A stretch of DNA of 56,832 nt, counting the filler, from Streblomastix strix (lineage: Eukaryota): assembly GCA_008636045.1 (NCBI GenBank). It is 3 parts of 3 records of this genome, joined end to end, with 100 filler letters (N's around TTAATTAATTAA, not from the genome) between each part and the next. Parts side by side here need not be neighbours in the genome. Positions count along the whole stretch, not along the records: positions 18,980 to 37,856 come from SNRW01000566.1; 2 more parts are not named here. One strand, written 5' to 3'. Under the pieces are notes generated by a model. It did not search any database and was not told the DNA's origin. It saw only the letters and a program-made list of their open reading frames with translations. Position numbers and translations under genes: made by a program. How positions within the stretch are numbered: position 1 is the first letter of the stretch; the number at the start of each line of letters is the position of its first letter. Shown one piece after another: positions 1 to 56,832 of this stretch.

Positions 1-1844
1 TCATGTTCGTTTAATAGTGCAAAATTCACGATACTAAATTAACCAACTCTTGAAAGAATTGATAATGACCTTGGATATAATAAAGATAATGTAAGATTTG
101 CTTATTAATACTGTAATGTTGCAAGATCTAACAGAGATGCTAAAATTATAAGATTAAAAATATAACTTAAATGAAATTACTTAGCAAAAGGATTACCAAT
201 GCCAATTCCTTGTGAAGATACTTTTCATGTCTTAAGAAATGGAATTATTGGTGGAATAGCAAATGTTAATCATTGATTTAATATTAAAAGTGAAATTCAT
301 ATTAATAAGATGAAGTTGGAAAATGATTAGGTCATCAGTTATGATTTAGATAATATAATGACTCATATAACTGGAGTTGATTTTAATTCTTTGTATCCAG
401 CAGTTTTCAGCGGAATGAAGCATGAATTCATTAAATATACAGGTCATTAGATTTATATGCTAAGTTATGAATTAGAAAGATGTGAAATAGCAAATTAATC
501 GCGAAGTGATACAGGCAAAGCTCTAACATAGTCAGTAAACAATAAGTTTTCAGAATAAGATAAGTAAACGGCATTACAAATAATTAATAATCCATTACGA
601 TTCTCATAGAATAAATCTGATATTGCTAAAGTAACGGTTTTCCTTACTGAAATTAAAGGACATATCGATGAGTAACATAACAATGATTATATTAGTTGTC
701 TACCTATAATTAGGAAATTAAAATTCAGATGTTTAGAAAATGTAATAGGTAAATATATGTATGAGCATTTAGTAAAAAATAATTTACCTAGAAATCAAGA
801 AAAATGCAAGCTTACATCTTTATTATCAACTATGGAATAATTTATGAGTTTCAGTTCTTATTATCTTTGGTTTCTTATTGATGATTATCATTTTTTAGTT
901 GATTAAGTTAAATATATCATGAATTTTTCTAAGCATCTAGAAATTGCACCATTCGTATAACATTTCAGTTAATAACGTTTTAAAGTTAAGTTAGAAAAGA
1001 ATAAAGGATTAGAATATAACGGTAAGATTTCAATGAATAGTTCATATGATAGTGATGGTATGAATCAAGAATAATTTACAGATGTCAAGATGTGTGATAG
1101 AAATGAAACTTTTAGAGCTCCATCATATAAAAAATTCAAAAGTGATCGTAAATTTGCTGATAATGTTCATACTATTGAGTATGAGAAAAACAAATTTAAT
1201 TGTAGTACTTGAGTTTAAGTTACATGTGCAGTATTAGATTGTGCAAAAAATATTTATATGAATTTTTACTATAATTTTATAGTACATTGCTTGTATAGTA
1301 GTAAATTTCATTTCGTTTATGGTGATACTGATTCAATGATATTAGCTATTACCAAAAATCCATATAATGATTATAATCAAGGATTCTCTGAGACTGTTAT
1401 TGATTAATAATTATATGTTGAGAATTTCTATAAATTCTTCCCTGATCCTAGTAAAGGAGTTTATGATGAGAAGAAGTTACTTGGTGTTGCTTATGAACAT
1501 TGTGGGTCATCGTTAGTTGCATTAGTAGCAAAGAATTATTGGTTGAAGATCTTGATAAGAAACATCCTTTTATAATAAGATTTAAATGACTTAATTTAAA
1601 TTCTAATCCACAAATTAATAAAGAAACTTATGAAAATAATATTTAGAACTGAAAAGTAATAAAAGGTAAAAATATTTCATTAAAATTGCATCAAGGGAAA
1701 ATGAGTTAGAATGAAGTATTTAAGAATGGAACTACTGGTATTCATACGAAAATGATTGTATTACCTAATTAATGCTGTTGACCGTTTATTTATTAGTAAA
1801 CTACAGAAAATTATATAGTTTACAGTAATTCTACAAGTTTCTGA
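1..1844 (+). pseudogene. Family B (Polinton-type, likely protein-primed) DNA polymerase, C-terminal part
   Basis: Code-6 frame 1 gives PTLERIDNDLGYNKDNV..YCN (nuclease insert), motif A GVDFNSLYP (~373-399), motif B KISMNSSYD (~1024-1050) and motif C YGDTDS (1318-1335). In-frame TGAs (172, 274) and a frameshift near 1545. Confidence 0.92.
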
Positions 1845-1926
1845 TAAATATATTATTTAATGATTTTATTAGTAAATTTATATTATTATTTTTGGACATT
1901 AAAATTTATCGCTTAACATAATTTTC

Positions 1927-3231
1927 ATGCTCCTAGGAGTAAACCATAAGCATAAATTCTTGATGAATTTCTCAAAAGATTTGACAGAACCAAGAAATAA
2001 ATAGAGATTGCAGAAGATTCTATGATACTATTGATATAAACCATTTTAAAATAACCGCATCGATTAAATCCTACAGAATTTGTTAATGAAATATAAACTT
2101 AAGATTCTGTTAAAGAAATTCCAGTTATCATTGAAAATGCAGATAAAATTCAATATGGTGGCAAAACTGTTTAAGACTGGTTTAATGATTATATTGCAAA
2201 AGAGTTGTAGAAAGGTAAGAAGAGATAAAAATTTCAGATTGCCATTAGAAAAAACCTCTTAGTAAACGTAGCATATAAAATTTCAATTCAAATACAAGGT
2301 GAACGCATATGAATAAGTACATGGAATTAATCTAAAGGATGATAAATAATAATCTGTAGTTCTTGATTATTAAATTAAATATTTAACATAAAAATTTGGA
2401 TGAGTATTTTTTTCATATTGTTTTGTTTCTTAGGAAATTGATGAAGTATTTTTAATGAATCCTGAATTAGTTAGAATTAATTAAATTTATTTATTCTGTA
2501 TCAACATCAATACAAATATCTTATTATATATCCTTTACATAGTAAATCATAGGAAGATATTGTAAAAGCATTGAAAAATTTGGTATAAACTTAGAATGTA
2601 ACACAAATCAGAGGTGATGGTGAAAAAGAATTTACCAGCAATTAACTTATGCAATTTTATAACAAAAATGGTATTAATACTTATTTTGTAAATGGTTCTC
2701 AAGAATTAACTAATCATAATAATATAGTTGATTTTGTAATAAGAACAACAAGAAATGTTTTTGGACAATATGGAAGAGATTTTTCTAATCTCAAGTTAAT
2801 GTAATAAATGGTTGATCTTTACAATTATACTCCTCATGGTGCATTTGAAAATAAATTTACACCGAAGTAAGTGAACAGTTAATAAGAGCTTGAAGCTTAT
2901 TTCATAAGGAAGAATGATAAAAAATTACGAGAAGTTAAATAAAAATAATAAGAAGATGGAATAACTAAATATAAACCAGGAAATTTTTTTAATGATTCAT
3001 GTTGATTATTTACGTACAATGCATCTATACACGAAATAAAGAAGAAATTTCAATGAATTAGCCAAGTTTATTAAATATGATGATGGAAATGTAGAATATA
3101 TACTATTAAAACTATTTTCTGATTTAGATAGGATAATAGTACAATTATATTATACAAAGTATATCTATGAAAATGAATAACAATTAAATTAACCTAAATT
3201 TTTAAAATTCAAATTGTAATTTTTTAATTGA
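1927..3231 (+). pseudogene. Retroviral-type (rve) integrase
   Basis: EID...YLFCININT(K)YL...IRGDGEKEF...NHNNIVDFVIRT...YNYTPH is the Polinton c-integrase core. Several stops and frameshifts. Confidence 0.88.
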
Positions 3232-3719
3232 ATCAACATTCGATTTAAATTTTATTTTTTAAAAATATAATTTCTTTAACATTCAAAATCTTTATTTATC
3301 TAAATCGAAAGCAAAAAAATAAATTTATAACTTTCTGAATTAAAATGGAATAAAATTTTAATTTACCGCCATTAAATGATGAAATTTAATAAAAATATCA
3401 ATAAATTGTAAAAATTTTTGCTCATGCAAGAAGATAATACTAATATAAAATTAAAGGAGAAGTTAATTAATTAGTTATATAAAAACGGAAGCAATTCTTA
3501 CTAAAATATGCACAGTATAAACGAAATTTTAAATCAATAGCGAAGGATTCAAAAATTCTTCTCATATAGAGGTTATAAGATATAATAATTCCAAATGAAA
3601 TATAAATATTATAAACACATGAAATTTTAAACAAATACGATAAAAATTTAAACAAAAATGATGATTATGAATTGCAAAGCGATATGGAAAAAATTTGAAA
3701 CTACTGCTCACTTCGTCAT

Positions 3720-4690
3720 CAGTGACGACAAAAGAAGTCACTTATGTAGAGGTTTCTTTCCTTTCTTTTTTTTGTAATTTACCTTATTCATAGGTAGATT
3801 TCAATAATTAACTTGTTGAGACAATTTTTTTAGGGTTTTGATTTCTTTTCGCCAGGTTTTTTTTTGAGTTTTTTTTGACAGTTGCTGCCAATGAACCATC
3901 TGCATTCATCAAATTACCAGTTTTTTGAGTTTTGTATTACTATCTGTTATATACATCATTAACTGGCATTCTTCCCTAATCTAATGAACCAGCATCATAT
4001 ATTTAAGCAAGATGTTCCTATTATACAAGATCTTTTTCAATTGCTTATTATTATTTTTCTATGAGTTTCTCCTGCATTAACGGCATAGTTGGTGGTTAAT
4101 CAAACAATGAACTTTATCCATATTCATCTTAAGTTTGAATACCACATATGTCATCTACTCTTTAATTTTCCTTTTCTTTTTACTTCTACGATCGTGAACA
4201 CACAGTATCATTATTTATTTGTTCTGGACTTATTTATGATGAACTACTTTCTAATTATATTGATGGATAATCTAATCTAGCATTAGGATTTTATTAATAT
4301 CGTTAAAAATTCTCCACAAATTTTCCTGTAACTAATTTTTCTTCATTATTTAGCATTATTGTATACCCAAAGAATTCTGATCTTAAATCTTCACCAAACT
4401 ATTGCCCTTAGGCTAGTCTATTATATGTTTTATTAGTTAAGCCTAGTATCCCTACTAATCCTTCATGTAGAGGTATTGATGGTTCAATAGCTATAATTTA
4501 ATCTACAAATCTTTATTCTTATTTTATGGACATACCTTTTTTAAGTTTTGTTCTTTAATTTTTTAACATTTATGGAATTCTTGCAACTCTAGTAAGATCA
4601 ACTTCTTCACCATCTATAAACATAGATTTTCTTAATGCCATTTCTTCTTCTCATGTTTAAGGAATTACTGGTACTGTATGCTTTCTTTTA
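3720..4690 (-). pseudogene. Viral hypothetical protein with Q-rich middle and basic C-terminus
   Basis: Long code-6 open stretch (MALRKSMFIDGEEVDLTRVARIPQ...LMNADGSLAATVKK) with defects at both ends. Boundaries approximate. Confidence 0.5.
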
Positions 4691-4904
4691 GTTATTATTA
4701 TTTTAAAATTGAATACAAATACGTATAAAACAAATATAACGGTGAATTGGAATTTTATAATAACTATTTCATCATATATATATCTCGTTGTATAGATCGT
4801 TAACTTATTTAATAAAAAATGATCAGAAAATCGAAGATTTACTGTAGATCTACAATCTTCAGAAATGAACGATATTTTCTTATTTTTGATTTTAATAAAA
4901 CAAA

Positions 4905-6690
4905 ATGCTAATTAATGTTGAAGAATTTCTTGTTTACTCTAATTTTTTAAGTTCATTGTTATGTGTTGCAACAAAATCAGATCCTAAAATTGAATTACGC
5001 TTTATCCAACGATAATTCAATAAATAATTTAAGATGGAATAACTAAAGGAAATCATTATGATTGCATAAGAAACAAGAGGATAAGAAGCTTCATTAAAAC
5101 TTATCTAATTCATTAACGAATGGTGATTACAAGAACATATTTACTCAATTTTAGCTGATTATCGAAGACTTACTGCATTATTTCGTAATTCAGATTAATC
5201 ACTTCGTGAGTATCAACTTTATTTGCGGCTTAAAGATTATTTTTGTTTATTGTTTAAAGATGGCATAACTTGTTTTATAAATTATTTGTACTGACTCAGA
5301 TTCTAACAATATAACTTGGAAAACATCAATTCCAAGTGGTTCTATGTCATTTTAAGTAAATTCTCTTAATAATATGACGATTAATCTTACATATTACCTG
5401 AATTAAAAATTTCTTGAAATACAATATAATATGAAATTAACAGCAAATAAGAAATTATGTGAATAAATATAAAATCCCTATTGATCAAACAAATTAATTA
5501 AATTATCAGAAATTCCAGTAATAAAAATAAATTTTAACATAACAATAAATAACTGATTCACTAATAAATAGAATTATCAACGATAACAATATGCACAATT
5601 AATAATATGTATTTCAACAGCATAATAAGATGATTTTGTTTATACTTAATATAATTTTTCAGAACTTTGAATTCAAGTAATCGAGGAGCAATCTGATTTA
5701 ATAATGCTGTTAATTAACACACTAAGAAAATATCTGATGAAAAATTCACATTGAATTTTAATGATGGATAAGATATTGTATCATTGGCATTTAGTTATAT
5801 AAATCTGAGATTATATTCACTTCTTTATTAGAACTATATATAATCTAACGGTTGTTTCTATAGATTAATTGGTATAATTCGTTTGTATTGTTCAACAATC
5901 AATAATTTCATAACAACTATTGAACCATTCTTGACAACAACATCAGTTCATTCGGTTAAAATAAGATATTTACATGGGAAGTAATATAATATCAATGATG
6001 ATAACACAAAATAAGAAGTGATTGCTTTATTAATGAATATTTAAGAAATTTCTATGTATTCAATCTTAAACAGTGTCAATACATTCCTAATAAGGACAAT
6101 TTCGTCATTTCTGGTTAGAATTCTAATGATTGGGACTTAATATATACTGCTGTTAACAGACTTTAGTATAACAGCTAATATATTCCTGATGTATTAACTT
6201 AGTTATCATCTATGAATTACATAGGCAATGCATAATTGTTATTGTAACCAAGGAGATTACCTCTATTTATTTATTTTCGTACTTGAACTAATGGAAATAC
6301 TCACTATGAAAATAATTCGATTCGGAGTAACTTGGTTTTTCTTAAGATTTTTCTTATGAATCCATACCTACCTTCATCTTCAAGAAATCAGAACTTTCCT
6401 GTGTCATCATGCGATTCAGACATTGTATTTTTAATTTCTTTCTTCTATGATAAGTGAATTGATACATATATATATATATATATATATATTAATTGGAACT
6501 AGAATCACATCAAAATAACACCATAATTATTTTATTAATGATATTATTTAAGTTAATTACTTAGGCATTGATAAAGATATTATAGATAATATGAAGTTAA
6601 CTTCAAAATAAAAAGAATTAATAAAAATTACTATAATGTTTAACATATATCTTAAAAGAAGTTTTCAAACAATTAATTGCTTTGTTTTAT
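4905..6690 (+). pseudogene. Degraded viral ORF(s) upstream of the ATPase
   Basis: Coding-like frames. The 3' part (GTRITSKQHHNYF...DKDIIDNMKLT) is homologous to the ORF end preceding the ATPase in element 2 (GTNTISKQLHNVF...DTDIIDVIKLT). Contains a (TA)n tract at ~6467-6488. Confidence 0.5.
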
Positions 6691-6700
6691 AATAAATATA

Positions 6701-7480
6701 ATGACATTATCCGAGATATAATCTGTAACATTAACCAATAATTTTATGTTAGATGAATATAAAACTAAGCCATTGACAAGGAATTCATTATTCATAATCA
6801 ATGGGAATCATTATATAGTTGGTGCAGTTAGTTCAGAAAAAACTACTTTATTAAGAAAATTAATAGTAATTTATAAATAAAGAATCTATCCGTTCATTAT
6901 ACACTTCTCTAATTTTGGTGCTAATGAGACTATGGCATTGAATCTAAACTCTAAGAATATCGTATTAACTAATATAACATATGATGAAGCTATGTATTTC
7001 TTACCAAATTTTGATGAAATCAAGTACATGGTAAAAGAAATCTATACGTATTGGAAACTAAGAGAAGTTAATGTACCTTATAAATCAGAATTAGTATAAC
7101 GAATGAAAGAAAGAATATTAATAATCAATCCAATTATAGAAAAGTTGAAAGAATCTTAAAAAGACTATGTAAAACGAATTGCATATTTATTTTAATAAGA
7201 ATGTATCGATATAATTATCAAATACAGTGTTCCAACAAAAATAATGAGATTTACTATTCCTGCAATAATTCATTATATATAATTCGAAAAAAAACTAAAA
7301 ATCGTACCATAAGATACAAGTGCTGATGCCGTATTAAAAGTAATAAAAATTCCAATATTATTTTACAGTTTTTTATTAAATTTATTACTAATTTTTTATG
7401 ATATTGTATCAAATATTAGAAATCAGATTAAGTCAATGAATGAATCGCTAAAATCTATTATTAACTCAATGTTTTAGCTA
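6701..7480 (+). pseudogene. A32/FtsK-HerA-like genome packaging ATPase, decayed and 3'-truncated
   Basis: MTLSEIQ..EYKTKPLTRNSLFIINGNHYIVGAVSSEKTT is homologous to the 34169 gene, but Walker A and Walker B (LIFYD) are mutated. Runs abruptly into fibre sequence. Confidence 0.85.
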
Positions 7481-7499
7481 ATATCGTTTGAATAATGAA

Positions 7500-8730
7500 A
7501 AACTTGGATTTATTAGACAATGATTTCCTTGGAAAAAATAGCAACATTAGAATAAGAAGTTAATGTAACATAATAAACATTTGGAACTGCAACTTAAGAT
7601 ATTGGTGGTTTATAATAATAAATTAATGTAATTAATGAAGAACTTAATAGATAATCACATTTTAGAGGATACTATTTATTGAACTCTGATATATATATAT
7701 ATTATCAAATTCTGCTAATGATGATTTTACATTCTTTGCTGAAAGTGGAACTGTATGAATGTATGATTAGAATTGGTATAATAGTGGAGATATAGTTCCT
7801 GATTAAGTAACACCTGCAAGTGATGCTACTCCATTAGTTGATAGTGAAACTGGAGTTACAGGAACTTCAACTGAGTATTCTCGTGGAGATCATTAACATC
7901 CACTATAAGTATCTACTGTATTACCCGCAAAATATACTGCCACTGGAGATGAAGGTGCAGCAAGTACTTATGCCAGATCTGATCATTAACATCCAATATA
8001 GACTGTAGATACTATTCCAGTTAGTGATTCAGCAGATGGATCATATGGTACAGTTGAGTCATATACTAGAAATGATCATTCTCATCCAATTAATGTTGAA
8101 ACTAATGCTTCAATTATACCCATAGTTGATGGAGTTGGAAATAATGGTACTTCAGCATATTATTCAAGACATGATCATATTCATCTTTAATAATTAACTT
8201 ATGATAGTAATGTAACAGCAACTAAATTTATTAAGACAGGTGGAACAAATCAATAGATATTATTAGCTGATGGATAAAATAAAGCAATAATAAATTTTAA
8301 TACAAGTGTTGCACCAAGAGCATATCAAATTGATCCTGCTGATGGTATATATTGGATGTGTTTTGCTATATTAAATATATCTAAATTTACTTCAAATTAC
8401 GTTTTAAATGCAGGAGCAAGTACTTCATTTGCAGGCGTTACCTCAGGTACTATTTATATAAATCCTATGTCAGTTAATTTTGTTGGTGGTTTAAGAATTT
8501 CAAAAACAGTATAAAGAACAGGTAGTGCTGCAATTTAGTTAGGTTGTAGTAGAACCGTAAATACAGTATAGATAGCAGGATAATGGGCTATTTATACATC
8601 TCCAAGTAACTATGTTAATAATCCATTAGGTTTTATAATAGTATTGGCATCTGAAGCAAGTGATAATACTAGAGGATTACGAATAAGTGTTGATAGAAAT
8701 ACATTTAGATTCAATGGACGTGTATTATGA
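7500..8730 (+). pseudogene. Phage-tail-fibre-like protein (N-terminus deleted)
   Basis: HFRGYYLLN..WYNSGDIVPDQVTPAS, four YxRxDHxH repeats, KFIKTGGTNQQILLADG, then a GLRI..GQW..FNG module ending at TGA 8728-8730. Homologous to 30705-32945. Confidence 0.78.
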
Positions 8731-8767
8731 AACTCGTAGAGTTATATTAAATCCTCGATTTTCAAAA

Positions 8768-9605
8768 ATGTTAATAATTTATTTAATATTAAATATTTCA
8801 AAACTATTTAAATAATTTTTCAATGAACTTGAAAAAACACACTATGAAGACGAAGATTTAATAAGAACAACGATAGAAACTTTATAAAATCTGTAGATGA
8901 AAAGTAAATATGATTCATAACATATTTTATTTAAGGAATTAATAAAAATTAATAAGTAATTCACAACATAATAGAGTAAATTATTGTCAATGAAATTATT
9001 TGTTGAAGATGACTATAAAATAAAATATACGGTGAGAATAATAAGTACTATATAAATAAATATAATCAAATAAAGAAGAAGATGGATTTGAATTAACAAC
9101 CATAATAAATAAAGAAACATATTATATCTGAAACAACAGAAGAAGAAAAATAGATACATAATTAATTTATTAAAGATATGGACAATCAACCATTTTTTGG
9201 AAACTATTAATTAACTCAACTAACTCTCACAAAAAACTAAGATTTACGTAGTTTATATTATTCTCACGATATTCTAAAAATTCCGAGTGCAGATTAGTTT
9301 CACGAAGCTAATTAGAGACTATCTAAGTAGCGAAGTTAAGTTGTGGTTTCCTATATATCATCCCTTATAATTCCAAATAATTCATTACATTCTTATTTTT
9401 TCTATTCATTGAACTATTTTTGATAATCACCTAATTCCATATCATCAACCAATGCTTCAAAGATTTTAAACACATCATATTCTGTACATTATGAGTTTTA
9501 CCAAGAGTACATGCAAAGTAATATAAATCTTCCATTGGTGAAGTCAAATACGAAGTTTGTAGGATTTATTATTGAGTTTATTATTAGAAAAAAATTTTTA
9601 TTGAT
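8768..9605 (+). pseudogene. Viral hypothetical protein following the fibre gene
   Basis: QPQQIKKHIISETTEEEKQIHNQF matches QPQQIKKYIISEAIEEEKQIYNQF in the 33005 ORF. C-termini differ. Confidence 0.6.
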
Positions 9606-9614
9606 TAATATAAA

Positions 9615-9820
9615 TCTTCGTTTTTTTAAGTATGAATCTACTTTTCCAGCAATATTTCCAATTGTACCGATAACCCCACCAATTCCTGGATGTAACGTAC
9701 TTACTGGTCCACTTAAACAACGATAACTTTATGAATTGTTGGGGCCAGTCAACTTGCAGCTTTCTTAACATCAGTTAATATTTTGGAACCAAAATTTTTT
9801 AAGCCTGAGAAGAAACCCAT
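9615..9820 (-). pseudogene. Small amphipathic (adenovirus pVI-like) virion peptide
   Basis: MGFFSGLKNFGSKILTDVKKAAS*LAPTIHKV..LSGPVSTLHPGIGG. Homologue of 30472-30678 with one TGG>TGA stop and one frameshift. Confidence 0.75.
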
Positions 9821-9881
9821 ATTTATTTAATCAATAAAAATCTATTGATAGTTTTTATATAAGTAAGTAATTACATGAACA

Positions 9882-11846
9882 ATGAATTTCTCTGCAAATA
9901 ATTATCTATAAAAGCTCACATAATCATAACATTCTGATTATATTTCTTCATATACTGCATTGAATGAAGTTTTAAGATCTGCATCAATTCATCCTTAAAG
10001 TTTAGTTTTTAGTAGAGTTTGGTTTTTTGATTAACCAATTACTAAATTGACAAGTGATAGATAAAGATATACTCGTGCTCCATTAGGTGCTAGGGGGAGT
10101 GGTATATGTTCAATTGTATAAACTTGCTAGGCTAATTGGTAAATAACAATTCCAGCAGGTGGATTGGCATTATAAATTAATCATGCTGATTAAACAGCTA
10201 TAGCTGATACTGCAGTTTAATAAGCTGTAATTACATAACATAAAGTTAATTTTACAAGAAATGCTGATTATACATTTGATTATACCCTTACTATGGAAGC
10301 TAGAGCAAATTTTGATACATAATAATTATATATCACTTCAGAACATATCAAATTTTTGTTTGGATTTTCAACTGCTTGTGGACCATTTTAGTAATTTGCC
10401 ATTTGCAATGACAATACAAAACTATATGATACACCGATTTATGCAATAGAATAAGTCTTGATTACAGCAAATTCACTATCAAACTTATGTACAAATAATT
10501 CAGAGAATGTATCACCATTAGACTCAATAGTGGCTGGAAAAAGACATTGTGGAATATTTATTGATATCCCAGTAGCTGCATTCAGTGCAAATGCAGGTAG
10601 ATTCAACAATTTAATATCATTTCAAATAATATTTTTTTGGAGTACTTGATTTAAATCAATTGAATCCAATTTTCAATTCATTTCTGTTTAACGCGCAATT
10701 ATGCATCCTTATTTCTATAGTAATAGACTTAAAATTTCTTATAAGATCTGAAGATTATAAGGTTAATCAAGACTAATATGGTAACAAATGAACATCTTGC
10801 ATATTAAATGATTCCTCCAGAAAAGCCAGATAAAATTTTCCAAAGAAATCGTGATGATGTTGCATATGATACATACACTGTTAGAATTATTAATATGGAA
10901 GGAAAACTAAACACTGAAAAATTTCCTACCAATACGATTTCACAGATATTAGATGCAAAATTTGATAAAATTGACATAGGCAATGTAAGTTTCAATATGG
11001 AGAATGAAGAAGCAATTATAGATCTAATTCAAGCTAAAAAAAATAATTAATTATCCTGCATAAATTATTCATACATAATCTACAAATTTTCATTTCTGTG
11101 GCATTGATGAAAGTGGAGGTAATTTATAGAGTAAAATGTAATTTGCTAATATCAAATCAATGTATATAACGTTTACAATGAACTAATATTTTACTTGGTT
11201 CTTACTTGTTTTATTTTCGTGGTTTGATTTAATAATTGATTAGCGTCATCTAGTACCAGAATCTTACACTTCACTTAATCAAATAGTCTGTGGTTAAATG
11301 TTTAATAGTTTTTTAGATTAAGATGTTATAGCAGCACCTTCAGATTTTTATCATTCATTAACATTTGAAAACTGATCAATAAATGAATCAGAAAAAGATT
11401 ATTATGGTAAAATGGGTTCTGGAATAATAGATAGAGAAAATATATTCTATATAACTGCTTTATTCAGAAAAAGTAAAGCAACAAAAGTGTATTATCCTAA
11501 TAAGTTCATGCTTACATGGAAGATGGCTACAGATGATTCATTCATGAGCGGCTACAATTCATCTAAAATTGGCGCTAGAACTAATATTTATGTAACGTTA
11601 TAAGGCAGTTAAACTCCTGGAATCAATGAGAATTCACTAATTAATTCAGGAAAGTACCAGAACCATCACCAAATATTTTATGCAACTAGAAGTCATCCAT
11701 ATCCTAGAACTGCATACGTAACTCCATTGATGCATTATCTTTGTGATGCTATTGTTAGAGTTACTTTTAATGATGCACCAGATCCATAAGTTCTAACTTT
11801 AGAAGTGATTGGAGAATTAAGTGGAAAAATGGTATGAGCAGGATGA
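9882..11846 (+). pseudogene. Putative major capsid protein
   Basis: ~655 codons, colinear homology to 28423-30405 (YTRAPLGARG, STACGPF, GKRHCG, MIPPEKPD, YPNK..WK.ATDDSFM.G.NSS..GARTN). Carries stops and frameshifts. Capsid identity is inferred from size, conservation and context. Confidence 0.65.
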
Positions 11847-12895
11847 AAAATAATAATGAGTTAAAATTTTTTTTGTTAAATATGAAAACAAATATAGTTA
11901 AATTCTTAAGAAAAAACATTTGCAGAACTAATTATCATTAATAATCCAATTTTACTCTTATTTAGCAATATCTTTAGAAAATTAACGAGCGAAAACGTAA
12001 TCGAAATTATTCATTAAATCGGTTTTACTTCATAAAATGAAAATTTAAGATAATAAAAATATTTTAAATAATTTTATTTATTTTTATAATCATTTTAATC
12101 ACATCTTTTTTAGTAAATCACTCGATGACTCACTTAAGTAGACGAAATCTTAAGTGTCTACCTATTGCATTATTTTTGTTTTTTGATGTCTGCCAATCAC
12201 AAGCATGCTTAATTTTTTGTCTACCAACTAACAAGTATGCTTAATTTTTGTTCCACCAAAAATTTTTTTAACGCTTTTTTAAATTTCAATTTTTATAAAA
12301 TAAGGCATTTTTAGATGCTAAAAAGCTGGATTTGTGCTGATTTTATGAAATTGGTGTTAAAATCGATATTTACTATCGAAATGACTAGGAAAAAATGAAA
12401 AGTCCGATTTGCGCTATCTTTATACTATTAAATAAATAATGTAATCAAATAAGAAAATATTTCTTAAATTCACTGCATATTAATATACTTAATCATTTGA
12501 CCTAACTATTTATTTCTTCATTTTTTTTACAAAATTATTAATAATAATGAGATTTCCACTAAAAAATTCGATATATAAAAATATCAATTTTTAATTAGAT
12601 CAAATTGTATAATATTAATATTTATCTAATTTAATAATGATTATAAAATTTATATACGATTAATTTTTGTATAAGTTTTAATATTTAACATAAATAAATA
12701 TATAATTTTAGAAACTAAATTTCTTTTCTTAAATCATCTAATTACTCAGAATCGATTCAGCTTAATTAATATATGTTACCATATTTTATATTTTTAATAA
12801 AACATAAAGCTAATTTTATTTTAATGCTTGATTATACATTGCTCGTTAATTATTCTTTCATTAGATATATATTTTAATGGTATTTTCTTAAAGAA

Positions 12896-14928
12896 ATGAG
12901 CGCAAGAATTGAATTTAAAGACCATGACAATTGGGCCCTGTATGTAAGTATTTTCGGGGGTATTGCATATGGGAATTCGATTTCGGTCATTTCTGGTATT
13001 CTCGGCGGTATATTTTGCTTATTAACACTATAATTCAAATTTTCATTTAATTCACAAGAACCTAGATGGATTTAGCTCAGTTCGAGTCTCCGTGGATTAT
13101 TATCTGCTTCAATTTTATATGGCATTGCTTTGGGGTCTATTCTTCCTGTGTTTTTATCTGATATATTTGGTCGGAAGTTAATATTTATCATTTCTGGGTT
13201 CAAATCATTTGTTTTTTCCATCATATTGGCTTTTATGAATTCAACTGTTGCATGCATAATAATAAGAGCATTTGCAGGTATTGGAGTAGGATCTATTGCT
13301 ACATTGGTTTATGAAATACTTATTAGAATAAATAATAACTTTAAAATTTATTGTTCATATTTTTCATATTAATTTTATATTCATTATTATACCATTATTT
13401 ATATTTATTTTTATTTAAAATAGACTCCAGCATATACTGCTGATCTTTCTTCAAATTGAAGGCGTGGTGTTTTAGTAGGAATTTTCAGAGTTTCAATAAC
13501 CTGTGGGATTGTTTTAGGATACTTAATAAATATTCCATTCAATTTTGTAACAGATGGCTGGAGGTTTGAACAATTAATAAATTTATTATACATTAATTTG
13601 CTTTTGCTTTTTTTAGATTTGAGTTTGGATTAACATCAGTTCCTACCCTTATTATAGGGATTGTATCAATATTTTGCCCAGAAAGTTATATATTCATTGA
13701 GAAAAAATAGAGATAAAACAATAAAAAATAAATTTAAATAAACAAAAGCTTAGAACTTGTTGAAATGCAACAAAATAATAATATTTAAATCTCAGCAAGT
13801 AAGTCAGATAATTCCGATTTAATAACTTCCATTTCACAAATTAAGCATTCCGATTCATCTTCTAATTAAACTGAAACAAAAGAATTAAAAATCACTTCAA
13901 ATATTTCGTAATTTTCAGATATTCATTAAGAAAAATAATATTAAAACAATAATAATAATTAATAACATAAAAAGGAAACTATTGATTATTAATAGAATGC
14001 AAATCAAAGTGAAATATAGAATAAAGGCATATTAATAAAACTAAAGGAGATTTTTCGTATTTTAATAATAGAAAATTGGAAATAGTTGATTGTCGGACTT
14101 GTCCTTGGCCTATTATATCACTTCACAGGGTTAAATGTAATAACATTCTACCTTCCAGAGATTCTCGCAAATGCTGGAGTGTAAAATCGCACAACTCTTC
14201 TCCTTCTCACACTTGCTATTGGTGTATGGAACAGTATCACTTCAATTCCTCAGCTTTTCTTTGTTTGCTTAATTTTATTAGTAATTTTAAAATTCATGTT
14301 GAATAATTAATTATTTATTTTATTGAATATTTAGATTAATCGCGTTGGACGTCGTATGGTTCTTCTTGTTGGATCTATTGTCTAATTATTTGGAATGTTT
14401 TTACTTATGCTCAGTACATTGCTACCAGTACTTGTTAAAAATGAGAAATCATATTATATGGCTATCCCTGGTATGAAATTATTGTTTTATTTTGTAAATA
14501 ATAAAACTAATTTTGTAATTTTTTATATTCTTTTAAACATATTCATTTCATAGGAATTATAATATTCTTTGCTGGATTTGAAATTGGTATTGGGCCTGTA
14601 TTTCTTGTCATGATTGCAGAAATGTATACTTTTTATTCTTTTTTATTTTGAATAATTGAAACTTATCCAATAATACAGGTTCCCCGAAAAAATAACCAGT
14701 GCCACCAGTTGTTTCTTGATGACTGTTATGTGGATAGCGAATTTAACCATAGTTACAATATATTCTCCACTCTCAAATTCAATTGGAGACAGTGGAGTCT
14801 TTATTATTACATTTGTTTTGACATTTATATTGGTTGTTTTCACGATAATTGTCGTAAAAGAAACTAAAGGGATGTATCCAAGAACGAATAAAGCAATATG
14901 CTAAGAAGAAAATGTTGATATTAGCTGA
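12896..14928 (+). CDS. MFS sugar/polyol transporter (multi-exon host gene)
   Basis: LSDIFGRK, RAFAGIGVG, PES, RVGRRMVLL, GIGPVFLVMIAE/FP and VKETKG sugar-porter motifs; GT-AG introns. One apparent in-frame TGA at ~13458. Confidence 0.88.
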
Positions 14929-15123
14929 TTTATTTATTAATTTTTACAATAGCATTATTTTTATCATTAATTATTTAACAAACATCTTATTATCAAATAT
15001 AAATAAATAAAAAATACCGTAATAATCAAATTTCGGATAAATATCCTTTTTATTGGTTTTTAGAGGAAAAGATAAGATTCATTCAGAATATTGTACACAT
15101 CATTTGAAGCATCAAACTTGCAT

Positions 15124-18100
15124 ATGTCTTCTGAAACAAATTGGGAAGATATTCTTCGAAGAAATACTTTTGTGGTATGTTGTTTTTTTAATTTTTCATA
15201 AATTTACTTTTTCTATTTAGCCAATTCGAAAACTTGGTATTTCAGCTTGTTTTATTTTAATAATTATATTTATATGATATATCGCACACTATATAGGTTA
15301 AGGATCTTTCGGCAGGTGAGCAAATTGCCTTATTTATTTATTTTTTATTCTTATCTTATTCTCCTATTTAGAGTATTTCTTGTATATAATGAAAATAATG
15401 AAATTTCTGCGGTTAAGATATTTTAAAAGGATAAATTTGATAACGATGAAATTTATGCTGCTATTTAACTAGATAAGTGCACATTTTTTTTTTGCATATT
15501 TCATTTTGTTAATTTATACTACTTTTTCTTATCAAATTAATCAGGAAAGGGATTTATAATATTTTTGTATTGAAATATACCAGATATAGTGATTAGGGTT
15601 AATATCCATACTTGGTAATGGAATACGCCAACATGTAGGTTTAAGAAAAAAATCATAAAAACTTATATTAATAATTTATTATATTTTTTCAACCAGACTC
15701 TTAATATTATAGCAAAACAACCTTAAATTCCTCTTCCATCATATACACTTCGAGCATTAATGAAATAAATTCGTTTGTATTGCATTTTTATAATCATATT
15801 CAATATTACTTTCTTTTTTTTTGCAGTTGAAGGAATGCGTGTGTTTCATAGTGCTGGTCTAATTCATCGGTTTATTCATTAATTTAGCTTTATTCTTATT
15901 CTTTATATATATTCAGAGATATAAAATGCGATAATATTCTACTTCACAGTCCACCTGGATCTGGACGTGTTCATGCTAAGATCTCGGATTTTGGATTTGC
16001 TAAATAAGAAGATTTAATAAATGAATAAGAAGATCGTGCAGGGTATGATTAAAATTTTATAAAATTTTATAATATATTATTATTTTTATATCTTTTCAAA
16101 AATCAGAACGCTTCCTTATATGGTATTTTCTAATCAATATTTAATAATTACAAGATATAATTTTTATATTAATTTTCTTTAGGCGCCTGAGATATTAAAG
16201 AAAAATTAAATTATAACTCAGAAAGTTGATATTTATGCTCTTGGCATTACATTTTACCATCTTGTTACTCACAAATATCCTGTGAATGAAAGAAATATTA
16301 AAGAATAATAAAAGTTTGAATAATTTATATTTATTCAATAATTTATTATTTTAAATTATTACAGTAAAATGCTTCAGTTAAATTGCTTAAAAAGACCATC
16401 AGAAGTAAAAAATGATCTCTTTTGGGATATTCTTTCAAAACTGTTAGATTTTGATCCAGATAAAAGAATTACAGCAGAATAAGCACTTCAACATCCATAT
16501 TTCACATCACCAGAAGCACTTACGGATATTTCACCAGAACAGGAAGATCTTGCATAATTAGCTGTTTTCTCTGAACTTGACGGTGATAAAAGCATTACAG
16601 AATATGATAAAAACTCATCATTTACTGTATCTGAATTAATAATAAAGGAATTTTTTCTAAGTGCAATTCATCAATAATAATTAAAATTAAGAAAAAATCT
16701 AGATAATTTGTAAAAATTATAAATATAACAAAAAGAAGAAGATGAAATGATAAAACAATTGATAGAAAATGAAGAATTAAATAATTTTGAAAAAGTTTTA
16801 ATGATTGAAAATTCATAGTAGCAATTATTAGAAGAGAATGATTAAAATAATAATGACTCTCAATAAAATTTTATTTAAAAGAATTCTGATTAAAATTTTT
16901 CTAAGACTTCATTTTCTTGTCACTCGCAGAATTTTATTCAAGAATAACTAAATCTAAACGATCAAAGTGAAGATAAACAAATTAAATTAGCATTAAAACT
17001 CCCCTTAGATCAAATAGAATAATAAAAACCTTATATTGAAATAGAAAAAGAAAAAGAATAATATATTGATGATTAAGAAAAAATAGAATATGCATTAAAG
17101 TCATAATATCAAAATGAAAGTTATAAAAATTATAATCTTCGTGATAATAATTAACTTTTATCTTCAATACATTAATCATAACTTTAAATTGAATCTCCAT
17201 ATGAAACATCCACTTTTCCACAAACTCTGTTTCATTAATTATAATCTCAAAAATCTTCGTAAATTCACTAAACATCATCAAATTAAACAAATAATTCTGT
17301 GTATAGTTATCATGCCCATATTGTTCCAATAACAAGACTTAAATAAGCATCTTTATCTTATGCAGCTACAGTGGAACAAATTTAGATAGAAAAAGAATTG
17401 CTTGAACTTAGCATAACTCTTGATGAAATAATGGAAAAATTGATAAATTTTTAGAGTTTGTCTTTCTTGATGAAAGATTTAATTTTTATTAATCTCTCTA
17501 AAAGTCTTTTAAATAATGAATAGAATATTTAATATGCATTTTATCATGGAATTATTGATTAATTATTAACTATTATGAATACATCTCAAATCGAATAATT
17601 TTATCCAATTTATTTACAATCAATTTTTTAAGTCTCCAAATATACAAAAATTGATTTTAGAACTTAACTTCTGGATAAAAATCCATATCCTTCCTTATTT
17701 AGACTCCTTGATCATACAAACAATTAAATTGTTGAAACAACAATTGATATAATATTTAATATTATAATCTCAGAATTCAAAACATCTTCATATTAATCAT
17801 AAGTACATCCACATTTCAAAATCTTTTAAGAAAATAGAGGAATTTAAAAAATATTCCAAATATTCAAATAATCAGAATAATAATCGTAAATAAGAAATAT
17901 TGCAGCATTATCCATTGGTCATATATTCCGAGCTCAAGAAATTCCAGATTATTTGATGAAAAAAGAAATTATCTCACATCTCAAATCTATATTAATTGAT
18001 CCAGAAAATGATTAGAAGAATAATGCCTAAATAGCACTCATTTGTCTTATGAAGAACCAATGTATGCTTATTATTTAATGTTAATATTTCAAATTATTTG

Positions 18101-18879
18101 AATTTTACTTATTTTATTAATATCAAATTTTTTTTAATAATATATTAATGATTATTTATTTTATTTAAAATAGAAAATTCTAATGAAATCATAAAAGATA
18201 TAGATTTTGAAAAAATTCAAATAAATTTATAGAAACCATTACAAGGAAGTGAAGAATAAAAGAAATAAATATTAAAATAACAAGAAGGTTATTGTTTATT
18301 ATTATCATCTATTCTTGAAGGCCGAAAAGATGATAATCTTAGATAAATTATAATCAATTCAGGAATAGTGGATGTATTCCTAAATATTTTCCTGAATTAC
18401 GATTTGCTCACAATTACAAGACCATATACTAATGCATTCTTGACATTTACAGTTTCATCGAATGACATTAATACTCAACTTTTTAATTTGAAACCATTTC
18501 CATCTCTTTTTCGTCTTCTTGAAATATAAGACTCTGATATCATTGAAGATATTATTGTTGTTATATTCAATATTCTTGCAACAGGAACTAATACAACATC
18601 ACCTTCATCAATTCATCCTCATTTTGTAGTAGTATCAGAATGTAATGGAATTAATTTGTTATTTAAAGTATTTCAGCGAAATAATATAGGTTAATAATAT
18701 AAAGATTAAGCTGCATTTTGTATTGGAGTTTTATTTAGAGCTCAAGAAATTTCAGATTATTTGATGAAAAAAGAAATTATCTCACATCTCAAATCTATAT
18801 TAATTGATCCAGAAAATGATTAGAAGAATAATGCCTAAATAGCACTCATTTGTCTTATGAAGAACCAATGTATGCTTAT
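15124..18879 (+). CDS. Ser/Thr protein kinase with Q/N-rich linker and C-terminal ARM-like helical repeats (3'-truncated)
   Basis: [32 protein letters not shown] and RITAEQALQHPYF across many short introns, including 16-19 nt micro-exons. Frames in the linker may be disrupted. Confidence 0.88.
17931..18879 (+). repeat. Near-identical ~140-bp direct repeat (17931-18071 and 18739-18879) in tandem repeat exons
   Basis: gagctcaagaaatt..aagaaccaatgtatgcttat occurs twice and includes the splice donor. Confidence 0.9.
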
Positions 18880-18979
18880 NNNNNNNNNNNNNNNNNNNNN
18901 NNNNNNNNNNNNNNNNNNNNNNNTTAATTAATTAANNNNNNNNNNNNNNNNNNNNNNNNNNNNNNNNNNNNNNNNNNNN
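18880..18979. other. Artificial contig linker
   Basis: N run with central TTAATTAATTAA. Confidence 0.97.
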
Positions 18980-21900
18980 GATTTATTCATTTAACTATTT
19001 TTCACTTCATTTTTACTTTTTTCGACCTTTTATTATTTAATAAAAATTTTATGGTTTATTAATTATTTAAATATTTTATTACAATTTATTACTATAATCA
19101 TTTTTGTGTTGATTGGTATTAGTTTTCATGAATTAAAATGTTTATTTAAAGAAATATATTTTTCAGAAGAATTAAATTGAATATTGATTAAAATCAAAGC
19201 ATGGCTTATATAGAATTCGTTAAAAATTATTTTTTGCAATTTTCATTTGATTCTCAGCGACTGTCAATAATTAATATAAATAGTTTCAGTAATTGTACTA
19301 CGAAAGTTATATCTAATTAAACAAAACATAAATTAATATTAGATTCATTTTATCCATGAAAATATAGCACAAATGCACCTTTTTTAAAAAATTACAGTTT
19401 GTGTCAGTTTTTATTCAATATCCAAGGGATTACAATTTATCAAACATCTATAATTTTATTTAATATACACAAAATTTTTAAATATTTACTTATATGAAAA
19501 TAAATACTCACATTATTATTGGAAAATCTAAAAAGCGCTTAAAAGTGCTGAAAAAAACGCATAAAATGCTGCAAAATGCGCTGTAAAGATCGGGGCATTA
19601 AATTCTCGATGAAAATTAAATATTTTTTTAAATTTGACAACGATTTATCAATTAATGAGATTATATCTAATATTTATATCAATAATGACACTAAATGAAT
19701 TTGTGGGAGTGGAGTAAATTGAGTACGAAAAATCAACTTTTTTAAAATACTAATAATTAGGACTAATAATCAATAATAACGACGCTGTTTAAGAATAAAA
19801 TTTATAATTTATCTGTTTGATAAGTATTATTAACTCAAATGATAAAGTAATTGCTTTTTTACGGAACAAAATTTCGGATTTTTTTAACAATTTATAGATT
19901 GGAAAATTTTAATTAGAACGCTTTTAATTTTGCGCAGCGCGCGTTCAGCGCTCTTAAAAGCGCTTTTGTCCAACACTATTTTATTATATAAATAGAGTAG
20001 AATTATTTGTCATAATTAGGAATGTTATCTTAACAAAATCTCATGACATTTTAACAAATATGTGTGACATGTCAGACTTCGAAGATAAACTGGTGTAAGA
20101 TACTAAAATAAATTATTCTAAACTCCACAATATTCGGGACACGACCTCATCTTTGGGGGCGCGGCTACATCAAAAAAACGCATTAAAAACTCATTATCCA
20201 TGGTCACATTCTTTCATCCCATTATTTATTTATTTTTTATATATATAAAATTATTTTATATCAAATTGAACTGATCATTATATTTATTATTATATACAAG
20301 CCTTAAATAAAAAAAATTCGATTCATGCACCATTAAATATAAATAAATATTATTTACAATGCTATTCTGTATTTAAATTAACATTTTTATCAAATAAATT
20401 GAATTTTACAAACAGTAATACCGCAATTACTTCAATAAATCATTCAAAAAAATTTTGAGAAAAAAATTCCTTCATAATTCATTTAATACTAATCAAACAT
20501 AAACCTTTTATATTTATCTTTAAATTTGTTTATTCATATATTCCAATAATTACTATAATTTATTATTTCACATGCTGATAAATATATAAAATATTTTTTT
20601 CATTTCCATTTTGCAGGATTTATAGTATTAATTATTATATTTGCTTTCAATATTAATAAGGTAACTGTTTACAATTTTAATAATTTAAGGTGTGAACCAT
20701 AAAATTGAAATAGATTCCTTAAATTAATAATAAATTCTAAATTTACATTTTTTATCTGAATATGTTTGTTAATCAGACTAATTCCAAAATATTATACAAT
20801 TCCTTATTACAATTTATATTATAACCAATATTAAGAAACAATTTACAAATATTTATGCCTATTTGAATAAGGGAAAATGAGATGCAAGATTTAATTTCCG
20901 AAAATGAAATATCATCATAGATCAGCGTTCCTCCTAGCCTTTAAACTTGTTACATTTTACAACAAGTCAAAAAAGAATTAATTGGAAGGTACCTCAAGTG
21001 ATTTTGAAATTTGAAAGAAAAGATATATATCAATAAAAAATATTTCTGCTCCGCTACACGTGCCTTGCAAAAAATTATTAATCAGTTAATATAACTATAA
21101 AAGTTTTCGTTTAGCCATTCGTACGTTGCAATATCTTATTATTTATAAATTAACTTATAATAATTATTAATTAATGATGCATCAAGTTAAAATTCAAGCA
21201 ATAAGTCTCCAGTTGCAAAAGGGAACACTGTCATGGATCGTTAGAAAAATTTACTTCGTACAATTTTAAGTAAGAATTATCGTAGAAAATCTTGTGCGCA
21301 ACTAGAAACATTTCTCACTTCAAGTAGTTATATCATTGTTGCATCATTTTTTAATACTTATTTATCAAATTTATTTTGATTAATTATTTTTAATTCACTA
21401 TTTAAAGTAAAATAAATTATGGTATAATGCAATAACTATGTTATTTAATATATTGAATCTTTGAATATATATTTTATCAAAAATATATTCTAGTTCTATC
21501 AGGTATTATGACTATTTCGTCTTACTCTATCATTTATATGATCACCATTCACATGTTGTAAATTGACTATTCCAGCATAATCTTCTATTTTTTCAATTGT
21601 ATCATTTATTGAATGCCTTGTAACATGATTTCAACTCAGTGATGTAATCAAACGATGATAAAAATTTTTAAATGAGGTGATAATTCAGGAAACTCAGCAA
21701 ATCCAAACTATAGTATTATTGCTGGATCTAAAGAATAGAAGAAAAATAAAATAAATAAAATATAAATAAATAAAATATAATGTTTAAATGAACAATAAAT
21801 CCTATTCAAAACCATATTTTGCGGAAATTGAATTATTTATAACATTTATGAAATAATTGTGTTAGCAAGACAAATACTATAAGAAAATTTTTAGTTTTGA

Positions 21901-22448
21901 ATTGTATAAAATGATATACGATAAGAAATACGTACATTAAATATTTTGTTAAACTTTCAGTGTAAAGCATTATCGGCATTTGAATATTTGTTATTTCAGA
22001 TGGATTTATAATGGTATATCAAAATTGAAACAAATTATATTTATAAATAACAATTCATATGAATTGATGGAAAAAACAAAAATCAAGTTTTTTTTCATCG
22101 AGGAGAGGCGTGCCTCTTATGTATGTTGTAAGTAAAGTTGTTTTACATAATGAGCACATATAAAAATATGAAAATCTCATATTTTATAATTTTGATATTT
22201 AATTGGACAATTTAGGGTCATTTTTTTATCTACATTTGGAAATTTTATCTATGATTATTTTATTTTCTTGAATTAATGGAAATCTTATTAACATAGAATA
22301 ATGTTAAATAATAATTTTATTATAGTATGATTATAGTAATAAATTGTAATAAAATATTTAAATAATTAATAAACCATAAAATTTTTATTAAATAATAAAA
22401 GGTCGAAAAAAGTAAAAATGAAGTGAAAAATAGTTAAATGAATAAATC
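18980..22448. repeat. 122-bp inverted repeat pair (18980-19101 / 22327-22448)
   Basis: gatttattcatttaact...actataatcat is the reverse complement of atgattatagt...aaatgaataaatc. Confidence 0.9.
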
Positions 22449-22981
22449 CAAAAATAATTTACAAATACTAAATACAAATATATAAGTTTAATATACCCGA
22501 ACATATGTAATTAAAATTGGAAAATTCAAAAAAAAGAGAAATGAGAAAAATATAATCGAGAAAATTAGAAAATTTATTAAATTGCAATAATGATAAATAA
22601 TAATATAAATATTTGGTAATATATGCAAAATTGATACAAATATAATTAAATAAACATAAAATAAATGTTCAAATTTATATGGTTTCTAAAAATTTTAAAT
22701 TTGAAAATTTTAAAAAAAATAAAATAGGTATATTATGAAGAATTATCATTTAGTTTTGTTCAATTTTATCTTAATCAAATTTTAATAATAAATTAGTATA
22801 AATTTAAATAAACTTAAATAGTTCTGAATGTTAGATATGCATAAAAACAAATATTTTCATATATAGGCACAGATGAAGTGGACTAATGTATAGTTAATAT
22901 AATTTTAATTGAATTGAGTCGTATTTGCAAATAAACATATAATCGAATAATTAAAATTAAAAATCAGTATAGAAATCAGTA

Positions 22982-25204
22982 TATTTTAGAAATATTCACG
23001 TTCACCAGCAAATTCATTGTTGCAAGTAAAGTAATGAAATCTTCTATTACCTTTCTCAGCAGGATTAGCATTCACATCATTGCATGTACAAGTAAAATTA
23101 CTCCATATTTCACTTTCTACTGAATCAACTCCTTTGCGTTCAACTATGCCACTTGCTTGTGTGATAGCACTCTTCATTTTATGTTGTAAATTGAATGAAT
23201 CAGTTGCGTCTTATATCTCATTAAAGTTGATCAGAATTGCAGTTGCTGCCAATGCGTTAAACTTACCAAATATCTTTGATAATTCATCTACATTCTTTAA
23301 CGCAAATATACCTAATAGTTCATAGATTGTTTCGAATGCAAATGACTTTCCACATCCTTATTAGCCAATGAAGTTCATCATTGTTCCAATTTTCAGTTTC
23401 ACTTGTTAGAAGATTGATGCGAACCACTTAATGATGTAATCATAATTCTATTCAGTATCAACTATACCTGCTAATACGTTTTTAATGTGGTTCAGGAATG
23501 GTTAAATTCGTGTGAAATCATTAGTCTATATCTCTTTGTACGCAAAGCCAGTGAACATATTAATACATCCTTCTTTATTTTTTCTTAGAAGATAACCTCA
23601 TTATATCGGAATGCTTTACCATATTTATTTATAATTTATCCGAGATTAATTCTATTCACATTAATGAATGGTTTATCGAACTTAAAGTAATTCGTCATTT
23701 ACTCTTCGGATTTCATTACTATTTTGAACTATCTTTTATGTCTTATTTTTGTGCAGCAAGATCCATATTTCACTCCAACAACTCCTCTAAGATCATTTAA
23801 CAACTAATTGAAATCACTATTTTTATACTATCTTGCTTTAACATTATTAATATCATACTCTGATTCGTTTATATTAATTGTTTTATCAACAAATAAGTGT
23901 TTATGCTCATTCTTATACCTCTACTAATCAATTGAATCTAAATGCTTGATAATCGAATAGAACCATTTGTTCGTGAAATCTTACATGAAATATTTCATAA
24001 TTTTATTAATTGTCTCATCAAAATTGTGATTATGTATTCGCTAATTATACCATTCAGTGTAGCATTCTTTAATGAATTCTTCGGTATGAGGAGAATAATG
24101 GATTGGAGCAGTTGTCTTCTCTAAATTCTCAAAGGTTGTTTCAAACTTATTCAATAACCCCATCATCTACTCTTTGTTAAATACTATCAGATTGTCATCG
24201 AAATCAACGTCATCAATTTTTATGTTTTTAATATGTGTTTTAGTTATTATTTTTCCATCACCTGCAACTTCAGCTACACCATTATCTACATCTACTAATC
24301 TCTTTGCGTTAGTTTTCTCTTTCTCCCTTTCTTTCAAACTAGGTAGTTTATGAATAACATTATTCCAATTACTAATCACATCGCCAGTTGAAGAGTCATC
24401 TTATATACATTAGATAATCTGATTAAATGGTTAATCATTTGGTTTACATAGTTGACCAGCGATGTATATTGATTCTTTACCTCTATAATTTTTACTCGAA
24501 AGTATGTATCTGAATATTTATCGAGATGACTTACTAACATATTTCAGTTTGTAAACGGAATCATCAACGAATTCATTAATATCATAGACAAATCTCCTGG
24601 TATTTTAATTTCCAACTTTCTTAACAATTTCCATCATATCTTATTAAAGGATTCGTTTTTCATAGAAAACAACATGAATTGATATCTTTTTTGCAGCATC
24701 AGTAATATATTTCAAATTGTGCGTTGCGCATATTTTAGGATCATTTGAATATCCACCAATTGAGTATTAGCCAAATTCACTAACTAAAGAATCTAACTAA
24801 ATAATTGCTGAAGCGTATTGGTCATTTGATTCAATGTGGTCAAAATCGAAGTAAGGATGGCAATATTTATCTGGAAGGATTACTTCATTAAAAGCAACTG
24901 AACCATCAAAAGTAAAATCATTTATCTTAGTCGTATAATATGTACATATGTTCTTGAGATCTGATGATACATCAATTACTGGATACCACTTAACAAAGAA
25001 TTCAGGAATGATACGTTTAGATGTTTCATTTACGTATTTGCTAAGTAAATCATCAAGAAGCTTATTATCTTATTCATCTACGGATTCAAAAATATTTTCA
25101 TTAGTCTTATTTTTCTCTTGTTCTTCAATCATTTTATCCATCAATTCTCGGGCAATTACACCAGATTTTGTGATAGAAACATTGCGTGTAGTTTGTCTTG
25201 ACAT
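22982..25204 (-). pseudogene. AEP primase fused to SF3 (D5-like) helicase
   Basis: FNEVILPDKYCHPYFDFD, KISIHVVF and VDDSVYK (AEP motifs I-III); FIGQQGCGKS (Walker A), LINFNE, IVERKGVD, TCN and NRRF. Frameshift near 23580; C-terminus appears truncated. Confidence 0.88.
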
Positions 25205-25278
25205 TTTGTTTTGGAATAAAAAAGTAAATTAGTTTGTGAATCTAACGAGAAATATTTTTTCAGTCGCTATCTATAAAT

Positions 25279-25306
25279 GACCGACCGACCGACCGACTGA
25301 CTGACT
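25279..25306 (+). repeat. (GACC)4(GACT)3 tandem tetranucleotide
   Basis: Directly visible, after ctataaat and upstream of the primase start. Confidence 0.9.
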
Positions 25307-25974
25307 TTTTATATTTTGACCATTTTAAGGGTCTCAACCCTATACGCCTGCACACATGGACAATTCGTATCGTTTATCCACTCCATTAATCTTTTTCATT
25401 AATCCGCTTAATTCGACATAATCATCAGTCCATCCATTCACTTTAAACATTATATTTGTGATCAGAGTATCAACATTGACTTAGATATCAATTTTCAAGT
25501 GATTCAAAAAACTTCAATTTTTCTATGATTTTTCAGTCTAAATAATAAAAATAAAATATATTTATAATAGGTCAAAATTCTGATTAAAAACTTAATTTTC
25601 CATATCACTTTGATACACTATCCTAAGGTCATATCTTACTCGTAGATTCCAAAAACAACCATTATAATCGATTCTGAAACTGTTCATCACCGTTAATTTC
25701 ATAAAATGATGTGTTTCATCCATCGACCAGTTAATCGATACCATTATCTCAATTTCATCAATGAAAACTTAATCGGACATAGTCAAATAGCCAATATAAG
25801 TTAGTACGCATCGGTCAAATCATTGATTTGGGCTATAAATAGTTAATGAAAAAGGACGATGCCCTAGCATTGCTTAAATCCTATTCGTTTGTGAGTTTCA
25901 GAAATCAAATCAATTATTTTTTATCATTAATGTTTAAAATAAATCACGCCAATTATTTTTATCATAAATGTATA

Positions 25975-26619
25975 TCATAAATAATACAATTATTTTTCAT
26001 TACTAATGATATTCATAAATGTTATTGTTTATTATTTTGCCCGTATTTCTTTATTAACATCAAATTTATTCTTTGATTTTCGGTTCTGGATAATCTGCTC
26101 GTTTTTCATATGTTAGCAATTCGTAATATCACTGGTTATTTCTGATGTGGACAAATCACTGCGTTTTTCAATGTGAGGGCGTCGTCCTTTTTCATTAACT
26201 ACTAATCTAATTAGTTCCTCCAAATCAAGTTGCAGATTAGTATAATTAATTTATGGTGTTTTTGATGTTTTTACTATTCTTTTTCTTACTTGTTTCTTTA
26301 ATGGTTTTTCTCTAACTTCGCTTATGTAATTGTCATCGCTATCATTTTATTACTCATACGGTTCTTAAGATATAAAATCTTCATCTTCATCAAGTAAATT
26401 TTATGGTTATTTTTAAACTTTTTTCTTTGGTTCAAGCCCTCCAACTCTAGCTTATAATAATAATTTATTCTATTATGTTTATGTTAATTTTTTAAGTGTC
26501 TTCTTTCCTTCTTCAAATACTTTAATATCTTTATTAATTTGGATTACATATCCAATATCAAAGTATTCAATATTTGTTCCATTCTCTATCAAATTCATTA
26601 ATGCGTGTTGTAAGTCCAT
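25975..26619 (-). CDS. Viral hypothetical protein, 214 aa, acidic then basic tracts
   Basis: Open in code 6 from MDLQHALMNLIENG to TGA. The 3' end overlaps an inverted repeat. Confidence 0.6.
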
Positions 26620-26696
26620 TTGAATATTTTTAAATAAAGAAAATGATAAAAGGCATAGAAAGAAACTCAATTCGAATGTCAAAAACCAAAAAATAA

Positions 26697-28194
26697 ATGG
26701 CTGAAATTAAGCATAAAGAACTTACGGATGAAGATAAAATAAGATTGCAATTGATCAATGATGCAATTAGCCGCATAAAGACAATGCCACAGATAGGTCT
26801 CGAACGAAGTGAAACAATTGACGATACGTCTAAAACCGATACCGAAGGTCTAAGCTACGCTAAAGATTCTGGCATAAATGCTAAGCCAAAAGAAAATCCA
26901 ACGTAAACTGGGAATGAAATTATTCAAGTAACACCAGAATAATTGATCCTTACAGAATAAAAAAAATTACTAAGTATAAGAGCAAATATAATAAAGATAA
27001 ATATAAACAAATTGATGGAACAACTGCATAAGTTGATCCAGAGGAAGTAGTTAAAAATATTTATCTTTCTCATCCAAATCTTGAAGTAATGAAATTCATT
27101 ATTGATAAATTATGGGCTACAGTTACTATAAGAAAAAGAGCTGATGATTTTAAACTTTCATCTGATAATTTTATTAAACTGTGGTCATTAATCACTTAAA
27201 AAAATGAAGATGATATTGAAATTGTATTAGATGAACCATTAATGAGATCCCATTCATGCATAGATAAATCATATAAAAAGAAAGATCTTATAAGAGTAAT
27301 GGATGTACTAATTAAAAATGTTAGCATATCAGTTATTGATAATGGTCTTTTTAATTCTATTGAGAAACTATATCGAATTAACTAGGACTTTGTTCGCTTG
27401 TCTGATGTACCTACATCAGAGATTTCCAAAGATGACTTTTGATTGTGGAACGAATGGCAATTATTTTTGTAATAAAAATGGAATAATAATTAAGCGATTT
27501 AGATATAATTGACGAAGATAAATAAATTAATTAGTAAGAAGAGTTATTTAAAATAATAAAATAATAAGAAGAGAAATAAAAATAAATTAAGGAACGTAAT
27601 ACATTATTATAAGTTATAAATAATGAGATAATAAAGTACTTTAATTATTTGAGTTAATTCTTTAAAAATTCTATCGATTTTGTTAATTTACATTCTGAGT
27701 AGATTATTCGTGGGGTAATGACATTTTTATCACCTATAATAGTTGGCAAAATTATTAAATAAGGTGGTACAAGTAATTAAATTCTATTAGCTAACGGTGA
27801 TACTATTGAAAAGTAAAAATTAGAACCAACAACAGCGAAATCAGGAATTTTTCATGCCGGTGATTATGTCGTTGGATTAAGCTAAGGGTCTTTAGTTTTG
27901 CATAGCAGCGGTATAGTATATATTAGCGCATATCTTCATTGGACGTCATAAGGTGGTGTGACTAGCATACCCGTCACGGTGGGATACGTTGATGCTGAAT
28001 TTATTCCCCATTTTTCTGACCGCGTAACCATGAAACATTTAACAGCACGATCTTAACAAATGACTTAATATCTTGATTGTTTAATCAATTAACGTGGTGA
28101 GGTCATCATAAATTCAAATTCTCTTTCAAGTTCACCATCACCATTAAACATTGAAATTAATGGTACATATTTTATTAAATTTGATGGTAATTGA
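26697..28194 (+). pseudogene. Second fibre-like protein with receptor-binding-like C-terminal domain
   Basis: MAEIKHKELT.., coiled-coil, FVNLHSEQIIRGVMTF..KIIKQGGTSNQILLANGDT (shared with the other fibres), then beta-rich tip GIVYISAYLH..VGYVDAEFIP..IEINGTYFI. One frameshift (~26960) and one TGA. Confidence 0.65.
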
Positions 28195-28276
28195 TGCTAT
28201 ACTCGTAGAATTACTCCTTTGGAGTCAGAATCTCTGATTATCTGACAACATAGTTGTTAATATAAAAATAATCAAA

Positions 28277-28402
28277 ATGAATCCGATTACTGAAACCATC
28301 ATCTATTCTCTTGAATAATTGAACATAAATTGGCATGAAATCTTTAAAGCTATTTGGGAAGCAGCAATCAAATATGCCTGCGAATCAAAGATATGTCGTT
28401 GA
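28277..28402 (+). CDS. 41-aa viral small ORF
   Basis: MNPITETIIYSLEQLNINWHEIFKAIWEAAIKYACESKICR* with an AAAATG start context, filling the intergenic space. Confidence 0.45.
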
Positions 28403-28422
28403 AAAAATAACTTTATTTTTGA

Positions 28423-30405
28423 TCATTATGGTTAAATAGCTCTTTTAGCAAGCTCACCAATAACATCAATATTTAGTACTTATGGCATTGTACTATCATC
28501 AAATATGATTCTAACAGACGCATCATACAAGTAATGCATCATTGGAGTAATAGATGCTTTATTAGGATCAAGATATGCTCTAGTTCCAATGAATTATTTG
28601 AAATCTTTTTAGTTCTATGATGGGAAAATATTAGTTGTATCAATAATTCCTTTAGTCAAATTTCCCTACAAAATAACTTATACATTAGTTCTAGCACCTA
28701 AGTTGGAAGAGTTTAATCCTCGCATAAATGAATCATCAGTAGCCAATTTCCATGCAAACGTATATTTGTTAGGATAAAGTGTTTTAATCGCTTTACTTCC
28801 ACTATACAATGTTGTTAAATAGAATAGATTAGCTGTTTTATATTAATCGGCATTATCTATCCTTCCATAATAATGTATCTTATCATCAATATTCAAGTTC
28901 TCGAATGTAAGTGAATGATATAGATCTGATGGTTCACTAACAACATCTTAATCAACGAAGCAGTCAAACATTTATCCATTAGTTGCTTAGTTTAATGATT
29001 TATATGGCTATGGGATAACATTGTTCTAATCAATAACTAGATTAAGTCCTATGAATAATACAGGGAAAAACCATGTTGGATATTAGGGCATAGTAAATGT
29101 CATAAATAGTGATTTTATGTTAGAGAATGGCATAATGCTTTACATTGTTCCACTAGTTTTATCAAATCCACTAAACTGAAAGTTCGATGATTGTGTTCTA
29201 AATACTTATGTAGGAAAATTTATGATTTTTTGTTATTGAATCATACTAATTATAGCTTCTTCGTTTTCAATATTGAAGCATACGTTCTATATCTCTAATG
29301 TATCAAATTTAGCTGTACCAATCTAAAAAATTGAATTTTGTGGTATCTTAACACCAACAGCAGTATTTTGCATATTTACAATTCTTACATTATATCTTTA
29401 ATACGATAGATCAGCAGCAGTATCTCCTGCCAAAAGAAAAACTATATCAGGTTTCTCAGGAGGAATCATGTGATAAGCTAAATGGTTATTTTATATAGTA
29501 TCATTTTTGTTAAGCCAAATAACCTTCAAATCTTATAGGAAATCTTATATCCATAATTGTAGATATAATGTTCCATAATTACGTGTGAGAACAGGGAAGG
29601 AATTAAATATAGGATTCAGTTGGTTAAGATCAAGTACTCCACTAAATGTAATATCAAAAGGTATTCTATAATAGAATGGTGTTCCAACGGTAGCAACAGT
29701 TGCTTATCTATCAATTTCACAAAGTGGGATATCAATAAATACTCCACAATGACGTTTTCCTTCAATTATACTTTCTAGTGGTGATACGTTAACGCTATTT
29801 TTAGTGCACAAATCGCTAAGAGAATTTCCACTAATTACTGCTTATTTTCTTGCATAGATTGCAGATCCCCATAGTGCTGTTGCATCTTTCAATAATTAGA
29901 ATTAGTAGAATGGTCCACATGCAGTTGAGAATCTAATCCAAAATTATAGATGTTCTGATGATTCAATCCCTTAAGCTGTTTTACCGAAATATCCTTATGA
30001 CGCTTATGACATATTTGTAGTCCAATCGGCTAACGGATCTTCTTTACCATTGATATTAGTTCGTGCAATTAATTTACCTGCAGTATCCCAGCCATCATAT
30101 GTTTTATTTAATTATATTGCAAATGTGTTTGCAGGTATTGTAATTGTCCAATTTACTTAACAAGTTTGAACCATTGAACATGCTGATTTACCTCTTGCTC
30201 CTAATGGTGCTCTAGTATATTTAACTTCACTAGATGTTAGTTCTGTAATTGGAGAATCGAAGAAATTTTGCTTTGATATTTCAAACGATTATGGATGGAT
30301 AGATAATGTTTTTAATACATCTCCAAGTTACATATATCCACTAACGTAATCAGAATGTGCTATATTCGCTAATCGTCCAAGATAATCACTGGATTTGAAA
30401 GACAT
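28423..30405 (-). CDS. Putative major capsid protein, 660 aa, intact
   Basis: Read codon by codon: no in-frame TGA from ATG 30405 to TGA 28423. Full-length homology to 9882-11846. Function inferred from context. Confidence 0.7.
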
Positions 30406-30471
30406 TTCATTGAAACAAAAATTAATGTAACGGAATGAATGTTTATGTTAAAAGTTTTTATATTAAATCAA

Positions 30472-30678
30472 ATGGGTTTCTTCTCTGGAATAGCAAATTT
30501 TGGGTCAAAAATATTAGGTGGCGTTAAGAAAGCTGCATAATGGGTTGCACCAACATTGCATAAAGTTTTGTCAACAATATCAGGTCCTGTTGGAATGATT
30601 CACCCTGCTATTGGAGGTGCATTAGGTGCAGGAGCTAATCTCGCAGGTGCTGTTGATCGACTTGTAAATAAACGTTGA
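30472..30678 (+). CDS. 68-aa amphipathic Gly/Ala-rich peptide (pVI-like candidate membrane-lytic protein)
   Basis: MGFFSGIANFGSKILGGVKKAAQWVAPTLHKVLSTISGPVGMIHPAIGGALGAGANLAGAVDRLVNKR*. Conserved in element 1. Confidence 0.82.
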
Positions 30679-30704
30679 TCTTGTCATAATTTATTTTTGA
30701 AGAA

Positions 30705-32945
30705 ATGAATGCTTCACTATCATAATAGTAAATCCGTACAGTTAGATAATTCATCACTAACGATATAGCTTACAACATTCAATATTAGAAACGAGGTAAT
30801 GCAAGTAGTGGAATGATGTCAAATGAAGAGTATTAATTATTCATAGATAATAACAATGCATTATTCTACGCTGCTAATAATTAAATCGTTGATGGAATGG
30901 CATCAGATTACGCATTAAAAATAGAACCTAATGAATTGCTAACGATAAAGAATTTGAAGGTGATTAATTTTGATTTTGTTGCATAGATTAATTAGTTGAT
31001 TAATTAAGTAAATTTACTATAACAATCAATTGAAACAACTGAATAGGATATAACTGATATAAAAAATGATATTGATACTATTAATTAAGAATTGTCACGA
31101 TAAACACATTTCAGAGGATATTATTTATTGAATACAGATATATAAAATTTGCCTAATTCTGCTAATGGTGATTTTGCTTTTAGCGCTGAAAGTGGGAACA
31201 GTTTGGATGTTTGATTCAAATTGGTATAATAGTGGAGATATAGTTCCAGATCAAGTTACACCAGCTAGTAATGCAACACCATTATCTGATGGTACAGCAA
31301 CTGCAGGAATTAGCACTGAATATTCACGTGGAGATCATGTTCATCCAATTAATATTACAACTACTATTCCAATTAGTGATTCTGCTAGTCGATCAGTTGG
31401 TACAACTAATTATTTTGCCAGATCTGATCATTCACATCTATTAAATATAACAACTATTATATCACCACAAGATAGTGCAAGTGGATCAGTTGGCACAACT
31501 AATTATTATGCTAGAAACGATCATTCTCATCCCATTAATGCAGAATCTAATGCATCAAATATTCCTGTCGTTAATGGTATTGGTGCTAATGGAACATCAG
31601 CTTTTTACGCTAAACAAGATCATATTCATCCATAATAATTAACTTATGATAGTAATGTTACAGCAACTAAGTTCATTAAAACTGGAGGATTAGCAACAGA
31701 AATATTATGCACTTATGGTGATACAACTACTTTAGATAATAAATTATCAAGAACATATTCAGGTAATGGATGGGTTAGATTATGTGTATTTCCTGCTGGT
31801 GCTAGTGTTGGTAGTCCATTCATTGAATTCAAACTATATTCAGCATATAATGCTGATCAAATCATTATACTTTAGCCTTATTATACCGTCAATGGAATCA
31901 ATACTTTATATGGAATATTTACTGCTCCAACTAGAGTTACATCATACTATTTGATTGATAGTGGTGCAAATAAATTATTTCATACTCATACTGGAACATG
32001 TACAGCAGCTATTTATTCTGCATATATTAGATTAGAAACAGTAAGTTCTATTACAGTAGTGGTTACTGATTAAAGCACTTATTATACCAATAGAATTACC
32101 GAGATATTAACGTAAGATGTTGTTTCATCAGTTCTCATTGGTACATAAATACCTATAAATTATAACTATGGATATGGAGGAATAATGTAAAATATTCTAT
32201 AAGTTAATCTAATAGATCGAATGAAAGGAAATTATAATAATGGTATTAGAATAGGATCATTTGTGAGTGAATCTTCGTTATATTTAGCTTGTAGCAATTC
32301 AACAATTAGTGGAACAGCTGCAGGGTAATGGGAAATAAGTAAAACAAGTGATGATGCACTAACAATAAATCCATCATCTCTACGATAAGCAGATCGTAGT
32401 GTTTGATTAAGTATTAATAGTGATAGTTCAATAATTAAATTTAATGGTAATGAATTAGTGAATGTTGGAACTGATTAAACGATTAATGGAAGAAAGACAT
32501 TTGGAGGTACTACTTTAGGTAGTATTTAATTAAATTCAACTGATGTATCATACGGTGAAGGGATAAGAATAGCAGATAGTCCTACTTCAAATGTTAGCGC
32601 TATTTATATAGGAACATCGACTAGTTCATCAGGTGAGATTGACGGATAATGGACAATAATAAAAGAAGTGCTGGTGAATTGATAATAAGTAGAACAGCTG
32701 ACAAAAATATAGATAATAAAGGATTAATGATATCAGCTGATGGAAACACATTATCTTTCAATGGTTCTGAAATTGCAGGTGTTGGCGCAACTAATGGAGC
32801 GACTAACTGTTCGGTTAATTATTCTGCTGGCAATCCTATATTATGTGGTGCAAATAGTGTTGGAACAGAAGATGGATTCTATAGTAATGGAAATAACGTA
32901 TTCTGGAGAGCTCATCCATTAACAATGGGATCAGTTCCTCCATGA
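30705..32945 (+). pseudogene. Phage-tail-fibre-like protein
   Basis: N-terminal coiled coil, four HxH repeats (YSRGDHVHP, FARSDHSHL, YARNDHSHP, YAKQDHIHP), KFIKTGG, and two GIRI..GQW..FNG modules. Frameshifts at ~31194 and ~32660, one TGA. Confidence 0.8.
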
Positions 32946-33004
32946 GGATCTTCGATCTGTCAAGCTTTGGTTGGAACAATGATGTAAGTTTATTTTTGAA
33001 ATAA

Positions 33005-34160
33005 ATGGAAAAAGCTGTAACATAACCGATCAAACAATTATTCAATGAATTTGTCAAATCACACTTTCAAGATAATGACACAATTAAAGTTACAATTAAG
33101 GCACTACAAAATTTGTTAAAGAATGATGTAAAAGAATCAATCCATCCATTTCTCCAAGAATTTATGAGAATCAATAAAATGTTCAATAATCAGTAGCAAT
33201 AATTATAAAATTTAAAGAAAATGGTTGATGAAAAAGATTTTAAAAATAAGTTATTTAATGAATAGAGTAAGTACTTCAAAAATAAATATCTTATAATCAA
33301 AAAGTCATTAGTTATAAACAATTAACCATAACAAATAAAGAAATACATTATTTCTGAAGCTATTGAAGAAGAAAAATAGATCTACAACTAATTTGTGAAT
33401 GATGAGTAATACAGTAACTTTGTCAATTACTATTCTCTTCAGAAGGCTCCTCTAAATCTTGAAACACTCGCTTGAGAGCCGCTTATCTTTGATAATTAAT
33501 TTTATCTAAAATAATTTGATTGTTGGCATTTTAGATATAATCGATTATCTCTTTAATTTTATCTTACATTGGATCGTGGGGACAAAAGTGAAAATGTTAC
33601 AACCTCGTATTATATCTATTTGAATCAGTTTGATCTAATTCAACCATAAATTACCATGGAATTATAGTATTCGTATTAAGTGCTTAAAAATTTTTGAATA
33701 CCTCATAATCAGACGCATCATACTTTTCTCCAATTGTTTTTGCTAAACTATACAGCTCGTCCGTTTTATTATTTTCAAAAAATTTATTTATTAGATTAAT
33801 TTAACATTTTAAGATACAAGATTTATCTCCAATGAGTTGCCAATTCCAAATCTTTATTAGATATTGCTTCGTTCAGAAATGCTTCAATTTATTCTACAGA
33901 TAGCTATGACCAATGTATACGAGGTTAATTTTTATCCATTTTTCTTTTGTCAAAGAATTGTATAATGTAAATCGTTATATTTAATGGAACTAATACTATA
34001 TCGAAATAACTCCATAATGTTTTACTACATTAACTATATCCATTAATTTATCAGGAACTGACACAGATATAATTGATGTAATAAAACTAACACCATAGAA
34101 CATGTAATTCATTACGTTAATGATTATCGATAATATGTTGCATTAATACAGAGTCATTTT
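33005..34160 (+). pseudogene. Viral hypothetical protein between fibre and ATPase
   Basis: MEKAVTQPIKQLFNEF... N-terminus homologous to the 8768 ORF, C-terminus homologous to ~6490-6610. Internal TGAs. Confidence 0.6.
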
Positions 34161-34168
34161 TAATATTT

Positions 34169-35191
34169 ATGAAAATGTCACTACAAGAATTATAAGATAT
34201 CACATTTACTAATCAAGATCTATTGAACGAATATAAAACTAAACCATTAACGAAGAATTCATTGTTTCTGATTAATGGTAATCATTATATTGCTGGAGCT
34301 GTAGGAAGCGGTAAAACAACATTAATGTGTAAGCTAGTTGTAGTATATAAGAAAATCATTGATCCATTTATATTATACTTCTCGAATTATGGTGCGAATG
34401 AAACTATTGCATTAAACCTTATTAGTAAGAACATTTAACTAACGAATGTAACTTATGGAGAAGCAATGATATTTCTACCTGAATTTGATGATATAAATTA
34501 TTCCACTAAAGAGATGTACACTTGGTACAAAATGAATGAGCAAAAATAATCTTATACTAGCGATTTCATTAAGCGAATGGAAGAATAGATATTATAAGCT
34601 AATGAGATTAAAAAGAATGAAAAACCTAATGATTATCTTAATAGAATTGCAGAACTATACAAATAAAAAGTAATCGAAACCATTAATACATTTACTTAAC
34701 CAACCAAGATATTGAGATTCGATATCCCTGCTTTAATTCAAAATGTTAATTACTAAAAGAAATTCAAAATGGTAGACAACGATTAGGTTGATATAAAGGT
34801 GATGAAAATACCTATATTAGGAAAAGCTTAATTACTCCATACATTAATGCTCTTCGATGATATTGGATCCAGTGCAGATATATAACGATTCAGTTCATAA
34901 ATATCTAAAACATTAACGCATCTCATTAGCGATTCTCATCATTCAAAAAATACTATTTTCTTTATAGCTTAACGACCAACTTATTTGTTCAAGACAGCAA
35001 GGATATTAACCCATTTAATTTGCTTCGGGGTGAATTTAGGTGAATCTGAAATAAGATAAGTGTATGAGGAAAATACCATATAAAATTTAGATTTTGATGA
35101 ATTCTAAATACTATACAACACATTAAAGAAATACGAGTTTATCATATTGAACAAATGGTTAGGAAAATTTGAGATTCTCAAAAACAAATGA
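34169..35191 (+). CDS. A32-like genome packaging ATPase, 340 aa, open frame
   Basis: Walker A GAVGSGKTT, Walker B LMLFDD, ISDSHHSKNTIFFIAQ..KTAR. No in-frame TGA. Confidence 0.88.
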
Positions 35192-35239
35192 AAATACGGA
35201 ACTTACAGTTATAATTAATTTTTTTATCTGTACATAAAA

Positions 35240-35823
35240 ATTGCAGAAGAAAACAATGAAGTGAATTATTGGGAACCGTTAGTTGTAGACACTGACTATG
35301 AGATATTAACAGAAGAACCACATACGATTAGAAGAATTTCAAATTGATATATTCTAGCAATATCTATAAATAATTCAAACGGATATTATTAAATTAAATT
35401 AAAAAGAAAAACATATCTATATCATCGTATTCTAGCATTATATTTCTTATTTAATCCTAATCATTTACCAGAAATTGACCATATTAATAGAGTAAAGTCA
35501 GATAATAGATTAGAGAATCTAAGATGGTGTAATAGGTCTAGTAATTTAATAAATAATAGTTCACATCAAGATATATAGTACAATTATATTGATTAATTAT
35601 CCTATGACGCTATTACAGTTAATTAATATGGATTCTTGCAGTTTGAATTTCTATATTTTGAAAATGACAATTTCTATTTCTATAATGGATTATAATATCG
35701 ATAACTTCACATTAATGAACATAAAAAACATGTACATTATTTATTTATGCTTATGATATCAATAATATATAACGTTTAGTAACACTCAATAAATTTAAAA
35801 AATTATGTAATATTGATTAATGA
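35240..35823 (+). pseudogene. HNH homing endonuclease
   Basis: GYYQIKL..YHRILALYFLFNPNHLPEIDHINRVKSDNRLENLRWC. Start codon lost, internal TGA, frameshift. Confidence 0.88.
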
Positions 35824-35847
35824 AAAATAATTTATTTCTGTTTAGCA

Positions 35848-35877
35848 GAGCTTAGCGGAGCTCAAACCTACGGTTTC
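35848..35877. terminator. Twin hairpins between convergent HNH and polB genes
   Basis: gagct-tagcgg-agctc immediately followed by aaacc-tac-ggttt. Function inferred. Confidence 0.35.
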
Positions 35878-35889
35878 AAATCTTTGGTT

Positions 35890-37856
35890 GCATTCATATG
35901 AGTAGTATTTCGCTATGAGCCCGAACATATAAGGGCAACAACTCTAGTTCTCTAATACTATCATTTTTGTATGTATACCAATTATTCCATTTTTCTCAAT
36001 AGATAATTAACTCATCTAATGATTCTTCTATCCCAATCTCATGTTTGTGCATTTCGTTATTTTTCCATCATTAATGCAACCAACAATCTGGTCTTTAGTG
36101 ATCTAGTTAGTCTTCTAATTAACTCCTTTCAATTTTATTTTTGAATCATCGCAATAATTCTTGAAAATGATATAATTTTTGGGAGCTAATGCAATCATTG
36201 ATGGACCTTGTCGATCGATTGCTAATCCAAGGATTTTCTTCTCTTCATAAATGTCTCCTTTAATTGTAGGGAAGAAATACTTAGCGTTCTCATTATAAAA
36301 ATCTCTGTCTTTAACTACGGCATTAAATTACTAAGTAAAATCTTCATTAGGATTTTCACTAATTCCCCAATAAGCTGAATAAGTACCTCCTTCAATAAAA
36401 TGTATCCTATTCATATCTAAGCATTTATACATGAAATTATATATGAAATTTAGACACCAATATTTAGCATCATCTAAAACAAAGAATGCTACTAATAAAG
36501 GAGTATTACAACTACAATGCTCAAGATTCATTTATACAATATAACTGTCTTCAGATATCTTTTGTTCGTCCATGAACGCATTAGATCTAATTGCTCTTTC
36601 TGTTTACTTCCTATTCATCATTTTAACTTAATTATATTTCTCTGTATTCATTCTATCACTACCATATGAGCTATTCATAACTATCTTAAAGAATTATTCT
36701 TATCCCTTACTCTCATCTAATTTTGCTTCAATTCTGTTTTTACTAAATTCCTTAATAAATGAGTTGAATTAATCATGTTTATTGAACAGAATTATCCATT
36801 TCACATCATCTATAATAAAATAACAATCATCAATTAAGAACCATAAATAGTATTAGCTAAATGCCATATATTCTCCCATCGTTGATGATAGATTAGTTAG
36901 CTTTCTTTATTTTTGATCTGTCTTAATCGTACTGTCTTTCATGTGATTGAACATATAACTACCGATAGTTCTTTCATCAGTTGTAAATTCATAATTCCTT
37001 AGAATAGGATAGAAGTTAATATAGTAATTAAGGTAATTCTCATTAATGTGACCTTTAACTTCAGAAATGAATAATTAACCATCTTCTGTGAATCTCTTTT
37101 TGCTATTAATCATTCTTAATATAGTTTATTTTGAATGTTCAGTGTCTCAAATAATCTTACCTGTTTATGATCCACACATATACATTTTACCTCCAGTATA
37201 TTTTATAAATTTATGTGGTTCTGATGGCATAACACTAGGATATAAGGAATTAAAATCAACACCAACTACATCAGTAATTTGATGATCAGTTGTTAGAACA
37301 GTGACTTTTTTATTTTCTTTATCATACCATAATCGTTTTATAAAATCAATTCCTGATCTATTAACTCGATGCATTACATTTGATAATCCACCTGTGATCC
37401 ATTTCCTAAGCAAATGATATACTTCAATATCTGTTAGATTAGTTAGTAAGCATCATATCATGCAATATCTACGTAATTATATGAATAATTATCCTATATT
37501 TTTGTCTTTATCCGAACAGAAGCAATTGCAATATAAACAGCAAGGCTGAACGTTATCTTTTGAAGGACCTTTTGAATTATCTATTCTGTCTAGTGTTGGT
37601 TTATTAGAAATAGTGAATTTGCGTCCACAAATGCTGCAATTAGAAACTTTGAATTACTGTTTGAAATAATCGAAATCACTATCTTGTACAATATTTGTTG
37701 TGTCTCTTTTTTTATGTTTATCTTACGATAGATATCCTTTCACTTTACTCTACCAATAGTTCTCTGTTAAGTAGAATTTCTATGAGTTATCTTCAAAATT
37801 AGGATATAATCCATTAATATCAAAATCTTCATAGGCTTTTGCATATTTGATTGCAT
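35890..37856 (-). pseudogene. Family B DNA polymerase (5' truncated by contig end)
   Basis: CSICGRKF..PTLDRIDNSKGPSKDNVQPCCLYCN, GVDFNSLYPS, KIVMNSSYG. Motif C decayed to EGGTYS; KGVN present; internal TGA ~37453. Confidence 0.92.
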
Positions 37857-37956
37857 NNNNNNNNNNNNNNNNNNNNNNNNNNNNNNNNNNNNNNNNNNNN
37901 TTAATTAATTAANNNNNNNNNNNNNNNNNNNNNNNNNNNNNNNNNNNNNNNNNNNN
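37857..37956. other. Artificial contig linker
   Basis: N run with central TTAATTAATTAA. Confidence 0.97.
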
Positions 37957-38329
37957 GGAAGCAATCCCTTACGCATACTCGAGCTTCCACCCAGCGCTTT
38001 TGCATTGGTGAAAGAGACATTTCTTTGGTTTAGATCGTTCAAAAAAGCAAGATTTTAATTTTCTTTTTTATTTAAATAATTACGGTATATTTATAAAAAA
38101 TTAATAAATAATATTAATATCTACTTAAATTATATTAATATGGTTAAGAAAAGTCAAAGATACGTCGAAAAAAAATACCATGTATGCTTGGTTACGTATC
38201 ATTTTTTTTTTAATTTTATTTTTTTTTATTTCTGACTCTCTTTTGAAATCACATCTTTCAAAAATAGAGAAATACCTAAAAATAACAAATATTTACGAAA
38301 TAACAGGGATATTATACTATATTATAGAT

Positions 38330-39430
38330 GAAATATCAAGTTAAGTCCTCTGTCTGTTGCAATATCTCGAAGAATAAGATTTTTATGCGACGCATCAAAT
38401 TAGTTTCTGCATCGTTTTGTTTACTTACTTGTTTTCGTTCAACATTTATTAGACATATGCAAATATTGGTTTAAACATTTGATAAAAAAATGGAAGAAAT
38501 TAAAAAAAATATTAAGATTACAAAACTGAAATCAAACTTAAACAAAGAAGGTTCAATTCTTTGAATGCATTAGAGAGATTGGAATTTTGAAAGAAATATA
38601 TCAAAAAGGAATATTTTCAAACATCAGATCTTGCGCTATATCTTCATTATAGACAAAGGTTTAGAAGAAAATTCCTGTTAGAATCAGGAGCTATAACATC
38701 TCACAATTACAGTGTAGCTGTTGAATATGTGAATAAAAGAAGCGAATTACATTAAATAGATAGGACTTCAATAATTGGAAGTGATGGTAAGAAATAACTT
38801 GACTAGTAGGTGAGTTAAAAATTCTTTTCGAAAAAAGTACATCAATTGTTGAAATTGAATAAGTGGCAAAAGAGATTTTTGGTTAGGAAAAGGAATCAAA
38901 CACACCTATTCGTTTGTCTGATGGATGGGGAGTCCATTATGTAGAGAGATCTCCAGGAATACATATGATTAAGAAGCATATAGTAGATTCCAAATTTGCA
39001 AAATCACTTACTTAAATTAATTTAAATCCATTTTATGACATATATTTTGAATTTACTATAGGAAATACTAAATATAAAGCAAAAAACATAGTAAATCTAG
39101 ATGAAACAAATAATAAAAGGTTGAAATGAAAAGATATGGCAGTCACAGATATTCATACAGATCAAGTGTTCGGAGAAGATTCATCTGATTGAGGTCCAAC
39201 TGCAACAGCTACTATTCCATTAACAGCATCAGCGTCTGTATTAACCGTTCAGGTAATTTGGAGAGGCTCATCAGTTCCTGAGGAATTTGATGATTTATTG
39301 TCAAATTAATATCTTGTTCTATGTTGCAAAAAAGGTTGGCAAACTACATTTACAATGATAGAATATATGAATCTAATTATAGAAAAAATGATCAAAATAA
39401 GGGGATCTAAGGATATGAATGAAAGGAATT
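38330..39430 (+). mobile_element. Decayed pogo/Tigger-like (DDE_1) transposase
   Basis: RLSDGWG (CENP-B HTH end), NIVNLDET, TATIPLTAS..QVIWRG, KKGWQT. Multiple TGAs; the later catalytic aspartates are not found. An acidic tail continues to ~40136. Confidence 0.72.
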
Positions 39431-41670
39431 TTTAATATTCAATAATTATTAGCTTTTGCAATATAATTTATTCAAAATATCAATAATAATCTTTCATCTT
39501 GGAACAAAAATAGATTTGTTTATGAACATAAAGATGATGACAAATTCAATTCATTCACACTCAAATTCAAAGGCATAAAAAACTTTCTATACTTCTTCAG
39601 AGAGTCAAAAAACAAATCAGTGATTGCATCACCATTAATCAGCTCACCTCATGAATAATACGTTAAAGTATGCATTTCCAACAGAGAAAAAGTACTGCTT
39701 AAAGAAAGAAAGATGTAAAAATAGCAAGAACTACATCCAAAGAAATAAAAACTCTCTCCTCAAAAAATAAATGTCACACTTAAAAGGGCTGGAAAAACAA
39801 TTCAAAGCATGATGCAAAAGGATGATATTGACAGCAATGACTCAAATGATGATGATGATCTAAAAAAGCATAAAAATGAAAAGAAAACGATAAAAAAATT
39901 AATAAGATATTGACGAATCTTAAACTGACAATTCTGAGAAAGAAAGTGATAGTGAATAAGACATTAGTGAAACTACTGAATCGGATCAAGATTTAAAAGA
40001 TTAAGATTATGATGATTCCGATGATGTCGATTATGAACTTAACTATGATTAATTTAAAGATTTAGAAATAGATTTAAGTGAAACAAGAGTATCAAGCACT
40101 GGAAGAGTTGTTAAACGTAGAAAAATGGATGATTGAAATTCTTTTTTGACATATAGTATAACCATCAGCTAAATAATTTAATTCAATCATTTACATTCAA
40201 ATTTTGTTCATATTTTCTCTCAAATTAATAAAAATAAATAATAAATACTGAAAAATGTGCTATAGTTAAAAAGATGAAAAAATCAAATTTGGAGCTAGAA
40301 ACTGTCCGCTACGTTTTCTTTGCTATTTGAAGGTATTTTTGATTGATACTCTAATTTCAGAGTCTAAACACATCATAATTATTATTTTCCAAATATACAA
40401 CAATATTGCAATCAAACAATCTCGTGGCAACAATTTTTGCTCAATTTCCAATTTTCTAAGTGATCAGATCACAAGATCAAATTTTATTGTTGTTTATTTC
40501 ACATTTAACATTTATTTATCAAATAATGATGGGAAAGAATTGAAGCTGCTGTTCAATTATAGAGCAATTTGAAAGTAAATGAAAGATTTTTTAATAATTC
40601 TTGATTTTTTTCATTTTTAATGATATTTTCAATTGCTTTACATATTTAAATTATTTACTTTTCTATTATTTAATCAAATATCAAATTTGATCGCATTTTG
40701 AATTGTACATCTTGCTGCACACAGCAAAAAATTTTCATGCTCGAAAATTTGCCGATAACATCTAACGCAGTAAGCAATTTTTTGTTTTTAAGTTAAATAT
40801 TTATGTATTTTACTAATTTTTATTCTTTTTATTTTTAAAATAACAAAATAGAGAATAAATATGAATGTAGGCAAATAATAATAGTATTTCGCCGATTTCT
40901 CAAGGTTTATAGATATTCATGATTTTATTTATATTTAAACCTTATATTAATAGTTTAATTTATTAAATTTCACAAAAATTAATTCAACATTTTTATTCAT
41001 TTGCTCATATTTCTTTATTTAATTTTTAATCATTTAAATACAGATCTTCTGAGGCTTTATGCAATATTTCAAATAGGCCAAAAGTATATCATATACTTTC
41101 TGATTTATTTGAATTGTGCTTAACCTTCGAAATATTAGTATTTAAGTTCTCTATATAATTTTTTTTCACAGTTTTTTAATCTTTACTCCACAACAAAGAA
41201 TTATTAAACATTATAATACAAATTTTTAATACAAAGTCGAGTTAACCTCATCATAATATTTTATTTTTAACTTTAATTTTTGCCCAGATCAGTATTTTGA
41301 ATTTTTTTCAAAATGTCAAATTGAACGAATGTGCTGTTGGGTTAGAAAAATTGACATTATAGCTGAAAAATTTTTCAAATTTGGAATTCTTAATATGATG
41401 CAAATAAATTTTAGTTAGTATCATATTAATAAGCATATAATATTAATTTAAACAATATATATAGGTACCAGTGAATTGGGTAAAGCGAATGTTGAAGAAC
41501 AAATCCAAGTTTTTGGAATTGGAGCATTCGGCAGCTAACATATCGGAATAAAAGTTGATTAAACCATAAATGTAAAATGGTAGTTTTCACATAAATTACT
41601 TGTCTAAGGTAATAAAAACAAACTGTACGTGGAGCTAGGCCTAGGGTTACATCGATGACACGATTTACTG

Positions 41671-41711
41671 GGGTGATATGGGTGACTGGTGACACGTCAC
41701 CCATATCACCC
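41671..41711. repeat. Perfect 16-bp-stem GC-rich hairpin
   Basis: gggtgatatgggtgac-tggtgacac-gtcacccatatcaccc. Confidence 0.9.
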
Positions 41712-42599
41712 GTCACTCTGAAGAAAAGTGTAATAATTATTATCAATAATATATTATATATATTTACTTTATTTATTTAACTATCTACATATTATTCCTA
41801 TACTTAACAATCCATTTATTTCGATCTTTGTTTTCTTCATTTATTAATTTTTTATCTTTTAATTATGCAAATAATTATCATAATAATAGAATTATATTTT
41901 TAAGCATATATATTGTATTCAATTATTTAATAATTAATTATTTTCTTTAGATTATTTGCATCTGAATTACAAGAATAAAGATAATCATCAATCAACATCT
42001 CTTTACATTCATTTTCTTCTTCATTTAATAAATGAATAATAATCACAAAATTTTAATTATTAAACAATATAATAATTATAATATAAAATAATTAAACGTT
42101 TATTGCGAGATCAAAGATAAACAATGAATCAATTCAATTAGAAATTGCATATTAACTGATAATTCTTAAATTGGTTCAACACTATAATCATAAACGAATA
42201 ATTCATTAATAATGAAATAAATAAATAAATAAATTAGTATATATAGATGAATATGCAAAGAAAAATTGAATAAAAATTGTGAATAAACACAAATAACAAA
42301 GAGTAAGAAAAATGAAATATAATTATATAATATATTCAATTCATTCAAAATGCGACATTCAATTCAATTGATTGAATTTATTAAATCTTCCATTGAATAA
42401 AGAAATCAAATAGAAATAAATATGAGAGAATGATAAAAAAATTGAATTGTTTCTCATAAATGGCAGTATTTCAAAGAAAAAAACATCATCTTTCTTTTTA
42501 TTTTTATCCATATTTATTCATTTCATATGAAATTTACTACAATTTATCTATTTTTTGTGCTATTTTTCTATCTGTGGTTTATATTAATAAATAAATGAA

Positions 42600-43500
42600 T
42601 ACCTATATTAAATATTGTGAATTAAAATGTAAGAAATGGAGTTTGTATAAAATATTGCGGTTTCAATTACTTTCAGTATCAATATGTCTATAGAGCACAT
42701 CAAATATTGTTATTAGGAAGAATAATTGAGGAAGAAAATAAAACAAATGAAAATATTTTTGAATTAATATATCACAAATATTTGTATTAAACTATGAAAT
42801 AAAAGATTAAATTATTAAAACTTTAATTATAAGCACTTCATGAAGAAAATAATCAATAAGAATTTGCAATGTCTATCTCTGTTGAAAATAAATAAATAAA
42901 TAAATAAAGATATTAAAATTATTATTCATTTAAATATAATTATAATTAAAATACTTTTCAATGTTTAATCTTATTTTCAAAAATTATCAATTCTAATTAT
43001 TTCCTTTCAAAATAATTGGATCAATTCCAATTTTATAGCACCAATATTTATTATAAATGTAAATAAATCCAATTCTTCCAATCGTCTTATAACTTATTCT
43101 ATTTTAATTATTATTGATGTTATTACATCTGTTCATAAATAATAAAATAGTAATAAATTAAATAAATGAATTAATGAAAAGAGATTATTGGATTAAATAT
43201 AATAAATATATTCAATTAAAATTTATATTTATATTAATACCAATCTTTATAAAAGAACCAAGTAAAAGAAGATCGGATGTAAATAAATTCATTCATTTTG
43301 ATAAATATTAATGTTGTGCAATAGCAATTGATCCTGTTATTAAAGAAGGAATTGTTAGAATTGAAATAGTATTTGAGAATAAGGTGGATTTCTCTTAGGA
43401 AGCTAAAAGAAAGAAATAAATAAATAATAAAGAAAAATATTATAATTTTTCATACATCGGCATTGCTGATTCATATTGTTCATTCATTGCTATGAAACTT
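42600..43500 (+). pseudogene. Degenerate SPRY/B30.2-like host gene
   Basis: AIAIDPVIKEGIVRIEIVFEN and IGIADSYCSF segments; eroded splice sites. Confidence 0.45.
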
Positions 43501-44244
43501 AGGTATTTAAATCTAAAGTATCCCATTTTCAAGAAGTTCTAAAAAATAATAAAAGTTTCAGAAAAAAAAATAGTAAATTAATGACAAATGTTTATTAAAT
43601 TGTATTAAAAGTAAAAATATATTATAAAACTCGCATACATATTATAATTCAAGTAATATTTGTTACCGATAAAGAATCAGGCGAGGAGGATTCATGGATT
43701 TTAGGAAAACTTGTTTAATCTGCTTAATAAAATAAGATAATATGATAAAAAAATAGTTTAAAGAAAATAAAATATATTTAAAGTTGAATATACTTTGATT
43801 CTGAATTATAATTATAGCACATTGAAGAATGTGAGGCAAGTTTCTGGAATTTTTTAAATATGTTAATTAATCTGCATTAAATAGAATAAAATAATTAGAA
43901 ATTCTTAAATAAATAATAATGAGTATACATATAAGTTATTCATGTACTATAAATGACTGTAAATCAATAATATGGAGCAATAAAGGCGATTTTATTTTGA
44001 ATTGGAGTTTTAGCTCAATTATATGAGTATATGTGAGATGTAGAATCATAACGAATGAACATTGATGTTTGATATGTACATTTTCTAAGAATAAGATAAA
44101 TTAAGCACTTTCTTCTAAGATTTTTTGAAATATACTTAATTCACTATCCAATATACATTTATTCTTTTATTCAATTGCTTAATTCTGCAATAAATTTACA
44201 TTATGCTGTGAAAAAATGTTAATTTGCAGATAAGACATACGTTA

Positions 44245-45165
44245 CTATCCAAAAAAGATAATCCAAAAATCTCTTCATTTTATTGGAGAAAACTTGATAT
44301 ATACTGGAGGATATATCAGCCAGACATATTCGCCAATGTCAGAATCTCCAGTATCTGTCTATGCTTCTACACAAATCACATCAGTTCCATTTGCAAGTTG
44401 TTTCCCATCAAGTTGTTCAGCAAGAATAGTAATTAGCTTGCTCTTTTATATTTTCATTTTTTCTTCTGATTAGAAATATCCATATAATAATCCTGCTTTA
44501 TAGTTCAGCAGATCAATCTTCCATTACTTCTCAACTTTCAATCTATTAATCAATTCACCAAGTGTAGGTACATCTCTGAATTAAAGATGAATTCGATGCC
44601 AGATTGTACAGATTGTAAATGATGATCCTTTCTCAATTGGTTTAGCTGATGATGGATTAGATATTGAATATATATTGACAGCTAAGTTTATGAATCAATT
44701 CTGATATGATTCGATATGTTTGAAGATGTGAGATGTTGAAGTGATCTTGAATATATTCATTGATTGAAGAGCTGATATAACTGCAGTTGTTGTTAAAGCA
44801 GGAATTATTCTTCCACTTATTTATTTGATTCTATTCCTGTCAGCTGGTGGAATACCATAGTTAATTGCACGTAGATTTGATCCAGCAGTTATGAAGTCAA
44901 TGTGATGATTTGTATCATAATCCTTTTCAAATTCTTCTCCATTTACTTTGATTCCAGATTTAATCAAATCATCGATTGAAGGAAGTTTTGATACAATTTC
45001 ATTATATTTCATTTCTTCTTATTCTTTATCATCCAACTGATCCAATTTCTGTTCGACTTCTGTTGTAGCATCTGAATCAATATCAATCTTGACTCCTCTT
45101 TGTGGAATAAATGTATGAATATGAATGGATGATGCAATATCTGCAATTTCTATCCAATTCAATTC
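44245..45165 (-). pseudogene. UBA1: Ubiquitin-activating enzyme E1, C-terminal fragment
   Basis: FEKDYDTNHHIDFITAGSNLRAINYGIPPADR..ISGRIIPALTTTA..FINLA. Stop and frameshift present; no N-terminal part. Confidence 0.85.
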
Positions 45166-45870
45166 AATTGTACAGGAACATTAATTGCATAATTCATTGC
45201 TTTCATCAATCCTCGTGTGCGCATAATATAAGGTATTTATTACTTTAATGATATCAAAATTGTGGTTCTTTTAAGATAAACGAATTCCTTTGAACTTTCC
45301 TAATGATAATGTAACGAGAAAAAACAATGATACAAAGAATCTCATGCTGAAAATAAGAGAAAATAAATTAATAAATAAATAAAGTGATTTCTGTATCTCA
45401 AATATAATAATTTCAACTGTTCATTTATATTTTTTACAAGTATTATTTTGTTTGATTAAATATAGTTCTAAAATAATAATAAATTTAATATGATTAATTA
45501 AAAATTCGTATTTATTAATTATAATCTTTAATCTAGTTTTATTTTAGGATGCCTATTCATATTCTGTAAAATTTAAGGTTGAATCTTAATTACACATTAT
45601 AGTACGCAAAATTAAATAGATATCATATATGATAATAAATGAAATTATTACTTTTTGATTTAACTTAAAATTAATTTTTTTGAATAAACTTTGCGATTTA
45701 AAGTTTTAGATGAAATATAAATTAATTCAAATTTAAACTGACAGCCTACAAATATTTAAATTAAAAATAAAGCATAAATTAACAATTAAGGGTGAGCGAT
45801 AACATCAATCGGAGATATCTCTTCGGCACTTTTTTTTGTGATAATTAAAATCATTATATCATACTTACAA

Positions 45871-48374
45871 ATGCAGTCAAATAACAATTCGATTGGGTCT
45901 GAGATAGTGTGTCCATTATTTGTTAAGAAATTCATTACTTATCTTAACTCCTTTTTTCCTCGTTGTGTGATCATTTATATTTTTAAAGCTTTCCTAAATC
46001 GTGTTCTATCGAACATACTCACAAACATTGAGCACTGGAAAGAAGGAGACATATGATGAAACAGTAGATCGCGTTGAAACGATGCATATTCGAAAGTTCC
46101 CTTCGCTAGCATGGGACATCCACTAAGTCATGAACATGGTTCGAAGTAAAAAGATTGTTCCATCCATGAGATCGATGTAATATTCTGGAATGGCAATCGA
46201 TCGATCAAACACAAGGTGAGAAATATAATAATCTAAAAATATATTTATTATTTTTTTTTCTTTTTTTATCTTCTTCAACTTATTTCTTTATGTATTAAAA
46301 ATCAAGAATGTACAATTGCGCATTTACTAATGTAGAGAAAATAAAAGACTTTGCTGATGTGCTATTCCTGCTATGCAATGGTTGTGGATGTGGATTTAGT
46401 GTATAAAAGCGACATATTGAGAAACTACCAATAATCAATGGTGGGCATGCAGAAGTTATGGAAATACCAGACACGAAAGAAGGATGGGCAGATAGTGTAG
46501 TTAGACTTATTGAAAACCCAGATATTGTATTTGAATATGGAAATATTCGACCATTAGGAGCATCATTATCAACAGGAGGAACAGCAAGTGGACCAGAAAC
46601 ACTTAAAATGATGCATGAATAACTACGTAGTACACTTAAGAAAGCTATAGGACGTAAATTACGATCAATTGAAGTGCATGATATGATGTGTTAAATAGGA
46701 GATTTGATAGTTAGTGGAGGATGTAGAAGAAGTGCAATGATTTCACTATTTGATTGTGATGATGAAGAAATGATGGAATGCAAAAGTGGATGGGAATGGT
46801 TCTAAACATCACCTTGGAGAGCAAGATCAAACAATTCTGCAGTTCTTGTTCGTTCATCTCCAACATTCAAAAGTGATATGGAAGGAGTAATTCGTAAATG
46901 TTTCAAGAATGGAACTGGAGAACCTGGAATCTTCTTAACAAATGATGCAGATTATGGAACTAATCCATGTGCAGAAATATCATTGAAGAGTAAATAACTA
47001 TGCAATCTAACTGAAGTTAATATGGTAGCATGTAATACAGGTGATGAATTCATATAAGCAGTTCGTGGAGCTACAGCACTTGGAACTATTCAAGCATCAT
47101 ATACTGATTTCAAATACATTTAAGATGAATGGAAATAGAATTGTGAATAAGATGCATTATTAGGAGTATCTCTAACTGGAATTGCTTAAAAGTGGGAATT
47201 ACTTCATAATGATGGAGGATTACTATTAGAGAGAGCTGGATAAGTAGCATTAGAAGAGAATATTAAATGGGCGTAGATGCTTGGTATTAATCCAGCTAAA
47301 AGAATTGGATGTGTGAAACCAAGTGGAACCACTTCAGCTCTACTTGGAACTACATCTGGAATTCATGCAGCACATGCTGAACTTTATCTGAGACGTGTAA
47401 GAATGGAGACTAATAGTCCTTTATCACATTATTTTGTATCATTATATGGATAAAGAATATAAGATATGGAATAAGGAGTTTAGATGCCTACATCGGAAGT
47501 AGCATTATAAGCAGATAAATGTGCAATGCATGTTGGTAAAGCTCTGATTGAAAGTGATGTATATTCTAGAAAATCAGCAACATCAACAACTATTGGAGAG
47601 AAAGGAGAATAAATCTAAATTCCGCATACATTAGTAGTAACTATGCCAGTTAAGATGCAAGATTCTATTGTTCGTTCGCATGAATCTGCAGTATAATTAC
47701 TAAATCGTGCATCATTCATACATGAACACTTCATTTAGAAGTCACATCGAGATGGACCAAATTATCATAATGTGTCTCTTACAGTGAATTACAAAGCAAG
47801 AAAAGTATAAATGGTTAAGAAGATTGAATAAGATAAAGAAATTGAATAAGAAGTTGTGATAGAAGAAGGAGAAGAAGAATAAGTATTATAATGGATATTT
47901 GCACACACAGACAAATTCTCAGGTATTGCACTATTCCCAGATATGTCAGGAGGAGTTACATATCCACAAACACCATTTGAAGAAATAGATTAGAATACAT
48001 TTAATGAATGGGAATAAGCATGGATAAGATTAGGAGAAATAGCAAAAGATAAAATTGATTATCTTTCACATTCATCCAATTCAACAACATCATCATTTAC
48101 TTCTCCACCAATCTCAACTCCATACATTACATCTGAATAATAATCACCAGATAAAATAGAAGATTAATAATAAATTGAAACCACTAATGAATAGTCAACA
48201 TAATCTGCACTTGTTTCAGCACTTAATGCAACAGAAGAACATCCGCATATGACATTAGAAGAATGCATGAATATTCTGAAGATTGGAATGGAAAGAGTAG
48301 CTTGGGATCCTCATGCAATAGATAAACGAAAAGAGGTCTTGTCTTGCGCTGGAGGAAACTGTGAAGTCATTTGA
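45871..48374 (+). CDS. nrdJ: Class II (adenosylcobalamin-dependent) ribonucleotide reductase, monomeric type
   Basis: FYRTYS..ETVDR, VPSMRSMQ, MYNCAF, GCGCGFSV, GGCRRSAMI, EPG, GTNPCAEI, LCNLTEVN, CVKPSGTTS, terminal CAGGNCEVI*. Introns ~45907-45988 and ~46216-46306. Confidence 0.92.
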
Positions 48375-48580
48375 CATCTTGTTAATTGTTATTCAAGTCA
48401 ATAATGAATACAATTTATATGTATAGATTTAGTATTATTATAATGTATTTATTTAAATACAGTTTTATTATGTTTACTTTTAAAACATAATACTTTTTCA
48501 ATATAGTTATCATTTCATTATAAATCAATAAAAATTAATACAACTGTTTAAATCTGCATGGATAAAAATAAAAACATCTT

Positions 48581-51176
48581 TCATCTCCTGAGCTTCTAAA
48601 GTGAAGTTCGAATGAGTAGTCCTCCATTCATAACTACAAGCACTAGAAAACGAAGCTCATTGCCAAGCAGTAGAAAGAAGCATTCAGGTAACTTGCTTGA
48701 TCCAAACTTCGTGTAGAATCCAATAAGTGCCACAGGAAAGAGTAGCATCGCTCCAATAACCTCAGACATGCAATAAAAAAAGAATGATTGATTGCTTATT
48801 GTTGACGCTTTGCATGCTCCGTTAATTGACTGCAAAAAGATTTCAAGGATAGCCAATGGATACAATGGTTGGACAAGCTTGTAGATCTAAGCAATAATAA
48901 CAAAATAAAAATAAAATAAAAATTATTGTTTTATCAATTTACTTTTATTTATTTATTCATTCTTTCGTTCAAACTGCATCATAATCTTCTTTTGTTACAA
49001 AGCGACTAACGAACTTTCCGAATCCTGCAATCAATGTGATTATTGTGAAGATAAGTGCAACTAATAAACACTGAAATGATATTTAGATTTAATTAAATTA
49101 ATGAAAATAATAAAAGAACAATGAAATAAATATTAAGAATTTATAATAATATTAATTATGTTTAATTTAATAATCACATACCATGGCAATAACAAATATA
49201 TACATCTGAACTGCATTTTTATTCTTCTTTTTCTTCATTAAATATTCTTCATCATTAATATAATCACTAATTATATTTTCTTCTTCTTCATTTTCAAAAT
49301 AATTATTTTATGCATTTTCAGTGTTTATACTCAATTTTCTTCTTTAATCCTTCTTTTTATTATCTTTTTCAGCTTCATCTGGTTTGATTCCTAATGAACC
49401 AGATGTTATTGCAATACAAATAGTTCCTACAATTCCTGCAATCATTGATGGAATTGATGTTATATCTGAAACAACACTTAATGCAATTTGCTGTGATTAT
49501 CCAAGTGTTGCAGATGGAGAAGGTGCTCTCAATGCAAGAGAATTGACCATCATTCTTTCAATACTACCAATCACACTTGAGGCAAATAGGAATATAATCG
49601 CTACTCCTACTTCTTTGAATAATTAAAATATCATTCGTTTCATTGGTAAATTATTGTCATTATTATTTGAATTCTGATTATTATTTTATCCATTAAAGTT
49701 ATTATAGTTAATATTATCAGTTGTATTACTTATTAGAAGTGGTTCATGCAGACCAAATTAAGAAGAATCAGATCTTAATCTTGCTGATTATAGTTAAGTT
49801 TATTATTATGAAGATTATGAAATATTATTAGATTCAGATTATAATTATTCTTATTCACTATTAATATTCAATATTTTATTATCTTTTTCTTATTTGGACA
49901 TTTTCCGAAAGTGGGAAATCAAGATCAATATCATCATAATACCTGATTAAATATTATTAATAAAGGAAATATAAATCATTAAATAAATAAAAATATAAAT
50001 ATAAATAAATTTTATTATTAGAAATTATAAAGAATTAAAATTATGATTGAATATACCAACAGATATTACAGGGACAGCAGTTGTCAATGCTACTCCTGTA
50101 ATTCCCATATTCTTCCAAACTACAAATATCTACAAATAATAATTAGAAACAATAATATTTAAATAAATTAAATAAAATTAATATATTTTCATATTAATAT
50201 ATTTTCATATTTATATATTATTATATTTATACTTCCATTGATCCAAGTTAGATTGCAGAATATGCCAATTATAAGATAAACATTGTACCAAACCACCAGA
50301 AAGCAGAAAATGCACTATTTATTGTTGCATATAGAACAGATATTGGACATAAACCTAAATATTATATTTAGTAAATAAAAAAATATTAATATTAATATTA
50401 ATATTAATATTAATATTAATATTAATATAATAAATGAAAATTATTATCATACAAAATTCAATAATATAATAGTATTTGGATTCAACAATTCGACTTTCAT
50501 CCATTCCAAACAATCGAAGAACAGGTACACGAATAGGAATGAAGATAATTCTAATAAAAATAAATATAAGAATAAACAATATAAATTTAAATTTGATTTA
50601 TTTAATAATTAATAATAAATTGATTCATACGAAAGAAGAAAACCAAATAAAATAGCAAAAGCACATTCAAATAATAATACTTTTCGAGCTTTTTGAATTC
50701 CACCTAATATCATCAAATGAAAAATAAGAATAAAGAATAAATAAGAATAAAGAATAAATAAGAATAAAATTATGAATACTTCCTCCAAGTGCATGTCCAA
50801 CAGTTGTTGTTGAAAAAGTTGTGATAAACGAATCAAAAAACATTATCAGCATATCAATAGTAACTGTGAAAGATATTATTATATAAATAATACATAAATA
50901 TAATTATATTGATGTAAATATTTATGATCATACATTTCATTCCAAAGTACGATGATTCACGACGTCCCATGTACGAATCAAGATAAATTCCAACAATCAT
51001 ATTAACTACAATTAACTGCAAATAAAATATAAATTAAATAAATAAGAATAAATTTTAATTTTAAAAAGGAAATATTATACCAGTGCATATTCAAATGAAG
51101 CAACTGCCATCTCCAGACGTCCATTCCTATTCTCCAAATTGATAACTTTCCAAACTTTCTTCGAACATTTTTGCAT
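48581..51176 (-). CDS. Multi-pass membrane transporter, MATE-like (multi-exon)
   Basis: Many hydrophobic exons; TTVGHALGGGIQKARK and NMGITGVALTT are MATE-like; Q/N-rich central loop; GT-AG introns. Confidence 0.65.
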
Positions 51177-52026
51177 TACTAAATATTATTTTGGATAATT
51201 TATATAATAAAGATATATAAACAGATACATAATCTTGATATTGGTGCGAAATTAAATTAATAATGTCTAAACTAACTCAAATAAGAGAGTTCTCTCGATT
51301 TTTACTTTGTTTTCTTGGATACAATTTTATAGGTTAATATTGGAATTAATAAATTTAAAACCTTATTATTTTGGTTTATAATAAAATAATATATATAAAT
51401 ATATTACTTTAATGAATAAATCTATGTTAATAGAAAAGATACGACCAGTTTTTAATAAGGTATTCAAACTTGGTAGTTTTCTGGTAAAATACTAAATTAT
51501 ATATGTAAATTTGTTTAAAGTAACATACAATTGAATAATTGAAGGTAGAACAACTGAGTAAAAATGTTTATGGCAAGAACAGCTCCGAACTTTCCAAATT
51601 ATAATTTGCAAATAATCAAAAGATTTTACTAATTTATTTATAGAAAGTTTATGTAATAAAAGAGAGTAACAAGAATTGTTGATTGATATTGAAATATCAA
51701 TGTGTTTGCATAGAGATAAATTTGATTATAATTCAAAAAAATAAATAAAAGAGTTTAATCACATCTATTTTATTCTTTATTCAAATATGGTTGTCTTAAA
51801 ATTTGAAGATGAACTGATATAAAAACAATAAAATAACTATATTAAATATAAATACATATTAATTTTGAATATAGCCAAAAATAAGGGAAAATGTTTGAAT
51901 CTTGTTAATTGAATAAAAAAACAGGTGACATTTATTAAAAAATTAAATGTTAACTTTGTAGTGACAAATAGATTATATATATTAAATGGAAGATATTAAA
52001 AAATATAAATGGATACAAACAAATAA

Positions 52027-55000
52027 TCAATAATTGTTATTGTTATCTCTCATTAAAATTTATTGAATTTCATCATATTGTGGAATTTGGTTGATGGAAT
52101 GTATTTAAGGACATTTATTATTCCCATCAATTGTATCAGAAGAAGATTGAAATTGTGCATTTTGATTAAGATAAGAATTGATAGAAGGATCAAATGAATC
52201 ATTTGATGATTAAAGCATATCTTAATTGAACTATGATTTACTATTCAATAAAGATTAATTGGGATATTTGTGACTTTATTAGATTTGCTTGGAATTTGGT
52301 TTAATTTTTTGCTGTAATACTTCATTTGTATTCCAATTATCTGGAGCTTTCAAAATTCTTTTCTTTATTAAATCAATATTAACTTCTTTATTTAATTCTT
52401 CATCTTTTTATTAAAATTATTATTGTTATGAATTAATGAATTATTATTCTTAATACACTTACTATTATTATAAATGAGGATTAATGAGCTGATCAGATTA
52501 AATAAAAGAAATTGGAGAAGGAGATTAGAAATCATTTAGATGAATATTTTTATTAATATCAATATCATTATTATAGCAATTATTATTATTGATGATATTA
52601 GAATAAGAATTTATGATTGGTTCTGGTTATTCAAATTGTATTAATTATTCATTTTCTTTATTTTATATTTATTTGATTTGTTATTAAATATTAGTTTAAT
52701 GATAAACTGAATTAATTGTTTAATTCTAATTATATAGATTTATGAATTTATTTGAATCATTTTCATCATATAACTTAGAAATGTTCATTTATTAAGAATT
52801 AAGATTATTATTATTATTGATTGATTTATGATCAGAAATTTAAGTTAAATTTGATAAGCCATAAGAAGCATTATTATCATTTATTATATTAATTAATGAA
52901 GAAGGCAAAATTTAATCCTGTTTATATTTAGTAAATTCAGATGTTTCTTATTATGTTTTATTTATAAAAGTTTTTGTATCATTTTCTATTTTATTATGAT
53001 CTTATTTAATATCCAATTATTTCTCAATATTTTTAATATTCTTTTCATTAATTAATTTATAATCTGATTAAAAAGGAGGAGGAGGAGGTAATTATGGATG
53101 TTTATTATGTGATAGACTTGGATATTATGGAAGTGAAACAATTGATAAATGAGGAATTGAATTTATTATTGGAGATTAATTTGTATCTGTTGAACTGATG
53201 GTATTAAGTTTCAATTATTAAATTTCAGATCTGATTGGTTATATTTTAGTTGGAAATGGTGGTACATTAGCATATTAATTATTTATTGATTAATAACGTG
53301 ATTATTTAGTTAAATAATTAATATCTTCTAATAAAATATCATTTGGTTCATTTTAATGAGAAAAATTAAATAAATTTGTAGAATGGATAAATTAAGAATC
53401 TTCTAAAGAAAAAGAAGAAGAAGAAGAAGATGAAGGAACATTTATAATCTAAGATTAATTTGGTTATTGAAGTTTGGAATCATTAATAAGGGAAGAAGAA
53501 TTAATTATTTGTGATGAAGATGTTTTAGTTTCTGAATAATCCTTCTTATTTTGATTAGATATTTATGATTCATATTATTTGGGTATAACTTTAACCATCA
53601 ACTTCTTTCTATTCAATTCATCAACATTAATAGGTTCTAATATATTAACACGAATAGTTGATGAAATATGTGGAATTTATGGAATATTTAATATGGGCTG
53701 AGTAGATTATTATTCTAATTACTTTTATTATTACAAAAGAAATTATTTATAAGAAATTTATTTTTTATTTCTATTTTTCTTTGAAGATGGATAATTATTA
53801 TTGAATTATGATGTTTCTTAAGTATTGGAAGTATTTAATATATTTGATAATTAAGATGGTTTAGTTTGAATAAGTGGATTTGATGCTTATAATTACATTG
53901 AATTGTTGAATTAAGGAGAAGAATTGCTTTATGAAGAAACAAGAATATTTGATTGGGTTGGAGGAACATAATTAAATGATGAATTTGAATTAAATTATTG
54001 TTATTGAATATTTGGAGGAATTTTAGAGTTTTTGTTGGGCATTTATTAAGAAATTAAATTAGATGTTTTTTGTTTCAGAAGTTTATCTGGATTTATTAAT
54101 GGTGATATTTATTATTCATTGATTAGTTACATTGATGGATTTGAAGGAAATGATGAAGATAATAATTGAGTAATTGGTTATATTTATAATTATTATTTTC
54201 TTTATTATACAATTTACGATTGAGAATTTTAATTTTGTTTAGATTAAACTATTTATTTATCTTATTATAAAGAATGATTTAATTATCATTTATTGTTTTA
54301 ACCAATTTCTTTTTCATGAATTTCTTTGTTTGTCCATTTCAAGTTATTGAATTCAAGTATTTCTTTAGATATTTATTCAATATTCGCATTTTCATATCTA
54401 TTTATTGAGCAATATCTATTATCCTCTAAAAGTTTACGATGTTCAACATTGCATTTGATATTATCAATCTGGATTGTTTTCATTGGTGAATATTCCATAA
54501 ATCATAATGCAGACTGACATTAAGAATATATATTGAAGGGAAAGAATATATAAATAAGAATATTGTAAATGGAATAAAAGAATGATCAATAAATTAAAAT
54601 AAAAGATTTCATGTTCATACAATCTGTCCACTTGCTGTATTATTATAATAAACAAATACTTCTCCAAAAAAGTTATTCCAATTGTCTCTTATAAATTCAA
54701 CACGTTTAACATCACCATATTCTGAAAATGTCTAAATAAGGCTCGTTTAATTCACTACATTTCCAGATCTATTATTATCTTCTTTAGAGAACTTCACACT
54801 GAGGCAATTGTTCAATATCTTTGAATCTGCCCATAAAACACATATTTTAGATCCTCCTTCTCCTGTAAATCTTCGAGAAAGACCAGATTTTGCTGATTCT
54901 GCATCAACTCTTCTTTTGTATTCAATAAATAGAGTTTTCCCTCCTTTAATTAGTGCAGTCTCCAATTATACAATCTTTCCATATTAACTGAATAATAATA

Positions 55001-55521
55001 CAATATAATATTCAATACATTAATAGAAACTAATAATCTCATTAAGAATAATGAAGAATTAAACAAACCAAGCTTCTTCTGCCATCTTATCAATTGAGAT
55101 CTTTCGATCAATACTATAAACAACTAAACTCGAATTTCTTTGTCCTTTCTCCAACCATAGATGAGAATTTCCAAGATCTATAACTTATCCTTATTCAAGT
55201 ACATGTTCTACTTCTCCATATGAAGAATATACAGCAAATGCAAATCCTTTTTAATATCCAGATTATGGATCAAATTTGAGAAGGATCTTTTCAAGCTCTC
55301 CACGCTGTGATAAAATGCTCCAAATCTCTTCATCAGTAAAGAGCCACATCTTTCCAAGCACATATATACATCCTACATAAGAATTAGTTCAACATACAAA
55401 CAGAATAAGTGAATATAGAAAAAAAAAGGAAATACAAACTATTTGTCTCTTCATCGCTCAATCCTGGATTTACTTTATGTCCAGTAAAGCATATAACACG
55501 CTCTGAAGTTGATATATTCAT
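52027..55521 (-). CDS. RRM RNA-binding protein with long Q/N/S/P-rich low-complexity C-terminus
   Basis: SGYQKGFAFAVY (RNP1), TLFIEYKRRVDAESAK and FSEYGDVKRV, followed by a ~2.5-kb final exon. Start codon uncertain. Confidence 0.78.
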
Positions 55522-56191
55522 ACTTGGCGAAGAAACTGAAGAATTTATATTCAAAATAATATATTTATATATATTAAACTTAAAGATTATGATAAACTTA
55601 AGGACGTTAAAAAATAGATATTGTGAATTAAATGCCAGAAAGATAATATTATAATAATATTGTGTATTAATATATTTATATTGCATTTTTGATGTTAAAT
55701 ACGATATGTAAACACAAAGATATGGCGAGTTGCGATTATATTTTTTTCTTTCTCTTCGCATGCACTGTCATGTTAAATGCAACATTAATAATAAATATAT
55801 TATTGATATAATTTGATATGTTGTATGTTCATACATAAAAATAGTTTGCACTGGCGTAGAAGCGGAAAAATGAAATAAACAGAAAATATTTTTAGTTCGT
55901 ACAAAAAACGAAAAATAGCAGTTAAATATTAAAATTATGTCAAGTTATTTTGCATTATTCATAAAGATTTGTGAATTGATAAAAATAAACAAGAAAAATT
56001 AACTGAAAATTATATAAAAAATTAATAAATAGTAAAAAAATTGCCATTTACTCAACCACCTAAAAAAATTACTTGTATTCAAATTATAAAATGTTTCATC
56101 AATCATATTCTTAGATCATTTTCTACAGAATATTGATATTATTCAATTTATTCACTATTTTCTTAATCATACTCTTTTTCAGAATTTGGAA

Positions 56192-56621
56192 CACCACCTG
56201 TAATAAGGCGAGCTGACCTCTTTATTGCACATAGGCTCACTCAATGGGGCCCAGACCGTTCAAAAATGACGTGTTATTAATAAACAATAAACAAAATAAC
56301 ATATTGCAACTGTTTCAACATGAAACATTGCAATCCCTTGGTTCCTTATTTTGTTTTCTTCAGTCTTCTGATGCGTTTCTTCATATTGATCCCACTGGGA
56401 CACATTTCGCATCCGGTTCAGCTCGTCTTATTCAACTTATTTCACTTCCATCTTTTCGCTGGCCTCTGCATCCTCTCTTATTCCTCAAGGGATGGCAACG
56501 CAGTTGCGAAGGGTGGGAGAGGTCAGCTCGCCTTATTACAGGTGGTGATCCATAACCCTCATTACTTTCGGATTATGTCACCCACCTTTCATAAGGCGAG
56601 CTGACCTCTTTATTGCACATA
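56192..56621. mobile_element. GC-richer element with 30-bp inverted repeats plus a third direct copy
   Basis: caccacctgtaataaggcgagctgacctct at 56192-56221, its reverse complement at 56518-56547, and a 31-bp direct repeat of 56203-56233 at 56591-56621. Confidence 0.75.
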
Positions 56622-56832
56622 TAATATTTAAAGAATGAATATATTATATTATATAGTTTATTTAAGTGTATGATTTGTAATTCTCATTGGTTTTATATAT
56701 ATATGGCTTCCGGCCTCGTTAAAACCCCCCTTTGGGAGGAAAGAGTACCGGGTGAATAATATTCTCTCTGGTTTAATTTTGTATTTAGTAATGTGTTTGA
56801 TATATGTTTATATATTTCTTTCTCATTTCATA

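What the first reader, a model, noticed from the sequence alone, without database searches (positions are those of the whole stretch)
22980..37856. Recoded endogenous Polinton-like virus family with phage-like fibres, seen as two divergent members
Seen: two separate contigs carry homologous but divergent gene sets (polB, ATPase, 660-aa conserved protein, 68-aa peptide, HxH fibre, unknown ORF). Element 1 adds an rve integrase; element 2 adds an AEP-SF3 helicase, a second fibre and an HNH nuclease. Known: polB + integrase + A32 ATPase + capsid defines Polintons/Mavericks. Inference: a distinct virus lineage of an anaerobic protist, easily missed by standard-code gene calling, with an entry module (tail-fibre-like adhesins plus a lytic peptide) not typical of described Polintons.
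Basis: partly seen in the sequence, partly recalled or inferred. Interest (0 to 1): 0.88.

Follow-up and report, generated by a model that had tools for sequence, protein, structure and literature searches.

The report
Recoded Polinton-like virus of termite-gut protist
Two broken copies of a DNA virus, with a predicted double-jelly-roll shell and genes written in the host's altered genetic code, lie in what is likely the genome of the termite-gut protist Streblomastix; such elements and their phage-like fibres are a known kind, but this shell protein likely marks a second, undescribed lineage with standard-code relatives in metagenomes.

Summary
The window is three joined contigs read in table 6. 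Contigs 1 (1-11837) and 2 (22980-37856) carry partial, homologous, rearranged Polinton-like elements. The 660-aa protein folds (pLDDT 84.7) as a double-jelly-roll capsid (Foldseek E 1e-12, VIA Z 14.9). Its best 120 of 183 homologues are all Streblomastix strix proteins and form one clade against standard-code metagenomic relatives (21-28% identity). Those relatives also carry the 68-aa amphipathic peptide, ATPase and a fibre. The fibre's 31-aa HxH repeat recurs in phage tail-fibre-type proteins.

The novelty claim needs trimming. Table-6 viral elements in S. strix are published (Bellas 2023, 820 capsids in one cluster). Phage-like fibres, protein-VI-like or cupiennin-like peptides, HNH genes and nuclease-bearing pPolB are all described in PLVs or Polintons. 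What looks new is the capsid family, which appears unlike the published S. strix cluster; I could test that only indirectly. Both copies are broken; no TIR, TSD or protease was found (partial contigs). Lytic and binding functions are inferred. Verdict: new member of a known kind, interest 0.45.

The parts
35920..37854 (-). Element 2 pPolB, C-terminal part (runs off the contig), with an in-frame endonuclease-VII/HNH domain at 37456-37854; two in-frame TGA, motif C altered
   Evidence: motif A DFNSLYP present; homologous to contig-1 pPolB
35192..35740 (+). Free-standing HNH_3 homing endonuclease directly after the ATPase; one in-frame TGA
   Evidence: Pfam HNH_3 E 5.5e-8 for 35348-35740; frame
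34169..35191 (+). Packaging-type ATPase (Walker A and B present; the conserved RH motif of relatives is altered here)
   Evidence: motifs compared with P0287 and L002; homologue in L002 E 1e-18; the A32 label is recalled, no Pox_A32 profile hit
33426..33872 (-). Small unknown ORF (ORFb)
   Evidence: only a 12-aa match to the contig-1 counterpart, E 0.019
32942..33475 (+). Unknown ORF (ORFa) shared by both elements
   Evidence: E 1e-6 and 5e-7 to contig 1 8795-9226
30705..32945 (+). Fibre 1: N-terminal segment, coiled-coil-like stretch, four DHxH repeats spaced 31/31/33 aa, repeated distal modules; two frameshifts and one TGA
   Evidence: tblastn with intact P0277; repeats; homologues
30472..30678 (+). 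68-aa cationic peptide with an amphipathic N-terminal helix, divergent from the capsid gene; intact
28423..30405 (-). Double-jelly-roll major capsid protein, 660 aa, open frame
   Evidence: model pLDDT 84.7; Foldseek E 1.4e-12 to PBCV-1 capsid; VIA Z 14.9, rmsd 3.7 A, 336 aligned
27454..28194 (+). Fibre 2 (short)
   Evidence: 57-aa module shared with fibre 1, E 7e-7; linked to ATPase and fibre 1 in S. strix gene models P0284 and P0288
26658..27439 (+). Unknown ORF (frameshifted), also present in other S. strix copies
   Evidence: P0284 and P0288 E 1e-47 to 1e-49
25975..26619 (-). Unknown ORF, 214 aa
   Evidence: no meaningful family hit
22980..25204 (-). Putative AEP primase fused to an SF3 helicase, frameshifted near 23550, helicase end degraded; membership in the element is inferred from adjacency and GC
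   Evidence: DUF5906 E 1e-13; PHROG primase E 5e-14; AEP motifs by eye only (negative); GC 0.289 vs 0.212 in the flank
1..1812 (+). Element 1 pPolB, C-terminal part, with the same internal nuclease domain; three in-frame TGA
2466..3002 (+). Element 1 rve-type integrase fragment
   Evidence: Pfam rve E 0.0027, below cut-off; IS30 transposase E 0.027
5290..6005 (+). Element 1 fragments homologous to the 701-aa ORF of L002; candidate minor capsid (fold not tested)
   Evidence: E 0.003 whole window; E 5e-6 and 0.004 in a local search
6701..7498 (+). Element 1 ATPase (Walker A altered, frameshifted)
7520..8730 (+). Element 1 fibre with four DHxH repeats (frameshifted)
9620..9820 (-). Element 1 copy of the peptide (broken)
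9882..11837 (+). Element 1 major capsid gene in four pieces with in-frame stops; a host sugar-transporter gene follows from about 12641

Best explanation
These are two broken, partly assembled copies of an integrating Polinton-like DNA virus family that uses table 6, has a predicted double-jelly-roll capsid and likely multiplied into many subfamilies in Streblomastix strix. Shown: the capsid fold (as a confident model), host-like use of TAA/TAG for Gln, a multi-copy clade, and purifying selection between the two copies. Inferred life cycle, by analogy with Polintons, PLVs and adenovirus: rve integrase inserts the linear genome; pPolB (perhaps helped by the primase-helicase) copies it; the ATPase packages it into an icosahedral shell. 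The fibre would dock by its conserved N-terminus at the vertices and extend as a trimer whose DHxH repeats likely bind metal along the axis, with variable distal modules binding a surface glycan. After uptake into a vacuole, the cationic amphipathic peptide would breach the membrane as adenovirus protein VI does. The two copies here are likely inactive.
For: Fold: pLDDT 84.7, pTM 0.87; top Foldseek rows are DJR capsids (PBCV-1 E 1.4e-12, Sputnik 2.5e-11, mavirus 8.4e-10); VIA Z 14.9. Code: 36 of 46 Gln codons in the capsid are TAR, versus 36 of 39 in a host gene; Gln is the commonest residue opposite TAR codons in 18 distant homologues, 18% against 5% overall. Family: the best 120 of 183 hits are S. 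strix, 44-92% identical; 39 S. strix/window rows are split from 15 environmental rows at 100/100, and the two window copies fall in different subclades. dN/dS 0.19-0.56 over six gene segments. Integration: element 1 is followed by host sugar-transporter and kinase genes. Module conservation: standard-code L001 and L002 carry capsid, peptide and ATPase together, and L002 also a fibre; the fibre N-termini align weakly, E 0.003. Peptide: net charge +6, hydrophobic moment 0.53-0.69; 3 of 6 PDB hits are the adenovirus pre-protein VI helix. Repeat: a profile from window and S. strix units scores 7 of 7 outside repeat proteins at 20.8-40.1 bits, shuffles at most -0.1; 3 of the 6 non-Streblomastix fibre hits carry PHROG tail-fibre domains.
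Against: No TIR, TSD or Polinton end motif was found, and no protease motif was found outside a chance hit in the capsid; both elements are partial. The integrase hit is below cut-off. The protein VI match is not significant (E 1.6-4.2), and the amphipathicity p-values (0.002-0.007) are optimistic because the best window was chosen first. S. strix fibres hit no Pfam or PHROG family (0 of 8; 1 of 10 irrelevant hit), no fibre structure and none of 50,697 phage records. 0 of 26 IMG/VR loci related to P0291 carry the repeat. Gln also makes up 12% of residues opposite Lys codons in the code control. The tree carries a long-branch warning. The fibre and the candidate penton were not folded. Expression and virions are untested.
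Confidence: 0.8

Rival explanations
1. The capsid belongs to the S. strix cluster already counted by Bellas et al. 2023 (MMPC_40, 820 hits), so the finding is fully known.
For: Same host and code. The part of Table S5 holding S. strix contigs was cut in the copy I could read, and sequence cells are cut at 400 characters. Some UniRef clusters of my hits are already named 'Major capsid protein'.
Against: Four motifs of this capsid are absent from the readable supplement (two of them fall within the first 400 residues). Six locus tags of my hits are absent. The four S. strix reference tags seen are not among the 120 named hits. The metamonad and Entamoeba representatives (528-663 aa when full length) look unlike this family by eye. 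Ten near-full-length distant profile hits sit in clusters of 1-3 members, unlike a Trichomonas-scale family; 61 of 211 profile hits were not listed.
Confidence: 0.15
2. The lesions are errors from assembling many similar copies out of amplified single-cell DNA, and intact, possibly active elements exist.
For: Bellas et al. show such false stops in other protists. 23 of 120 capsid hits are 620 aa or longer. The contig-2 capsid and peptide are open frames, and intact fibres exist.
Against: Lesions include several in-frame TGA substitutions and changed catalytic motifs, not only indels, and they differ between the two copies. The contig-1 capsid has a longer end branch (0.32) than its sisters (0.04-0.14).
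Confidence: 0.2
3. Region 22980-37856 is a composite: the primase-helicase end (22980-25300) is a separate neighbouring or nested element.
For: A short-repeat tract near 25280-25310 and a 38-bp inverted repeat (25835-25872 / 26169-26206) lie at the junction. No counterpart occurs in element 1 or L002. pPolB plus primase-helicase is called uncommon in PMC3671162.
Against: GC is continuous with the element and above the flank. Some Polintons encode S3H, and some PLVs have AEP primases.
Confidence: 0.3
4. The element depends on a giant virus (virophage-like), and the fibre and peptide serve co-entry or defence rather than independent infection.
For: Gezel-14T is such a PLV and carries a phage-like fibre. 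Virophage capsids are among the closest structural matches.
Against: It has its own pPolB and integrase. No helper virus gene is seen in the window. Structural ranks among DJR capsids are tied and carry no classification signal (7-11% identity).
Confidence: 0.2

Closest known systems
Metamonada Maverick-Polinton/PLV group, cluster MMPC_40, of Bellas et al. 2023 (PMC10120064)
   Same: Endogenous DJR-capsid elements in S. strix using table 6, in hundreds of copies; capsid recognised only by structure.
   Different: This capsid (about 645-660 aa) shows no shared motif with their representatives (not scored), and its detectable relatives are unnamed metagenomic proteins. No gene-level description of S. 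strix elements was seen in the parts I read. A 2026 preprint (10.64898/2026.06.19.733378) still leaves metamonad elements ungrouped.
Polintons/Mavericks (Polintoviricetes)
   Same: pPolB, rve integrase, packaging ATPase, DJR capsid; nuclease inserted in pPolB as in oomycete and nematode pPolB2 and other polinton pPolBs.
   Different: No protease, TIR or TSD seen (partial contigs); capsid has no sequence-level match to solved capsids; gene blocks are inverted between the two copies.
Polinton-like viruses with phage-like fibres (Gezel-14T Ltf; cryptophyte and Paulinella PLVs; DSLV2 virophage)
   Same: Long modular fibres with phage tail-fibre-type parts, BppL-like motifs, HNH_3 next to the ATPase.
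   Different: The shaft here is a tandem 31-aa DHxH repeat with no Pfam or PHROG family and no S74 chaperone.
Adenovirus protein VI; MELD 'VI' and adintovirus cupiennin-like genes (PMC8502044)
   Same: Short cationic amphipathic N-terminal helix; the motif aligns with the protein VI helix.
   Different: Stand-alone 68-aa gene beside the capsid gene; similarity not significant; no protease seen that could process it.

Membership tests
Polinton/Maverick | Double-jelly-roll major capsid protein | tested here: met
Polinton/Maverick | Protein-primed family B polymerase | tested here: inconclusive
   PolB motifs A-C by inspection and weak profile hits (Pfam E 0.018, PHROG E 0.006); the terminal-protein and exonuclease part is off-contig
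Polinton/Maverick | rve retroviral-type integrase | tested here: inconclusive
   Pfam rve E 0.0027, below cut-off, element 1 only
Polinton/Maverick | A32-like packaging ATPase | tested here: inconclusive
   Walker A/B and RH motif by inspection, conserved beside the capsid in L001/L002; no Pox_A32 profile hit
Polinton/Maverick | Single-jelly-roll minor capsid protein | tested here: inconclusive
   candidate 701-aa ORF in L002 with fragments in element 1; no family or PDB hit; not folded
Polinton/Maverick | Adenain-like cysteine protease | tested here: inconclusive
   not seen in either partial element (motif scan) or among the L002 ORFs scanned; elements are incomplete
Polinton/Maverick | [quoted passage not shown] | not testable with these tools
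   both elements run off their contigs; no genome held; no TIR or end motif at the visible ends
Metamonada cluster MMPC_40 (Bellas 2023) | Capsid clusters at 25% identity over 30% length with MMPC_40 capsids | tested here: inconclusive
   indirect only: motifs and tags absent from the readable supplement; unlike by eye; no alignment score
Virophage (Maveriviricetes) | Virophage-type capsid sequence plus protease | tested here: inconclusive
   no sequence hit to Sputnik or mavirus capsids; structural similarity tied with other DJR capsids
Phage tail fibre | Trimeric fibrous fold with tail-fibre domains | tested here: inconclusive
   repeat shared with tail-fibre-type proteins; no profile or structure hit for the S. 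strix fibres; not folded
Adenovirus protein VI-like lytic peptide | Amphipathic helix homologous to protein VI with membrane-lytic activity | tested here: inconclusive
   amphipathic and cationic; 3 of 6 PDB hits, E 1.6-4.2; activity not testable

The most novel reading that the evidence does not exclude
This is an unclassified, family-level lineage of DJR viruses of anaerobic protists, separate from the Trichomonas-type Mavericks in the same genome. One branch entered a table-6 host and fully recoded while its sisters kept the standard code. It keeps a true homologue of the adenovirus protein VI lytic helix as a stand-alone gene and took a DHxH repeat shaft from gut phages. The fibre could then bind the bacterial ectosymbionts that coat Streblomastix (symbiont coat recalled), letting the virus ride bacteria into the protist, as proposed for the DSLV2 virophage.
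Probability: 0.2. Interest if true: 0.75.

Novelty: new member of a known kind. Interest (0 to 1): 0.45.

Why it matters
Metamonad Polinton-like elements are still unplaced because their capsids are so divergent. A second capsid family in S. strix with intact standard-code relatives on contigs up to 22 kb gives material to place such viruses and to identify their hosts. Recoded and standard-code sister clades make it testable how a DNA virus adapts to, and is perhaps trapped by, a host's altered genetic code. If the peptide is a real protein VI counterpart, the adenovirus way of breaking out of the vacuole reaches deep into protist viruses.

Tried and rejected
First structure model from 49 S. 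strix-type rows: pLDDT 45.7, no Foldseek match at E 0.001 or better and no VIA match at Z 5 or more; replaced by a 70-row alignment with distant relatives. Capsid profile against PDB sequences: 0 hits. IMG/VR scans for capsid relatives with P0146, P0219, P0216, A2 and P0202: none confirmed. A second protein search with the diverse alignment returned only 5 proteins. Fibre and primase queries against phage records: no match. Relatives of P0291 in IMG/VR are tailed phages where tested (portal, head or terminase in 3 of 4 loci scanned), but 0 of 26 carry the DHxH repeat in ORFs of 100 aa or more, so they do not prove a phage source for the repeat. The L030 neighbourhood is only weakly phage-like (2 of 11 ORFs with a PHROG hit). 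pPolB against PDB sequences: no relevant hit. The 122-bp inverted repeat at 18980-19101 / 22327-22448 was rejected as this element's TIR: both arms lie on the same side of the element. Complex prediction of capsid with peptide was not available. Read-level checks and the whole genome were not available. The ESM Atlas was not used. Earlier findings of this scan: none.

Full report
Layout and code. The window is three contigs joined by N spacers. Only table 6 opens long frames: 65 of 200 aa or more, against none for tables 1, 4, 15 and 22. In this AT-rich DNA many of those frames are shadows, so genes were picked by codon score, homology and profiles. In the capsid gene 36 of 46 Gln codons are TAA/TAG, like a host gene on contig 3 (36 of 39). 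Gln is the commonest residue opposite TAA/TAG in 18 distant homologues, 18% against 5% over all positions, though also 12% opposite Lys codons. The host is likely Streblomastix strix: the best 120 of 183 capsid homologues carry that name. No hit was 100% identical, so this rests on similarity.

Two elements. Contigs 1 and 2 share pPolB, ATPase, fibre, peptide, capsid and one unknown ORF; contig 3 shares nothing. Read in the pPolB direction, element 1 is polB> int> (unknown) penton-candidate> ATPase> fibre> ORFa> <ORFb <peptide capsid>. Element 2 is polB> <HNH <ATPase ORFb> <ORFa <fibre <peptide capsid> <fibre2 <ORF ORF> primase-helicase>. The ATPase and the fibre block are inverted between copies, and the divergent peptide-capsid pair is kept. 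Both run off their contigs inside pPolB. Element 1 is followed by host sugar-transporter and kinase genes; element 2 is 29% GC against 21% in its flank, element 1 26% against 24%. No TIR or end motif was found. Both copies are damaged: in-frame TGA in pPolB (three and two), frameshifts in fibre and contig-1 capsid, and altered catalytic motifs in pPolB and ATPase. Between the copies dN/dS is 0.19-0.56 over six segments, so the subfamilies diverged under selection before decay. Reads could not be checked, so assembly error remains possible.

Capsid. A model from S. strix-type rows alone failed. A profile search of 1.84 billion representatives gave 211 hits, 150 listed, among them ten near-full-length distant proteins from unnamed Logan, ENA, JGI and NCBI records on contigs up to 21.8 kb. 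With these and further relatives (21-28% identity) the model reached pLDDT 84.7 and matched DJR capsids: PBCV-1 E 1.4e-12, Sputnik 2.5e-11, mavirus 8.4e-10, virophage, adomavirus and NCLDV capsids in BFVD, VIA Z 14.9, rmsd 3.7 A over 336 residues. Identities of 7-11% give no class assignment. A 54-row tree used 37 of the 120 S. strix hits (those of 575 aa or more), both window copies and 15 environmental rows (P0245 and most near-duplicates left out). It separates the 39 S. strix rows at 100/100 on a stem of 1.67, with a long-branch warning and no outgroup; the window copies sit in different subclades.

Standard-code relatives. Three JGI loci were recovered, 3 of 276 pattern matches. L001 and L002 read cleanly in table 11 and carry capsid, a 68-69-aa peptide directly downstream, a small ORF and the ATPase; L002 also has a 701-aa ORF and a 542-aa fibre. 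The 701-aa ORF matches broken frames in element 1; I take it as the minor capsid by position and size only. The L002 fibre has BppL-like motifs (E 0.02-0.04; PHROG tail E 3e-5), no DHxH repeat, and an N-terminus that aligns weakly with the S. strix fibre (E 0.003). This suggests a fixed anchor with exchangeable shafts (inference).

Fibre. Intact S. strix fibres are 700-780 aa. Among 20 hits longer than 700 aa, 14 are S. strix and 6 are not. Three of the six carry many PHROG tail-fibre matches and one of these has collagen plus an S74 chaperone; two others (P0290, P0292) have long tandem arrays with the same 31-34 aa period. A Clostridia MAG protein has one unit at 69% identity and a weak minor-tail hit. 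A repeat profile scores all seven at 20.8-40.1 bits and their shuffles at most -0.1. Against this, the S. strix fibres themselves hit no family, structure or annotated phage, and 0 of 26 phage-like loci related to P0291 hold the repeat. 'Phage-like' is fair for the repeat; direction of transfer is not shown. Metal binding by HxH in trimeric fibres is recalled from T4 gp37 and is not tested here.

Peptide. It is conserved across the long stem (30% identity), has net charge +6 and an amphipathic N-terminal helix. A three-sequence profile returned six PDB sequences at E up to 10; three were adenovirus pre-protein VI, aligned on its known helix, E 1.6-4.2. Cecropin scored E 0.035 for L001 and L002. 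This is suggestive, not significant; the endosome-lysing role of protein VI is recalled.

Nucleases and replication. An endonuclease-VII-like domain (PHROG E 1e-11) lies in frame upstream of polymerase motif A in both pPolBs. A separate HNH_3 gene follows the ATPase in element 2. The SF3 helicase is solid; the AEP part is by recalled motifs only (negative).

Literature, with what I saw. PMC10120064 (passages, part 2 of 7, supplement searches, parts 27-28 of supplementary file 2, which is cut): S. strix EVEs use table 6, 820 capsids in one cluster. My motifs and tags were absent and the representatives looked different by eye; the S. strix rows of Table S5 were not readable and could change this. 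PMC12220804 (passages): phage-like fibres common in PLVs, HNH_3 beside ATPase, AEP primases. 10.1101/2022.07.28.501842 (passages): Gezel Ltf in virions. 10.1101/2023.08.22.554363 (passages): HNH inside pPolB2, tail-fibre-like genes in oomycete Polintons. PMC8502044 (passages): 'Fiber', 'VI', cupiennin, PLA2X. PMC11161782 (one passage), PMC8097293 (passages), PMC3671162 (passages). 10.64898/2026.06.19.733378 (passages): metamonad elements ungrouped. 10.64898/2026.10.13.758929 (one passage). PMC12724248 (abstract): virophage fibres binding bacterial LPS. Searches pairing Streblomastix with Polinton or 'endogenous viral' returned only PMC10120064; Monocercomonoides with Polinton returned one review, listing only. 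bioRxiv supplements were not seen and subscription papers are not searched.

Verdict. A real, decayed endogenous Polinton-like virus family in a table-6 oxymonad (confidence 0.8). Its kind, recoding and entry-gene types are known. Its capsid family is probably not the published one (about 0.8) and has intact standard-code relatives. New member of a known kind; interest 0.45.

Noticed in passing
window 18980-19101 and 22327-22448: Perfect 122-bp inverted repeat (one arm cut by the contig start) enclosing 3.2 kb of AT-rich DNA with no Pfam hit in three frames scanned; possibly a non-autonomous DNA transposon next to element 2.
   Followed up: partly
window 46290-48374 (+): Intronless 694-aa ribonucleotide reductase with a B12-dependent (class II) insertion-domain hit, table 6, 34% GC; a likely lateral acquisition in the host.
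   Followed up: partly
window 25835-25872 and 26169-26206; 25280-25310: 38-bp inverted copy of part of ORF 25975-26619 and an ACCG/ACTG short-repeat tract near the start of the primase-helicase; possible rearrangement junction.
   Followed up: partly
window 3565-4650 (-): Long coding-like frame inside element 1 with no family hit and no counterpart in element 2.
   Followed up: partly
window 17876-18071 and 18680-18879: About 200-bp direct duplication (90% identity) at the end of a host kinase plus ARM-like gene.
   Followed up: no
window 44278-45420 (-), 54618-55388 (-), 12641-14610 (+): Host genes: ubiquitin-activating enzyme E1 C-terminal domains, an RRM protein, and a sugar transporter in several pieces.
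   Followed up: no
L002 5380-7293 (+): Three tandem ORFs of about 200-220 aa that look like paralogues by eye, between the ATPase and the 701-aa ORF; no Pfam hit for the first.
   Followed up: no
P0284, P0287, P0288: Public S. strix gene models fuse separate viral genes (unknown ORF, fibre 2, ATPase, fibre 1), probably through false introns; annotation artefacts that still record gene order.
   Followed up: partly
P0290, P0292: 1385-1849-aa unnamed proteins with long tandem arrays of the same DHxH repeat, one on a 101-kb contig; origin unknown.
   Followed up: partly

Follow-up and report, generated by a model that had tools for sequence, protein, structure and literature searches.

A 68-aa gene paired with the capsid gene in Polinton-like elements of Streblomastix strix encodes a predicted amphipathic helix whose best match is a virophage capsid tail

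The window, by which we mean the whole stretch of 56,832 nucleotides of DNA from Streblomastix strix, a protist of the termite gut, that was analysed, has reading frames that fit translation table 6; the standard code leaves only three ORFs of at least 100 aa. At 30472..30678 (+) lies an intact ORF of 68 aa with a net charge of +6, whose product in table 6 begins MGFFSGIANFGSKILGGVKKAAQW, bearing out the original prediction of a small gene at this place. Head-to-head with it on the opposite strand is the gene for a putative major capsid protein of 660 aa (28423..30405, −), the ATGs of the two being 66 nt apart. The other element in the window, element 1, is arranged in the same way: its peptide copy (9615..9820, −) starts at 9820 and begins MGFFSGLKNFGSKILTDVKKAAS, and 61 nt separate this start from that of a capsid gene in pieces (9882..11837, +) that is 65% identical to 28454-30567 over 2.2 kb. 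The two peptide genes are 79% alike across 96 nt. The head-to-head layout described originally for both elements is therefore as stated, and a second copy is present, but this copy is a pseudogene, with a TGA stop at codon 24 and a frameshift from a 1-nt gap near codon 35, which the earlier reading had missed.

Directly downstream of the intact peptide gene, 26 nt past its stop, is a fibre-like repeat gene in pieces (30705..32945, +); three gene models that join peptide and fibre carry the UniRef title “Tail fiber protein”. A P-loop ATPase at 34169..35191 (+) has a visible Walker A motif and weak Pfam P-loop matches, and from its sequence it is likely to be the packaging ATPase. A family B polymerase, likely protein-primed, is found in pieces at 35707..38202 (−); its motifs, identified by eye, are what we take to be PolB-like, and it has no polymerase match in Pfam. 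Also in pieces is a primase-helicase-like gene at 22857..25204 (−), which matches PF19263 (DUF5906) with an E value of 1e-13 on 22860-23558. The Polinton-like hallmarks of the element are its ATPase and helicase motifs, plus a capsid protein that is recognised by its name in UniRef and the literature, its structural model being too weak to assign a fold. Several homologues of the 660-aa protein are titled “Major capsid protein” in UniRef, and the available passages of Bellas et al. assign the endogenous elements of S. strix to a Metamonada capsid group and describe them as using the host code (PMC10120064). The capsid model reaches a pLDDT of 30 alone and 48 with 40 sequences; fold searches gave no clear match, the sole whole-length match to this weak model being a PBCV-1 capsid chain (Z 3.9). 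Two N runs mark joins in the window (18880-18979 and 37857-37956), and since one of them is inside the polymerase region of element 2, this element may have been stitched together. Positions 18980-19101 and 22327-22448 form a perfect inverted repeat of 122 nt, and a gene resembling class II (B12-dependent) ribonucleotide reductase (PF02867, PF21995) is found in a host region at 46290-48374 (+).

Within the capsid gene cluster of Streblomastix Polinton-like elements, the 68-aa gene is conserved. Of 86 homologues of near-equal length, 83 are from S. strix and three are JGI proteins, and the C-terminal NKR of the peptide is shared across subfamilies. Searches of Pfam and the PDB with the peptide gave no significant match. 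In metagenome contigs, none of 457 candidates found with the peptide profile was confirmed and a pattern scan gave no matches, while the sole non-Streblomastix match in one whole-database search (E 1.4) carries PF20155/PF01464, which we take to indicate a tape-measure protein.

The peptide gene is under purifying selection, in line with the conservation originally claimed. Contigs of four runs (three samples) were aligned to the ORF with an 80% likeness filter, and the best-supported 40 of the 55 variants in the ORF were scored; 33 of these 40 are synonymous (pN/pS 0.076, p 2e-13), and two of the other seven are halves of one codon change. Among the variants listed there are no indels inside the ORF, whereas the flanks carry several, and contig similarity drops off at the start codon and again at the stop. 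Comparison of the two copies in the window gives a dN/dS of 0.30 (61 codons). The peptide is also embedded in 92 longer S. strix gene models, 77 of which fuse it to the fibre-like ORF, and several longer models join it to antisense capsid sequence. The junctions are scattered, with the last peptide residue varying between 44 and 68 and the fibre sequence being picked up at many different points, and we read these joined models as gene-prediction artefacts. Four models (P0288, P0291, P0097 and P0091) join sense-strand capsid sequence to the peptide, which possibly reflects inversion during amplification or, in some copies, a tandem layout.

Residues 2-37 (30475..30582, +), the segment that matches virophage capsid tails, are predicted to form a cationic amphipathic helix with an apolar face of F3, F4, I7, F10, I14, V18, A21, A22, V25, L29, V32 and I36, and a polar face of K13, K19, K20, Q23, H30 and K31. 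The hydrophobic moment over residues 3-20 is 0.58, with p 0.003 from 5,000 shuffles, and residues 2-33 show their strongest periodicity at 98-100 degrees, so the amphipathicity foreseen for the peptide is supported by computation, and with it a trait of the membrane-penetration class. There is no strongly hydrophobic span in the peptide (best 19-residue hydropathy 1.13) and no signal peptide by eye. The proposal that an MG start might permit N-myristoylation finds little encouragement. Gly2 is present in 56 of 63 copies, and this modification is doubtful because the residue that follows is Phe, which the PROSITE N-myristoylation pattern disallows; virophage tails, moreover, have Asp or Asn at the position of Gly2.

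The adenovirus protein VI (pVI) motif to which the peptide was originally likened is real: WSG[IL]KNFGS is present in 35 pVI-like ORFs among 44 loci (one confirmed as PF02993), and the peptide and the pVI N-terminal helix have in common a core of S-G-[IL]-x-N-F-G-S. In hhalign the two align over 15 columns (65.7%), with a score of 28.7 that none of 60 shuffles reached (maximum 24.9). However, homology to pVI is not shown by this, because helices of phage tape-measure proteins score higher than pVI does: against the S. strix profile, tape-measure stretches reach 9.9-11.4 bits and pVI at most 5.9, and one tape-measure protein itself contains WSGIKNF. Similarity to pVI is therefore no better than to unrelated helices, the outcome that the original reading had named as counting against it. 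None of 63 S. strix members matches PF02993, the median score with the pVI HMM is 7.1 bits, and pVI is not among the PDB matches of the S. strix profile. The comparison is a narrow one, as the pVI sequences used all share the selected motif and presumably come from one genus. With 68 aa, the peptide is also unlike pVI of about 250 aa in having no N-terminal propeptide (pVIn), no GG cut preceding the helix, no PPxY and no C-terminal cofactor peptide (pVIc). By these comparisons the peptide fails as a member of the pVI family (PF02993). What stands of the reading as a pVI-like lytic helix is the likeness to virion lytic peptides and the position next to the capsid gene; direct homology to pVI is the part that is not supported. 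Residue F3 of the peptide aligns with pVI L40, change of which lowers lysis according to the excerpts available of the pVI study (PMC8310329).

Rather than pVI, what the peptide matches best is the C-terminal tail carried by Sputnik-type virophage capsid proteins, from the GG maturation cut onwards, and this tail appears to be its closest relative. When viral contigs were scanned with the peptide profile, one of 154 candidates was confirmed, and this was a Sputnik-type capsid C-terminal tail, on a contig that also encodes penton, protease-like and ATPase-like genes; the match begins where mature Sputnik V20 ends. We gathered 80 virophage loci by capsid-core patterns independent of the tail. 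Their 58 unique closed capsid ORFs include 54 with a full tail (GG at the cut in 51), of which 29 open with an aromatic-type helix and 20 of another clade are without the motif. The 29 tails, chosen by eye from the 58 unique capsid genes for their aromatic-type start, make up the profile A4, which omits, besides the tail found via the peptide (L002), a near-duplicate, all 20 members of the other clade, four genes with frameshifts and three further ones. Other genes seen in the virophage contigs are a Rep-like gene (L001:9456-10955, +; weak PF00799, E 0.002) and a second divergent capsid-like ORF, recognised by eye, that faces the virophage capsid gene (L004:4305-5555, −).

The peptide and A4 align in hhalign with 96.2% probability over 49 columns, and the score of 46 was reached in none of 60 shuffles that keep hydrophobic and polar classes (maximum 29). 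In the reverse search the tail HMM finds both peptide copies in the window, with E values of 4e-6 and 8e-6 (next match 5.5), and A4 gives 54 of 63 S. strix copies more than 17.5 bits, its top score among 177,635 PDB sequences. On six-frame decoys of 486,000 aa, all 18 domain matches of the peptide profile with iE below 10 are at or just past the GG-x cut of capsid tails, although some loci in this set were motif-selected, the best iE among the remaining loci being 0.017. In the forward direction the peptide profile reaches at least 10 bits on just 11 of the 54 complete tails, and on whole proteins virophage tails score 8-17 bits, overlapping phage tape-measure helices at 10-11. Neither virophage capsids nor pVI came within the cut-offs of whole-database searches, which is no evidence either way because it is expected for matches of 10-25 bits.

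Virophage capsid C-terminal domains (mavirus MCPC1, Sputnik V20 tail) and the peptide have in common the start F-[FLW]-S-G-L-K-x-F-G-x-K-[IL], a match that runs from the GG cut, and similar length and charge (hydrophobic moment 0.57 versus 0.52). The tails compared are those of viral-contig loci rather than the mavirus and Sputnik sequences themselves, and the post-cut similarity holds for one group of them (29 of 54). Unlike a covalent tail released at GG, the peptide is a separate ORF with its own Met start, on the strand opposite to the capsid gene, and has no GG site, basic end piece or visible protease. Nor does the 660-aa capsid protein have a GG-linked tail at its C-terminus; it is unrelated to the virophage capsid, with no sequence or profile link found between the two. 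No protease HMM match is found in the window (best E 0.16 for a virophage-type protease), but this is weak evidence because the window elements are decayed. In the available portions of Born et al. (PMC6048507), GG sites in the mavirus capsid tail are cleaved by the viral protease, an amphipathic helix that might rupture endosomes is predicted in the first tail fragment, and tail fragments are undetected in mavirus virions. The sequence comparisons make it likely that the peptide shares ancestry with the helix that virophages cut from their capsid protein.

Virophage tails also resemble pVI. The two align in hhalign over 23 columns that include the N-G-G cut (81.5%; none of 60 shuffles reached the score), WSGLKNFGS is found just past the cut region in three motif-selected virophage tails, and virophage tails and pVI both finish in a basic peptide beyond a further Gly site. 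The 15 PDB matches of A4 are headed by the nodavirus gamma peptide 1f8v_D (E 0.037), and four of them are pVI; the E values of these gamma-peptide and pVI matches are 0.04-1.7. An indirect link to pVI through virophage tails therefore looks better than the direct one, at weak E-values. It is conceivable that one membrane-penetration module is shared by the small double-jelly-roll viruses and comes in three packagings: virophages would carry it fused to the capsid and release it at GG, protist Polinton-like viruses would encode it as a separate gene, and adenovirus pVI would hold it after a GG propeptide. On this view pVI would be a capsid tail of virophage type that has become detached; we put this forward tentatively, with doubt outweighing belief. 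The nodavirus gamma peptide (PF01829) is a capsid-derived lytic helix in which eight of 11 residues match residues 33-43 of the peptide by eye (A4 alignment), and it gives no match to the S. strix profile itself. Nodaviruses are RNA viruses and rely on autocatalytic cleavage. As a side reading, the capsid tails of L032 and L034, two of the 29, match PF01829 (best E 1.6e-4), which might reflect convergence or exchange between virophage tails and RNA viruses.

A search of 1.84 billion representatives gave 90 matches, and among the 27 examined are eight small weak ones (E 1e-5 to 9e-4) that are not labelled Streblomastix. The P0369 relative has a short leader ending in GG, and P0363 carries a tail-like proline motif. 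P0364, from the same search, looks like a repeat-protein false match and was rejected. A start-anchored pattern identified eight viral loci, namely four contigs of 16-19 kb, one phage-like contig and three apparent chance matches. The four contigs (L180-L183, two related pairs) encode stand-alone relatives of 123-135 aa, directly behind an ORF of 342-369 aa and with an ORF of 454-624 aa further upstream on the opposite strand. L181 carries pPolB (PF03175) and an endosialidase-chaperone fibre, and the 615-aa ORF of L183 is double-jelly-roll capsid-like by Atlas. Comparison did not confirm a capsid identity for the 454-aa ORF of L181/L182, profile comparison gave no penton identity for the 342-369-aa ORF, and there are no profile links among the capsids of S. 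strix, L180-L183 and virophages. The capsid-like ORFs of all four contigs terminate without a GG tail. Judged from gene content, the stand-alone relatives sit in the putative virion module of free Polinton-like viruses having tail-less capsid-like proteins. A profile of ten of these non-Streblomastix proteins, seven of which came from searching with the S. strix profile, puts the two copies in the window at the top, virophage tails next and then a pVI helix that lies later in that protein. Neither these stand-alone relatives nor the relationship to virophage tails had been noticed in the original prediction. On the phage-like contig, a 543-aa protein (L179:1202-2830, −) opens with the same kind of helix and is possibly an internal virion or ejection protein.

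We lean, by a little, towards the peptide being the virophage tail helix in a free-standing form, serving entry; by analogy it likely acts as a virion membrane-penetration peptide. In virophages the helix would be masked as a capsid tail and freed by a cysteine protease, whereas translation of the peptide would begin at the position that corresponds to the cut, making a protease unnecessary. The peptide would be inside the particle, held under the capsomers and let go once the capsid loosens after uptake, and its apolar face would then enter the host vacuole membrane and rupture it, as modelled on adenovirus pVI. Packaging, release and lysis are here extrapolated from pVI, as described in the accessible parts of PMC8310329, and from the mavirus proposal.

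The helix could also be an internal scaffold, cement or genome-tether peptide in the capsomer cavity, with no lytic action. Such a role is suggested by the tight linkage of the peptide gene to the capsid gene, and by what the available passages say of related systems, in which the mavirus tail aids assembly and is proposed to tether DNA (PMC6048507) and the pVI helix likewise binds hexon (PMC8310329). However, a free peptide is unable to strain a capsomer like a covalent tail, and it is the helix fragment alone that is retained, while the highly basic piece at the end of the tails is absent. With a lytic peptide as the top PDB match of the tail profile and pVI among the others, we regard a purely structural role as rather unlikely.

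A lytic virion peptide might alternatively have arisen by convergence, its ancestry separate from virophage tails and pVI. In favour of this, tape-measure proteins contain WSGIKNF and score like some tails, the tail profile is also matched by the gamma peptide of an RNA virus, S. strix members have frog antimicrobial peptides as their nearest Pfam matches (E 0.17-0.34), and widening the profile (A7) makes it drift to generic helices and lose specificity. The match to virophage tails, however, spans 42-49 columns, survives class-preserving shuffles and begins at the cut site, and the GG leader of P0369 has the appearance of an intermediate, with the proline motif of P0363 as a further tail-like trait; separate origins are accordingly improbable in our estimation.

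The peptide could instead be membrane-active outside the virion, serving cell exit or directed against bacterial symbionts of the host. Its cationic amphipathic profile is that of antimicrobial peptides, and the clusters that Atlas gives for the L183 relative, all below 0.9, have cecropin as the nearest named one, at a low score of 0.76. Yet with neither a signal peptide nor a strongly hydrophobic span, a location in the virion module wherever context is visible, and closest relatives that belong to a capsid protein, we give this use very little credence. Least probable is that the peptide is merely the first exon of the downstream fibre-like gene, as the fused gene models would have it, given that their junctions vary so widely, that other models join antisense capsid sequence, that the NKR C-terminus is retained across subfamilies and that similarity breaks at the start and stop codons.

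A role of the peptide in membrane penetration would place it beside other genes proposed for Polinton-type viruses. The adintovirus genes Cupiennin, PLA2X and GasderminX and the “Macc” class are proposed membrane-active virion genes (PMC8502044, 10.1101/341131, PMC11071296); they come from animal elements, are likened to the peptide by description only, and are not linked to virophage tails in the passages available. A 2025 survey of cryptophyte elements, as far as its accessible text goes, proposes lipases or SLATT pores for membrane crossing (PMC12220804). In the literature searched, which mostly excludes subscription papers, there is no report of a stand-alone form of the tail, nor one that connects virophage tails with pVI by sequence. 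The mavirus tail helix is already known, as a prediction only; new is the free-standing gene for a helix of the virophage type. Since this free 68-aa form is selected in many copies and is also found in other Polinton-like viruses, the helix itself would seem to be the functional unit. The peptide adds a small gene for which element annotations can be checked, and it bears on how Polinton-like viruses and virophages cross membranes. It also provides a path, open to testing, by which adenovirus pVI could have arisen from a capsid tail.
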